Shown here one piece after another: positions 1-64,000 of a DNA stretch of 64,000 nucleotides. A program made the translations under genes and the position numbers. Origin of the DNA: Mantamonas sphyraenae STR306 (Eukaryota; Protista; CRuMs); NCBI GenBank assembly GCA_026936335.1, contig JAPMXV010000011.1, positions 62,001-126,000 of the forward strand. The letters run 5' to 3'. Under the pieces are notes generated by a model. It had not been told where the DNA came from, made no database searches, and was given only the letters and a program-made list of their open reading frames with translations. Within the stretch, counting starts at the first letter, position 1. Each line of letters starts with the position of its first letter.

Positions 1-3000
1 GACGCCTTGCGCCAGTCGTTGGCATCGGCGCAAGAAGAGAGGGAAAAGGTGGATCGGGTGTGGCGTGACAAGCTGGAGGAAATGGAAAGGGAGAGCGGAG
101 AGGCGATGGAAGCGATGAAGACAAGTCGCGAAGCAGCGGAGCTGGAAGTGCGCGAGGCAGAGGCAGGACGGGCAGCGGTGGAAAAGCAGCTGAAGGAGGC
201 ACAACGTGCAAGGAAACGAGAAGTGAAGCAGCTGCTGGCACAGTTGCGAGACGGACCCGGACACAACGGTGGTGGTGGTGGTGGTGGAGACGAGTCGAGC
301 GGGGACGAGGTGAGCGTCGGACAGCTGCAGGAGATGCACATGGAGGTGCAGGAGTTGCTAGGACGCACGCAACAAGAGCTGTTGGCATCGCGCAAGTTTA
401 TCAGCGAAAAGAGCACGGCCGTGAGCAAGTTGGAGGCGGAGAAGCAGGAGCTGGAGAAGGAACTGCGGGCAGCCAAGGAGCGTGTGATCAGCGCAGAGAG
501 TGCAAAGGAGCACAGCGAGAGGCTGGCGACAGAGAGAGAACGGGAGCTAGAGAACAAGATGGAAGAGGTGAGTGGAGAGGTGAAAAGCAAGGAGGAGCGT
601 GCACGCGTGGCTGAGGCCGCCGTACAAAAGTTGGAGTTGGAGCTGGTGCGCGTGCAGGAGTTGAAGGAGGATGCAGAAAAGATGTTGGAGGGGATGGAAG
701 AAAGCCAGCGGCAGTTTCACATGTCGAAGCGAGAGACGGAGCGGGAACTTGCTGGGATGGAGGCGGCGCTGATGGAGGCGGAAGGACAATTGCAAAACAT
801 GCGCTCGATGCAAGTAAGCGGCGAAGAGGAAAGCAAGGCGTACAAGGAGCGTGTGGAGGCGCTGCGGACGAGTGTGAAGGAAGAGAAGAGGCTGCGAAAG
901 GCGGCGGTGATGAAGGCGACGACGCTGGAGGCAGAGCTGGAGAAGGAGAAGCTTCAAAGTGAAAACCTGCGGCAGGTGAAGGAAAAGGCGGTGAAGAAGG
1001 CTGAAATGACGGAGCAGATTGAACGGAAGCTGAAGAAGCGCACAGAGGCGTTGAAGGAGTGTCGCGAGGAGTTGGAACAGAGCCAGCACACGGTGCGTGC
1101 GGCGAGCCACAAGATACACGAGTTGGAGAAGCAGGTGGAGGGCCTGGAGAAGGAACTGGTGGCCAAGGAAGAAGGGTGGAAATTGAAGATGGCCAAGGTG
1201 AAGGAATCGCATCGGGAAGCATCTCAGGCACACGACGCCGAGGTGGAGAAGCGTGTAGAGGGGATCATCGCAGGGTTTCAGGCCAAGGAGGAGGGGTGGA
1301 GCAAGGAGAAGCGGCAGATGGAGGAAAAGTGGAGCGAGGATCGGAAGCAGGCGGAGGCAGAGAAAGCAGCGGCGGTGGAAGAGGGACAACGTGTGTTGGC
1401 GGAGGAAAAGGAGGCACATGAGGCCGCTGTGGGTGAGATGGAGGCTCAATGGGCGAAGGAGAGAGCAGAGTATGAGGAGGCGATGAGCAAGGTCCGGGAG
1501 GAACATGGAGCGGAGATGGACAGGGTGCAGAAGGAGCATTCGGATGAGGTGGACCGCCTGCAGGGAGAGATTGGCGAGTTGAAGAAGAAGCATGAAGAAG
1601 CCATGGCAGCTGTTGCTGTGGAGCATGGCAAGGAGATGGAGAAGATGGAGAAGAAGCATGCGGTGGAGGTGGAGAAGCTGAGCGGGGAGCAGGGTGCTGT
1701 GGTGCAAGGGTTGCAAGTGGAGATTGGGGAGCTGAAGAAGCAGCATGGAAAGGAGATGGAGGAGGTGGAGGAGAAGCATGCGGTGGAGGTGGAGAAGCTG
1801 AGTGGGGAGCAGGGTGCTGTGGTGCAAGGGTTGCAGGTGAAGATTGGAGAGATGCAGGCAGCGCAGGCGAAGGAGAAGGAGGAGTTGGAAGAGAAGCATG
1901 CGAAGGAGGTAGAGTCGATCCGTGATGAGAAGGAAAAGGCTGTGGTGGAGCTGCAGGGAGAGATTGGCGAGTTGAAGAAGAAGCACGAAGAGGCCATAGC
2001 AGCTGTTGCTGTGGAGCATGCGAAGGAGATGGAAGAGATGGAAAAGAAGCATGCGGTGGAGGTGGAGAAGCTCAGTGGGGAACAGGGTGCTGTGTGCAAG
2101 AGCTGCAGGTGAAGATTGGAGAGATGCAGGCAGCGCAGGCGAAGGAGAAGGAGGAGTTGGAGAAGAAGCATGAGGAGGACACGCGCGGTTTTCAGAAGGA
2201 GATGGAGGCGCTGAAGCAGCAGCATGGAAAGGAGATGGAAGAGATGGAGAAGAAACACGCGGTGGAGGTGGAGAAGCTGAGTGGAGAACAAGGAGCAACC
2301 GTGCAGGCTCTGCAACTGGAATTGGCTGCGATGCGTGCACAGCATGCAGCAGAGAAGGAGGAGGAAGAGGAGAAGCATGTGAAGGAGGTGGAGTCGATCC
2401 GCGATGAGAAGGAAAAGGCTGTGGTGGAGCTGCAGGGAGAGATTGCCGAGTTGAAGAAGAAGCACGAGGAGGCCCTGGCAGCGTTTGCTGTTGCTGTGGA
2501 GCATGCGAAGGAGATGGAGGATATGGAAAAGAAGCACGCAGTGGAGGTGGAGAAGCTGAGTGGGGAACAGGGTGAAGCAGTGCAGAGTCTGCAGGAGGAA
2601 CTGCGCAGGACGCAGATTGCACATGAAGAGGCGATGGAAGAGGCCAAGGCAGTCCACACGGAGGAGATGCGAGCGATGCAAGCACAGATCCAGGAGTCGG
2701 AAGGGGAGAAAGAAACAGCGCATGAGCGAGAGGTGTCGAAGCTGAACACAAAGGTGAAGATGATGCAGCGGATGCTGCAGGAGACGAAGCACAAGGCCAA
2801 GGAGGAACGGGAGGCAAAGGATGCCGAGATCGAGGAGCTGACGGCAAAGAAGAAAGAGCTGGTGGCACAGATTGCCAAGTTGGCGTTGCAAAAGGGCAGC
2901 GAGGAAGGCACGAACAACAGCAACAGCAACAGCACCAGCAATGGAGGCGGAGGAGAAGAGGAGGCACAGGAGCTTACGGTGCTGCGTGAGCAGATACGCG

Positions 3001-3491
3001 AGATGCAACTGGACAACGAAGAGGTGGATCGACTGCAAAGGCGTGTGGTGGAGCTTGAAGAGGAGCTGCGTGTGGCACAGGCGGCAGGTGGTGCGAGTGG
3101 CGACGACGGAGGAGAGCGAGTGGGCAACAGAACGCCTGTGCCGGAACGGGAGCTGCGCATGGAGCTGGCCAAGGTGCGCAAGGTGTCACGAAAGGCACAG
3201 CAGCAGAACGAATTGCTGGCAAGCGAGCTGGAAGAGCTGATGCAGGACATGCAGGAGCTGCAGGCGATCAACCACAAGGGTGCGCAGGAGAAACAACGCA
3301 TGCAGGAGCGCATCCAGGATCTGGAAGCAGAGATTGGAGAACTGGAGGCAGAGAACAAGGAGTTGTCGGATGCAATGGCCGGGGTGGTGGGAGTGATGAA
3401 GGGTAGAATGCAATCATTCAAAGTTCATCGTCAGCGCAAACTCGGGGTCAAACATCTTCTTCTTGTCGCGTGCAGCGCGGTCGATCTGTGA
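1..3491 (+). CDS. Large E/K-rich coiled-coil protein with internal repeats (5' truncated; apparent frameshift at ~2093)
   Basis: ORFs 7-2112 and 2094-3491 are both heptad-rich and share the same KKHAVEVEKLSGEQG repeat. The copy at ~2087 reads GCTGTGTGCAA versus GCTGTGGTGCAA in sister repeats (one G missing). Confidence 0.8.
1558..2595 (+). repeat. Intragenic coding repeats (five copies of EKKHAVEVEKLSGEQG plus LQGEIGELKKKHEEA units)
   Basis: Near-identical DNA copies of gagaagaagcatgcggtggaggtggagaagctgagtgggga at ~1648, 1771, 2041, 2247 and 2526. Confidence 0.85.
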
Positions 3492-5199
3492 CTTGTCCAG
3501 GTGCAACTGGTTGTCCTGGATGAAAAAGGTGTGGAACCAGAGGTAGCAGGCGGTGATGCCTTTGGGCTTGTTTGCAGCGGCATCTGCAGCTGCTGCGGGA
3601 GAGGAGGAGGAGGAGGAGGGAGCACGGTAGGAAGAGCCCGGTGCAGTGACGTCGCTATCCATGCGACGGTCGTTGACGAGGAACTGCTGGTCGTCGGTGA
3701 GAACATAAAAGTGGATTTTGATGTCGCCCGAGACAGGGAGGCCCGGGATGGTCTCTGTGCTGTTGAGGAGAAAAGTGCAGAGATCGATCCCCTGCTGATC
3801 GACGCCCGTGTTGACGGCAGTGTCGCCAAGGAGGGAGTTGTAGAGTTCGTGCTTGCCATCCTGGAGCACCCGGAAGTAGATCTGATCCATGGAGACAGTG
3901 GCACCATGGTTGGGCAAGTGTGGCATCTTGCGCAAACGGATCGAGGTCAGCGTGAGCGTGGGGGTGGGAGGCAACTGGCGATTGTTCTTGACAATCCACT
4001 GGAAGTAGCCCACATAACGATTCTGCGACGGCGTTTCAATGCCCTGGAACGCCGAACCCTTTTCCGTGTCTGTACGACGCGTGCCAAACAGCTTTGTGGC
4101 TTCGTCGGCGTGGGTGCAAACGCGATCGTAGAGGAGCCAGGAGGAGATGAGGGTACCGGTGCGTCCCTTGCCTCCCCGGCAATGGACGGCAATGACATTG
4201 TCCGCATGGGTGTCCACAAACGAGCGTGCGTTCTCACAAAACTCCAGGAGCACACGGAGGGGTGCGACGTTGTGGTCCTCCAGGGGATACTTGACCACAC
4301 GGCCGTCAAAAATGGCCGGGTCATACGAGTACTCGGCACGAGTGTCGTAGATGCGATAATGGTTGGGGTGTTTGGTGTTGAAGAACCGTGCCACCTCGCC
4401 GATGGGATTGCGGTAGATCGACTCCAGGGCCTCGGAGGGGGCGCTCATGCCGATGACTCGCGGCGTGATGTACGTCAAATCCAGGTCGAAGCCGTCGCGC
4501 ACGTACCGTCGCTTGTTCTGGCTCACTGTGGAACGTGCTGCCGTAGTCAGGTTGCTCGAGCGAAGGCGCACAATGATGCGCACGCATCGGACGACGCTGG
4601 TGGCGATGGCAGGTGGTGTCAGCTAGGCAGGGGCGAGGAGAGGGGAAATTCTTCGTGGATTGTGGAAGGGGGGTTTTCGGGGGGGGGCAAAAACCGAGGG
4701 CATGGGCCACTCACCGGAGCACAGTGAACCAACGGTAGTTGTTCTCAACAAAGACGGTGATAATGAAGGAGGCAAGGACGACGAGACCGTCGCCGACGGA
4801 CCAGAGGGAGGAGAAGAAAGCGTTGGTGGGGGCGCTTGCCCAGATGCGCACCAGGAGTTCGACCACAAAGAGGGAAAGGATGATGATGGTGAAGGTGACG
4901 TTGAAGGGAGTGTCCTCTTCGGTCACCTTGCCCAGTTCCAGGAACATGATGATCATGTCGGCCAAGATGAGGAGGATGATCACCACTTGGACGGGCAGCG
5001 AGTTGAGCACGTTCAACACACGCGTTTGTGTGGGATACTTCTGCTGCATGGGGTCTAGAAGCAGATCCAACTCTTCCAGCGATTGGTGGTGTTGTTGGGA
5101 TTGGTGCTTGTTGCTGTGCTTCTGCTGCTGCTTGCCCTTGGTGCGTGAGGCCGACTCCCCGTCGTCGGGCATGGCAACATACTGTGTCTGTTTGGACAT
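3414..5199 (-). CDS. Voltage-sensing phosphoinositide phosphatase (VSP/TPTE family): S1-S4 sensor + PTEN-like phosphatase + C2
   Basis: Exon 5199-4715 encodes S1-S3. After intron 4714-4597 (GT..AG) the spliced S4 reads RWFTVLRVVRCVRIIVR, then SQNKRRYVRDGFDLDLTYIT, the catalytic motif HCRGGKGRTG, ETPSQNRYV and C2 motif WFHTFFI. Confidence 0.92.
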
Positions 5200-5366
5200 G
5201 TGTGTGGACGACTGGTGGCGATTACGGAATGGTGATGGAGATGAAATTGGGAGAAGGGGGGAGGGGGGGGTGGGGATGGGGTGGTGGAGGCCAGTGGGGT
5301 TCGCGTGCTCCAGCCGGAGCACGCCGTTGGATGTTTGCAAGAGTTGCAGGAAAGGGAAGGGCAGTG

Positions 5367-6889
5367 ATGAGCACATCAAACGGAAAGCAAGCAGTGGTTC
5401 AGGGAGTGAAGCGTGTGTTGGGTGATGAGGAGGTGGTGGAAGACGTGGTGGAGGCGGAGTTGAAGCGAGCACGAACGGACGACGGCGGCGATGCTGCTGC
5501 TGCTGCTGCTGCTGCTGCCTCCTCCTCTTCATCCTCCTCATCCTCATCCTCAACAACTACAAAGGGAACAGAGGCATCGTCACCGTCTCGCAAGCGTCTG
5601 GGCAAGAAGAAACGTTTTGCCCTCTTGCTGGGCTATGTGGGCTCCAACTACCAGGGGCTTCAAATGTAAGTGCCCCTTAGGGTTCTCACCCCCCCCCCCA
5701 CAGCCGAGGGACCACTGACACACCCACACACACACCCCATCCCATCCCGTTCCCATTCGCATTTCCATTTCCCATCCCAAAGGAACAAAGGGGCACACAC
5801 GGTGGAGGATGTGCTTGTGGAGGCGTTGTACCAGGGTGGGGGCATCGACGAATTCAACCGTGGACAGCTAAACAAGATTGGATGGGCACGTGCGTCACGC
5901 ACAGACAAAGGTGTGCATGCAGCAGGGTCGGTGGTGGCTGCAAGACTTGTGGTAAAGGACGAGGAGGCATACGTGACCAAGGTGAACGCGGCCCTTCCGG
6001 ACGACGTCTCGCTGCTGGCCATGACACAAGTCACAGGCAAATTCAACCCCAAGAACCGTGCCGATTCTCGTCTCTACGAATACCTGCTGCCATGCTATGT
6101 GCTTCGTGAGGTGGATCGCGACGGGGTGCTTGCCCGTGCCAGGGATATCATGCAGCGGGCGCAGGCGCTGCCGGATCACAAGTCGCGTGCTCAGTTGCGA
6201 CGCGAGTTGGAGGAGGAGTCGATGCAGGACACATCATACACTCATCATCATCAGGGGAAGCAGGAGGGGGCACAGACGTATGATGAAGCTGTGTTGGAAC
6301 GGCTGCGCACGGCGTTGGGGGCGTATGTGGGCACCCATCGGTATCACAACTTTACCAGCGGCGTGCAAGGCCATGAGGACCGGGCCAAACGGTACATCAA
6401 ACGGTTTGAGTGCAGTGAACCGTTCGAGGTGGCGGGGATGCCGGTGGTGAGGTTGGCGGTGCATGGACAAAGCTTCCTGCTGCATCAGATTCGCAAAATG
6501 GTGGCTGTGGCACTGATGGTGGCCCGTAAACAGGCACCCATGGCCATCTACGAGCGTGCGTTTGACCAGGACACACGTGTGTCGTTGCCCATGGCACCGT
6601 CGTTCCCACTGCTGCTGGCCAAGATCCACTACGACGTGTACTCCAGCACATCGGGACACGACGTCAATTTCGAGAGGCAGCAGGAGACGGTGGAGCGGTT
6701 CAAACACAGGGTGCTCTACACCCACATCGTGACGTCGACAACGGCCACGCCTTTGGCGGATGGCTGTGGAACATGGAAAGGTACTTTCTCTTTAACGACG
6801 ACGTGGAGAATGAGGCGGCCATGATTGGAGACGACGAGGATGAGGAGGATGGAGACAAAGGGCAGGGGCAGGAAGAAGAAGAAGAATGA
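5367..6889 (+). CDS. PUS1: tRNA pseudouridine synthase (TruA/Pus1 family); intron 5666-5782; apparent frameshift ~6730
   Basis: FALLLGYVGSNYQGLQ, ASRTDKGVHA (catalytic Asp), YVGTHRYHNFT, GQSFLLHQIRKMV. Confidence 0.9.
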
Positions 6890-7221
6890 AAATGAAGGCT
6901 GAAGTGCTGCTGTGATTGATTTGATGTGTGGCCTCTCCCCCTCTCTCCATCCCTCGTGCGGTCGCCTACAAGACCCAATCATTGTCATCCATTGCCCCCC
7001 TCCCCCTTTAGATGGGCCCATGCCGCCAAGCAGGTTCCTGAGGATCGAGGGTGGGGGTGATGGATGCTGGGGAGGCGGACACCACGGTGTTGGGAAAGGG
7101 AGTGGCCACACTCGCACACACACACACACACACGCACACACATGAAGGGCGAGGAGGGGAACCTGCGACGCATGAGTATTGGCAACACACACATACACCG
7201 CACACACACAGAGTTGACACA

Positions 7222-7295
7222 CCGTGTGCACTCGGCTGGCACGCGGCCCGTTGTTGACATGGGCTTTCATGGCGTGCCTGCGTCATGGTGCTGGT
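7222..7295 (-). promoter_or_regulatory. SECIS element (type II-like) in the 3' UTR of the deiodinase-like gene
   Basis: Minus strand: gcac-c-ATGAC-GCAGGCACGC-catg-AAA-GCCC-atgtcaacaac-GGGC-c-GCGTGCCAGC-CGAG-tgc. It shows the AUGA/GA core, a 10-bp helix II with one mismatch, unpaired AAA and an apical ministem. Confidence 0.85.
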
Positions 7296-7418
7296 GATCA
7301 ACATCAATGTGAATGAGTCTGTGGGGGTTGGCTCCATGGCCTACGATTCCGTCCCTGTGTGTCTCTTCATGTGTGGATGATTGTTGCACGGGATGCTCAA
7401 TCAGTGCTCACCCGCACC

Positions 7419-8305
7419 TTACTCGCTTGCATCCCCGTACCGCTTCTCCAGCCAGTCGGTCAGCCCTTCGATGTCGTACCCGAATGGGCCTTCACCACAC
7501 ACCCAGGTGAGCTGGCCCTGTTCGAAAATGTACAGCCGTTCAGGCACAGCATGCAATGTCATGGCAAAGGTGTTTTCGATGGGGTCAACCAGCAGAGGCA
7601 CCTGGTAGCCTCCATTTGCCTTGCTTGCAGTGGCGAGAAAATCCTGGGCAATGTCGCAGCGAGCTCGTGTACTCTTCGGCTGGCGGTAGCAAAAGTCGTG
7701 GTTGGTTTTGGCCAACACAAAGTTGCCATCCGACGAGTGTGCCTCTCGGATGTACACTGTCAGAAACTTGGCGTGTTGATTGAACCGCTGTGTCGTGTGT
7801 CGTGTGGAGGGGCGGCCAAGAAAACGTCAACACACGATTTTCTGCACATTTTTTCTCGTTTCCGCTCTCTCTCTCTCGCCGCACTCACCTTGTGCAGCTC
7901 GTTGAAATCGGCGGCATGGGCCCTCCAGGGGGGTCAAGTGAGAGAACCAGCAGAGATGATCAGCGGACGATCCTTGGCTTCTGCAATCTGCTCTGCCAGC
8001 GACGTTTCCTCCGTCTGGTCCACGTTGACCAGCTTCAGGGCCTCTGCATCCAGCTGCATGCCTGGCTTGGGTTCCGGGAACGCCTTGCGCAGCTCTGCCT
8101 CCTCCATGATTTGTTTGTGCATTGTGGTCATCACGTTTGTGTCGTCTTCGATCTTCATTCCTCGAAGACGATCGCCGAAAAAGGCGTACGAAGCGTGTTG
8201 GAACAGATGAAAGAGGTGTTTGGTGAAGAACAGATAGACCACCACTGCCACCAGCGCCACAGCCACCACAGCCGTGAGTGTGGGCGATTCCGACAGCAGA
8301 TCCAT
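7419..8305 (-). CDS. Iodothyronine deiodinase-like selenoprotein (Sec at UGA 7936-7934; intron 7888-7788)
   Basis: N-terminal TM segment, RPLIISAGSLT-U-PPWR (cf. GSCTUPPF) and FLTVYIREAHSSDG (cf. YIEEAHASDGW). Also AVPERLYI and GEGPFGYD, with a SECIS downstream. Confidence 0.92.
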
Positions 8306-8417
8306 CAGAGTGTTTTGTGTGCATCGGCCTGCGCATGCTCGCAAACCGTGATGTGATCAAGGTGGGGGGAAGGGAACTGGGCTCCATCCATTCGCCATTC
8401 GTATTGTATTGTACTCC

Positions 8418-10199
8418 TCACTTGCCACCTCCAACATACGACTCAACGACGCTGTCGAGGGTGCGCAGCTGGAAGCCCCAACCGCGCCAGACCTCCTCGC
8501 AACCACGGAAGAGGATGCCGACGGGCACACCCTTGAAAGGCCCAATAAAGTTGCCATAGGCACCCTTGGCGTCCTTGAAGCTGACAGTGGCCACGCTGTA
8601 CGTGATCTTGTGCTGGTGGAGGAAGGCCAGCACACGCTTCTCGTTGGCCAAGGGCGCATAGTCCACATCGGTGACGGCCACAATGTTGAGTTTGCTGTTG
8701 GAGCCGCTGTGCTTCTGCCACAACGCCTGCACCTGCGGCAGCTCGTCCGTGCACACGGGGCACGTCACCGTCCAGAACAGCACCAGCGTGTATCCATCCT
8801 TTCCCTGGCTCAACATGTTGGTTGGCCGTTGGATCCACTTGTCCACACGCAGGCCACATGCCCCATCCGATCCCTGCCCTTCGCCCACCACCGCCTTGCT
8901 TTCCTGTCCCTGCTGCTGCTTGCTATCTCCAGTGCTGCCGACGTCGTTGTTGACGTCCTGTTGTTGCTGTTGTGTCCCGGCCTTCTCTTGCTGCTTCTGC
9001 TGCTTCTGCTGCTTCTGCTGCTGCTTGCGCTGCGCGGTTTCGGCGTTGAGTCGTGCGATGTCCTCTTCCGTGAGGTGCGACAGGCAATCGGAGCAGTTGC
9101 TGAGGTACATGCGATCGAGCTCGTCCATGCGACAGGTGAACAGGGGCTTGTTCAGGTGGTGGTTGACCTCGTTGTGCAATTTGCACAGGAAGAGGGACAG
9201 TTCCTCGCGGGACCCTGCCTTGATCTCCGTGTCGTCGTTGATGTGATACTTCATGTTGTGACGGCACTCCTCACACGGGTACAACACACGCATGGAATCC
9301 AACAGTTGCTTCACTGCAACCTTGTGAGCCTCAGTCGGCTCCTCAGGGTATTTGGCAGCCACCGAGTGCAGGTAGTGCCACAGTGATTGGCCCAGCTTGC
9401 GTCGCCATGAGCTGTGTGTGCGTTCCACCTTGGATGCCGCCTTGTCCACCCATTCGCTGATCGCTTTCACCGTACGCCGGCCCGTGTACTCCTTGCTCGG
9501 GCTCGTGGAGTGCTTCTCAAACAACTTCACCGTCGGGTAGCCTCGGATCTCGTATGACGCACAAATGTCTGTGTTGTCGTCGCAATTGAACTGGTGTGCA
9601 CAATGTGCCCCCATGCCCTGTGTCAGTGTTCCATTCCTGCCCTTCTTCAGCCCGCCACAGTCTCTTTGCGTTTCCCCTTTTGCCTCGGGGCGTGACGTCA
9701 AAATTCCTTTCGCCTCCTTCCGTTTTCCGCCTCCGCCTCACCCACCCACCCCGTCCTCTTCCTCACCTCTGCAATCACCACGTCCTCCCGATCCGCAAAC
9801 TTGGCCGCCACCTGTTCATAAATAGGCGCCAGGCGTTTGCAGTGGCCACACCAGCTGTGTGTGTGTGGGGGTGGGGTCGTCGTGGCAGCTTTTCAACGTC
9901 AGCGTCGCTGTTGTGTGGCTTCTGGACGGTTCCACGCTCGCACAGAGACAAGGGCATGTGGTACGACTGCCTCTCGTGCACACAAGGTAGCACTGGTGGC
10001 ATCCGTCCCACATATGGCCAACCTACGGTGCGTAAAACTTGACAAGGACGTGTTTGTTGCCGTCGACGATCTGGTCAAAGGTCGTCGGCGTGAGGGAGAT
10101 CACCTCTTTGGCCTCTGCACACGCTACCAGCGTGCCCAGCAGCGCCAACAGACCCACCAGGGCCATGGCACCAGCTCGGTTCTGTGCTCCTCTATGCAT
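8418..10199 (-). CDS. Secretory-pathway oxidoreductase fusion: signal peptide + PDI-type thioredoxin (WCGHC) + Erv1/ALR sulfhydryl oxidase + TlpA-like thioredoxin (CPVC)
   Basis: Introns 10026-9855 and 9766-9591 give VLVKFYAPWCGHCKRLAP...IRGYPTVKLF. ERV motifs LGQSLWHYLH, YPCEEC, LCKLHNEVN follow, then VLFWTVTCPVCTDELP. Confidence 0.88.
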
Positions 10200-10283
10200 G
10201 CTTGGGACTGTGTGTGTGTGTGTGTGCGTGTGGTGGGTTGCCTGTGCGAGCGCAGGGCCAGCCGAAAACACACGGACGCAAAC

Positions 10284-12053
10284 ATGGTGGGTCGACTTTG
10301 ACAATTGAACGTGGAGTGTGTGTCACACAGGCACACAGACACAAGAAACAAGAAAGACAAGTGCTGACACAAGCACGCATGTGCTTTTTTGGGGGGACGG
10401 GCGACGGTTCATTTCCGTCTGGCGCACACACACACACCACACACACACAGACGGACACAGGCAAACAAGCATCCAACCAGGACGTGGACTACACGGCCAT
10501 TGTGGCAGAGGCCATCCCGCAGAATAAGGAACTGGCTTCGCAGGTGCGTTTTTAGGGGCGTCGATCCGACGCGCGCGCGTTTCCCCTCTTCGATTCCGGC
10601 GGAAGCGACGAGCTGAGCCACTGACGCCGAGGTTGGGATCCACACACATGTGCTGTCATGTGTGCCACACACGCATACAAACATGCATCGCACAGGGGAA
10701 CTACCAGGATGCGATCGACAACCTGTTTGCGCTGGAAAAGAAGACCCGCATGGTGAGTTGCAACAATTCCACGTGCCGATTCCACACAGACCCGGCAGCT
10801 GACACACACACACACACGCCTGTTCTCTCTTTGGCACGCATTGCATGCAGTCGGACGACGGCGAAAACACAGAGAAGCTGTGTGTGGCCATTGTGGAGAT
10901 CTGCTACGAACTGAAGGAGTGGAAACTGCTGCAGGAGCAGGTGACACTGATCAGCAAGCGACGCGGCCAGCTCAAGCGTGCGCTGACGGCAGTGGTGCAA
11001 AAGACAATGACGTACCTGGACGAGACACCCGACGAAGAGACCAAGTTTGAGGTGATCGACACGTTGCTGCTTGTGACGGCAGGCAAGATCCATGTAGAGA
11101 ACGAGCGTGCGCGGCTGACGCGCATGGTGGTGGACAAGAAGGAGGCGGAGGGGGACGTGGAGGAGGCGTGCAAGCTTATCCAGGAGGTGCAGGTGGAGAC
11201 ATTTGGCTCCATGGACCGCAAGGAGAAGACACAGTACATTCTGGAGCAGATGCGCTTGACGCTGGCAATCAAGGATTACGTGCGCACACAGATCCTCAGC
11301 CGCAAGGTGAGCAAGAGTGTGTTTGACATGGAGGACTTTCAGGATGAGAAGGTGCAGTACTACGGCTACATGACGCGCTTCTATGCACACGAGAAGGAGT
11401 ACCTGGAAATGTGCAGGTGTGCACAGGCCATCTACGGCACACCCATGGTGGCAGAGGACAAGGATAAGCGCCAGGAGGCACTGAGGGACATTGTGATGTA
11501 CCTTGTGTTGACGCCACACGGCAACGAACGCCAGGATCTGTTGCACCGCACGCAGCAGGACAAGAACATGGAGGAGCTGCCGCTGTACCTGGACCTGCTG
11601 CGTCTGTTTACCACGGAGGAATTGATGAAGTGGCCCGAGGTGGATGCCACGTACGATGCGGAGTTCAAGTCGCGTGCGGTGTTCCAGGACAGCGAAGAGG
11701 ACACGGGCGAGTCGCGTTACTCCGATTTCAGCCGGCGGGTGGTGGAGCACAACATCCGTGTGTTGGCCAAGTACTACGGACGCATCAGCCTGTCACGCAT
11801 GGCCACGCTGCTCAATGTGGACGAGGCCACCGCGGAGAAGAACCTGTGTGAGGAGATTGTCAAGGGGGTGGTCAGCGGCAAGATCGACCGTCCCGCAGGC
11901 GTGGTCACCTTTAGCAGCAACCGCAACGCAAGCGCCGTGCTGCACGACTGGAGCAGCGACATTGGCGAGCTGCTCACCCTGGTCGAGCGCACTTGCCACC
12001 TCATCCACAAGGAGCAAATGGTGCACAGCGTGCTTGTCGACGGGGACAACTAG
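10284..12053 (+). CDS. RPN5: 26S proteasome lid subunit Rpn5/PSMD12 (three 5' introns)
   Basis: M|DVDY..., LFALEKKTR, ISKRRGQLK, GKIHVENERARLT, VQVETFGSMD, RVVEHNIRV and a PCI domain (GKIDRPAG). Confidence 0.95.
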
Positions 12054-12156
12054 AGGGAAGACACAGGAAACACAAGAGCAATGCAAGAATTTTTGGTTTG
12101 GAGGCATCTCTGTGTGTTCCGGGCAGGCGTGGGCGCAGGCAAGAAAACACTTTTCC

Positions 12157-12327
12157 ATGTCGACGAAGCGAGAGCGATCTTTGTCGTTGACCTTTGAGCC
12201 GCCTGCGGCCAAGCGATCCATGGTGGACACCATGGAAGATGATCTGGACTCGCTCCTGGACACGGAGCTGAGCTTTGAAACGACGGGTGTGCGAGCCGAA
12301 TTCGATGCGCTCTTGAGCAACACTGTA

Positions 12328-12362
<35 letters not shown>

Positions 12363-14190
12363 CGCGGCAAAGATGGCCAGCACAGCAGCACAGGCTGCTA
12401 TGGAGTGGGGCTCGGTGCAGCCGCTCAACGACATGTACATGGGCTTTGACGACGCTATGGTTTCCTCGCCGGTTGTCGAAAGCAAGATTCAGCCTGAAGA
12501 GACCAAGCCCAGCGACGCAGCCCACAAGAAGCGCACGAGCAAGAGCACGCGCCGCCGTGCAACCTCATCCAAGAACACCGCCGCCTCTCGCCGTGCGAGC
12601 CAGAGTGATGCCCAGGGTACGTTGCTTCGAGGGCACAGAACCTCCAAAAACGGCTGCCGGACCCCCGTTTTTTTCCACCTCCCGTTTTTTTTCGCGGGAT
12701 TTCGCCGCCCGTTTTCCCACACCCGTCCGATGCATGGAGGCGTGGACACGGACCATGGGTGCATGCAACAGACGCGCGTGTGTGTTGGCCAGCGCTTGCG
12801 TGGCCGTGAAGCGTGCATGGCGGTCTGCATGGAGAGAAAGGGCCGTGGGAGGGCGTGGGAAAAGGCTCGAAAAAGGAACCTGAAAATCTGGAACCATCGC
12901 TCACACTGTCCACTCACCTCTCTCTCTCGCTCTCACACACACGCAGATCCGGAAAAGGCCAACGTGACGCTGGCATGGAACTGCCTGAGCGAGGTGCAGC
13001 TGCCGAGTGACGAGGCGTTCCTGCTGTCGCTGGACGACGAGGAGCCGCTGAGTAGCGACGCGTACATCAAGCAGCGGGGAGCGTCGTTTGACGCGTATCT
13101 GAGCCAGGCGGACCTGCACAAGCCGCTGGCCATTGTGGGGCGCTTTGAGCGCGACCGTGTGAACGAGTCAACGGGCAAGGAATGGCAGTCGTGGAGCAGC
13201 AACGTGAACTGCTCCGTGTTGCCGGCCAGCAGGGAGGACAAGGCCACCAAGATCACGTTTGACCGCGCCGGACGTGGTCCCAAGTACTGGAGCGAACCCA
13301 AGGAGGGCGAGCTGCCTGCGAGCCTGAACCGCAAGAAGATCCGGGACGACAATGTGTCGATTGCCACGCGCTACGTGGGCTTCTCGGAGAAGCCGAGCGA
13401 GGTGTCGTACGCGGACTTTAAGGCGACGCTGTACTACAACGAGCACGGGGAGGCGACGACGCGAGGCATGGGCAGGAGTGCACAGATGGTGTACTTGCTT
13501 GTGCCGGCCCACGTGTCGACCATTGGCGTGGACGACATGAGCCACCTGTACAGTCTGCTTTCCACTCGTCTGGCCGCCATGCTGTCGAGCTGCACCAGTG
13601 CCCCCGAGGTGTTTGGCACACGCCAAAACGCAGGTGGGCGACGCAAGCAGGCCGCCTCGGCCTCTGCTGCTGCTGGTGGTGCTTCCAAGGCAAGCAGTGC
13701 GTCCAAGAGCAGTGGTAGCAGCAGTGGTAGCAGCACGCAGTCAAGGCGCAGCGCATCCAAGCGTGCACAGGCCAAGAAGCAAGAGGTGCAGCTGCAGGTG
13801 GACACGACGCCCGTGTTCAACACGGCGGAGAGCAACGCACAGGCAATGAGCCTGGAGAGCGCGGCAGCAGCGGCGGCCGTGTCTGCGTCGTCCCCTCCTG
13901 CCGAGTACCTGCGTGTAGCGGCCATGCAGGCAGCCGTGGAGAGCGAGCGTCGCTTTGACTTTGCGCTGGAGGGCCAGCAGATGCGACACCAGGCCGAAGA
14001 CGTGGCCAGCGTCATCAGCGCAGGCTCCAGCATGTTTGGCGACGACCTGTTTGATCTGGAAACCGAGTCGGTGGCCTCGTCGGGCTCCATGCTCGCCGAC
14101 CTTTCCCTGGCCCAGCTGAGCTTCCAGGACACCATGCAGCAGCCAGTCGACCTCGAGAGCTTTTTCAACAACTGGGACGACATGGAGTAG
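12157..14190 (+). CDS. Uncharacterised protein, transcription-factor-like layout (intron 12617-12946)
   Basis: Basic NLS-like stretch (KKRTSKSTRRR), a ~200-aa globular core, and acidic/aromatic termini (DDLFDLE, DLESFFNNWDDME). Confidence 0.6.
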
Positions 14191-14316
14191 TGTGCCACCA
14201 TGCATGTGTTGCATGTCGGATGAGAGAGAAAGAGAGAGAAGCAATCAGAGGCAATGGACACATCATGCTCTTCACCGCCATCCTTCGCAACCAAACACCC
14301 TCTTGACACCGACCAC

Positions 14317-17050
14317 ATGAGCGAGGAACCCGAACAACAAGTGCAACCGGCTCCGGCGGACGAGGACATCTTGTCCGAGATCTCTGGTCCCACTGTGTCC
14401 CCTCCTACAGAGGCATACGACAACGCGGGTCTGTCGCCGCCCTCGTCGTCTGCGGCCGGCGCCTCGAGCGCGGCTGCAAGCGGTGCTGGCGCAGCCGCCG
14501 CCTCCTCCTCCTCCTCCTCTGCCTCCAACGACGCAGAGGCGGGCTCGAGCAGTGCTGGGGTAGGTTCTTGCCATGGGTTCCGTTCCATGGGGGTGTGATT
14601 TGGTGGCAAGCAACAACGGCACAGCACACACACACACTCTCTCTCACACACACACTCACTGACACACTCACTCACTCACTCTCTCACTTTATCCACAGGA
14701 AACCGACGAACAACCCATCATGGACGAGGCAGCCGAGGAAGGCGAAGAGACGCTGCCCGAGGCGATGTTGGACCGCTCGCAATGGGTAAGCCGCCCTCTT
14801 CCTTTTTTTGCTTTTCGTCCCACGATTTTGCCTGTGGCTGACACACAACACACACGCACGATTGGTCCATGCGATGTGCCACCCCGCCCACAGCTTGCCA
14901 CGGCCATGCGCAGGCACCCGGATATTCTGGAGCTGCGTGAGCGCCTGCGTCCGTTTTCGGGCGTCGAGTCGTTTGGACGCAAGGTCAACGCGGGACGCAC
15001 CGAAACCAAGGATGTGCTCAGCCGCGAGCTGCTCATCCAGCTGATCATGAGCTACCTCGACAAGGAGGGTCTGCCCAAGACGGTGTCCAGCATCGAGGAG
15101 GAGACCAAGCTCAGCTGTACGTGTGTCCCTGCGCTCTACACACGCCCGTTTGATTGGCCCTCTCTTTTTGCTTTTCCTGACACACCCAGTCATCCACCCG
15201 CACACCCACACACAGACAACCCGCCCCCGTTTGTCACCGAGACGCCGCTGTTGACTCTGCTGCGTATGGGCATCAAGGACAACTCACAGGTAAGCTGCGT
15301 GCGAGTGTGCGTCCTCATGCAAACGGCCCCTCCCGGGCAAACGTCCACTCACACAGCGCGCCCGCGGTTCCCAGATTCACGAAATCCCTCCCGAGGACGA
15401 AATCGACCAGAGTGCAGACCCCGAAGTGCCTGCCCAGTACGAACAGTTTGGCAGTGCTGAAGACGATGGTATGTGTGTGACGCAAACACCGTAGCATGGC
15501 TGTGTGCCGAATGGGAGGCTGGCGTGTGTTGCACCCGCCTCGTTCACGCACTCACACACTCTCACACACTCTCTCACACGCACTCAACCCCCACAGACGA
15601 GGTCGACCTGGGCTACGACGTCAACATCTGGGACGAGGTGGAAGACACAGACGACAACGTGGTGGAGGTGGAGCGTTTCAACGACTCGTCTGGCTCGTCG
15701 ATGGTGCTTGCAGCGACGCTGAACAAGCTTGTGCAGAAGCTGACTGCGCCAGAGTTGCACGACATGAAGTACATGCGCACCTTCCTGGCGACGTACCAGT
15801 CGTTCACCACACCGGAGAAGCTGCTGAACAAGCTCATCCAAAGGTACCACGTGCCGCGCATGCCCGACATGGACGAGGACGAGTGGCGCAACAACTACCA
15901 GCGCACCATCCAGCTGCGCGTGTGCAACGTGCTCAAGAACTGGATTGAGAAGCACTTTAACGACTTCAACGAGAAGATGTTTACCCAGATCAACAACTTT
16001 GTCGACAACACCCTCTCGCGCGAGGGCAACGCACCCCTCGGTCGCCAGCTGCGCAACATCATCACGCGCAAGCAGGACAAGAGTGCACAATCGCGTACGT
16101 GTCGTGTCCCCGTGTCCCATTGAGAAGAGGAGAGGGAGAGGCATTGAAAAGAGAAGAACGATTAGAGGGAGTGATAGAGGACAGAGGGAGAGCCAACCAT
16201 TCCTGCCCCGCACTCACTCACACACTCACTCACACGCACTCTCTCACACACACATACACACGCAGAGGCCAACCTTATGGTGGAGGACACGACTATGATG
16301 CCGGACCCCAAGGTGCCCAAGAACATTTTCTCGCCGTCGCTGGCCATTGCGGACATCGATGAGGAAGAGGTGGCTCGCCAGATGACCCTGCTGGAGTTTG
16401 AGTACTTCCAGCGCGTGGAGTCGTCCGAGTTCCTCAACTTGGCCTGGGAAAAGGCACGCCTGAAGCACCGTGCACCCAACCTGGTCTTTGTCAACGAGTA
16501 CTCGGCCAACTTTAGCAACTGGGTGGCCAAGCAGATCCTGGAAAACTTTGCCGTCAAGGGCAAGGCCAAGCTGTACTCTCGCTTCCTCAAGATCACCGAT
16601 CTGCTCCTGAACAACTACCACAACTACATGACGGCCATGCACATCTACAAGGCCCTCACGCACGAGACTGTCGCTGCCGTCATCCCGCCTAGCGAGCTGT
16701 CCTCGCGCAAGGACAAGGAGATGTTCAACGAGCTTGACACGTACTTCAGCCCCAGCGGCCAGAAGGGCGAGTACAAGCAGCTCATTGCGTCGTCGGAGCC
16801 CCCTTGCATCCTGGCCCTTCAGGTTTCTCTTGCCGAGCTCAAGGACATCGAGGAGATGCAGCCCGACTTTACCAACAACCTCATCAACTTTGACAAGCGC
16901 CGCCAGATGTACAACATCATCAACACCGTCAACCAGTTCCAGACACGCACCTACAACCTGGCTCCCATCTACCAGATCCAGCAGATCCTCAAGCGCATGC
17001 CCGTCATCACCGACGTCGAGCTGCAGGAGCTCGCCGGCGGCATTCAGTGA
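14317..17050 (+). CDS. Ras guanine-nucleotide exchange factor with LisH, REM (RasGEF_N) and CDC25 domains (multi-intron)
   Basis: LisH: LLIQLIMSYLDKEGLPKTVSSIEEE. REM: AATLNKLVQKLT...TFLATYQSFTTPEKLL...LRVCNVLKNW. CDC25: EVARQMTLLE...NLINFDKRR. Confidence 0.9.
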
Positions 17051-17122
17051 GCGAGTGACTTTGGCTGGACATCGCTCGAATGCACACAATGGCTTTGTTG
17101 TCACCCCCTTCCCCTCCGTTCC

Positions 17123-18100
17123 CTACCTGCCATGTCTCACGCGAGCTCGTTTCCTGTCGGGTTGCTCGCCGTCGTCGTCGTCGTCGTCGTCGTCGTCGCT
17201 GTTGAGTTCCACCTCGATGTAATTCTCTCGCTTCCGTGTGTCCTTTCCCCCCCTCGTTCTGGTGCTGGTGCGTGGCCGCGTCTTGATTGGTGTCCCATTG
17301 GACGTGACCAGCTGCACCTCCTCGTCGTCTTCCGAGTCAGACACGACAATGGCGGTTCCGTCGTCTGCCACGCGTTCCACAACCACAGAGTCCTCCTTCT
17401 TCATCCGCTTCTGCTCTACATCCTGCTCCTGCTTCACGTTGCCTGTATGTGTCTGTGGCTCCTGTTTGGCCCTTTCCGGTGTGTGGTGCTTCCCCTGTGT
17501 GTCATTGTTTGTTGTGTCTCCTGTGTCTTCCGGCTGTGCGTCGTTCTGCTCGTCTTCCTGCTTGGGCGTCGTCGTTTCCCCTCGGAACGCCTTTTGCACT
17601 ACATCCCAGCTACCCCACTCGGGCAAGGGATACCTGCGGCTTGCGTAATAGCGCATCATCACGCCCAGCAGTGGAAGACGTTGTGTCTTTGTCGCCACAT
17701 ACTGTGCCAGTCCCACCTCATGGCACTCGTTGACCAGCTGCTGCATCATCTTGCGTGCCCCTCCATCCACTGCCACATCCAGAAACTCGAGATAGCGGCC
17801 ATAGGCGAGGCGAGAGCCAAAGAGCTCCAGCTCGCGTTCGCTGTAGTGGTCGCGGATCATGTCCACAATGTGCGGAATGGTGATGACACACTTCAAGGCT
17901 TCGGCGGGCGTACAGTCGAACCACCGCGGCAGCGGGAAGCCGTTTGCTTTGTAAAAGGCGGCCAGTTTGCTGGCCAGGGCGCGGGCCTGGTTCGACGACC
18001 GCGTCAGAATCCAGTCAAAGAGACCCAGCTGCGTGCACAGATGAGGCATGGTGCGCAGCTCGACATCCAACTCGTGTGCAGTCATGTCGTCTACGTTTCC

Positions 18101-18135
<35 letters not shown>

Positions 18136-18847
18136 CTGTCTCCACAAACGGACGTTCACGGGTGCTGTTCCTGATCACCGAGCGAAGCAGCACAAAATGA
18201 GTGTACGCCTCCTGGTTCTGGAAATAGAATCGTCCATAGCGTCGCCAATTACCACGCGCAGCATTCTCTGCCATTGCATACGTCTCACTCTCCGGGTTGA
18301 CAGGCTGGTCGAGCAAAGAGGTAAAGTGAGCGCTGCGAGTCGCGTTGCTCTCGAGCCTTCCTTCGTCGTCCTCCACCTCGCCGCCGTCCTCGCCTGCATG
18401 CATGCCATGCCCACGTTTCCCACTTGCACCCAAGCCATGTGTGCGTGTGTTGCGTGCGCTGGTAACCGCATGCTGCTGCTGCTGCTGCGAGTGTCGTGTT
18501 TGTTGGTCCCAGCCGAGGGAGTCGACTTCCTTCGCTTGCCAGTCGTCACGCAAAGAGTCAAACATGCCCTTGCGCACACACTGCACGTGGTTCGGCCCAA
18601 AATCGTCCACCTCCCAATTCAACGAGCGCATGCGCAGTCGTACCGCATCCCTCCACGTGGGATAGCACGGGTGTTGATGTCGCACCCTCAGCACAGAGTC
18701 GGGCTGAGACAGCACCACCTCTCGCAGTTCGCTCCAATATTCCCGCCACTCCTCCTGCTCATACACGCCATTCTTGGGCTTCACCGTGACCCCTTGGTCC
18801 GTGTCTGCAAACGCATGGTCCAGCCTGTTGTCCCTGCTGGAGGACAT
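17123..18847 (-). CDS. Hypothetical protein, probably nuclear (C-terminal RKRARVR)
   Basis: Long uninterrupted ORF from MSSSRD with typical codon usage; no family recognised. Confidence 0.65.
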
Positions 18848-18958
18848 GGCTGACGGGGTGTCTCTGGAGGCGTGTGTGGGTGTTGCTTGTGTGGGACTGA
18901 GTTCCTGCTGGCGCCGCAAGCGCAGCCACATCTTTTTTCTCCTTTTTCTTTGGACATC

Positions 18959-19732
18959 ATGAGCAGCAGCAGCAGCAGCTCCAGCAACGACCAACAGGAC
19001 GACGTGGTCATCGATGGCACCACCGATCTCGACTACACGCAGGAAGAAGGCCAGGAGGGCGCCACACCGGAAGAGATTGTCCGCAACGCAGCCAAGGCTG
19101 GCAACGCAGAGCTCCTGGCAGCCTCTCTCAACGCCGACCTGGACATCAACCAAGCAGACGGCGCAGGCGTCACTGCTCTCCACTACGGGTAGGTGCCCAT
19201 GTCCTGGAAACATGGCACACAAGCGCAAAGGGGAATGAGCAAATGATTTGACACAAAAGACACACGCCCCCTCTCTCTCGCCTCCCTTTTCCTCCCCTTT
19301 TGCCCCCACAGCGCTTACTCGGGCGACAAGGCCACCCTGGAGACCCTCCTGTCCAGTGCTCTGGCCATCGATCTCAACAAGCGCACCGGCCTGGAGGCAC
19401 AGACAGCGTTGCATCTGGTGGGTTGTGTGTGTGGGGAGGAGAGAGAGAAGGGGGCGGTGGTTGAATGGGACTGACAAGACGCCGGTGCCACGCAGGCGGT
19501 GATGAGCAACAACCCGGACATGGTGGATTTGCTGCTGGCAGCGGGAGCCAAGCCAGGTCTGATGGATAAGAATGGCAAAACCCCAGCGGATTTGGCCCTA
19601 AAGGTCAACGAACAGATGTACACGGCCCTCAAGGGTGCCTCGGCCGCCGCCAAGGTGTCCATGGACGATCTTGCGTCCGACAGTGACGAGGATGAGGATT
19701 GGGATGGGGAGGAGGAACCCGAGGAGAGTTGA
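18959..19732 (+). CDS. Small ankyrin-repeat protein with acidic tail (2 introns)
   Basis: GVTALHYG|AYSGD, QTALHL|AVMSNN, GKTPADLA. Confidence 0.85.
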
Positions 19733-19784
19733 ATGAAACTGAGTAAAAAATGCGGGATGGCAGCAACAACAAACACAAAAGACG

Positions 19785-22473
19785 ATGGTGCGTTGCAACG
19801 CATCCCACATGAAAACATGCCGCATGCCACGTGCCACGTGCCTTTGTGCCTGTTACCCATCCTACCCCACTCACTCACTCACTCACTCACTCACTCACTC
19901 ACTGTGTTTACACTGCCCACGTGGTTTGCAGACAAAGTCGCTGTTTGATTCGGACGACGACGTTGAACTCAAGGTGAACCCGTCGTTCGCCAAGCGGTAC
20001 GAGCACCGCAAGCGACGCGAGGACATGAGCAACCGTACGTGAGCAATGTGAGAGACCACAGCATGAAGATGAAGTGGGGGGGCGGGGAAGATGCATGCGG
20101 GGCAGCGGGGGAGGGGGGGGCAGACGGACGGACGGACTGCAGGCGAAAACATGCGCTGACTCAGGAACTCACTTTCCGCCCGTCGTGGGGAGCAGTGAAG
20201 GCAAAGCAGAAGGAACTGGAAGAGGACGAGGGATCGTCGTCGGAAGAGGAGGACGAGGATGCGTTGCTGTTGACACCCAAGGTGGAGCAGGACATCCTCA
20301 AGACGATTTCGTTGATCAAAGCCAAGGACAAGCGCATCTACGACAAGGACACCAGCTTCTTTGACGACAAAATGCTGCAACAGTTGGAAGCCACCAAGAA
20401 GGCACGAGCCAAGGCCAAATCCAAGGACCGGGCGTTGACGTTGAAGGACTACGAACGGGAACAGCTGCTGGCACACGGCGCAGAGGCGTTGGCCATCGAC
20501 GACGAAGATGCAGCCAACCAGGCACCCAGCAAGATGACACACGTGCAGGAACAGGCGGCGTTGAAAAAGGCGTTTCTTCAGAGTGCAGAGGAGATGTTGG
20601 ATGTGGATGATGATGATGATGGTGGTGGTGGCGGCGGTGACGACGGGTTGCGACTGCGGCCCAAAACACAAGCAGAGCTGGATGCAGAGGAGAAGGAGTA
20701 CCAACGGTTCATCACCGACGAAATGTCCAAGGAGAAGTTGGAACAGGTGGACGAGTTGCACACGCTGCGTCGCTACTGGAACGACGATGGCCTGGACAAG
20801 AACGAACGCTTCCTGCGCGATTACATCCTGCAACGACGATGGATCGACCGCGACGAACAGCGGGAAGAGTATGGTCGTGACGAGGACGGCGACGATGATG
20901 GCGATGATGGCGATGGGGACCATGAGAGGCACGTGTTGACCTCGCTGGTGGATGAGGAGGACGAGGCCTACGAGGAGCAAGCAGACAGGTTTGAACAGGC
21001 GTACAACTTTCGACACGAAGAGGAGGGTGCGGATCAGTTGATGACGTACCCACGCATCATTGAAGACTCTGTGCGACAGAAGCCCGACAAGAGGAAGAAG
21101 AAGAGGAAGGAGGTGGCGGAGCGCAAGGCCAGGGAGCGTGCGCAGAAGGAGGAGGAGATGAAGAGGCTGAAAAAGGTCAAGCAGAAGGAAATCATGGATC
21201 GACTCAAGACCATCCAGAAGATCACTGGCAACGAGGCCGTCGGTCTGGAGAACATTGATCTGGAAGGCGAGTTTGACCCCGAGGCATACGATCAGCAGAT
21301 GCAGCAGGTGTTCAACGATGAGTACTTTGAGCAGGGTGAGGACGATGAGGAGAAGCCCACCTGGGACGACGACCTGCTGGACGACGTCAACTACCCGGAG
21401 GACGATCAAGACGACGACGGCGATGCAACGGGTGGGTTCGGCGCTTGGCAAGAGGAACAGGACGACCAAGGTTGGTATGGCGACGATGGCAACGGGCAGG
21501 GTGAGGAGGACGAGGAGGACGAGGGGCAGCAGCAGCAGAGGGGACGCAGTAGCACAACTCTGCACGCCGTAGTGTGCAGGAGCAGATCATGGCGGAAACG
21601 AGTGGGGAGGGAGGAGCACGACGACGAGGCAGGCGCAAGAAGGGCTTTGACCCAGGACGGTACATGGAAGAGTTTTACGCGCTGGACTATGAGGACATGA
21701 TTGGAGATCTGCCGACGCGGTTCAAGTACCGCGAGGTCAAACCGAACGACTATGGCCTGAGCACAGAGGAGATCCTGCTGGCAGACGACAAGGAGCTCAA
21801 CTCGTACGTGCCAATGAAGAAGCTGGCGCCGTACGGAGGCAAGGAGTACCGTCCCAAGCGATCGCATCGCCCGAAAGTGCGCGTGCCGCGGGCTGGCGAG
21901 GGAGCGCAGCAGCACACACAGCAGCCTCAAGGGAAAGATAAGAAGAGGAAGAAGGGCAAGAAGGGGAGCAAGGCTGGAGAGGACGACAGGGAAGAGGAGG
22001 AACTGCAAGCAGAAGAAGCAAGGATGGAGGTGGAGAGCAAGAAGGAGAGCAAGAAGGAGAAGAAGCAGAAGAAAGGAAAGAAGAAGAAGGACGAGGAGGA
22101 GGAAGAGGAGGAGGAGGGGATGGTACAGGAGGAAGATGGCGACAAGAAGAAGCGAAAGAGGAAGAGGAAGAGGAAACGCAAGCGCAACAAGGGCGGGGAT
22201 GGTGGGGAAGAGAGCAGCGACGATGATGATGGAGGGGATGACCAGGAAGAGGCGACGACTTCATCATCATCGTCGTCGTCATCGTCAGGCAAGAAAGTGA
22301 AGCAGGAGAAGAAGAAGAGGAAGAAGCAGGGTGATTCGTTGACCGACAGTGATTTCAAGGAGAAGCGGCTCAAGGCAAAGAAGAAGAAGGAAAAGAGAGA
22401 GGAGCACGAGGCGGTAGAAAAGGGTTTGTTGGGGAGCACTGTGGATGAGAGGCGAGCGGCATTGTACGAATGA
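19785..22473 (+). CDS. KRI1: Kri1 (40S biogenesis factor); two 5' introns; apparent frameshift ~21552
   Basis: [76 protein letters not shown]. Confidence 0.93.
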
Positions 22474-22492
22474 ATGACGTATGAGCGCATTC

Positions 22493-24142
22493 CTATTCAG
22501 TTTCCTCTTCCTGTAGAGCGGCAATGGCGTTGGCCAGTTGCCCGCCACTGCCACCGCTGGAGCTGCTTGCGTCGCTCTCCCGTGAGCTGACAGCACCCAG
22601 GGGCCTCCACACGACGTCGAGATGGGGATTGAGCTGACGCAGCTCATGCAGGAGTTGCTCGTCCAGGGTGGGGTTGTTGACGACGTCAAGCTTGCGGAGG
22701 GAGGGCGCTGCGGCGGCGAGGTTGAGGATGCCATTGATGGTGACCCCGGTGCCACGAAGGTTGAGGGCCTGCAGATCGGTGAGGGAGGAGAGGGCGTCGA
22801 CGACGGCGTCGGTGAGGCGTGAGAGGCGATTGAGGTTGAGGCGTTGGAGACGAGGGGCATTGGCACACAGGGCCACGATGCCGTCGTTGGTGACGCCCGA
22901 ACACAGGGTGAGATTGAGACGGCGCAGGGACGGGTAAGGATCGTCGGCGCCGATAAAGGCAAAGTCGGTGATGGGCACGCCTTCGAGGATGAGGGAGTGA
23001 AGGGTGGGACATTTGGCCAGCAGACGAGCGACGCTTTCGTCGCCGAGGGTGCCAGGACGAAAGACACGGAGTTCACCCAAATGCTTGCAGTTGTCTGCCA
23101 CGGCTTCTATGGATGCATCGGTGATGCGATCGCCTGAAGGCAGGGTGAGCATGCGCAGAGAGGGCAGGGCTTTTGTCAGGACCTGCACCGCCTCGTCGTC
23201 CACTCCAGCACACATGTACAGATCCAACTCGGTGAGACTGGCATCCAGTCCCTCGCCCTCGGGCGTCGCCGCGATGGATTGTGCGAGTTTGGTCATGGCA
23301 GAAGCGCCCAGAGTCTCGCACATGGGCATGGCGAGGTGCGATAAGGAGGTGAGCGAAGAAATGCTCGAAAGAGCATCCTCTGGAAGCTGGGTCACGCCTT
23401 TGACCCACAGGCGACGCAGATTGGGGCAATTGGATGTGAGACGATTAAACTCGGCGGCGCTGTTGCCTGCAGAGAGGGTGGGCACGAGGAGGTCGGTGAG
23501 GGAGTCGCCTTTGCAAAAGGTGGCGACGTCGTCGAGGAGGCCCGCGTCGCAGGTGTTGTTTGCCAGCGGACCCCACAGGTGCAGGGTTTCCACGTGCGCG
23601 CCAATTCCGCGCAGCAGTGTATGGATGCCCGCTTGTGTGACACGGACGGAACGCAGCCACAGGTGGCGCAGGGAGGTCAGGGAGGCCAGGGAGGAGAGGC
23701 CGTCGTCGGTGAGCCGGAAGAGGCCGCGGATGTCCAATGAGTTGAGATCGGGACAGGCCGTGGCCACCAGTGCAATGTCTTCGTTGCCCAATAGAGTGCA
23801 GCCACTCAAGTCCAGTGTTTGCAACTGGGCCAGGTACGGTTGCAAGGCGGTGAGGCCCTTGCCCGTGACTTTGGAACAGCCTGCAAGGCGCAACACAGAC
23901 AATTGGGGCACAAAAGTGGCAAAGTGGGCCAGCACAGAGTCGGTCACTCGGATGGCGTGTTCCTGTTCAAACGAGAGCCGCGTCCAGCCCGCGTGGGTGC
24001 CTTCGTCCAGCCATTTGCGGCACACTCGAAACGCCTGACACCGCTCCCCCGTGCTCAGCATGTTGAAGATGTGTGAGAAGATCTCACTTGGCAATTCATT
24101 GATGTTAAGGTCATCGGACCAGCCCTCGTCGTCCGACTCCAT
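22493..24142 (-). CDS. F-box/LRR protein (FBXL family)
   Basis: F-box INELPSEIFSHIFNML...VCRKW followed by cysteine-containing LRRs (LDLSGC, ITDASI, VTNDGI). Confidence 0.9.
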   Translation of the reverse strand: MESDDEGWSDDLNINELPSEIFSHIFNMLSTGERCQAFRVCRKWLDEGTHAGWTRLSFEQEHAIRVTDSVLAHFATFVPQLSVLRLAGCSKVTGKGLTALQPYLAQLQTLDLSGCTLLGNEDIALVATACPDLNSLDIRGLFRLTDDGLSSLASLTSLRHLWLRSVRVTQAGIHTLLRGIGAHVETLHLWGPLANNTCDAGLLDDVATFCKGDSLTDLLVPTLSAGNSAAEFNRLTSNCPNLRRLWVKGVTQLPEDALSSISSLTSLSHLAMPMCETLGASAMTKLAQSIAATPEGEGLDASLTELDLYMCAGVDDEAVQVLTKALPSLRMLTLPSGDRITDASIEAVADNCKHLGELRVFRPGTLGDESVARLLAKCPTLHSLILEGVPITDFAFIGADDPYPSLRRLNLTLCSGVTNDGIVALCANAPRLQRLNLNRLSRLTDAVVDALSSLTDLQALNLRGTGVTINGILNLAAAAPSLRKLDVVNNPTLDEQLLHELRQLNPHLDVVWRPLGAVSSRESDASSSSGGSGGQLANAIAALQEEETE

Positions 24143-24205
24143 TTGCTGGGTTTGTGTTGGGGGCGCGTTTGCTGGACCCTCCCTCGGAAGGTTCTGGCAG
24201 ACGCC

Positions 24206-24268
<63 letters not shown>
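24206..24268. repeat. (GAT)n/(TCA)n microsatellite, ~20 units, intergenic/UTR
   Basis: Perfect trinucleotide run seen directly. Confidence 0.95.
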
Positions 24269-24338
24269 CGAGAAAGAGGAAAGAGGGAAGAGAGGGAGGA
24301 GGAGGAAGAGAGGGGGGGGGGGAGAGGAGGGATGCCGT

Positions 24339-26145
24339 TCATCGAAAGAGGGCATCCTCGTTGCGAAGGTGGAACAGGGGCCGCAGTGCAACGCCGAGGT
24401 ATTGTCCCGGAAGATTGCTGAGGATCCACACGTAACTGTGAATGCTGGTGCTGGACATGCCAGAGAAGAAGGCGCCAATGTTGCAGCCAAAGGCAATGCG
24501 TGAGCCGTAGCCCATCAGTAGGCCGCCGAGAGTGGCACCGAAAAACACGCGGAAGCCATTGACGCCACGATGGTTGCCACATTGGTAATACTCGCTTTTG
24601 TCCTGCACAAACGTGCCCGTGGCCATGGCGGCAATGACGGCGCCGAGAAAGACGCCGAAATTGACGATGGAGGCGGAGTTGCGCAGGGGCGACTCGAACA
24701 ACACCCCGGCAAGCTCCTCCTGGTGCCAGTAGGGCCACTCGTCAGGCGTGGCACCCATGGCCATGGCCACCTTGGAGCCCCACTGGGAATAGGCAGTGGT
24801 CACACCCCACGGATGGCCAGCCACCAGGAGAAGGAGGGCATTGAGAACAGCGAGGGCGATTGCCCCGCTCAATTTAGGCCAGGGACCAAACACAAGCCGT
24901 TGCATGCGCGAGCGACGGTACCCAATGATGTCTGAATCGTCGTGGCTGGGAGGGTTGGGTTCAAACATGCGCAGGCGATCACGGAGCTGGGCGGGCATGG
25001 AGACGAACCCCAGACCCAGGAGGCGGTCGCCGTGGTACCAATTCTCGTAGGAGACAGAGACAAAGACAAGGAGGGCCAAGAGGGCAACCTGGAAGAGGAG
25101 GGCAGGCAGGTAACCCCATGCCCATGAGAGGGTGTACCCTTCGCTGTTGGGCAAACTCATCCACCAGCCCCAATCGGAGGCACTCCATGTGGTGCCCACA
25201 ATGAACCACAGCAGTGCGTTCATGGAACGCAGACGCCCACGCGCCGCACCCACAAGGATCCCCGATCCACAGCCGTCGGCAATCTGCTGGCCAATGCCAA
25301 ACATAAAGGCTCCCAGCACCACGGACACGCCCGGACGACCCAGTTTGGGACGGGGACCCACCAGCGTGGGATCAGCATCGGGCAACGCCGACGGGCTCAG
25401 GCCCAGCACAAGCGAAAACAGAAGGGTGCTCGTCAGAAGCATTACCAATTGCAGGCGCACCCCACCCGTGCTGTAATGAGGAGAGTGGGGCAAGTGTTGG
25501 GTCCGTGCGTGTGTGAGAGAGACAAGGGGAGAGGGAGAGAGGGTGTGTGGGTGTGGGTGGGGGGTCCATGGTATCGTGTCAGCGAGGGCGGTGGGAGCCA
25601 GAAGCGGGGGAAGGGAGGGAGATTCAAAGGGACGGCGCCCAGCACGGCCTTTTTGCAGCTCCCCAAGACAGCACACATGTCACACATGCACACACACACA
25701 CACACATACCGGACGTCTGTAAAGATGCGACGGAAGAAAGAGGAGAAGCCAAAGCCCGAGTAGACGAGAGTGGCACCGATGCAAATGGCAATGACAAAGG
25801 TGAGACCCTTGAGGAAGCCGTCGATGATGAGGAGAAAGACAAGGAGGAGGATGGACAGGGCAGCGGGAAACACCATCATGTCACGCTGGGGACGAGGAGG
25901 CACGTCGAGTGCATTGTGATAGTAATCCTCATCGCCGTCTTGGGAGGTGATGGTGCCGTCATAGCGCGTTTTCACGCCTGCTGGTAGCCCCGCTTGATGC
26001 TTTCCGACACAGGCAGGTCCAGCAGCGGGATGTTGTCCAACAAGGTGCTCACCACCCCTGGCTCACCGTCACCAGCACCCAACACGTCGTCGTCGTCGTC
26101 GTCCTCAGACGCCAGTGGTGCGGCCATGCGATGTCTGGACGACAT
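24339..26145 (-). CDS. YeeE/YedE (TsuA-like) sulfur-compound/thiosulfate transporter; intron 25709-25471; apparent frameshift ~25976
   Basis: Paired motifs GAFMFGIGQQIADGCGSG and GGLLMGYGSRIAFGCNIGAFFSG, plus PWGVTTAYSQWG and multiple TM segments. Confidence 0.88.
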
Positions 26146-26220
26146 TAGGGTTCCTGTTGCCGTGACGGCGCGAGTATGCGCCGTAGGTGCCAACCTCCAC
26201 CCGCCTGCCTTTTTGGAACC

Positions 26221-26970
26221 ATGAGTGGCACACCGTTGACCATCAAGGCCAAGTTTGGGCCCAACTTCCATCGGTTCAAGCTTGCGGAACCCACGTACGA
26301 GGCGTTGGACGGCTTCCTGATCAACAAACTGGAGTTGCCCGACGATCATTTCATGATCAAGTACCAGGACGAGGACGGCGACTGGTGCACCATCTCCACA
26401 CAAGCGGTGAGTGAGAAGTATCGGGTGAAATTGGGAGGCTGCGGGAGGCGGGGGAGGGGCAGGGCAAGTCAACAAGGGGAAAGGGGAAAGCAGCTGACAA
26501 CGGAAGGTGGAATTGGCGGACGGAAAACGGACATACACACACATACACACGCATGCATGCACACACAGGAGTTTGAAGAGGCAATGGAGGTGCAAGAGGG
26601 GGAAAAGCTGTTTCGATGCACAATCGAATTGACGGACGGGGCGTTGCAAGAGGCAGCAGCAGGCGGAGAGGGTGGCAGCAACGCAAACACCACCACCGCC
26701 GCCAATGAGACGGACACACAGGAAACACACAACGACGGAGAAGCAGACACCTCTGCAACACAGGGCCATGAGGAAGTGTCATCTTCCACAGAGGGTGAGG
26801 AGGGAGGAGGAGGAGCACACGAGGACAAGACGAATGGTAAAGTCAACGACACGGCAGCAGCAGCAGGCAGCGGCGCATCGTCGACTGTCGTTTCCGACAC
26901 AACAACAACAGCCGGTGGGAGGGGAGAAGAGGGAAAGGGAGGAGAAAGCAGCAACAGCAACAGTGGTGAG

Positions 26971-27018
<48 letters not shown>

Positions 27019-27282
27019 CATGGAAAGAAGGGGGTCAAGCCAATCTGCACCGGTTGCAACAAGCGATTGCACAAGTCGGACGAACACTATCTGTGCCGTG
27101 GCCAAGATCGCAAGTGTAAGAAGCTGCTGTGTGGCCAGTGTGTGGTGTTTTGTGCGGCGCAGACGTACAACGACAACGCAAGTTGCGGCAAGTCGTTGTG
27201 TGCCACGTGTCGCATCCCTCTCAGCGGTGACAAGTTCCACTGTGGCTGTGTGGCAAGCATGTTCAAGGTCGTGGATGAGTGA
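26221..27282 (+). CDS. PB1-domain protein with C-terminal Cys-rich (zinc-binding) domain; intron 26407-26568
   Basis: IKAKFG (basic Lys) and IKYQDEDGDWCTI (OPCA motif); C-terminal region with many CxxC pairs. Confidence 0.8.
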
Positions 27283-27352
27283 TTGGTGCCCTGTGTGGGA
27301 GGCATCGTCACGTCGCAAATGAAACCACACTTTTTCCGCCGTTTGCCTCGCG

Positions 27353-30300
27353 ATGGTACGACCCCAATCTCTCCCTCTCCCTCTCCCCTCTCTTGCACAC
27401 ACTCACACGGGGACGCGGATCCGGCACAATCGCGCAGTTTGTGCAAAAGGCAGCGTACGACGAAAAGAAGCGGGTGCACGTGGGTGTGGAGGACATGACC
27501 ATGCTCTCCAAAATCACCAACGAGGCCATCTGCGAGAACCTCAAGCAACGGTTCCTGAGCAATATGATCTACGTAAGTGGCTCCCAAGGACCATGACTGG
27601 CCACGGGGTCGTGTCGACACGCCGCAACGTTGTCCTGCCTCCTCCTCGATCACCTGCGCCACCGGGTGTAAAAAGGGGGTGGCCCATTGGAAAAAGACCC
27701 TCCCTGCGCAAGAGCCTCTCTGACACTGCGACGTCTCCACATGTGTTCCACAGACCAACATTGGCCACGTGCTGATCTCTGTGAATCCGTTCCGCGACAC
27801 AGGCATCTACACAGACGAGATCCTGTACTCCTACCAGGGCAAGATGCGCATCGAGGTAGCGTTTTGTGTCTCTCGGGATCCCAACCCCCCCCTACAGGTT
27901 TGACCACACGAAAACTCACACCCAACCTTGTCGTGCGTGTGGTGGATCCCGCACAAAACTCGCCCATTCGCACACAGGTGGCGCCACACATCTTTGCAAC
28001 GGCAGAGGCGGCGTACCGCGGCGTGTCGTCGGAGCTGGAGAACCAGTGTGTGATCATCTCGGGCGAGTCTGGCGCGGGAAAGACAGAGGCAAGCAAGAAA
28101 ATCATGCAGTACATTGCGGCAGTGAGTGGCCATGGAGGCGAAATGGAGAATGTGAAGAATCTGATCCTGCAGACGAACCCGCTGCTGGAGGCGTTTGGCA
28201 ACGCAAAGACGTTGCGCAACAACAACTCGTCCCGTTTCGGCAAGTACATGGAGATCTACTTTGAGGGAGATGCGCCCGTGGGAGGCTCTGTCACCACCTA
28301 CCTTCTGGAAAAGTCGCGTGTGGTGTTCCAGAACCGGGGCGAGCGCAACTTTCACATCTTTTACCAGTTGTGCGCGGCCGCGGGCCAGCAGGAACGCAAC
28401 GACTATCAAATCCTCAGTGCGACAACTACAATTACCTGTACGGAATGAGCCAGTGCATGCAGGTGGACACCATCGACGACGTGCAGGAGTACAACGACAT
28501 GCGCTACGCCATGGGTGTGATTGGTCTCTCTGACCAGGAGCAAACCGACATTGTGCGCCTGCTGGCAGCCATCATGTGGTTGGGCAACGTCGACTTTTAC
28601 GAGCAGAACGACCAGTCGAGTGTGGCCGACATGCAGACGCTGGAGTACGTGGGCTACCTCCTCGACGTGGAACCCAGCTTCCTGGCCAAGGCCATCACGA
28701 TTCGCATCATGGAGACCAAGCGTGGCGGACGTGTGGGCACCACGTACGAGGTGCCGTTGAACTACGTGCAGGCGGTGGCTGCGAGGGATGCGCTGGCGAA
28801 GCAGATCTACAGCAACATCTTTGACTGGCTGGTGGGACGCATCGACAGCGTGCTCAACGTGGGACGCAAGGCAAGCACGCGCTCCATTGGCGTGTTGGAC
28901 ATCTACGGCTTTGAGATCTTTGAGCGCAACGGGTTTGAGCAGCTGTGCATCAACTATGTGAACGAGAAGCTGCAGCAGATCTTCATCGAGCTGTCGCTCA
29001 AGCAGGAACAGGAGGAGTATGTGCGTGAACAGATCCAGTGGACGCCGATCCAGTTTTTCAACAACAAGGTGGTGTGCGACCTGATCGAGGCGCGTTCGCC
29101 GCCGGGCATCTTTTCCATCATGGACGACACCTGCAAGACGGCCCATGCAGACAGCGACGCGGCAGACCGTTCGTTCCTGCAGCGTCTGGGCGGCGTGTCG
29201 AGCAACGCACACATCGATTTGCGAGGCAACGGGTTCTGTGTGCGTCACTACGCAGGCGATGTGGTGTACGACGGCGACGGCATGACGGACAAGAACAAGG
29301 ACAAGATCCCGAACGACCTGCTGGACACGGTGCTCCTCACCAACAATGCCTTCCTCAAGAGTCTCTTCAGCAAGATGGACAAGGGCAAGACGCCGACGGC
29401 GGGACAGATCATCAAAAAGGGAGCGCAGAAGCTTGTGGACTCGCTGATGCTGTGCCAGCCGCATTACGTGCGCTGCATCAAGCCCAACGAAACCAAACAG
29501 CCGTTGGACTACGACACCAAGCGGTTCATGCACCAAGTCAAGTACCTGGGCCTGTTGGAGAACATCCGGGTGCGACGCGCAGGGTTTGCGGCGAGGCAGA
29601 CGTTTGAGAAGTTCCTGTACCGGTTCTACCTGCTGTCGCGGCAGTGCTGCTACGCGGGCGAGTACACGTGGAAGGGATCCATGCGCGAGGGTGTGCTTGC
29701 GGTGCTGAAGGACACGGGCATCAGCAAGGACCAGTGGCAGATGGGCACCTCCAAGGTGTTTATCAAGGATCCGGAAACACTGTGGGCGCTGGAACACCTG
29801 CGCGACGAGTACTTCCCCAACATGGCACGCAAGATCCAACGCTGCTGGCGTTGGTACCTGCGTCGCAAGCACGAAATGGCAACGAGGATCCAGCGTGCGT
29901 GGCGCGAGTTTACCAACGTCAAGATCTACGTGGATCTGCGCAACTACAACCAAACGCTGTTTGTGAACCGGAAGCAGCGCCGTCGCATGTCGATGATCTC
30001 GTGCCGTCGCTTGTACGGCGACTACTTGGACGCCGGCAACGACGCGCTGCTGATGGGCGCGGTGGGCCGCGGGGCCCTGAACGAAGGCATTGTGTTTTCG
30101 TTCAAGGGCAAGGTGTTGGTGATCAAACGCGTGGGTGCAAACAAGATGAGTCCACGCACGCTGGTGATGACCACCAAGGCCATGTACCTTGTGTCGAGCA
30201 AGCTGCAGAAGAACATGCTTGTGATGACGCTGGACAGGCGCATCCCGTTGGCCTCGCTGAGTGGCGTGTCCATGAGCACGCTGGCCGACGACTTTTTGGT

Positions 30301-30985
30301 GCTCCACGTCCACAATGAGGCCGACGCCGTGCTGGAGTGTGTCTTCAAGACGGAGATTGTCACGCTGATCCAGTGGTACAACGGCGGCACGGTCAACATG
30401 ACTCTGCAGAACCAGCTGACGTTTGACAAGAAGCCCGGCAAGCAGGCCATGCTCTCCTTTGAGGTGGACGAGGAGCAGCCGCGTGCCCTGTTCAAGAAGC
30501 AGGTTGTGTACGTCGCCTCGGGTCTGCACGCCTCTTCGGTGCCTGCACAGCCCACACGCAACCGCAACCAGTTCCAACCGCTCAAGCAGGGCATGAAGGT
30601 GTTCAGTGGCAACAGTGGCGGCGGCGGTGGTGGTGGTGATAAGACGGTGCTGGAAGCGCTGTACGACTACACTGGCCAGGCGAGCGACGAGCTGAGCTTC
30701 CGTGGTGGCGACAAGATGGATCTGCTGGAAAAGACAGACGCCGACTGGTGGAAAGCCAACCTGAATGGTCAGGTGGGCCACGTGCCGTCCAACTACGTGA
30801 AGGAAATCGTCATCAAGGCACCGCAGCAGCAAAGCAAGCCTGCACCGCCTCTGCCGCAGCGTAGCGCAGCGCCTGGCCTTCCGCAAAGTGCAGGACGCCG
30901 CCTGTCTCGTCCCATGCCAAAGCAGAACTTTGGTGGCGGTGGCGGCGGACGTGGATTTGGTGGCGGCGGCGGCGGATACGGCGGA

Positions 30986-31021
<36 letters not shown>

Positions 31022-31267
31022 GGTGGTGGTGGCTGGGGTGGTGGAGGAGGAAGCAGCAGCAGCAGCAATGCGTTTGGTGGTGGACGGGGTGGATTTGGAG
31101 GAGGTGCACCTGCGCTGCCTTCTGGACGTCCTGGGTTTGGAGGTGGAGGAGGTGGTGGTGGTGGTGGTGCGCCGCCGCTGCCGTCTGGACGTCCTGGATT
31201 TGGAGGCGGCGGTGGAGGTGGAGGTCCGCCCCCGCTGCCTTCCGGTCGTCCGGGCTACGGCCGTTGA
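27353..31267 (+). CDS. Class I myosin (motor, IQ, TH1, SH3, Gly/Pro-rich tail); 5' introns; apparent frameshift ~28417
   Basis: [36 protein letters not shown]-site region [11 protein letters not shown]3 ALYDY...WW...PSNYV. Confidence 0.96.
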
Positions 31268-31384
31268 TCTGTTGCAACACAGAGGGAAGGATAATGAATC
31301 ACCAAGAAAGTACAAATGCATCGAGATGTGTTTGAGTTGGAGTTGATTAAGTTAATGATTGTGAAGGTGACGTCTCACGTCTGC

Positions 31385-33490
31385 TCAAGCAGACACGGCG
31401 GCGAGCCGATCGCACACATCTTGCACAGAGCGCGCGTCGACGCCGAGGTGTTGCGCAATGGCATGTTGGTCAATGACGACATTGTTGTGTTGGGCGACGT
31501 ACCAGAGGGCGGCTGCGGCGACGAGCTTGCTGTCGACATCGAGCAAGTCTTCGTCGGCGCGGACGATGGCGTCGCGGACTGCGCGCTGATTGACGCTCTG
31601 GTGGGCGTCGAGATCAAAAGCGCGCAGGTAGGGACGCACGTACTGTTCGGCACGGCACATGGGCTTACCATCGATGCCGTACTCGGACAGGAGGGCCTTG
31701 AGGCGGTAGAACCACTTGCCGACCTGCTTCTCGGTGACGCGCTCGCACGAGGCGGCGCCAGGCAGGCACACTCCGTCGCCGTAGTGGCCGCTCACGGCTC
31801 GGCTGAGCTCCTTCATGGAACGTGGCGCGCCACCGAGGCGCAAGGCGAGGAAGAGCACACCCGGCAGCACGAGCTGCGCGGGACCCTTCTTCATGGCACC
31901 CTTGCGCAGTGCAAGGGTAAGCAGGTCGTTGGCCCACTCGACACAATTGTCTGCGACTTTGGCGGGGCGGACGTCAAGCACCTGGTGCGCCATCTCTTCG
32001 AAAAAGGCCTGTGCTCCGTCAAACAACTCACACTCCTGGAACCCATGCACGGTCTTGACACCGGCTGCTGCTGCGCGTCGTGTGCTGTGGCGTGTGATGT
32101 TGCGTGTGCTGCGTGTGTTGCGTGTGTTGCGACGGGGTGATGTGGTGCTGTGGCGGCTGCTGCGCGGGGAATACTCATCGTCGTAGTCGCCGTCGTCGGA
32201 GTCGCTGTCCGACTCGGTTTCGGCCACATCCTGGGTGTAGAGTGTGCGCGTGCGCGAGGTGGCGCCAAGGTCCATGTCCAGGCCCAGATCCAAGTCCAGA
32301 TCCAGCTCCTGGGCGGCCTCGGCGGCGGCCTCGGCGGCCACGGCGGTAGGCTTCCTGCGGCGGTTGCTTCGGCGAGGTGGGCGAGGTGAAGGCGAGCGCG
32401 GATGCGCAGATGTGACGACGATGTCCGTGTCCGGCAGATCGTCAAAGGCCATGAACGACGGAAGGTCGAAAAAGGCAAGCTCACCCTGACCAACATCCTT
32501 CTTCAGCTCCTGCTGCTGCTGCTGCTGCTGCTTACCTGCGTCACAGGCCATGGCATCATCGAAAACGCGGCAAAACGCTGCGTCGAGCGGATGCTCGCTG
32601 CCGGTGCAGTCGAGCAGGTCCAGCCACGACGCACGGTCATCCTGTGTGTCCTCGCTGCCCGACGCGTAAAGTGTGTCGTCGTCGTCGTCGTCGTCCTGGT
32701 GATGGTGGCGATGGTGGTGGCGATGAAGGGAAAGGGCACGTTCGAAAGCGCGGTTTGCGTGTGCGTCGGCCAACTCACGCATTGCGTAGGCGTCGTGCTG
32801 CTCATTGTCGACCTGTTGTTGTTGAGGCAGGGCATCGTCAGAAAGCTGGGTATGAAAGGCATGGGTATGCTGCGCATCCTCACAGAGCACACACTGGCAT
32901 GGCAGGGCATCGGCATCCTCATCCTCCTTCACATGGTCATCGTCACACAAACACACACACACACACGAACGGGCGTGGCGAATGGCGGGGCAAAATGCAA
33001 ACGCACCCTTTCGCTGCTCCAGCTTCAGCGCGCGCACAGCGGCCGTGTAGCCATCATAGCCTGTGTCCCTGCGTGTCTGCACATCTGCGCAACTCTCACT
33101 CTCCGATTCACCATCCTCACATGCGTCTCCCCACACGCCCGCGCCCTGGGCCGCGCCCAGAATCGGCGGGCGGAAAGTGAGCCCCCTCTGAATTCCCGGA
33201 AAATGGCTTCCCCACTCGTCGAGCTCCATCTCTGCGTCCATCTCGCTGTTTTCGCTGCTCGTTGCACCCTCCTTCTGCTCACGCATGGCTTCAAGAATCG
33301 CAACAGCCTTGGCATCCACTTTGCTCTGCACACGAAACCCATATTCGCGTTCAAGAGCGGCAACCGTTCGCACATCAACCTGCACCAACGGGTGAGCTTC
33401 TGCCCAGAGCTTCGCCTGCTGCTGTTCTTCGTTCTCACCATCGTAAACCGTCGAGGCAGGGCTCGGAAACATCGAAGTCGACAACATCAT
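31385..33490 (-). CDS. TFIIB/Brf-like double cyclin-fold protein with long N-terminal extension
   Basis: C-terminal ~200 aa: LFLALRLGGAPRSMKEL, EKQVGKWFYRL, YVRPYL, VAAAALWYVA, IAQHLGV match the TFIIB core repeats. Confidence 0.75.
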   Translation of the reverse strand: MMLSTSMFPSPASTVYDGENEEQQQAKLWAEAHPLVQVDVRTVAALEREYGFRVQSKVDAKAVAILEAMREQKEGATSSENSEMDAEMELDEWGSHFPGIQRGLTFRPPILGAAQGAGVWGDACEDGESESESCADVQTRRDTGYDGYTAAVRALKLEQRKGAFAFCPAIRHARSCVCVCLCDDDHVKEDEDADALPCQCVLCEDAQHTHAFHTQLSDDALPQQQQVDNEQHDAYAMRELADAHANRAFERALSLHRHHHRHHHQDDDDDDDTLYASGSEDTQDDRASWLDLLDCTGSEHPLDAAFCRVFDDAMACDAGKQQQQQQQELKKDVGQGELAFFDLPSFMAFDDLPDTDIVVTSAHPRSPSPRPPRRSNRRRKPTAVAAEAAAEAAQELDLDLDLGLDMDLGATSRTRTLYTQDVAETESDSDSDDGDYDDEYSPRSSRHSTTSPRRNTRNTRSTRNITRHSTRRAAAAGVKTVHGFQECELFDGAQAFFEEMAHQVLDVRPAKVADNCVEWANDLLTLALRKGAMKKGPAQLVLPGVLFLALRLGGAPRSMKELSRAVSGHYGDGVCLPGAASCERVTEKQVGKWFYRLKALLSEYGIDGKPMCRAEQYVRPYLRAFDLDAHQSVNQRAVRDAIVRADEDLLDVDSKLVAAAALWYVAQHNNVVIDQHAIAQHLGVDARSVQDVCDRLAAVSA

Positions 33491-33626
33491 TGACAAACGA
33501 GAAAAAAAAAGTGTGTGGTTGAGCTGGACGGCGGCGCGCATCTCGAAACTCGAGCACAAGTGGCGTACATTGTGATTGCACATTCCCACAACCCCCTACT
33601 CGCACTCACACACTTGCACTCATGCA

Positions 33627-36600
33627 TCACTGCGCTTCGCCTGGGAGCTCACCGTCGAGGAGCCAGTGATTGGTGAGCTGCAGACGCCAAGCGGCATCCT
33701 GGGCAGCCTTGGCCTTGGAAAAGAGGAGAATCTCGAGGGAAGAAAAGGCCAGAGTGAGAGACAATAGGGTCCACATGCCAGCTGTGAGGGTCTGTCCATC
33801 GATGATGAGCGGGGCAGCGTCGACCACCCACGTGGCGACGATGCACACAGAGAGCACATTGTGCCTGCGTGCACCCAGCCACGAGTCCAGCAGCCACGAG
33901 TTGCGACTGACGAGAAACGTGAGAGAAAAGAGGAGCACGAGTACGGCGCGAGCGAGCGTAGTCAACACCACGCGGCGCATCTGCGACGGAATGTGCGCCA
34001 CCAGGTCACCGATGCTGAAGGAGCTCTCCAACGCGGTGGTGAGCACGGTGAGACAGCCATAGGCGGCGTCGAGCAGAGCGACACACACAATGGCCAGCGG
34101 AAAGGGCAGTGTGCGCAGGTAGGCTCCGCCGGCGAGGGGATCTTCGCGCAGGCCGTCGATGATGACCACTGCCTCGAGCAGCACAAACACAAGGTGGTGC
34201 AGAAAGACCATGGTGAGCACGGGTGTGTTTGGCAACTGCAGGGAGAACACGGCGGCCAGCATGAGGGCCACCGAGAGGCAGAGGACAACGACGGAGTAGA
34301 CGTGCTTGCCAGCCGACGACGAGGGCCGCAACAGGGTGCGACTGGGCATGACTGAGAAGCGTGTGACCAGTGCCATGCGTGCCGTGGCCACCACCATCGA
34401 CACCAGCGCCAACAGGGCGTCCATGTATCGTCCGGGCTCCAGCACGTACTCGCTGAGGGTGTGGTGCGAGAACGCAGGGGCAAAGATGAGCACCAGCACC
34501 GCCACGTGGCCATCCATGGCCAGGAGCACAGCCACACGCGGGGTCCAACGACGCACGGTGCATGCGCTGAGCATGGCGTTGACAAACAGCACCCACAGCG
34601 ACAGGCAGAGGAGTACGAAAAAGTATTGCACCAACAGGTACGCACGGTGCACGAGGGCAAACAGAAGCACCACGGCCACGTTGAGCAGAAACATGGTCAG
34701 ATTGGTGGCGCGGTGCGACACGCGTCCGTCGTCCCACGAGGAAACGAGGGCACGCGGAAGGAAGAGCAGCGCCAGCAGGCCACCCAGGAAGAGATTGGCC
34801 ACCCCGGTCCAGTTGTGCGGCATGCCACGTTGGAAACAAAACGCCACCGGGGGCAGCAGCACAGCCAGTAGGGTCAAGATGGCCAGCACGCGGATGAGGG
34901 CGTTTGCGGCGGGCCAGGCAGCGACAAGGACAAAGAGGACCAGAATGGCGTAGAGGAGGGAGAGAGCGCCATCCAACGCACGCTGGGTCGACGCACGCAC
35001 CACACTGCCCACCGCACGCGACCAGGCCCACACCCAAGGGGCAGGCAGGCAGCCGCGCAACGAGGGCATCCAAAAGTACAGCGACAGCGCCGACACGGCA
35101 GCCAGAATCACCACGCGCCCTCCCAGGTCCAGTTCGATGGCATCGAAACCCGACTCCGGTGCAATCAGCGCCAGGTAGAAAATCGACGACACAAACAGCC
35201 CAGGCACGATGCTGGACAGGAGAAACGTGACAAAGTACGCCGCAAAGGTGGCCGGGTTGAAGCTGCCACTGTTGCGTGGGTTGATGTGGAACACAGAGTC
35301 CTTCTGCACAAACCACCGCTTGGCACCCAGTTCCGCCACCGTCGTCACCGTCCCTCCGTCTGCATCGCCATCGCCCACCACCTTGCCCGATCCCGCCCCG
35401 ACAACAACTGCCGACCCCGATGATCCCGAGCCGGACGACGACGATCCCGTCGCCAGCGTGTTTGACCCACCCTTGCGCAGCCTTGTGCGTCGATTGTGGT
35501 AATCCATGGATCCGTACCCGCCGCCTCCGCCTCCGCCCTCCTCCGCAATGGACTCCATCAGTCGCGGGTCCCCTCCTCCGGCGCCACCCGCTCCTCCTCC
35601 AATGCCCACGTCGCCCCCTCCATCGACACCCACATCCATGGCGGAGCCGCCTGCAGCTACAACCAAGTCTCCACCACCAGGGCCGTCTGCAACCCCGCCT
35701 CCAATCATGCCCAAAGCCACGTCGTGGCCCACCACGGCCGCAGTCGGCACACTCACTGTGTCACTGGCCGTGGCTCTGCAACCGGCCATGAGCAACGCCC
35801 TGCCCAACTGCTCGTGGGCACTCAATTCGCTACGCACCGACGACAATGACGCCTCGTAGCGATGATGATGATGATGATGATGATGGTGGTGACTTTGGTG
35901 CTGGTGCCCGTGCAGAGGAGACCGCTCGTGCACGCCACCATCGTCGTCGTGCCCATATATGGGTGCGTAGGAGCGACGGTGGCGACGAGTGCGTCGCTGC
36001 TGCGGCGACAGAGGCGCGTTGCTGACGCTGCTGACGTTGTTGTACAGCGGCGCATGCGAACGCACGGCACGCACGAGTGGGGCCGTCACGCAGAGGCACA
36101 CGTCGCTGAGGGTGCCACAGAACCCTCCGGCCAGGGCAATGCGTGTGTCGAGGTAGTGGGCGTACTTGCGGCGGAAGAAATCGACAGCCGCCTGGAGGTG
36201 CAGTCTGTCCACGTGCACATACGACTCGGTGTGCAGTGCCACCAGGTCGGTGTTGCCCTGGTCCAACCGAATGCGATACTCGTGCACCAGGTCGTCCAGC
36301 ATGGCCATGTCGAGGTGGCACACGTCTGCCTTGCTCACCAGCAATAGATTCGGTTGTGCTCGCCACTGTGTGCTCCCGGCGTGCGGCTGCGACGGCAGGT
36401 GCTGCACAAATTGCACCATCGACCCTTCTGGGTCCGGCACCACATGGACAGTCAGCGTCGCCACGCACTCGGTGCTCGTGCCATCCATGGAATCTGCAGT
36501 CGGACCAGCTCCTCCTCCTCCTCCTCCTCCCGCACCACCGGCACCACCACCACTCCCCACCCCATCCCAGGCTCCGTCGCTTTCGTACATGCCACCCACG

Positions 36601-37372
36601 TGCACAAACATCTCGTCCTGCTCCGCACCCATGTCTGGATACCGGGTGCGCTGTACGTAGAGCACCTGAAAGGAGCCCACGGGAGGGACCTGCAGTGTGC
36701 GTGGGTCAGGCCACACCAGCGCAGAACTGAGGCGACCCAGTTCCTCAAAAAGGGCGCGTGCTCCCGTAGGCGTGGCCATGATGACCATGTCCAGCACATA
36801 CGACACGGGAGTGTCCATGGTGCGCACAAAATGCACCAGAGCACGTGGGTCACCGTACAACGAGGCCACCATGGTCACCGTGAGATCAAACAGGCCGCGG
36901 CGCACCTGTTGCCGCAGGATCTGCGACAGCTGTTGGATCTTCTGCATGTCGTTTGGCAGCGGAAACTCGGCACTCACCATAGCATCACACACCGCCTGCG
37001 GAGGCAGTTGATCCGTGCTCAGCCACTGCAGCATCATACGGTTGCAGATCCTCCGCAGCGCATCCGTGAAATGGTGGATGCGATCGCCTTCGCCCAGGAT
37101 CTCCCGAGGCGGCGGCGCATCGGGGAAGTGCATGTTGACCAGTGCAATCTCTGCCAGGTAGTATGGATGCTCCAGCAAAGCAAACGAGTTGCACGACGCA
37201 CGGTACAGAAAGTCCTGCGATCGGTGCGGGTTCAGTGTGCGTTGCATCTGCTTTTCCGTCAGATACAACTGCCTGCTCATTGACAGCGGTGCCACTGGAA
37301 ACGCAGTCTTGGGCACATCCACGTGCATCGCACGCCGTCCTCCACGTCGTCCTCCCGAACGCCTGCCACCGG

Positions 37373-37406
<34 letters not shown>

Positions 37407-37599
37407 ACTTGTGGCACTTGTGGTGTGTGGTGACCCCATGGCCCCCAGGCTGCTGCCTGTCTCATCCCCACCGTACAACCGCCGCGACACGCTGTCCATT
37501 GTCGAGCTCGATTTCGATCGCACAATTCGTCGCGGTGACGACGTGGCGGACGATCTCACGCCACCATCATCCAGACTGTCAATGTCGGTGCTTGGCGAC

Positions 37600-37634
<35 letters not shown>

Positions 37635-40633
37635 AGAGGATGTTGCGGCTCCGTTCGCAGACGACCTCCGTCCCACACGTCGAGCTCAACCATGCGCTGG
37701 CGTGCGGCAATGGCCGACTTGAGCATGTGCGTAAACACGTGGTCTTTCGGTGGCTGGTCGCCTGCACTCGCAAACCGGGAGGCAGACGGAGGCAACGGCG
37801 GATAGCCGCTTCCGCCGCCGCCTACAGATGCACCCAGGGAAGAAGGCGGGGGAGGCGACGGCCCCGTTTGCGTGCGATAGGATGCTGGCGATGCGCCTAG
37901 ATCCATTTCGTTGAGCGAGCCTGCGTCGGTGTGTCCATGCGAGCGTTGCGCAAAAACAAACGGCACGGCATCCACAGACGACGCCGTCGATTCAAACACG
38001 TGCTCGCTGGTGTCACTCATGCGATCGTCCACCGCCCCATCGATGTTGATCTCGATGTCTGCTCCCGCTTGTAGATGCGGCTGCAGCTGCCCACGGTCGC
38101 GTTCGTCGCTGCTTCGTGTGCTATCTCCATCCCCGCCGCCGCCACCGCTGCTGCTACTGCTGGACATCGTCGCAGCCAGCATTTGTTGGGCAGCCAGCCG
38201 ACCCAAGATGGAGTCGTCTGCGGAATAGTTGCTGTTGAGACCCAGTACGTAGCGTGTGTTTGGGTCCAGGACGTAGAATTGGTTGATGGCACGCAGGATG
38301 ATGTCCACGTCGCATACTTTGCTGCTGTACAGGTGTGCACTCAGGTGGTAGACCACCATGGCGCACATATAAGTGGCCACCGAAGTGCCCGAGTATCCGC
38401 GTGGGTCGTGCTGCGCGCGGCTGCGTTTGGGAGTGCGCTGGCCGTGCTTGTGGTGGTGACTGCCCTTTTTGCTGCTAGTGGTCAGTTTATTGACCTTGAT
38501 GTTCACAGCGGGCAGAAACAGGTCCACCGGCTCGCCAAAGTTGGACCCGCTGTGGATGTCACTGCTCGCTCGCCACCGTACAAACCCATACAACCCGCCA
38601 CCGCCGGTACCACTGCTGCTGCTGTTGGACTCCTCCACACTGCTGGATATCCTCGTGACGCTCTGCTTGCCAGTCGTGCTGGTTTCACCGTCGACTTCGC
38701 TGGACTTTGCATCCAGCGGCTGGCTACAGCCGACGGTCAGCACATTTGGGCAGCACGCAGGGTAGGCATACTGCCGCGGAATCGAAATGTCGCGGTTGTG
38801 GTTGCCAGCTGCACAGATGGGCAGCACGCCGGCGCCCACCACGGCGTCGATGCCGTCCTGCACGAGCTGCAGCTGTTCCGGCACCAGATTTTCGATGCTC
38901 CACGCACACAGCATCAGCTTGCGTGCGTGTCTCTCTTCTTCCAGCTTGGCGATCCGCGTCACTGCGTCCAACGCGTCCACAATTGTCGCCACGCTGTCCG
39001 TCACCACAATGGGAATGATCTTGGCGTACGGCATCATGTCCTGCAGCAGGTGGTATGCGTACGGGTGGCCCTCCACGCTGCCGTATTCCTGTTCGATGAT
39101 GTCCTGATGTCTGCCAAACACCTTGACCTTGGGGCCAAGGCTCTCGAAGCTGGCGGGAGGTTCGAGCAGAAACACTGTAAACTCACCGTCGAGCTTGTCG
39201 TGCAGACGCGACTGGAACAGGAACGGCTGCATGTGTGGGTTGCTTTCCAGGAACGCGCTGCCCTTGGGCGTGCACGTCACAAAGTCCACCAGCTCGTCGG
39301 CTGTGTCCAGGAAGCTCACCGACGCCTCCGAGCCTGCTTCGCCGCTGTCGTACACACCGACCACCTCGTCAAAGTCGTCGTCAAAGTCATCCAGCACACA
39401 GTCAAGAAAGTCGCGTTCGCTCAGCGTCAGTGATGCCGAGTCGTCGTCCGTCGTGGTGCTCGAGCTTGCGTCGTCGTCCAGCGCCGCCTGTGCGCGCGCA
39501 TACGCCGCGTACTCGTTATAAATAGTGTTGTTGTCGCCGCTGCCACTCCTGCTATGGCCACTCATCTTGCCCTCGCCTGCGTTGCCGCCACTGCTGCTGC
39601 TCCCCTTGCCGCTGCTGCTGCTCACGGACGTCTCGAACACAAAGTCCGACTTGTGTGTCTCGTTTTGGCTCTCGCCGCCTGCTTTTTGTCCCTGCAGGCC
39701 CGCGCCCACGTTGCCCAGCTGCATCGTTTGCAGCATGCTGTACATCTGGCTCACGTCTTCCATCGATGCCTGGAAACCGTGCGTCTGGAACTTGCGGGAT
39801 TGCTCTGTGGACAGCGCAAACGAGTGTCAGCAAATGGGTCCCGTTTTTTTTTTCCGAGAGATGGAAAGCCCTCTCGCTTGGCCCTTTCCACGGCCGGTGT
39901 TCTTTCGCCACCGCACGGGGCACACACACGTGCGGATGCATGCATATGCACATGTGTGCATGTGCACGGCATGCGCGCTTCACATACGCCTGTGCATGTG
40001 CTCGCTTGGTCACGCACACGTGTGCGGCGCGCAGCGGAAGCGAGCGGACGAAAATGGAACGGTGGAGAGCAACGTCGCGCGACTTTCGGCAGGCTTACCT
40101 TGCGGATAGGCAGTCACGAGCACAGAAATATACAGAGAGCAGTTCAGCTGCGGGTAGCACTGTCGAAAAGTGGCCTTGATAAAGGTGTGGCACGAACACT
40201 GCGTGTGCATGAGACTGTAGACCAGGAACGGAACGGCCCGAAGGATCTGTCCGCTGCCGCCGACCTCTACGCCTCCAGCCTGCATGCTCTGCGGCTGTTC
40301 GATGTACCTCAGCGACGCACCCTGGATGGCCTTGAACACCAACGGGTGGTCAGCAATGAACGTAAACGGATCACTGATGTCCGGGAACATGTGCTTGTCT
40401 GTGTCTTCCTGCACCGTCGCCTCCACCAGCACGGGTGTCGACTCGGCCGAAATGGCCAGCAGGCTGTCGTACTTGCCCTGCGTGTCCTCATCCAGCATCT
40501 GCACCACATCCGACGTGCTCACACTTCGGATGGCTGCGTACACCTCCTCCACAATCTGCTGCTCCGTCACCGCCTTTTGCACCTCGTGGACATTTGTCAA
40601 CGCCTCTTGCAAGGCATTCGTATCCACAAACAT
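33627..40633 (-). CDS. Putative ~2,240-aa protein: N-terminal domain + divergent S8 subtilase + unknown/GTPase-like domain + polytopic membrane domain (intron 40098-39805; joined across apparent frameshift ~37677)
   Basis: The intron splices in frame (YPQ|EQSRKF...MEDV). S8 motifs VFLLEP, EGHPYA, CAAGN, YPACCPNVLTVG, SNFGEPVDLFLP, SGTSVA. More than 10 hydrophobic segments at ~33650-35250. It could instead be two genes split near 37.6 kb. Confidence 0.7.
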
Positions 40634-40901
40634 GTGCGCAGGGTGGGTTCTAGCTATGGTTTTGCTGTTCAGCAGAGAGAAGAAAAAGAAGGGGTTCGGT
40701 TGAATTGGTTGCCTGCTCGCCCGCGATGCTCCTCCTCTCATTCCTGTGTACATTCTGTTCCTCCGAGACCTCGCCCACACGTGTGGGAATCCGATGCAAA
40801 GAGCCTGTGAGGTCGTACGACGCTTTGTAAACCTGCGGGGTGTTGCCTTGCGCGCCTGCGGCCACAACAACACCCGCCGCCCACGAACCATGCACAGATC
40901 C

Positions 40902-42281
40902 ATGGCAGGGAGAGTGAGCGGCACCCAGCCGCCACCCATCCTGCAGAGAAGCACCTGTGGGGCGCGGGAGGCCATAGCAGAGGCAATGGGCGCGTGCGAG
41001 TCGGGCGAAGCCCTGTCCACGCGGCAGGTGCATCGCGACGACGTGGATTTCGACACGCCGCTGCCCTTTGCCTCCACAGCCACCACCGCGTTCTTCCAGC
41101 ACAACCCGCACTTGCTCGACACTCTCCTGGAATGCGAGCAGCACGCGGCACTGAAAAACCGTCTGCTGGTCTTTCTGCTGGAGCCGGCAAACTCGTTCCG
41201 CTCGCTCAGCGCAGCCCTCAAGCAGCGTGTACAGCCAAAAGGCGCTCTTGACTCCGATCGCTACCAAATCAGCGACGAAGGCCACCCGTTTGCCTTTTCC
41301 CTCCTTCGTGACATGATGCCCTACGCCGTCATCGTACCCATTGCAGTGTCCAACCGCATGGGCACCATTCTGGACGCCCTGGACGCAGTCACCAAGTTCA
41401 GCACACGGCCCAAGTACGCTCACTGCCACAAAATCATGCTTTGCTCATGGGTCATCCGCACCTCAAACAGCAAGCTTGTCTCTGCCCTCACCGACAGTTT
41501 CAACCGCGTCGTCGATGCGGGCGTCCTCGCCTTTTGTGCCGCTGGCAACGATCATTTGTTGCTCGCCGATTCTCAAGTGTCTGCCCTTTCCCTCGCCGTC
41601 GACCAGCCATTCCATCCACGCCGACGCGACGACTCGGTGCGCTCCCTCTCCTCCGCATCGACATTTCCCTCCATGAACACAGATGCCACAGGCTCCAGCG
41701 ACGGCGCAGGCGGCTTTGGCAAAGAAGAGGCGGAAGAGCAGGTCGCCACCATTGGCGTGTACCCGGCCTGCCTGCCCGAAGCCATCACCATCGGCTGCTG
41801 TGACACCGGAGGCCGCTCTCTATGGGTGCCTCTGCCTGGCCAGCTTGGTTCCAACCATGGGCCCTGTGTCGATCTGTATCTACCGGCCATCAACATCAAC
41901 ACCGCTTCGGGCGCCAAGTCCGGCACCAGCATGGCCACCTTTCTCGCTGCCGTCATGATGTATCACATCCTCGCTGCTCAGCCCGACCATGTGTTTACCT
42001 CCAAACACCTTGTTATCCGCCACCTACGCGCCTACTACCACTTTGGCGCCACACGCTTCCTCCTCGGCGCACGCACACGCGGTAAGTCCACCTGCCATGC
42101 TGGTTTTGCACAGCACACACCCAGAAACTGTGTTTACATCGCCTCTCGCTCACACACACACACACACACAGACATCCAATACGTTGCCGCAGACGCAAGC
42201 CCGTTTTCCTCTGCCTCGTCGTCGACTTCCACGTCCTCGCGGAGCACAGGATCCTCCTCCTCATCATCCTCCTCCTCCTCC

Positions 42282-42316
<35 letters not shown>

Positions 42317-45300
42317 GCTTGCCCTGAGTGGGACACAGCCACAGGAGACGACACGACGCCGTGTGCAGCAGCTGCGCGGTGGCAGGAGACAATTGCCAGC
42401 CACCCTTACGCCGCAGCTGAACCTGGATGGCCTGATGGGCAGCACGCAGGCTCGTTTTGTGGAGGATTTGATTTGGAGGGGCGAACTGCTGTACGTATTG
42501 ACCCTCCTGGAGCAGATGGACTTTCCTTCCGGCGCAACATACCTGAGCACAGGCACGCAGGAAGACGAGACGGGCGATGAGAAGGCCCAGGATTACGTGG
42601 GTGGAGACGTGCACGACGACACACTGGACATGAACGACCTGTGCCTGATGCCACTGAACGAACACGGGTGGCAGTTTGTGCACCTGGCTGCCTTTCTGGG
42701 CGACACAGACGCCATGCGATGGCTGGTGGACAACTACGGATGCAGTTTGGGTGCAGTGACGACGTGGGGGGCACTGACGGCCCTGCACATTGCCGCGTGG
42801 CATGGCCACTTTGCGCTTCTGCAGGTGATGCACACCATGTCCGCTGGCGCATGGGCAGGCTGGCAGTTTGACGTGGATGCACGAAGCAGCAACCAGTACA
42901 CGCCACTGTTGCTGTCGCTCATGTCCGGCCACGACAAGCCGTCCGTGTATCTGGTGCGTGTCATGCGTGCCGATCCCAGCGTCGTGGATCACCTGCGCCG
43001 CAGTACCCTGGACCTGGCCCTTATGCAACGCCTGGAAATGTGTGCCACGTTGCTGCTGACCAGAGGCATCCCCGTGCAGCCTGCACAGGTACCCACGGCC
43101 GTGGCTCTGCTGCAGGCCATCCACAACGCAAACAAGCACCGCCACGCTCAGCAGGACCCCATCGAGTGCCTGCGACTCTTTCGCGTTGGCGAACTGCTGA
43201 ACACACCCAACGGCAGTGCATCGGAGGAAGAAGCCCTGGCCGTCCTCGAGCAGCTCGCCTATTTGCCTTCCACCATTGTCGAGCTTGACCTCAACCATGC
43301 CTTTAGCAACGCCTCACCGGCCGTCCAGCCGGTTCTGCCCGTCGTGGCGCACGCCATGGAGAAGCGAGCGGCCATAATGGCCATTGTACAGCGAGAAGAG
43401 CAGGCAAAGAAGCAGATGGAGGGTAATGTGGCGCAGGAGGAGCAGGGCGACGACGACGACGACGACGACTTTGACACGCTCTCCCGCTGCGGAGACTACC
43501 GCCTGGCACTGGCCCACAACCAAATTTCCATGCTAGATGCATCGGTGGGCACACTGCAGGCACACGGAGACAACTGGTTGCACCTGACCGAGCTGGATCT
43601 GAGCAACAATCGGCTGAGCCACCTGGACCTGAGTGGCCTGTGCAACCTGAGCGTGTTGAACCTGTCACGCAATGCGCTGGAACAGGTGGATCTGCAGCCG
43701 CAGTGGCCTTTGGTGTCGCTGGACCTGTCATACAACCAGCTGCACGTGGTGCCGATTGCTCTGCGCACCCACAGCTTTGCCCAGCTTGCTCAGCTGTCGT
43801 TGCGCTTCAACCACCTGTTGGAGGTGGGACTGGGCGACGTGGCCATGCCTGCGTTGCGCGAGTTGGATCTGAGCAACAACGAAATCGACTCGGTGCGGTT
43901 CAGCAAGTCGTTTCAGCAGCTGGCCGTGCTCACCCTTTCACACAACAAGCTGACCTCCATCCCCACCTCCGTGCTCGATCTGTACCACCTGCACACTCTG
44001 GACATCAGCAACAATTACATCACCGACCTGCCCGTGGGCATCCTACGCCTCTCGCGCATGGTGGGTCTCCGCGTACAACCCATGCACGCTGTCTGGCAAA
44101 CGCCTCCCCAGCGCCTGCTCGCGGAACACGCAAACGATCCGTACAAGCAGACCCGCGTGGCCATGAGCTACATGCAGGCCTTGGGCCACACGGTCATGCA
44201 ACGTTCCCGCGTCACCTTTCTCACCGACAACCGACGCATGGGTCAAACCAAGGGTTTGGTGCACTCCTTGCAGGGCGCCGCCTCCACACAGCCTTCGTCC
44301 AACATGAGTGTCCACCTCCTCAAGCGCATGCGCAACATGTTCAACTTTAACCAAACGTCCACCCATCAGGCGGGCGGCGACAGCCAGCGCGTGTCCCAGC
44401 GCACACCATCGCAGACCCAATCTCATCGCAGGCTCACAACGCTTGACGACACCGCCGACGCCGGCCTCGTCGCCAACGACGCCGACGCGACGAACCATGA
44501 GTACGGCGACGGTGGCGACGGCGAAAACAACGACGGCAGCAGCGACGAGCAGAGTGACGGGGACGGCAGAAGACGGCAGCGTGACACCGAGGACGAAAGC
44601 AATGGCGCAGTGACACGTGAGGACAATGAGAGCAACGTTGGTGGGCATGTGGAGGACCAGGACGACGAGGACGACGAGCTGCAGAATGGATCGTTGGCAA
44701 CCACGCTGCTGCTGGCATCGACATCGACCAATCCGCAGGCGGCGCTGAGGCATTTTGGACCGTTCCATGTGCAGGTGCAACGGTATCTGACCAGTGGAAA
44801 CGGCGTGCTGAATCTGTGGCAGTGGAGTGGCCACGAGGCGGCGCAGCCTAGTCTGCCCTTTCTGGTGCAGCAGAGCAACGGCGTCATTGTGCTTGTGTCC
44901 CAACTGGCACAAGACGACGAAGACATGCACCGCTTCTGGGATCGGTACCGCTATTGGCTGCATCGCATTTGGATCAGCGTGCAGGAGGCCAACGACCTGA
45001 TGCTGGAGGATGCCGAACGCAGCCATGTGGGCGCCGTCTTCCACGAGGAGGACATGTTTGGGTCCACCACAGAGTTGGCCGAGTACGACAGCGAAGCATT
45101 CCGTACAAACACCACCGCGTTTTCCTCCATCGGCTCCCTGGACTCGTTGGGCTCGCACGCACGGTCACGTGGCGACATGTCCTTCTGGAAGAAGGTTACG
45201 TCGCGTGCCAAGGCCAACCTGGGACGCGGGGGAGGCAACAATGATGGCGGTAGCAGCAGCAGCAGCAGCAGCCATCACCAGCAACATGCCTCTTCTCACA

Positions 45301-47372
45301 ACGCGCTCCTGGACGCCTTGCAGGCGGCCCAGGAGGAGCTTGACCTCGTGCGCAGCACGACCAACGAGAACAACGCCAACACGTACGGACGCAGGGGACA
45401 ATTGGGAGGACAGCAGCATCAGTTGCAGGGAAAGCGAGGGGGAAAGGATGTTCTGATGGTGGGGGGAGGACGTGCGACGGGCACAGGCACGGGAACTGGG
45501 GGTGAGGACGAGGGCGAGCAACAGCGCCAGGAGCATCTGGCCAACATTGTGCGAGACACGCGTCCCACAATTCTGCTTGTGGCCACACACCGGGGTTCGG
45601 TGAACTACGAACCGGACATGAGCCAGGAGCGCGTGATGGAGTTGATTGACGAGGTGCCGGGGCTCAAGGTGATTGCAGACCCCGTGGTGCTTGTGGACGG
45701 TGATCTGAGCAAGATCCAAAATGCCATCAGCCGGGCCATGATGAGTGTGAACGGGACGCCGCAAGACGAGCCGGAGTTTACGTCGTATGTGTTCAATTGT
45801 GTGCAGCTTGTGCTGCGCCGTGTGGTTGCACAGGGACGCACTCCCATCGTGGGCTGGGACGAGTTTGTGCACCTCATCGACGAGGAGGGCAAGCCACCCG
45901 TAACCGAATCCCAGCTCTACGCCATCATGCGCACCTTGCACGAAAGTGGCGACATCACATTGCACCGCGCAGATCTGCTGCGTGAAGCCATGGTCGATGC
46001 AGGTGCACAGGGCAGCAGTCCGCTGCTCTCGTCACGCAACGTCGTTGTCGTCCTCGAGCCCCAATGGCTGGCCCAGCTCGTGAGCAACACCCACCACGTC
46101 GTCTCGTCCGTCGACACCCAAATGAGCGGTCTCGTCACACACCAGAGCCTGGGCAACTTTCGCTTCCGCTACAAGTATTCCTTCCGCGAGGACCACCGCC
46201 GTTCGGCGTCGTCACAATCTCCGTCCCAATCGCATTCCTCTGCCTCTGCTGCCTCTGCTGCTTCTGCTGCTTCGTCCATGGCGGGCGTGGCTGGCGACTC
46301 TGCCATCGCACAGTCTGGTGGTGCAGAGAGCAGCAGCCAGGGTGGTAGTGTCAGCGAGAACGACGAGGCCGGGGAAGGGGTGTCATCTTCCTCCTCGTCG
46401 TCTTCGTCTGCTTCGTCTGTGGCAGGGACAACCACGGAGCAAGGAAAAGGGTTTCTGGTTCCAGCAGAGGCCGGTGGCAACGAGACCCTGTTGAAGATCA
46501 AGCGAGAGGATGGCATGGTGCACATCACAGTGGATCACTGGTTGCGCTCCATGGACGTCCTTCAGGTGCTCTACATGGTTGGCATGTCCTTCCCGGTGCC
46601 TGTGGGCGTCAGCGAGCGTGGCATTGCCCTGCACTCGTACTTCCCCTGCGTGGCACACACAGGCGACCCGCGATGGCAGGTGGAAAAGGACGAAATTGCC
46701 ATTGGGCGTCGCATGCGCTGTTCGACACACCCCAAACGCTTCCCGCCCGGGTTCTACCACCGCATGCAGCTGTGTGTCCTGCGCAATGGCTGGCAACTGC
46801 CCACGGTCAGGCACATGTCGCGGCATGGCATGCATGTGCAGTGGACCAGCGCAGGCGACGATCAGGACAACGAGGATGCCTCGCAGCAGGCAGAGCAGGA
46901 TGATGGCGACACGGAAGCCTCGGCCCCCGTTCGTTTCGACTGCCTCCTGCAGTACTGGCCCCAATTGGACGCCGTGGACATGACCATCAAGGCAGCTGTG
47001 GGTACGATGAAGCTACAGGAGCTGTGTGACTCCATGTGGCTCCTGCTGCACTCGTTCTGCTTCTCCGCCGGCGTCGGCCTCTCCACACACGAACTCGTGG
47101 CCACAGAGGTGCATGACCGCACCTACGCAGGCTTTGTGCCGGCCAAGAGTCGCTCTGTCAACACAACGGCGTCGTCGGGGACGTCGGCAGGCACAGGGAG
47201 TGTCTCAACTGGATCGACCGCCACAGGCCCGTCCACAGCACGCACTTTGCCTTCCCAAAACCTCTCCCAACGCTCTGCAGACACCCGATTGGCCCTGGAT
47301 CGTGGCAAGGGTTACCGCCAAACCTTGGATGTGGACCGCGTGCCGATCGCAGAGACGCAAAACACGCTGTGA
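40902..47372 (+). CDS. S8 subtilase-ankyrin-LRR-degenerate Roc-COR (Roco-like) protein; intron 42082-42171; start uncertain (40794/40902/40986)
   Basis: S8: VFLLEP, EGHPFA, CAAGND, YPACLPEAITIG, SNHGPCVDLYLP, SGTSMA. ANK: LTALHIAAWHGH, YTPLLLSL. Several LxxLDLSxN LRRs. Roc-like LNLWQWSGHE, YWLHRI, ILLVATH. COR-like VVLEPQWL, FPPGFYHR. Confidence 0.85.
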
Positions 47373-47387
47373 GAGCCAACCTGAAGA

Positions 47388-48093
47388 ATGTACGTAATAT
47401 CTGCATACACACACACCATCCGCTTCCCCCTTGCTCTCTGCTGACACGATGCCGATCCTTACATTGCACCCTGTGCATTCCCAGGGCGTTGACGCTGACG
47501 GACTTGTTCCTCTCGGCGCTGCTGTTCATCAATGGCCTGGTCATCATTCGCAAGAGAGAGTTGCGCAAGGGTACGTGGCAGCGAGGCGCGACGGGGGGGC
47601 GTGGGAACAGGTCGGATGCAGTGCGTGTGTGCATGTGTGCGTGTGTGCATGTGTTGCACATGTTCCGGCGGTTGTACACGTCCAGCAGTGCACACGCACG
47701 TGGTGAGAGGCCGTCCATGCCAAAACGCGTGGCTCCGAGAGCCCTTCACAGGGCTTGTGTGTCACCGCCATATGCCTGAAACGCTCAGACTACACTTGAG
47801 TGGCATGTGGTGTTGTGCTGGCGTCCAATCACGAATGAGACGTGGTGCTTGCGCGTGTGAGAGGGAGGTGGGAAAGAGGAGGAAGCGCGCCGCTGACGTG
47901 GCTGGCCTCCACTCACACTGCCCTGCACCGTCACACAGTGGGCTGGATGCCACCCAAGAAGTCACAGGTGATGTATGATCCAACACCGTTCCAATTGCGC
48001 GTGCAAGAGATTGTAGTCCATCTCTCCAAGCTACAGGTGCTGCTCATCACTGCCAACGTCATCTCGGTTGTGCTGCTCGTCCTGTTTGGATGA
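47388..48093 (+). CDS. YOS1: Yos1/IER3IP1 ER-Golgi transport protein; introns 47390-47484 (inside ATG) and 47571-47938
   Basis: Spliced product MALTLTDLFLSALLFINGLVII...KVGW...LLITANVISVVLLVLFG* matches the family signature. Confidence 0.88.
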
Positions 48094-48207
48094 TGCGTCT
48101 CTGTGTCTCTGTGTTTCGCCTCCTCTCCTCCCCCTCCCCCTCCCCCCCTCATCCTCCTTGCATTCAATGAATCTCCCAAATTCCTGGCCCAGCCCAGACC
48201 AAAGCAA

Positions 48208-49854
48208 ATGTCCAACAGCTCCAAAGTGGTTCGTGCCTGTACGTTTCTTGCCGCGCACAACACCAGGGATCTTGCAACTCGCATGCACACACGTTGCAGC
48301 CACTCACACACACACACACTCTCTCTCTCCCCACGCGCTTTGCTCTGCACAGTTGCCAAGGCCACGAAGAAGCTGGAGGACCACAATGAGATCGACTTTG
48401 TGTCCTCGGGTTTCGACAAAAAGTACCGCAAGGCCCTGGAGGCGGTGAAACAGTACGTGGAGAGACTGTGCATGAGTCGTGACTACATCACACGCTGTGA
48501 TGCGCGGTCTCGCGTTGCGTATTGGACATAGGATGGGAGTGCGCAGAAGCGGAGTGACCTGGGTAAGCAATCTCTGACGCGCCAACCCGGTCGGGCACAC
48601 CGCACCCCGCCCTGGCACCACACACAGGTACGCCGATTACCCATGGGGCGACGAAACGTGCACCCCAATTCACTTGGTCCAGATTGCCGAGATGTTTCCG
48701 GTGTACGTGAGCTCGCAGGTGGCCAATGGACACTCGCAGGACGAAAACTGGAAGCTGTGGCTGGATTCGTGCCTGGCCCTGCTGCAGGCCATCCGCATGC
48801 AGCCACACATCGATGCCGAAGACCGAGCAGCCCTGCACGACTCCACATGGGTGGCCATCATGCAACTGTTCACCACAGCCGAGGAGTTCTCCCATGTGAT
48901 GCGCCTGTGCGAGATGACACGCACTTACTTTGTGGAGGAGTTCAAACGAGGTCAGATTTCCGCGTTCCACACCCCACACACACACACACACACACACATG
49001 TCCCTTCACACGCAAGCACACGCACACAACAACGACACACACACGCACACACACTGTGTTGAACGTGTTACACCCCCCACCCCCTTGCCTCCCACAAGCA
49101 CATGACGCTTGTTGGGAAGGTGCAAAAGGTGGCGGGAGGGCTCAATGCCAAAGTTCCCCGACCGCCCACCCGTCCGACACACAGTCACTGACACGCAGAC
49201 ACAGACGAGTCATCGTACAACCTATTCTTATTGCCCATGATTACGGCGGTGGTGCACCAGTACGCAAGCATCAACATTCGCAAGAAGGAGCTGGAGGCAA
49301 ACCAGGGAACGACGAAGCAGTTCCAGGAGCAACGGCGTCGAGGCCTGTCCCTCAACCGCAGCGCCTCGGACATGGACCAACTGCTCAAGCCATTGCTGGA
49401 GGCACACGACACAGCCGCCGCCGTCCGGCAGCTCATCACAGACATGCTCGACCTCGAGGAGAACGCACAGATGAAGATGCTTGAACTGCTGCGTTGTTCG
49501 GCCTCAGACACTCTCATTCCACTCAGCGAACTGTTCTTTGAATACTTTCCCATCAGTGAGACCATCACTGCGGAGCAAACCGCACCGGAGACTCGCGACG
49601 ATGCAGGGGACAAGGAAAAGGCAGGCGAACAGAACGACGACGCCACGGGCGAAGACAACGACGACCACGGCGACGACGACCACACAGACGCCCACGAGGA
49701 AGAAGATTCAGAGTCCGAAACCGCTCACGGTGAGCATGGCGAGCAAACGAGTGAAGACGAAATCGTGGAGGTGGTGGACGACGATGAGAACAGCGACCAC
49801 TCAACCACTACCACCACCACCCTCCTGCAAGTGCCAAGTACACCCACCAGCAAA

Positions 49855-49885
<31 letters not shown>

Positions 49886-52800
49886 CAAGCACACCTACAG
49901 ACGTGGAAGTCTCCCAAATCGCAGAGGCTGCGTTGTCACCCATGCCGCCGTCTTCTTCCTCCTCCTCCTCCGCGTCCAGGATAGACAGCGGTGAAGGTGT
50001 CGGAGGCAGCGGTTCGTCGCCTGGTACATCGCCACGTGCTCATATGGGACCTCACATCGACGAGCAAGAGACTGAAATGGGGTTGGCACGTGTGCCTGGC
50101 GGCACAAAGAACTACGTGCTGACGCGCACTGAGAGCGTACGTCGTGCATCCATGGTGGCAGGCCGCGGCGACTACCAAAACAGATCCAATGTGCGCTTTT
50201 CCATGATCCTCAGCTCGCCCATGGACCACACAGAGACCCACCTGCAGCTGGATCCGTATGGCGACGAACCGCAGTCGGAGATCTTCCTCGACGCCGTGGC
50301 AAACATTGTCATGCAGCCCGACTTTCGCATTGCCATGGTCGGTCTCAAGCTCATGCGATCCACCTGCAAGCCCGTGGCAGGTGTGCCCGAGGACCGCGTG
50401 CGCGTCATTGCTGGCGCAGTGGGCGTGTGGATGGACCACTTCCTCAGCCGCACAGGCGAGGGCGACTATGAAATGGACGTCATCGAGGCATTCACAGAGT
50501 ATGTGGTGCCCTGGCTCGAGCAGTGTGATAAGGTGTACCGCGACGTGCTGTGTCAGATGTGCATCCCGTCGCCGCCGGCCTCCATGCGAAGAGGTCCCAT
50601 CTGGATGGTGCAACGCACACGCACGGCCGCCTCCGTCGAAGCCACCACTCGTCGATTGCGCTACCTTGTCATGCGCTTCATCAAGATCGGCTCCATGCAC
50701 AGTTTCAAGCACTGTGTCGAGCTCGTGTACCCGTTCTGGCTCGACCACCTTGCGCCGCGCACCTTTGGAACCGTGATGAAGCCGCAGGACAGGCCCGAAC
50801 CTGCCCTTCTGCGCCTGGGCAACACCAAGTTTCGCATCGACACGGACATTGCCGCCATGCTGCGCAACGTCCTCGAGTTTAAGGAGGCCTACACGCTCAC
50901 CCAGCTGCTGGAGCAGGAGGAGAGTGCAGGCGACGCAGGTTCCTCCTCTTCCTCTTCCTCCTCATCCTCGGAGCGCGGGGATGGCCAATCCAGCGAAGGC
51001 CAGGACAGTGAAGGGGGACCCAAGTCGTCCTTCAACGACGTGGTGCGCTTCAACGGCCGCACCGTGCCCATTAGCCTCATCCTCAAGGCGCGCTTCCAGG
51101 ACTTTGAGTTTCTGCTGTCGCAGTTTGAGCGTGCTGTGACGGGCAGCAATGGGGACAGCGGACGCACAAGCCGCAACGCCGTAAACGAAGATGGCTGGGC
51201 CGAGGATGCAAGCTCGGGCGACGACATGCTGACCACCCTGGACGACTCTGCGTTGGGCAGCGACAAGGACGCCTCGTTTGAGGAGCAACGCGAGTTTATC
51301 ATGAAGAACAAGTCGATCCAGCGTGGCACGCGCTGGATGGAGCTTCTGATTGCCATTGGCGCCCGTGTGCCTCTGGAGGTCATTTTCGCGTGTCTGGGCA
51401 CCGACATGTCTGTCAAGCAGGCCTACCAATTGCTGGAGATGGTCTTTCGTCTGCTGGCACGCGACCCATTTATTGGGGGTTCGCTGAATTATTCGCACGA
51501 GGAGCTGCTGCCCCTGCTGACCCTCCTCGTGACCAAGTTTCCACGGCGCTCTAGCCCAGACTACTCGCGCTTCATCATTCTGCTGCTCAAGCTCATCGAG
51601 TATGCGTTTGGGGCGCCGATTGCCATTGAAAAGAGCAACATGTTGCGCGACGACAAGACGGCCACCGCGGGGCGCTCGGAGGTGGAGGCTCGGTTTGCCA
51701 AAAGCACTCTGGGTGCGTCGGCACAGCAGCAGCAACAGGGAGAGGTTGTGATCAAGCGCAACGTAACGGAGGACAGAGAACCCTTCATCGAGGTGACGAT
51801 GGACGACATGTTCCTCCTGCTTGTGCTGGAGCATGTGAACGACGAGGACGAGTTTGTGGTGTGCAGCGCAGTGCATTGCCTGCACGCGCTGAGCAATGTG
51901 GGCGTGGTGCACCGCTCCATGGTGACCAACGCACACGAGTTTCTTATGCAACACCACGAAACCATTGCGTACCGGCTGTGGACGGTGTCGCAGCCGGAGT
52001 ACTCGGTGGTGCAGAAGCAACTCATCGACCTGTTCCACTTTTTCATGCGTCAATCGCACGCAATTGTACAGAAGCCTATCGACAGATCGTTTGAGAGCGA
52101 AGACTGGTTGGAGCGGTATGCAGCCATCAACCGCGCTGTTGGCCTGCTCAATTGGCCCATGGTACAGAAAGAAGACATTGAAGACTGCACCGAAGAGGTG
52201 ATTGGGTCCGCCTCTGCGCAGATGCTGCGTTCGCTCAGCGATCCCAATTCGCACGTGCGCACACGCGCGGAAATGACCATCAAGAGTCTGGACAGGGTTG
52301 TGCTCGACCGCATGGTGTATGCCCTGAGTGCATACTACATTGGCACGTCGGTGCGTGTGCGCACGGCTGTGGTGAAGGAGGTGCACGTGCTCAAGACTCT
52401 GGTGCCCCACTACGACTTTCCCCTGGACACTCGCTTTTCCCTCTCGCAACTCACCACAAGCATGGGCATGAAGTCGGATGCCAAGCCAAAGCCGCGTGTG
52501 CAGGAGGTCAACCGCTACCGCGACCTCAGCGCACGCGTGGCCAACACGCTGCCGAAAGAATTGGTCAATGCCTCGGGTCTCGCGGATGTGGCCAACGGAG
52601 CCAACGGCGACGGTGCTGGCGGTGACAACTCGGGCAGCAGCAGCAACAACAGCGGTGGAGCTGGTGGTGGAGCTGGTGGGGCACGTATAGGTGCGCGAGC
52701 AAGTGCAAGCGACGGGGCAAGCAGTTTGGCACGGCAGGCTGTGCGCCAGAGCTCCATGGACAGCGAACTCATGCGCAGTGCATTGGATGCCGAGGACGAG

Positions 52801-55800
52801 GAGGGCGAGGAGGACAACAATGAGAATGACGAAGAGGAGGAGGAGGAGGAGGAGAACGCCCAAGGACGAGCCATGTCGGTGACAGACACGGTGCTCAAAG
52901 CGGCAGCCATGGCGGCGGGCCAGCAAGCGGACAAGGACAAAGACAAGGTTGCGACGGCGCAGGTGGGCCGCACAGACTCGGTGACTCGCAGCGGCAGCAC
53001 GGCGAGCGTGAGGCAACAAAGCACGCACCGAGAACGAGGAGCGTCAGGAACAAGAGCAGGTGCGGCGACGCAAGAGCAGGACGAAGTGGCAGAGTATGCG
53101 TCGCAGCTGCGTGCTCGCACAGAGCTGATCAACAACCGAGTGCGTGCGTGGAAAGCCAAGTCGAAAAAGAAGCGGCAGGAGCGTCTGCGTGCAGGCAAGG
53201 CCAACGAAGACGACCATGCGCTGTACAATCTCAAGGCCATGCTGATGACGCTGGCATTTGAAAACATTGCGCGTGCGGCGTTGTACAAACCGTTGGATCC
53301 CGAGGATCCGGCCAACGACCAGTTCCGGCGCACGACAGCCAGCATTTTTCTGCAGGTGAAGGAGATGCGAGAGGGCAGTGAGGCGTTGGATGAGCTGATG
53401 CGTGGCCATTTGCTCATGTTTTCGTACCTGCAGGGCTGCACGAATGTGCTCATCCACAACCGGTCCATCTCTGACGAGCGGCTGGTGACGTACTTTCTGC
53501 GCGACATGGACGAGGTGTTCAAGCGCGTGGACTTCAACACTATGCACCCGATCATTTGCGAGTCATGGCTGCAGATGTTGCAGGCCATGCTGTCGCACTA
53601 CGAACTGGTGGCCACCGAGGACAACCTGACCAAGGTGGCCGCACGCGAGGAGCCCACGCGGCGAGTGGTCCAGCATGTGTTGCGCTGTGTGGACGGCAAG
53701 AATGTGACGGACGAGTGCAAAGTGCTGGCCATCAATTGCTGCTGGCTGACGGTGCACCGCTGGCGTCCGCTTGCTGTCGCTTCGCTCTTTGACATGCTGC
53801 GCATCATGTGCAACACGTACGTCAACTACGAAACACCCGAGGTGGCTGGCGCCGCGTATGTGTGCCTGCAGGAGATCTTTCGCGTGTATGCCAACGCAGG
53901 CGTGTTTATCCACGTGTTCAAGCTGGACATCGACAGCGAAGACTTTACGGTGACGGAAAACGAGTTTTTCGGCATCATTGAGAATCTGGTGAACGATCCG
54001 ACGTGTGGCCTGCAGATGTACGACCCCATCGAAGACGTACTGGAGTCGATTTCATTCTTCAACCTGAGCAACTCGCAGTTTACGCACGTGATGTACAACC
54101 TGGCCAAGTACGTGCGCACTGTGGTGCTGAAGGAGCAGCTGCCCGACCATCTCATCTTTGCCTTTCGTCGCTTCCTGCGCAGCATCACGCACGAGTATCC
54201 GGACGCAGACTACTCGGTGGTGCTCAACATCATCAGCGTGCTGCTGGAAAACTCGTTGGAAAAGTTCACCGAGCTGGTGGAGCCCGTGCAAACCCTGCTG
54301 GAGTTTGGCATCCAATCGACAGAGTGTGACCTGTCCGGTGACGCCGTTCACAAGTTCATGGCCACTGTGGCGTGGTTCTTCCGCTACTCGCGACACAAGT
54401 TTTCGCGGCCTGTGGCAGAGCTGCTGCGCGATTTTCTCAAACACCTGACGTACGCGATGCCGCGCAACCACATGAAGCGCATCCGCATCTCGGAGCAGCT
54501 GCAGTCGTACGTACGCATGTGCATGTACGACCTTGCCAACCTGCAGATGCAGGTGCAGAACGATGAACTGAACGCACTCGTGCAGCGCAACGAGGGCGGC
54601 CCACGCAAGTTGAACAACCGCAGCATCAGTCAGGCAGCGCTGGGACGCTCCGCCATCAAAGGAGCCAAGGCAAAGCGAGATGGTGACAGCAGCAGCAGCA
54701 GCAGCAGTGGCGGAAAGGGAAAGGGCAAAGGCAAAGGCAAGGAAAGCAAGGACGGCGCAGTGAAGTCGGCGGCACCCTCGCTGTCCTCAGTGGGCGGAGG
54801 TGGCCTGGGATCAGATGGGTTTGGGGCAGCGGGACAGTATTCGAGCTCGGCGCTGGCGGCGCGACGCAAGAAGGAAAAGGAGGAGGGCAAACGCAAGGGC
54901 AAGGGAGGAGGAGGAGGCGACGGCGGCGGCAGTGGTGGCAGTGGCGGTGGCCTGTTGGCCAATGGACGTAGCTCGAGTGGACCTACATCGATGGACAGCA
55001 CGACCGCCAATGTGTTTTCGCAAGCGAGGATGACCAAGCTACATGTGGAAAGGCAGAAGAAAGCACCGATGATCATGAAGCTGTCGGAGGAGTATCTGGG
55101 GAGGTCCTACGTGACGAAGCACATGGGGTACTATGTGCAGGAGATGATCACGTATCTGGGCCACGTTCCGGACAAGCCCGAGTTTCGACACGCCAAGGCC
55201 GATGTGGCACACTACCTGTGTATGCAGTCGATGTACATCCACAAGCAACGCAGCAACATGTGGGAGATGGCCCTGCAGGAGCCAGGGTCCCTCGTGCGGG
55301 GCGACGATACACACAAGCTCCTGGACCAGTTCCGCACCTGCGAGTGGCTACTGCTCGACCTGTGCACACACACGGGCGTGCTGCTCAAGCATGAGCGCGA
55401 ACACTGGGACAGCAAGATTAGCCGCTATGTGCAAAAGTCGCTGGAGACGCTGGTGCCTGTGCGAGGCCTGGGTCGCGAGTTTGAGTTTACCCTGACACAT
55501 GCACAGACGCTGATGCACACGTTTCTGTGCGTGCAAATCTACACCTACTTTCTGGTGCGCAACGAGAAGGACGAAAACGTGCATCTGGCGTTCTGGAACC
55601 CGCTGTGGAGTCTGCTGGTCAAGCATCTGATCCCGTCGTCAGGCATCCAGGCCGAAGACGACGAAACCGGCGGCGCAGGCAGCTCCTCGTCGTCGTCGTC
55701 CGCCGCATCGAACAGCAACAAGCGTCGTTCGATGACTGGGATCAAGGGTGACGAGATCCTGGTGTTGTCGGAGATCCACTCGCCCGGGATGGGCCTTCTG

Positions 55801-56118
55801 TGGGCTCTGTTTGTCAACACAGTGATGGTGTTCCAAACCATTTCGCCCTCGCTGTTGGCCATCTACGGGCCGTATTGGATGACAGCGGTGGCCATCATCG
55901 AGGAGAGACTTCCGAATCTCGGTGCCAAAGAGATCCGTCCCCTGCGCAGGCTGATTGCCTCTGTGTACCGGGGACACACCAGTGTGGGCAAGGAGTCGTC
56001 GCCAGAGGACGTGCAGGAGCTGTTCAGGCAGCAGCTGTTCTATCTGGTAAGCGAGAGCAGCCTGACGACGCTGTTTACTCAGTTTGCGTCGTCGGACGAG
56101 CTCAAGGAACTGTTGTGA
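48208..56118 (+). CDS. Very large HEAT/ARM-type protein, UNC79-like (NALCN channelosome subunit family); 5' exon structure partly uncertain
   Basis: RAFAKATKKLEDHN, TMDDMFLLL...AVHCLHALS, SEDWLERYAAI, SLSDPNSHVRTRA resemble UNC79 segments as I recall them (FASKIRYLQEYHN, SMEEMFGF, SKDWKMRFEAV, EDVNPAVATRA). Confidence 0.6.
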
Positions 56119-56165
56119 GGGGGAAAGAGAGACACAGAGAGAGAGAGAGAGTATGCACCGTGTAT

Positions 56166-57227
56166 TCAGCGACCCACTTTGCCCAGTTTGGTGTTTGTCT
56201 TTGGATCGGCCGTGTACTCTTGGACGGCGACTATGATCTGGTTGATGTTGTCCTGCAGCTCACGCAGGTCTTCGATGTACAAAAGGCGCAGAATCTTTGC
56301 CATGTGATTGATGGTGGCATCGCCTGTGTCAAACCCCAGCGGTGACACAGAATCGTCCGCCAGAGCAGCCTGTGCTCGCTGCAAAGCCGAGAGCTGCCCG
56401 CTGCCGTGGCTGCTGCTGCTGCTGCTGCTCTGCTTCTGCTGCTGTTCCAGTGTGTGTTTGCCCAGGGCATTGGTGACGGTGGCACGCACGATTTTGAGGA
56501 CGTCCCCAGGCTCGTCGTCAGGGTGGACGGGAATGGTGAGGGCGTCGGCGAGGGCCATGAGCGCATCCAGCGTGTCTTGGTCGTCCAGGTCGACATCCAG
56601 CTCGCCTGTGGCACCATCCTCCACGTCCATACCGACATTTGAGGAAGAGGAGGAGGAGGAGGAGGAGGAAGAAGAAGTGCTGGTGCTGGTGCCTGGCCCG
56701 TTGAAACTGTCCTTGTTGTCGCGGTACTCCAGAGCGACGGCAAACGAAAGCAGCCAGTGCACGATGGCGGCCGTGGACTCGCTCTTTCCAGGCGCATACG
56801 TCAGGGGACAGCCCAGGTCATCCAAGTACTGTCCAGTGTGTTGTTTCGTGCGTGGGGAGGGAGTGGAGGGGCGTGTGTGAGCGCGGCGACAAACGGCGAG
56901 GCACATTTCCCAAGAATCCGCACACAGAGACACAGTGGTCGCCATGGCACACTACCTTTTGCAGATGGGCATCCCACTCGGAGGCATCCGAGTCAAAGTC
57001 GCGCAGGGGCTCGCGTTTCTCGATGGGCTGTGCTCGGATCTTTGTGTCTTCCAACCAGGCGACGAGGGGACGCAGCTCGGCTTGATCTGGGTCCCAGGGC
57101 ACACACAGCGTTAGCAAACACGAATGAGGATTGGTGCCATGTAGTGTCAACACAGCCTACCTAAAATGTCAAACTGCTCTGCACGAGGGTACTCCAGCAC
57201 GGCAAAGCGAGTGGCCCATTGCGACAT
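56166..57227 (-). CDS. RTRAF: RTRAF/C14orf166 (CGI-99), tRNA-ligase complex subunit; 2 introns
   Basis: LVAWLEDTKIR, YLDDLGCP, PLGFDTGD, ILRLLYIEDLRELQDNINQIIVAVQEYTADPKTNTKLGKVGR*. Confidence 0.93.
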
Positions 57228-57360
57228 GGCAGGCAGGAGAACTCTGAGAAAGGATGGTGAGGGCGACGCCGACGAAGAAGAGGGAGCGGCTTGAAACAGG
57301 AACACTGACACACTGTGTGCTTGATGCATGTGTGGATGGGTGTGGGATGTGTGTTCTCAG

Positions 57361-58134
57361 ATGGTCGAAACGCACACGCCGACTCAGCTGGAGCTTGTTT
57401 ACAGGCCGAGGCTGATGTGGGCAACAAGCGGGGTGTTTGGAGCATTCGCCCTGCTTTGCTTCGGGCTGGCGACGGGCCAGCAATACAAGGGGCCGCCGGA
57501 GTTCCTGAACACCCTCGGGGTGTGTTTAATGATTATTGCCGTGACCATCATGTGGTTTATGGGACGCACGGACGTGTTTAGCGCGGACAAGAACACAGGG
57601 GTCATTCGCATCCACACCCACTTTCTTTCGCTCTTCAAATCGCGCTCGGAGCTGAAACACATCGATGACGTGCAGGACGTGGTCATCGAACGCCTGGACC
57701 TCATGTCCCATCGCAAGGACAAGAGCACGGCCACCATGGAGGCGCAAAACCTGAACGGCGACCCGGCGTACCGCGTGGCTCTGCAGATGAACCACGGCGG
57801 AGGAAGTGCGCCCGTGCTCCTCACACGCTCCTTTGTGGGAGGCACCTGCGACCCAGGACTGGCTGCCGATGACGTCGAGGTCTACCTGCGCACCTTTCTC
57901 GAGCTGGAAGCCTCGGCCTTTGACGGCAACGACCGCGACGAGGCCAACGAGCAGATGGAACATGTGCGTGACGAGTTGGGTGCTTCCCAGGCCGCAAAGA
58001 AGGCCTGGCATGCAAGTGACGATCCCTCGCCCTTTGATGTGGACTACAGCGCAGGCAGCAGCTCAGACCTCGCTGGCAGCATGTTGGCGGAGCTGGAGGA
58101 CGATGACGACAGTGACGATGCCGAGTTTGTGTGA
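57361..58134 (+). CDS. Two-TM membrane protein resembling EROS/CYBC1 (C17orf62)
   Basis: VETHTPTQLEL, two TMs, ADKNTGVIRI, IDDVQDVVIE, YRVALQM, LLTRS, LRTFLEL parallel CYBC1 (VETRTSSRLHL, FDKSTGKVVL, LHDVRDVSVE, YMVVLRL, PLTQS, ITSFLEL). Confidence 0.65.
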   Translation: MVETHTPTQLELVYRPRLMWATSGVFGAFALLCFGLATGQQYKGPPEFLNTLGVCLMIIAVTIMWFMGRTDVFSADKNTGVIRIHTHFLSLFKSRSELKHIDDVQDVVIERLDLMSHRKDKSTATMEAQNLNGDPAYRVALQMNHGGGSAPVLLTRSFVGGTCDPGLAADDVEVYLRTFLELEASAFDGNDRDEANEQMEHVRDELGASQAAKKAWHASDDPSPFDVDYSAGSSSDLAGSMLAELEDDDDSDDAEFV

Positions 58135-58232
58135 TGAGGGGCAGATGGGTATGGCCGATGGGGGCCGGGGGGGGAAGGGGGATGGAGGGGGGGATGGACG
58201 GACGGCCAGCAGCAGGCAGGCACAGAAGGCGT

Positions 58233-61200
58233 TTAGTCGGTTTTGGCGTCACCACCCATCGGTGCGTCTTCGACAGGGTACACGTTGCGTGTGAGCGGTG
58301 TGGTGAGGGCGTACAAAAGAGGTATAAAGATGCACTGGGCGTTGAGGATGCCAAAGTGACTGATTGAGACGCCAATCTCTTTCCAGGAGCCTTCGTCGCG
58401 CACGAGGAAGAAAAACGTGAGGGTCATGACGTCGAGGATGGCCAACATGAGGAGAATGAGAGCACCAGAGGGTAGGCGGATGCGTGTGACGAGCATGCGA
58501 AAGGCAACCACCACAATAATGAAGGGAATGAGGATCTTCCACATGAGCATGGCGCCCATGAGGAATGGATCAAACACGGTGGTGAAGCGGTATGTGCTGC
58601 TGATCTCAAAGCTGCTGAGGGAGGCCACGTTGCCCGTGCCGAAAAAGGCGAGGTTGATGTACAGCACAAAGAGCAGGGCGGTGAACACATCGAGGGCGTC
58701 CATGGGCCTGCCTTTGGGTGGGGGTTGGCCGTTGGGGCCGCCATCGAAGCGCAGGAAGGCCAGGTGATCGGTGAATGAGTACAGATTGGCAGCGAGGAGG
58801 GCGACAAAGATGGCTTCAAAGTTGATGCTGAGGAGGACGAAGGAGGGTGCGAGACCAGCCACAATGCCTTGGAAGCGGCTGGGCTGGTCGCAGCGCGAGA
58901 AGAAGGGAAGGGTGTAGGAAAAGGCAAAGAGGGACCATGCGGCGAGTTGGTTGATGCGCGGGAGGCCCTGCTTGGCAGCCAGCGAGTGATCGGTGGCAAA
59001 GACAATGATTGCAGCGAGGGCGGTGGCAGCCAATTGGGTCCAGAGCAGTGGCTGAGGCGGAAGCGAGTCGCCTGCAAGGTGGTAGACGAGGAGCAGAAGC
59101 GCAAGGACACCCAATGCAATGAAAACGGGCGATTCGCCGCGGTCGACGGGAATGACCGGGAACACGCAGATGAGGAGGAAGGAAAACACGGCTTGGATGC
59201 TTGCGCCTGGAACATGTCGCCACTTGATGGTGGAGAGGACCCAGACGGCGAGGAGGACGAGGAGGACGGAGAAGGCCACCCGGTTGGAGTACCCGTACAC
59301 CATGGTTTGCAGGAGGGCAAACAGGAGCAGAAGACCCACGGCAGCTTCCACCATGGCCACGGTGGAGGAGGTGAGTGCAGCCAGCAGACGCGAACGGGCG
59401 GCCGATTGTGCAGCCACGCCGGTCCAGAAGAGGCAGGGGAACAGCCAGTAGGCGTAGTACATGGGTGGACTCGACTCGGCCCACAGGAAACCAGCACCGA
59501 CGAGGAACACAGCCACGCCGTGGGTGTAGGGTGGGTGGGTGGCATCACCATTCTGCCGGGGTTGTTGGGGTGTGTTGTTGATGGCGGGTGTTGTCGTCGT
59601 GGTCATCGTCGCGAATGCCATCGGCAAACTCGGCCACGACAAAGAGGGCGACGTAGGCCATCCAACCGAGGTAGCCCAATACAACCATGGTCATGAGAAA
59701 AGGCCAATCGTACGTTTGGTAGTATCGGAGGGCCTGCAGGGCGGTGCGAATGAGCTTGATGCTGGCCTGGTGGGCCTGATCGTACACGCCATTGTGCAGG
59801 TGAGTGCGAATGATGTCCAACTGCTGCCTCTGAGCCTCTGTGTCGCCCAAGGGACCGTAGGGAACAAAACGCAACGCAGTGTGGGCCTTGAGTTGTGCTT
59901 TGCGTTGGACCTGGGCCAGAATCTGCTGGGCGTTGGTGAAGAGATGCCATGCGGGATGTCCAGTTGCTTCAGGGTTGCTGTCGTCCAGATAGGCTGTGGG
60001 CAGGACGCCAACCGAGTTGGCAGGCAGGGGAATGCCCAGCAGGGTGCTCATGAGCGGTGCCACATCGGCCTGCTGCACGTCGTGCCGTTGCAAGTGATTG
60101 ACATTCCAATGGGGCGGTGAGATGGGCCACGGGGAATGGGCATCGGCGTCGACGTCGCCGTCGTTTGCGGCACGCATGCCCAACGATCCGGCGGTGGTCG
60201 TGACAAGGGGCCTGCGACGCGGGCCTGCGATTCCTGCGCCCCAACACACCAGCGGCGTCTCTGTGTTTGCCGTTTCGCCGTCGCCATGGGACCCTTTGTT
60301 GCTCATGCCATGGTCTGCGGTGAACACATAGGCAGTGCGTGCGTCGTGGTTGTAAAACTGCTCGATGCGTGTGTACAGCTTGCGAATGCCCTCGTCCACC
60401 ACTCCCAGATTGGCGTAGTACTCCTGGGAGTAAGGACGGAAGGCATGGCCGGCCGTGTCGATGCCCAACAAGTGAAGGAACAAAACAATGCCCTCATGGC
60501 GTAGCATACGGTCCAACGTTGCGTTGCGGCTGGCGTTGTCAAACAGTTGGTTGACCTTGTCAAACACCCACGTGTCCAGCCGTGTGGTGTCTCGTCCATA
60601 GTCTTCCTGTTCGGCTCCGTACATGAAGGCCTCGACTTGGGGCGAGGAATCGGCAAACATGGGCAGGATGTCCGGCGAACCAAACGTCCAGGCATGCCAT
60701 GTCTGGTTCAACACCGAATCAAACTCCACTGGGTTGGATTGCCATCCTGTGACAGGGCATGGCATACGCACAGGGGGAAGGAGAGAAGCAGCGAGGGAGC
60801 GACAGACGCGAGTGAGTGAACGTTGCCGGATGTTGGGCGTTGGCGGGGGTGGGAACGATGGGGGCTCTTGCTCGCAAAACAAACCTTTGGTGACGGCACT
60901 GACGTCTTCATAGAAGCCAGCAATGAGGGCCACGTGCCCCGGGCGTGATTCTGTGGGCACACGAGTGTGGGAGACGCCAAAGGTGCCGTTTGAGCGCAGG
61001 ACGGCGTTGAGAAAAGTAGCCCGATTGTCTGTAGGGGCCTGTGGGCTGTGTGCAGAACCGGCAGGCATTGGATGCACGGATTCGTGTTCAAAGAACTTGT
61101 CCGCACGCAAACCGTCGGCAACCATGAGTACAAGACGCCGTGCAGGGGGTGGGGCGTGCTTTGCGTCGCTGCGGAAGTGAGGCATTCCGTGGACCAAGGG

Positions 61201-61302
61201 CGAGCGGAAGTAGATGTCAAAGATGCTCAGCATGGCAACCAGGTGGAACAGTACGCCCACCAGGAGCAGCAGCGCCACACGGCGGTTTGTGGAAGAGGCC
61301 AT
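58233..61302 (-). CDS. PIGN: GPI ethanolamine-phosphate transferase 1 (PIG-N/Mcd4); intron 60884-60747; apparent frameshift ~59550-59630
   Basis: SIFDIYFRSPLVHGM, VADGLRADK, SHTRVPTESRPGHVALIAGFYEDVSAVTKG, TADHGMS, AFFGTGNVAS, VRDEGSWKEIG. Confidence 0.95.
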
Positions 61303-61521
61303 GGGTTGGTGGAGCCAGGGAATCCTCCTCATCGCTCCACCTCCGTGCCCGTCTGCAGGGTGGGATTGAGAGACTGACAGAGAGACCATGGGTGGGTGGT
61401 GGAGAGGGATTTGGGGAGTGTGCTGGTGTGCGTGTGCATGCGAGGGTTGCACTTCGACTCTCCCGGATGGGTTTGCGCAGTGGCAGGCATCCGAACTCGA
61501 AGAATTCTGAGAAGGAAGCAA

Positions 61522-62475
61522 ATGACAACGCAACAAGTTGAACAAGTGGAGTGTGTGTCCCTCATCGGGGACGTCAAGGCGCAAATGGCAGCCAACAAGA
61601 AGTGGGTGGAGGGTGTGGAGCACCCTGTGTTGATTCTGTTTGATCTGAACCAGACACTGTGGGTGCGGGAGCTGAAGAAGCTGAAGGGGTGCACACACGC
61701 GTTCAAGACGGGTGGCAAGAAGTCGCGCTTTGTGTACGTGCGACCCAACGCGGTGCACATGCTTGCACGGCTTGTGAGCAACCGACGTGTGGTGGTGGGT
61801 TGCATGACGAGCATGGCTGTGCGCAACAGCGAGACGGCCCTGTCGCGTTTGTTGTCCGTCGTGGCGCAACACGACGCCTGCGAGGTGACGGAGGAGGACA
61901 TCCGCTCTCGATTCCTCCTCTTCTGTCAGGAATACTTCCACACCAATTGTGCGGACTTTTACAAGGGCTGCAAGGGCACCGAGCTTGGCGACCGCTTTGT
62001 GGCCGTGTACAACGCGACAAACGAACGACCCATGGAGCACCAGTGTGTGCGCAATCTGGAGGCTGTGTTGGACAGTGTGCAGGTGTCGCATCTGGGTCTG
62101 ACGATGGACGACCTGGTGTTGGTGGAGAACGATCCGTTCAAGGTGGTCCATGTGGACCCCACCAATGTCATCCTGGTCAACTCGTGGGACGACAAGCGTG
62201 TGTTGGACCACCAGGAGGCTGTGGATGGAGGAAGTGAGCTCGACCGTACCCTGTTTGACCTGGAAGAGTATCTGACGGCGCTCGTGGACTCCGATTCCTC
62301 CCTCACCCTGGCACAGGCACGTGCACAGCTGGAGTGGGTGACACCCGACGATGTGTTCTCGCTCACATCGGCCGTAGACGACGAATTGGCCGAAGACGTG
62401 CACTCTGGCAGGGACAAGGATGCACAAGAGGAAGCCGAACTCGCTGCCAAGCTGGGCAACGTCCAACTGGAGTGA
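61522..62475 (+). CDS. HAD-superfamily FCP1/NIF-like phosphatase homolog
   Basis: LILFDLNQTL (motif I variant), YVRPN, LVLVENDPFK (motif IV variant). Confidence 0.65.
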   Translation: MTTQQVEQVECVSLIGDVKAQMAANKKWVEGVEHPVLILFDLNQTLWVRELKKLKGCTHAFKTGGKKSRFVYVRPNAVHMLARLVSNRRVVVGCMTSMAVRNSETALSRLLSVVAQHDACEVTEEDIRSRFLLFCQEYFHTNCADFYKGCKGTELGDRFVAVYNATNERPMEHQCVRNLEAVLDSVQVSHLGLTMDDLVLVENDPFKVVHVDPTNVILVNSWDDKRVLDHQEAVDGGSELDRTLFDLEEYLTALVDSDSSLTLAQARAQLEWVTPDDVFSLTSAVDDELAEDVHSGRDKDAQEEAELAAKLGNVQLE

Positions 62476-62561
62476 GAGAGAGTGAGAGAGAGGGAGGGAG
62501 TGACAGAAGGATGGAGATACAATGTAAAATACAACGAGGCAGGACACACGAGACATTGGGG

Positions 62562-63272
62562 TCACTCTTTCGCTTGTTTGGCGGCTGCGGAGGGCTTTGA
62601 AGCTGGGTTGCGAAGACCGGGAATGAAGCGGCCCCACATGCGCAAGAGGACCTGTTTGAAGAAATGATGACGTCCTCCGAGAGTGCCAACGGTCATGAGG
62701 ATGACCGAGTAGATGGGTGTGATGATGCCGACGTAGGCGAGGCGGTAGGACCAGGGACCCTCGGCAAGGGTACCCTGGAGACCGAGGACGTCATGGAGCA
62801 TGGGCTTGGCAAACACCATGGTGGAGCTGCCAGTGATGCCAAACAGGATGCAGATCCAAATCTTGTCAGCCCACCATTGGGAGCTCCAACGAGTGTACTC
62901 GGGGGTGGGGGCGAGCCAGCGCTGGACGAGGGAGCGAGTCGCTGGCGGGGCAGATTCAGAGCTCATCAGACGCAACGAGGAGACGAGTGGAGATTGGATG
63001 GACGACTTGAGTGAGCACACACGGGTCACAGGCGTGCCAATACGAGAGCAGGATTCCGGAAGCAAGACCGGGCGTGGGATGCGAGCGAATGCGCAGGTGG
63101 CGGACGAGGCCGAAGAGGAAGAGGTGGAGGCGGAACGGCTCAGGTGAGTGTGGACAGCCTGAGTGCCGGAGCTGGGGAAGCGGCGTGCACAGTGGGAGTT
63201 GGCGGAGCGAAGCACAACCAGAGCAGTGGCAGCCGAGGTTGGATGGAGAGGAGCACGAACGCGCGAGAACAT
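62562..63272 (-). CDS. Small membrane protein (DUF6787-like) with probable mitochondrial presequence
   Basis: R/S/A-rich N-terminus lacking acidic residues; FGITGSST...PIYSVILMTVGTLGGRHHFF. Confidence 0.55.
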   Translation of the reverse strand: MFSRVRAPLHPTSAATALVVLRSANSHCARRFPSSGTQAVHTHLSRSASTSSSSASSATCAFARIPRPVLLPESCSRIGTPVTRVCSLKSSIQSPLVSSLRLMSSESAPPATRSLVQRWLAPTPEYTRWSSQWWADKIWICILFGITGSSTMVFAKPMLHDVLGLQGTLAEGPWSYRLAYVGIITPIYSVILMTVGTLGGRHHFFKQVLLRMWGRFIPGLRNPASKPSAAAKQAKE

Positions 63273-63382
63273 TCAGAGGTGGCCGTCACGGCGCACACGT
63301 GTGGATTTTGTTCCGTTCCACCACCCCTCGCATACACTCATGACGAGGACACCACATGCAACATGGATCTCCTCTCGCTCGC

Positions 63383-64000
63383 TCACAAATCCTCTCCGCG
63401 TGTGCTGAGATCGCTCATGTTGCCCAGGAACATGCGTGTTCCTCGCTTCGCGTCACGATGATCGCGCGACCATGTGCGTGAGCAGGGTAGCCACTGGTTG
63501 CTTGTGCACTTGGAACACACGTCGAGGGGCACGCGTCGATTGACCACACGCGTGGTGTTGTTGCACTTTCCGCAGCGGAACCAACGCACAGTGACCTCCA
63601 CATAGTGCAGTTGCGTCGGGTGCTGGCTGTTGCACAGGCTGGCCGACACCTGTGATTTGTACATGTACTTGTTGACACAGGCACGGCAGTGGTACATCCA
63701 CTGTGTCTGCTTGTGCATCTCCTGCTCCTGGCCATCCTCCCCACCACCGCCTCCGCTTCCGCCCTGTTCGCTGCGTTTCTCCTTGGCCTGCATGTACTGT
63801 AGGCCCAGCTCCAGTTCCGCGTCCTTCCACGTGTCCACCTCCAGGTGCAGCACAGACTTGCGTGCGCGTACGGCGTCTGCCTGCTCAGTGCTGAGCTTGG
63901 GGATGATGTTGAGAAGCCTTGGCGGTTCGTTCTGTGAGCCCGACGATGATGACGATGAAGATGAGGATGAGGATGAGGATGACGTCAGAGCTGACCTGTC
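63383..64000 (-). CDS. MCM10: Mcm10 C-terminal zinc-binding domain (5' part outside window)
   Basis: CRAC...H...WFRCGKC...CSKC...W and terminal LSTRGED, like the Mcm10 CTD ending LLPRGEE. Confidence 0.75.
   Translation of the reverse strand, partial: DRSALTSSSSSSSSSSSSSSGSQNEPPRLLNIIPKLSTEQADAVRARKSVLHLEVDTWKDAELELGLQYMQAKEKRSEQGGSGGGGGEDGQEQEMHKQTQWMYHCRACVNKYMYKSQVSASLCNSQHPTQLHYVEVTVRWFRCGKCNNTTRVVNRRVPLDVCSKCTSNQWLPCSRTWSRDHRDAKRGTRMFLGNMSDLSTRGEDL

Follow-up and report, generated by a model that had tools for sequence, protein, structure and literature searches.

Two head-to-head genes of Mantamonas sphyraenae share a Glu-His-Ser subtilase domain, joined in one to a degenerate Roco scaffold and in the other to a polytopic membrane domain

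INTRODUCTION

Cytosolic serine proteases of family S8 (subtilases) are the N-terminal effectors of tripartite fungal NLRs and are genome-linked to their substrates (PMC8851545). In one such system, HET-Q1/HET-Q2, the partners are alternative alleles (idiomorphs) at a single locus and not a head-to-head gene pair (PMC8851545). Proteases are also found in Roco proteins, whose Roc-COR module dimerises through COR (PMC6337361): the brown-algal/SAR group 3 Rocos are kinase-less and carry a C-terminal peptidase (IPR009003) (PMC11378527). A subtilase class with a Glu-His-Ser triad was defined by Siezen et al. 2007, as cited in PMC3937732, and its member SprP has protease activity (PMC3937732). In Clostridioides difficile, the subtilase-fold heterodimer CspC:CspA serves as a signalling node (PMC12880746).

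Here we describe a locus of Mantamonas sphyraenae, a deep-branching marine flagellate (CRuMs), at which two back-to-back genes contain a common S8 domain, gene A on the plus strand and gene B on the minus strand. Mantamonas branches next to Amorphea. The window, that is, the whole stretch of DNA analysed, is 64 kb long. An earlier note on this DNA had interpreted the two genes as an immune sensor and its membrane partner and had known of no described system of this make-up; consistent with the latter statement, no combination of an S8-Roco gene with an S8-membrane gene was found in the databases or literature searched.

RESULTS

The S8 domain of gene B lies at 38240..39265 on the minus strand, with Glu at 39163-39161, His at 39067-39065, the oxyanion Asn at 38803-38801 and Ser at 38383-38381. 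That of gene A lies at 41088..42060 on the plus strand (Glu 41181-41183, His 41283-41285, Asn 41547-41549, Ser 41928-41930). The two genes, their S8 motifs and both Ser codons were thus found where the earlier note had placed them. Pfam PF00082 matched gene B with an E-value of 2e-8 and the excised domain of gene A with 5e-6 (34.1 and 26.5 bits against a cut-off of 21.8), which places both in the subtilase family. An AF2 model of the gene B domain, built from four rows of which one was a canonical subtilase, had a subtilisin fold, and its top matches were subtilisins by both Foldseek (E 1e-4) and VIA (Z 13.2, rmsd 4.1, 208 aligned). The paralogy claimed for the two domains was confirmed by BLASTP, with 31% identity over 413 columns (E 4e-45) and 41% over a 188-aa core.

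In both domains the triad is Glu-His-Ser with an oxyanion Asn, so that the acid is Glu and not the Asp of the Asp-His-Ser triad of family S8. The Glu stands at the end of strand 1, 32-34 residues before the His. A sedolisin (S53; Glu-Asp-Ser, with Glu for His and an oxyanion Asp) was rejected since His and Asn are kept. Like the Mantamonas domains, SprP of Pseudomonas has a Glu-His-Ser triad in a subtilisin fold, but it is secreted and bacterial (PMC3937732), and no sequence link to it was detected. Neither protein has a signal peptide, as the earlier note had stated, nor a hydrophobic N-terminus; both S8 domains are consequently predicted to face the cytosol.

Protease activity may be narrow or absent, since the conserved Pro after the catalytic Ser is missing from both domains and bulky residues occupy the positions of subtilisin Gly127-Gly128. 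The S8 domains might have lost cleavage altogether, or be limited to a single cut as in PCSK9, and act as modules for binding or heterodimerisation, in keeping with a putatively dead Roc in gene A (see below). CspC:CspA provides a precedent (PMC12880746). We consider this improbable, as both paralogs, at ∼40% identity, retain the full set of four catalytic residues, Glu, His and Asn are also invariant in a fragment from M. plastica, and an active Glu-His-Ser subtilase is known (PMC3937732).

The genome of 25 Mb contains only two copies of this S8 type, and they are adjacent; its other S8 domains are canonical subtilases or sedolisins. The adjacency is therefore not due to chance but reflects a local inverted duplication. 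The M. plastica fragment, the sole clear outside relative, is 62% identical to the gene B copy, compared with 38-41% between the paralogs, and the duplication therefore predates the split of M. sphyraenae and M. plastica. Together these data show that a cytosolic Glu-His-Ser subtilase underwent an inverted duplication long ago, which left two divergently oriented genes. Searches for further homologs returned this fragment alone: no gene A orthologue was found in the partial M. plastica transcriptome, scans of metagenome, prokaryote and virus contigs, plasmids and phages gave no homologs, and word-indexed searches, which are length-limited so that fragments could escape, gave nothing past the fragment. 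The best match outside Mantamonas was a canonical Asp-His-Ser subtilase (E 9e-4), and for that reason the Glu is probably convergent with the SprP class, from which no match was obtained among 1.84 billion representatives, prokaryote genomes, plasmids and phages.

Gene A (40890..47372, plus strand) is a single open frame of ∼2,160 aa. Its start is most likely the ATG at 40890 or 40902. From the range of ∼40794-40902 given in the earlier note, 40902 (or 40890) was retained and 40794 was rejected: one of the haplotypes carries an additional base at 40870, indels are frequent in the interval 40672-40858, and the RNA-like contig starts at 40875. The S8 domain is followed by ∼3-4 ankyrin repeats at 42660..43080 (Pfam Ank_2, E 1e-8; DARPin matches) and by leucine-rich repeats without introns at 43497..44060 (seven canonical motifs and a cap; Pfam LRR_4, E 4e-16). 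A degenerate Roc domain at 44199..45780 is split by low-complexity inserts into three pieces (44199-44279, 44763-44996 and 45546-about 45780), and a COR domain, also with inserts, occupies 45790..47135. Pfam Roc did not match gene A, the locus is not among the 128 PF08477 matches in the genome, and Pfam COR-A matched with an E-value of 0.005, below the cut-off. Nevertheless, when the inserts had been trimmed by eye, a five-sequence Roco profile aligned colinearly over 222 columns, COR included, with a score that is weak in absolute terms but exceeds those of 1000 of 1000 shuffles. After the leucine-rich repeats, Roc is immediately followed by COR, which is the Roco architecture.

The Roc domain of gene A contains neither the G1 motif GxxxxGK[ST] nor the G3 motif DxxG, both of which serve in GTP binding; a Roco-type G4 is kept. 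Having lost G1 and G3, the domain probably is a pseudo-GTPase that no longer works as a switch driven by nucleotide. The ANK-LRR-Roc-COR order described earlier thus stands as an architecture, with a Roc that is not intact. No NB-ARC or NACHT domain was found in gene A or gene B, and a search of the genome with the Roc-COR part of gene A gave no close paralog. On another contig (contig 68), Roc and a CHAT protease share one frame of 2009 aa, which shows that Roco scaffolds have been coupled repeatedly to proteases in the Mantamonas genome, as in fungal and animal NLRs. Like the kinase-less Rocos, gene A has ANK/LRR repeats before Roc-COR, no kinase and a fused protease, but theirs is C-terminal and trypsin-like, whereas gene A has an N-terminal S8 domain and has lost G1 and G3 (PMC11378527). 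The literature searched describes no Roco that combines an N-terminal subtilase with a probably dead G domain.

Gene B (40633-33627, minus strand) encodes ∼2,237 aa and has one intron. Exon 1 (40099..40633; ATG at 40633, 178 codons) encodes a helical N-terminal region of no known family, and the RNA-like contig of the gene ends at 40661. The intron (39805..40098, 294 nt, GT..AG) is skipped in run X3 and is the sole frame-keeping GT..AG choice. Exon 2 (33627..39804, with the stop at 33627) encodes the S8 domain, linkers, a middle domain and the membrane domain. In the assembly the gene is split over three reading frames, and within exon 2 a one-base deletion at 37660..37670 divides it into two apparent ORFs. 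The missing base is present at full contig depth in the contigs of all three runs (X1, X2 and X3), has two alleles in the reads and, by frame arithmetic, brings the frame of the membrane domain into phase with that of S8; codon bias changes frame exactly at the break at ∼37665.

Gene B could in principle be a broken pseudogene or two genes, with no fusion of S8 and membrane domains. The frame break in the assembly is in favour of this, as is the contig coverage: the extra base lies ∼15 nt from a skipped repeat, so that no contig bridges the break by 31 nt on both sides, and the repeat (37363-37649) is spanned by none of the listed contigs. It is very improbable given the extra base in every run and the switch of codon bias; moreover, the downstream frame leaves no space for a promoter or a start codon, and the gene undergoes splicing, yields transcripts and is conserved in M. 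plastica. Gene B is a case in which a one-base assembly error hid a real fusion gene.

The exons and frames of gene B were searched separately. The middle domain (36056..37337, minus strand) consists of a helical part followed by an alpha/beta part and could not be assigned to a family. A small GTPase was not supported (score -2.3, equalled or bettered by 357 of 500 shuffles), the Roco profile gave no match, and the sole GTPase-like trait was a G4-like motif seen by eye. A CHAT-like domain also found no support, and the ESM Atlas gave only a sub-threshold, START-like lead (0.83). The membrane domain (33720..35252, minus strand) contains ∼14 hydrophobic helices, in agreement with the polytopic domain noted earlier. 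It matched nothing in Pfam, NCBIfam, PADLOC or the PDB and nothing usable in the ESM Atlas, occurs once in the genome and has no detectable internal repeat. Dictyostelium TagA/B/C likewise join a serine protease to a polytopic membrane domain, but they present the protease at the cell surface and have an ABC transporter as their membrane part (PMC3743828), while gene B has no ABC cassette and an S8 domain predicted to be cytosolic. Outside S8, no homology was found between genes A and B. The two architectures are complementary, one being a soluble scaffold for binding and the other an anchor in the membrane.

The shared spacer (40634..40889) measures ∼256 nt from ATG to ATG, a length that follows from the gene A start, and ∼213 nt between the ends of the transcript contigs. 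It exists in two haplotypes and is presumed to be a bidirectional promoter. A repeat check showed nothing notable, and a bacterial promoter scan has no bearing since the host is a eukaryote. Both genes were present in the RNA-like run and are transcribed, in ordinary culture, from the short shared spacer noted earlier. Contig depth over the 5′ part of gene B was several times that of gene A, a measure that is unreliable for ranking genes. In the covered part of the locus, which does not include the leucine-rich repeats, 8 of 10 coding variants were synonymous (P about 0.001), showing that both genes are under purifying selection.

DISCUSSION

The earlier note took the head-to-head layout as a sign of immune pairing. 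Paired plant NLRs (RRS1/RPS4, RGA4/RGA5) are likewise head-to-head genes with a short shared spacer and a common type of N-terminal domain (PMC9528088), and both Mantamonas genes are transcribed from such a spacer; however, neither is an NLR or carries an integrated decoy domain. Head-to-head genes are common in this genome, and the layout is weak evidence for pairing because ∼7 divergent junctions with short spacers lie within the window and inverted duplication alone yields it. Genes A and B may be independent paralogs: inverted duplication and domain shuffling would have given two unrelated proteins, kept adjacent in a compact genome solely by a shared bidirectional promoter, and each S8 domain would cut its own protein or substrates. 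An old Rho/Ras pair on contig 49 (38% identical) is also head-to-head, and the absence of homology outside S8 and the uneven contig depth point the same way. Against independence, linkage has apparently outlasted divergence to ∼40% identity, the rest of the genome lacks this S8 type, and a scaffold and an anchor complement each other.

An immune pair, in which gene A would detect a pathogen molecule and cleave gene B to open a cytotoxic membrane pore, has parallels in fungi. HET-Q2-like S8 and S8/NACHT/WD40 NLRs resemble gene A in having a cytosolic S8 domain without a signal peptide or recognisable I9 prodomain, together with an NTPase fold and repeats, and their loci too adjoin a membrane-acting gene (PMC8851545). 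About 80% of fungal gasdermin genes adjoin protease genes (PMC8851545), a head-to-head layout is the defining mark of paired plant NLRs, and other Mantamonas Rocos bear CHAT proteases. The fungal proteins differ in having NACHT in place of Roc-COR and Asp in place of Glu, and the fungal partner is a gasdermin whereas gene B encodes a polytopic membrane protein that itself bears an S8 domain. HET-Q1/HET-Q2, being alternative alleles at one locus, are no parallel for a head-to-head pair, and no HET-Q-like membrane partner was recovered: in sequence-level matches, the ∼14 constitutive helices of gene B resemble no gasdermin, other pore-former or defence family, and the single-sequence AlphaFold model of its middle and membrane parts was of low confidence (pLDDT 37.5). 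Nor did the comparison with brown-algal immune receptors hold. Those Rocos are expanded and diversifying (PMC11378527), whereas the Mantamonas locus is single-copy and conserved, the intronless LRRs of gene A show no sign of shuffled repeats, and no diversifying selection was seen in the covered part, LRR polymorphism lying outside coverage. Expression in ordinary culture and the degenerate switch domain also argue against an immune pair, which we regard as unlikely, the hallmarks of expansion, diversification and a pore-former not having been found.

Our tentative preference, nearly tied with independent paralogs, is that A and B form a membrane-tethered paired proteolytic switch. The two proteins would act as a two-part switch at the cytosolic side of a membrane, to which B would anchor one S8 domain. 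A would be soluble and act as a scaffold, with an ANK/LRR arm for binding a protein cue and a nucleotide-dead Roc-COR that serves only in dimerisation or autoinhibition. Docking of A on B, plausibly through S8-S8 contact as in the CspC:CspA heterodimer, would unleash cleavage, in cis or in trans, within the extended disordered linkers of either protein, and this would alter the state of the membrane domain. Like CspC:CspA, A and B have paralogous domains of subtilase fold, which could together make up a single signalling node; CspC and CspA, however, are soluble, catalytically dead spore proteins (PMC12880746), whereas the Mantamonas domains retain their triads and are joined to large eukaryotic modules, and the heterodimer is only putative here. 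Like the earlier note, we infer both S8-S8 contact and cleavage of the partner. The output may be trafficking, phagosome or stress signalling, or defence. In its strongest form, the locus would be a novel eukaryotic two-gene signalling or defence system, with a pseudo-GTPase Roco receptor, a new polytopic membrane family and heterodimerising Glu-His-Ser S8 domains, in which ligand-triggered cleavage gates the membrane domain; we believe that this is rather unlikely.

The locus is known from one genus only, which limits its reach. It contains Glu-His-Ser subtilases in a eukaryote, a class described from prokaryotes in PMC3937732, and a ∼14-helix membrane domain without a relative among the billions of sequences searched. 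These two features, and the fusion of an N-terminal subtilase to a Roco whose G domain is probably dead, are noteworthy even if A and B never meet. If the coupling is true, a protease-gated membrane switch would join the receptor-protease-effector systems, and the locus would offer a compact two-gene system in which to test it.

Gene models and transcription of the pair

The window comes from contig 11 of an assembly of 25,061,354 bases in 78 contigs; GC content is near 59%. Mantamonas sphyraenae, of the CRuMs group, is a free-living, bacterivorous flagellate, and its FALCON assembly has been described as diploid, with mostly single-exon genes (25.06 Mb, 78 contigs, 59.19% GC; PMC10492846). 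Contigs from three public sequencing runs of the organism (X1, X2 and X3) were compared with the window across positions 37000-42900. Gene A is one open frame on the plus strand with its stop at 47372. Gene B, from an ATG at 40633 to a stop at 33627 on the minus strand, is split into three frames in the assembly. Run X3 omits a 294-base stretch that is bounded by GT..AG when read on the minus strand, and the intron of gene B was placed at 40098-39805 (minus strand), the sole GT..AG option that leaves the frame open. Since X3 skips this stretch, we infer that it is the one RNA run listed by the genome study.

At 37664-37666, all three runs have an extra base relative to the assembly, supported by the full contig depth. 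The base occurs as two alleles, a pattern suggesting that the consensus dropped a heterozygous site. The site lies ∼15 bases from a skipped repeat and is without 31-base bridging on both sides. Adding the base brings the offset between the S8 (subtilase) frame and the membrane frame of gene B from 2 to 0, and codon bias shifts between frames at the same site; B is therefore one gene of ∼2,237 aa. It was searched piecewise, by separate exons and frames.

Between the genes, one X3 contig ends at 40661 and the next begins at 40875, X1 carries an extra base at 40870, and two haplotypes differ across 40672-40858 by five substitutions and several indels. The divergent two-gene layout of the earlier note stands; these contigs narrow its range for the plus-strand start (∼40794-40902), most likely to an ATG at 40890 or 40902, with a spacer of ∼256 nt. 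That the S8-membrane fusion in gene B is an artefact is highly improbable. X3 contig depth, a poor measure, falls along gene B from ∼500 in the 5′ part to 207 in S8 and 68 downstream, and is 41-51 on gene A; B may also give rise to a shorter transcript that covers S8 only. In an independent aquatic metatranscriptome from 2025 (X5), four 151-nt contigs are identical to the gene A sequence within its S8 part. They are a trace of M. sphyraenae or a very close strain, too little for naming a habitat.

The shared subtilase domain

The S8 domains of A and B align with an E-value of 4e-45 and 41% identity over the core, so that A and B are paralogs as proposed earlier; both copies pass the Pfam S8 cut-off. 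Inspection of the sequences again found no signal peptide in either protein, and A is without a membrane helix. The AlphaFold model of the B domain is confident only in its N-terminal half, but its best structural matches are all of subtilisin fold (Foldseek E 1e-4; VIA Z 13.2). Strand 1 ends in Glu, 32 residues before the His in B and 34 in A, the spacing of subtilisin Asp32-His64. The oxyanion Asn and nucleophilic Ser are in place in both copies.

Subtilases with a Glu-His-Ser triad are known from prokaryotes, and one of them, SprP, is active and Ser-dependent (PMC3937732). By analogy with SprP, the Glu need not imply a dead enzyme, and we consider it unlikely that the two domains are pseudoprotease scaffolds. 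Eight of the 10 coding variants in the covered region are synonymous and the other two conservative (binomial P 0.0004-0.002). The term ‘Glu-His-Ser subtilase’ returned nothing from a literature of mostly open-access coverage.

Only A and B carry this type of S8 in the genome; the others are four canonical subtilases and several longer, sedolisin-like proteins. A search of 1.84 billion representatives gave a single strong match, a 159-aa Mantamonas plastica fragment from EukProt (E 1e-55). It shares 62% identity with B and 38% with A, and retains the Glu, His and Asn. The next was a canonical Asp-His-Ser subtilase (E 9e-4). Because M. sphyraenae is the sister of the other two Mantamonas species, the duplication must date back at least to the common ancestor of the sampled genus.

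Protein A and other Rocos

In protein A, S8 is followed by ankyrin repeats, then by a helical region and by seven LRR motifs. A Roco profile built from three bacterial and two Mantamonas Rocos, with low-complexity inserts of A trimmed by eye, gave an alignment of 222 colinear columns spanning G3 to COR-A, with a score above all 1000 shuffles; COR-A alone gave an E-value of 0.005. The ANK-LRR-Roc-COR order of the earlier note thus holds, but the Roc is degenerate: it has lost the P-loop and G3 motifs while retaining a Roco-type G4, Pfam Roc gives no match in A, and none of the 128 matches to the Roc profile in the genome falls on this locus. In Rocos, G1 to G3 are the motifs conserved for nucleotide binding, and dimers form through COR (PMC6337361). 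Judged by its motifs, A is best called a putative pseudo-GTPase Roco.

Other Rocos of the genome were also noted. Contig 61 encodes a canonical one. An LRR-Roc-COR protein on contig 56 (3334-9999 of excerpt L049) has an intact P-loop and the unusual addition of a CLU (clustered mitochondria/eIF3 p135) domain. On contig 68 (∼203000-221000), three adjoining long frames of 1805, 2009 and 1798 aa match Roc, CHAT or both, the 2009-aa frame having both, and are tandem Roco-caspase-like fusions. A 339-aa frame on contig 20 (5828-6844 of excerpt L050) has overlapping matches to the mitochondrial calcium uniporter (E 1e-45) and COR-A (E 2e-10), possibly a Pfam cross-match.

Protein B and neighboring genes

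Protein B begins with an orphan N-terminal region followed by S8. A long linker of low complexity separates S8 from an ordered middle domain, and a second linker leads to ∼14 hydrophobic helices, which form the large polytopic membrane domain recognized before. The middle and membrane domains had no match in Pfam, NCBIfam, PADLOC, PHROGs, PDB, a large protein collection or the ESM Atlas, and the membrane domain has no second site in the genome. The idea that the middle domain is a degenerate small GTPase found no support: a G4-like motif is visible, but two profile tests scored no better than chance.

Elsewhere in the window, a 734-aa protein (33583-31385, minus strand) with a weak C-terminal TFIIB/cyclin-fold match starts ∼40-140 bases from the gene B stop. 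A 2,295-aa HEAT-like protein (49237-56118, plus strand) weakly matches UNC-79 (Pfam E 0.0014, below cut-off) and is possibly a NALCN-complex-like subunit outside animals. A YeeE/YedE-type sulphur transporter (24339-26115, minus strand; Sulf_transp E 1e-42) belongs to a usually prokaryotic family. PIG-N (58233-60729, minus strand) occupies two frames, the break around 59545-59690 being an intron or a one-base assembly error. At 1-3491 on the plus strand, a repetitive coiled-coil protein is spread over two overlapping frames (1-2112 and 1929-3491) with 55-76% similarity; they probably belong to a single gene interrupted by an intron or a frame break.

Significance of the pairing

Among 9,416 genes, the neighboring position of the two S8 copies is not chance. 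The earlier note counted the head-to-head layout among its grounds for a functional pair. The layout is present, but an inverted duplication would by itself give both adjacency and orientation without a functional link, and a codon-bias scan found ∼7 divergent junctions among ∼27 genes of the window, several with spacers of 100-700 bases. Rho-like and Ras-like genes 38% identical to each other also lie head-to-head on contig 49 (188600-193400), seemingly twice in tandem. A and B may thus quite conceivably be independent paralogs; this reading has against it that the duplication is old, that no other gene of the genome carries this S8 type and that the two architectures are complementary.

Fungal S8 proteases serve as N-terminal effectors of NLRs and also adjoin gasdermins (PMC8851545), which favors a cytotoxic immune pair. 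The genome context for such a role is mixed, and we regard it as improbable, if slightly less so than the pseudoprotease scaffolds. Parts of each architecture have precedents: fungi have S8-NTPase-repeat receptors, and the Dictyostelium Tag proteins join a serine protease to a membrane domain (PMC3743828). Some Rocos of brown algae and other SAR are fused to a C-terminal peptidase, whereas in A the S8 precedes the Roc. No S8-Roco fusion was found in the literature, with mostly open-access coverage; that A and B form a new class of system is doubtful.

Our preference, by a narrow margin, is for a two-part proteolytic switch acting at a membrane. The duplication, the triads, the topology and the transcription are established, while docking, cleavage and output are hypothetical. 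Protein B would hold one S8 on the cytosolic side, and A would bind a cue through its ANK/LRR region, its dead Roc-COR perhaps acting as a dimer or autoinhibition scaffold. Protein A would then dock on B, perhaps with the two S8 domains touching in the manner of CspC:CspA (PMC12880746), and cleavage in the linkers may alter the membrane domain.
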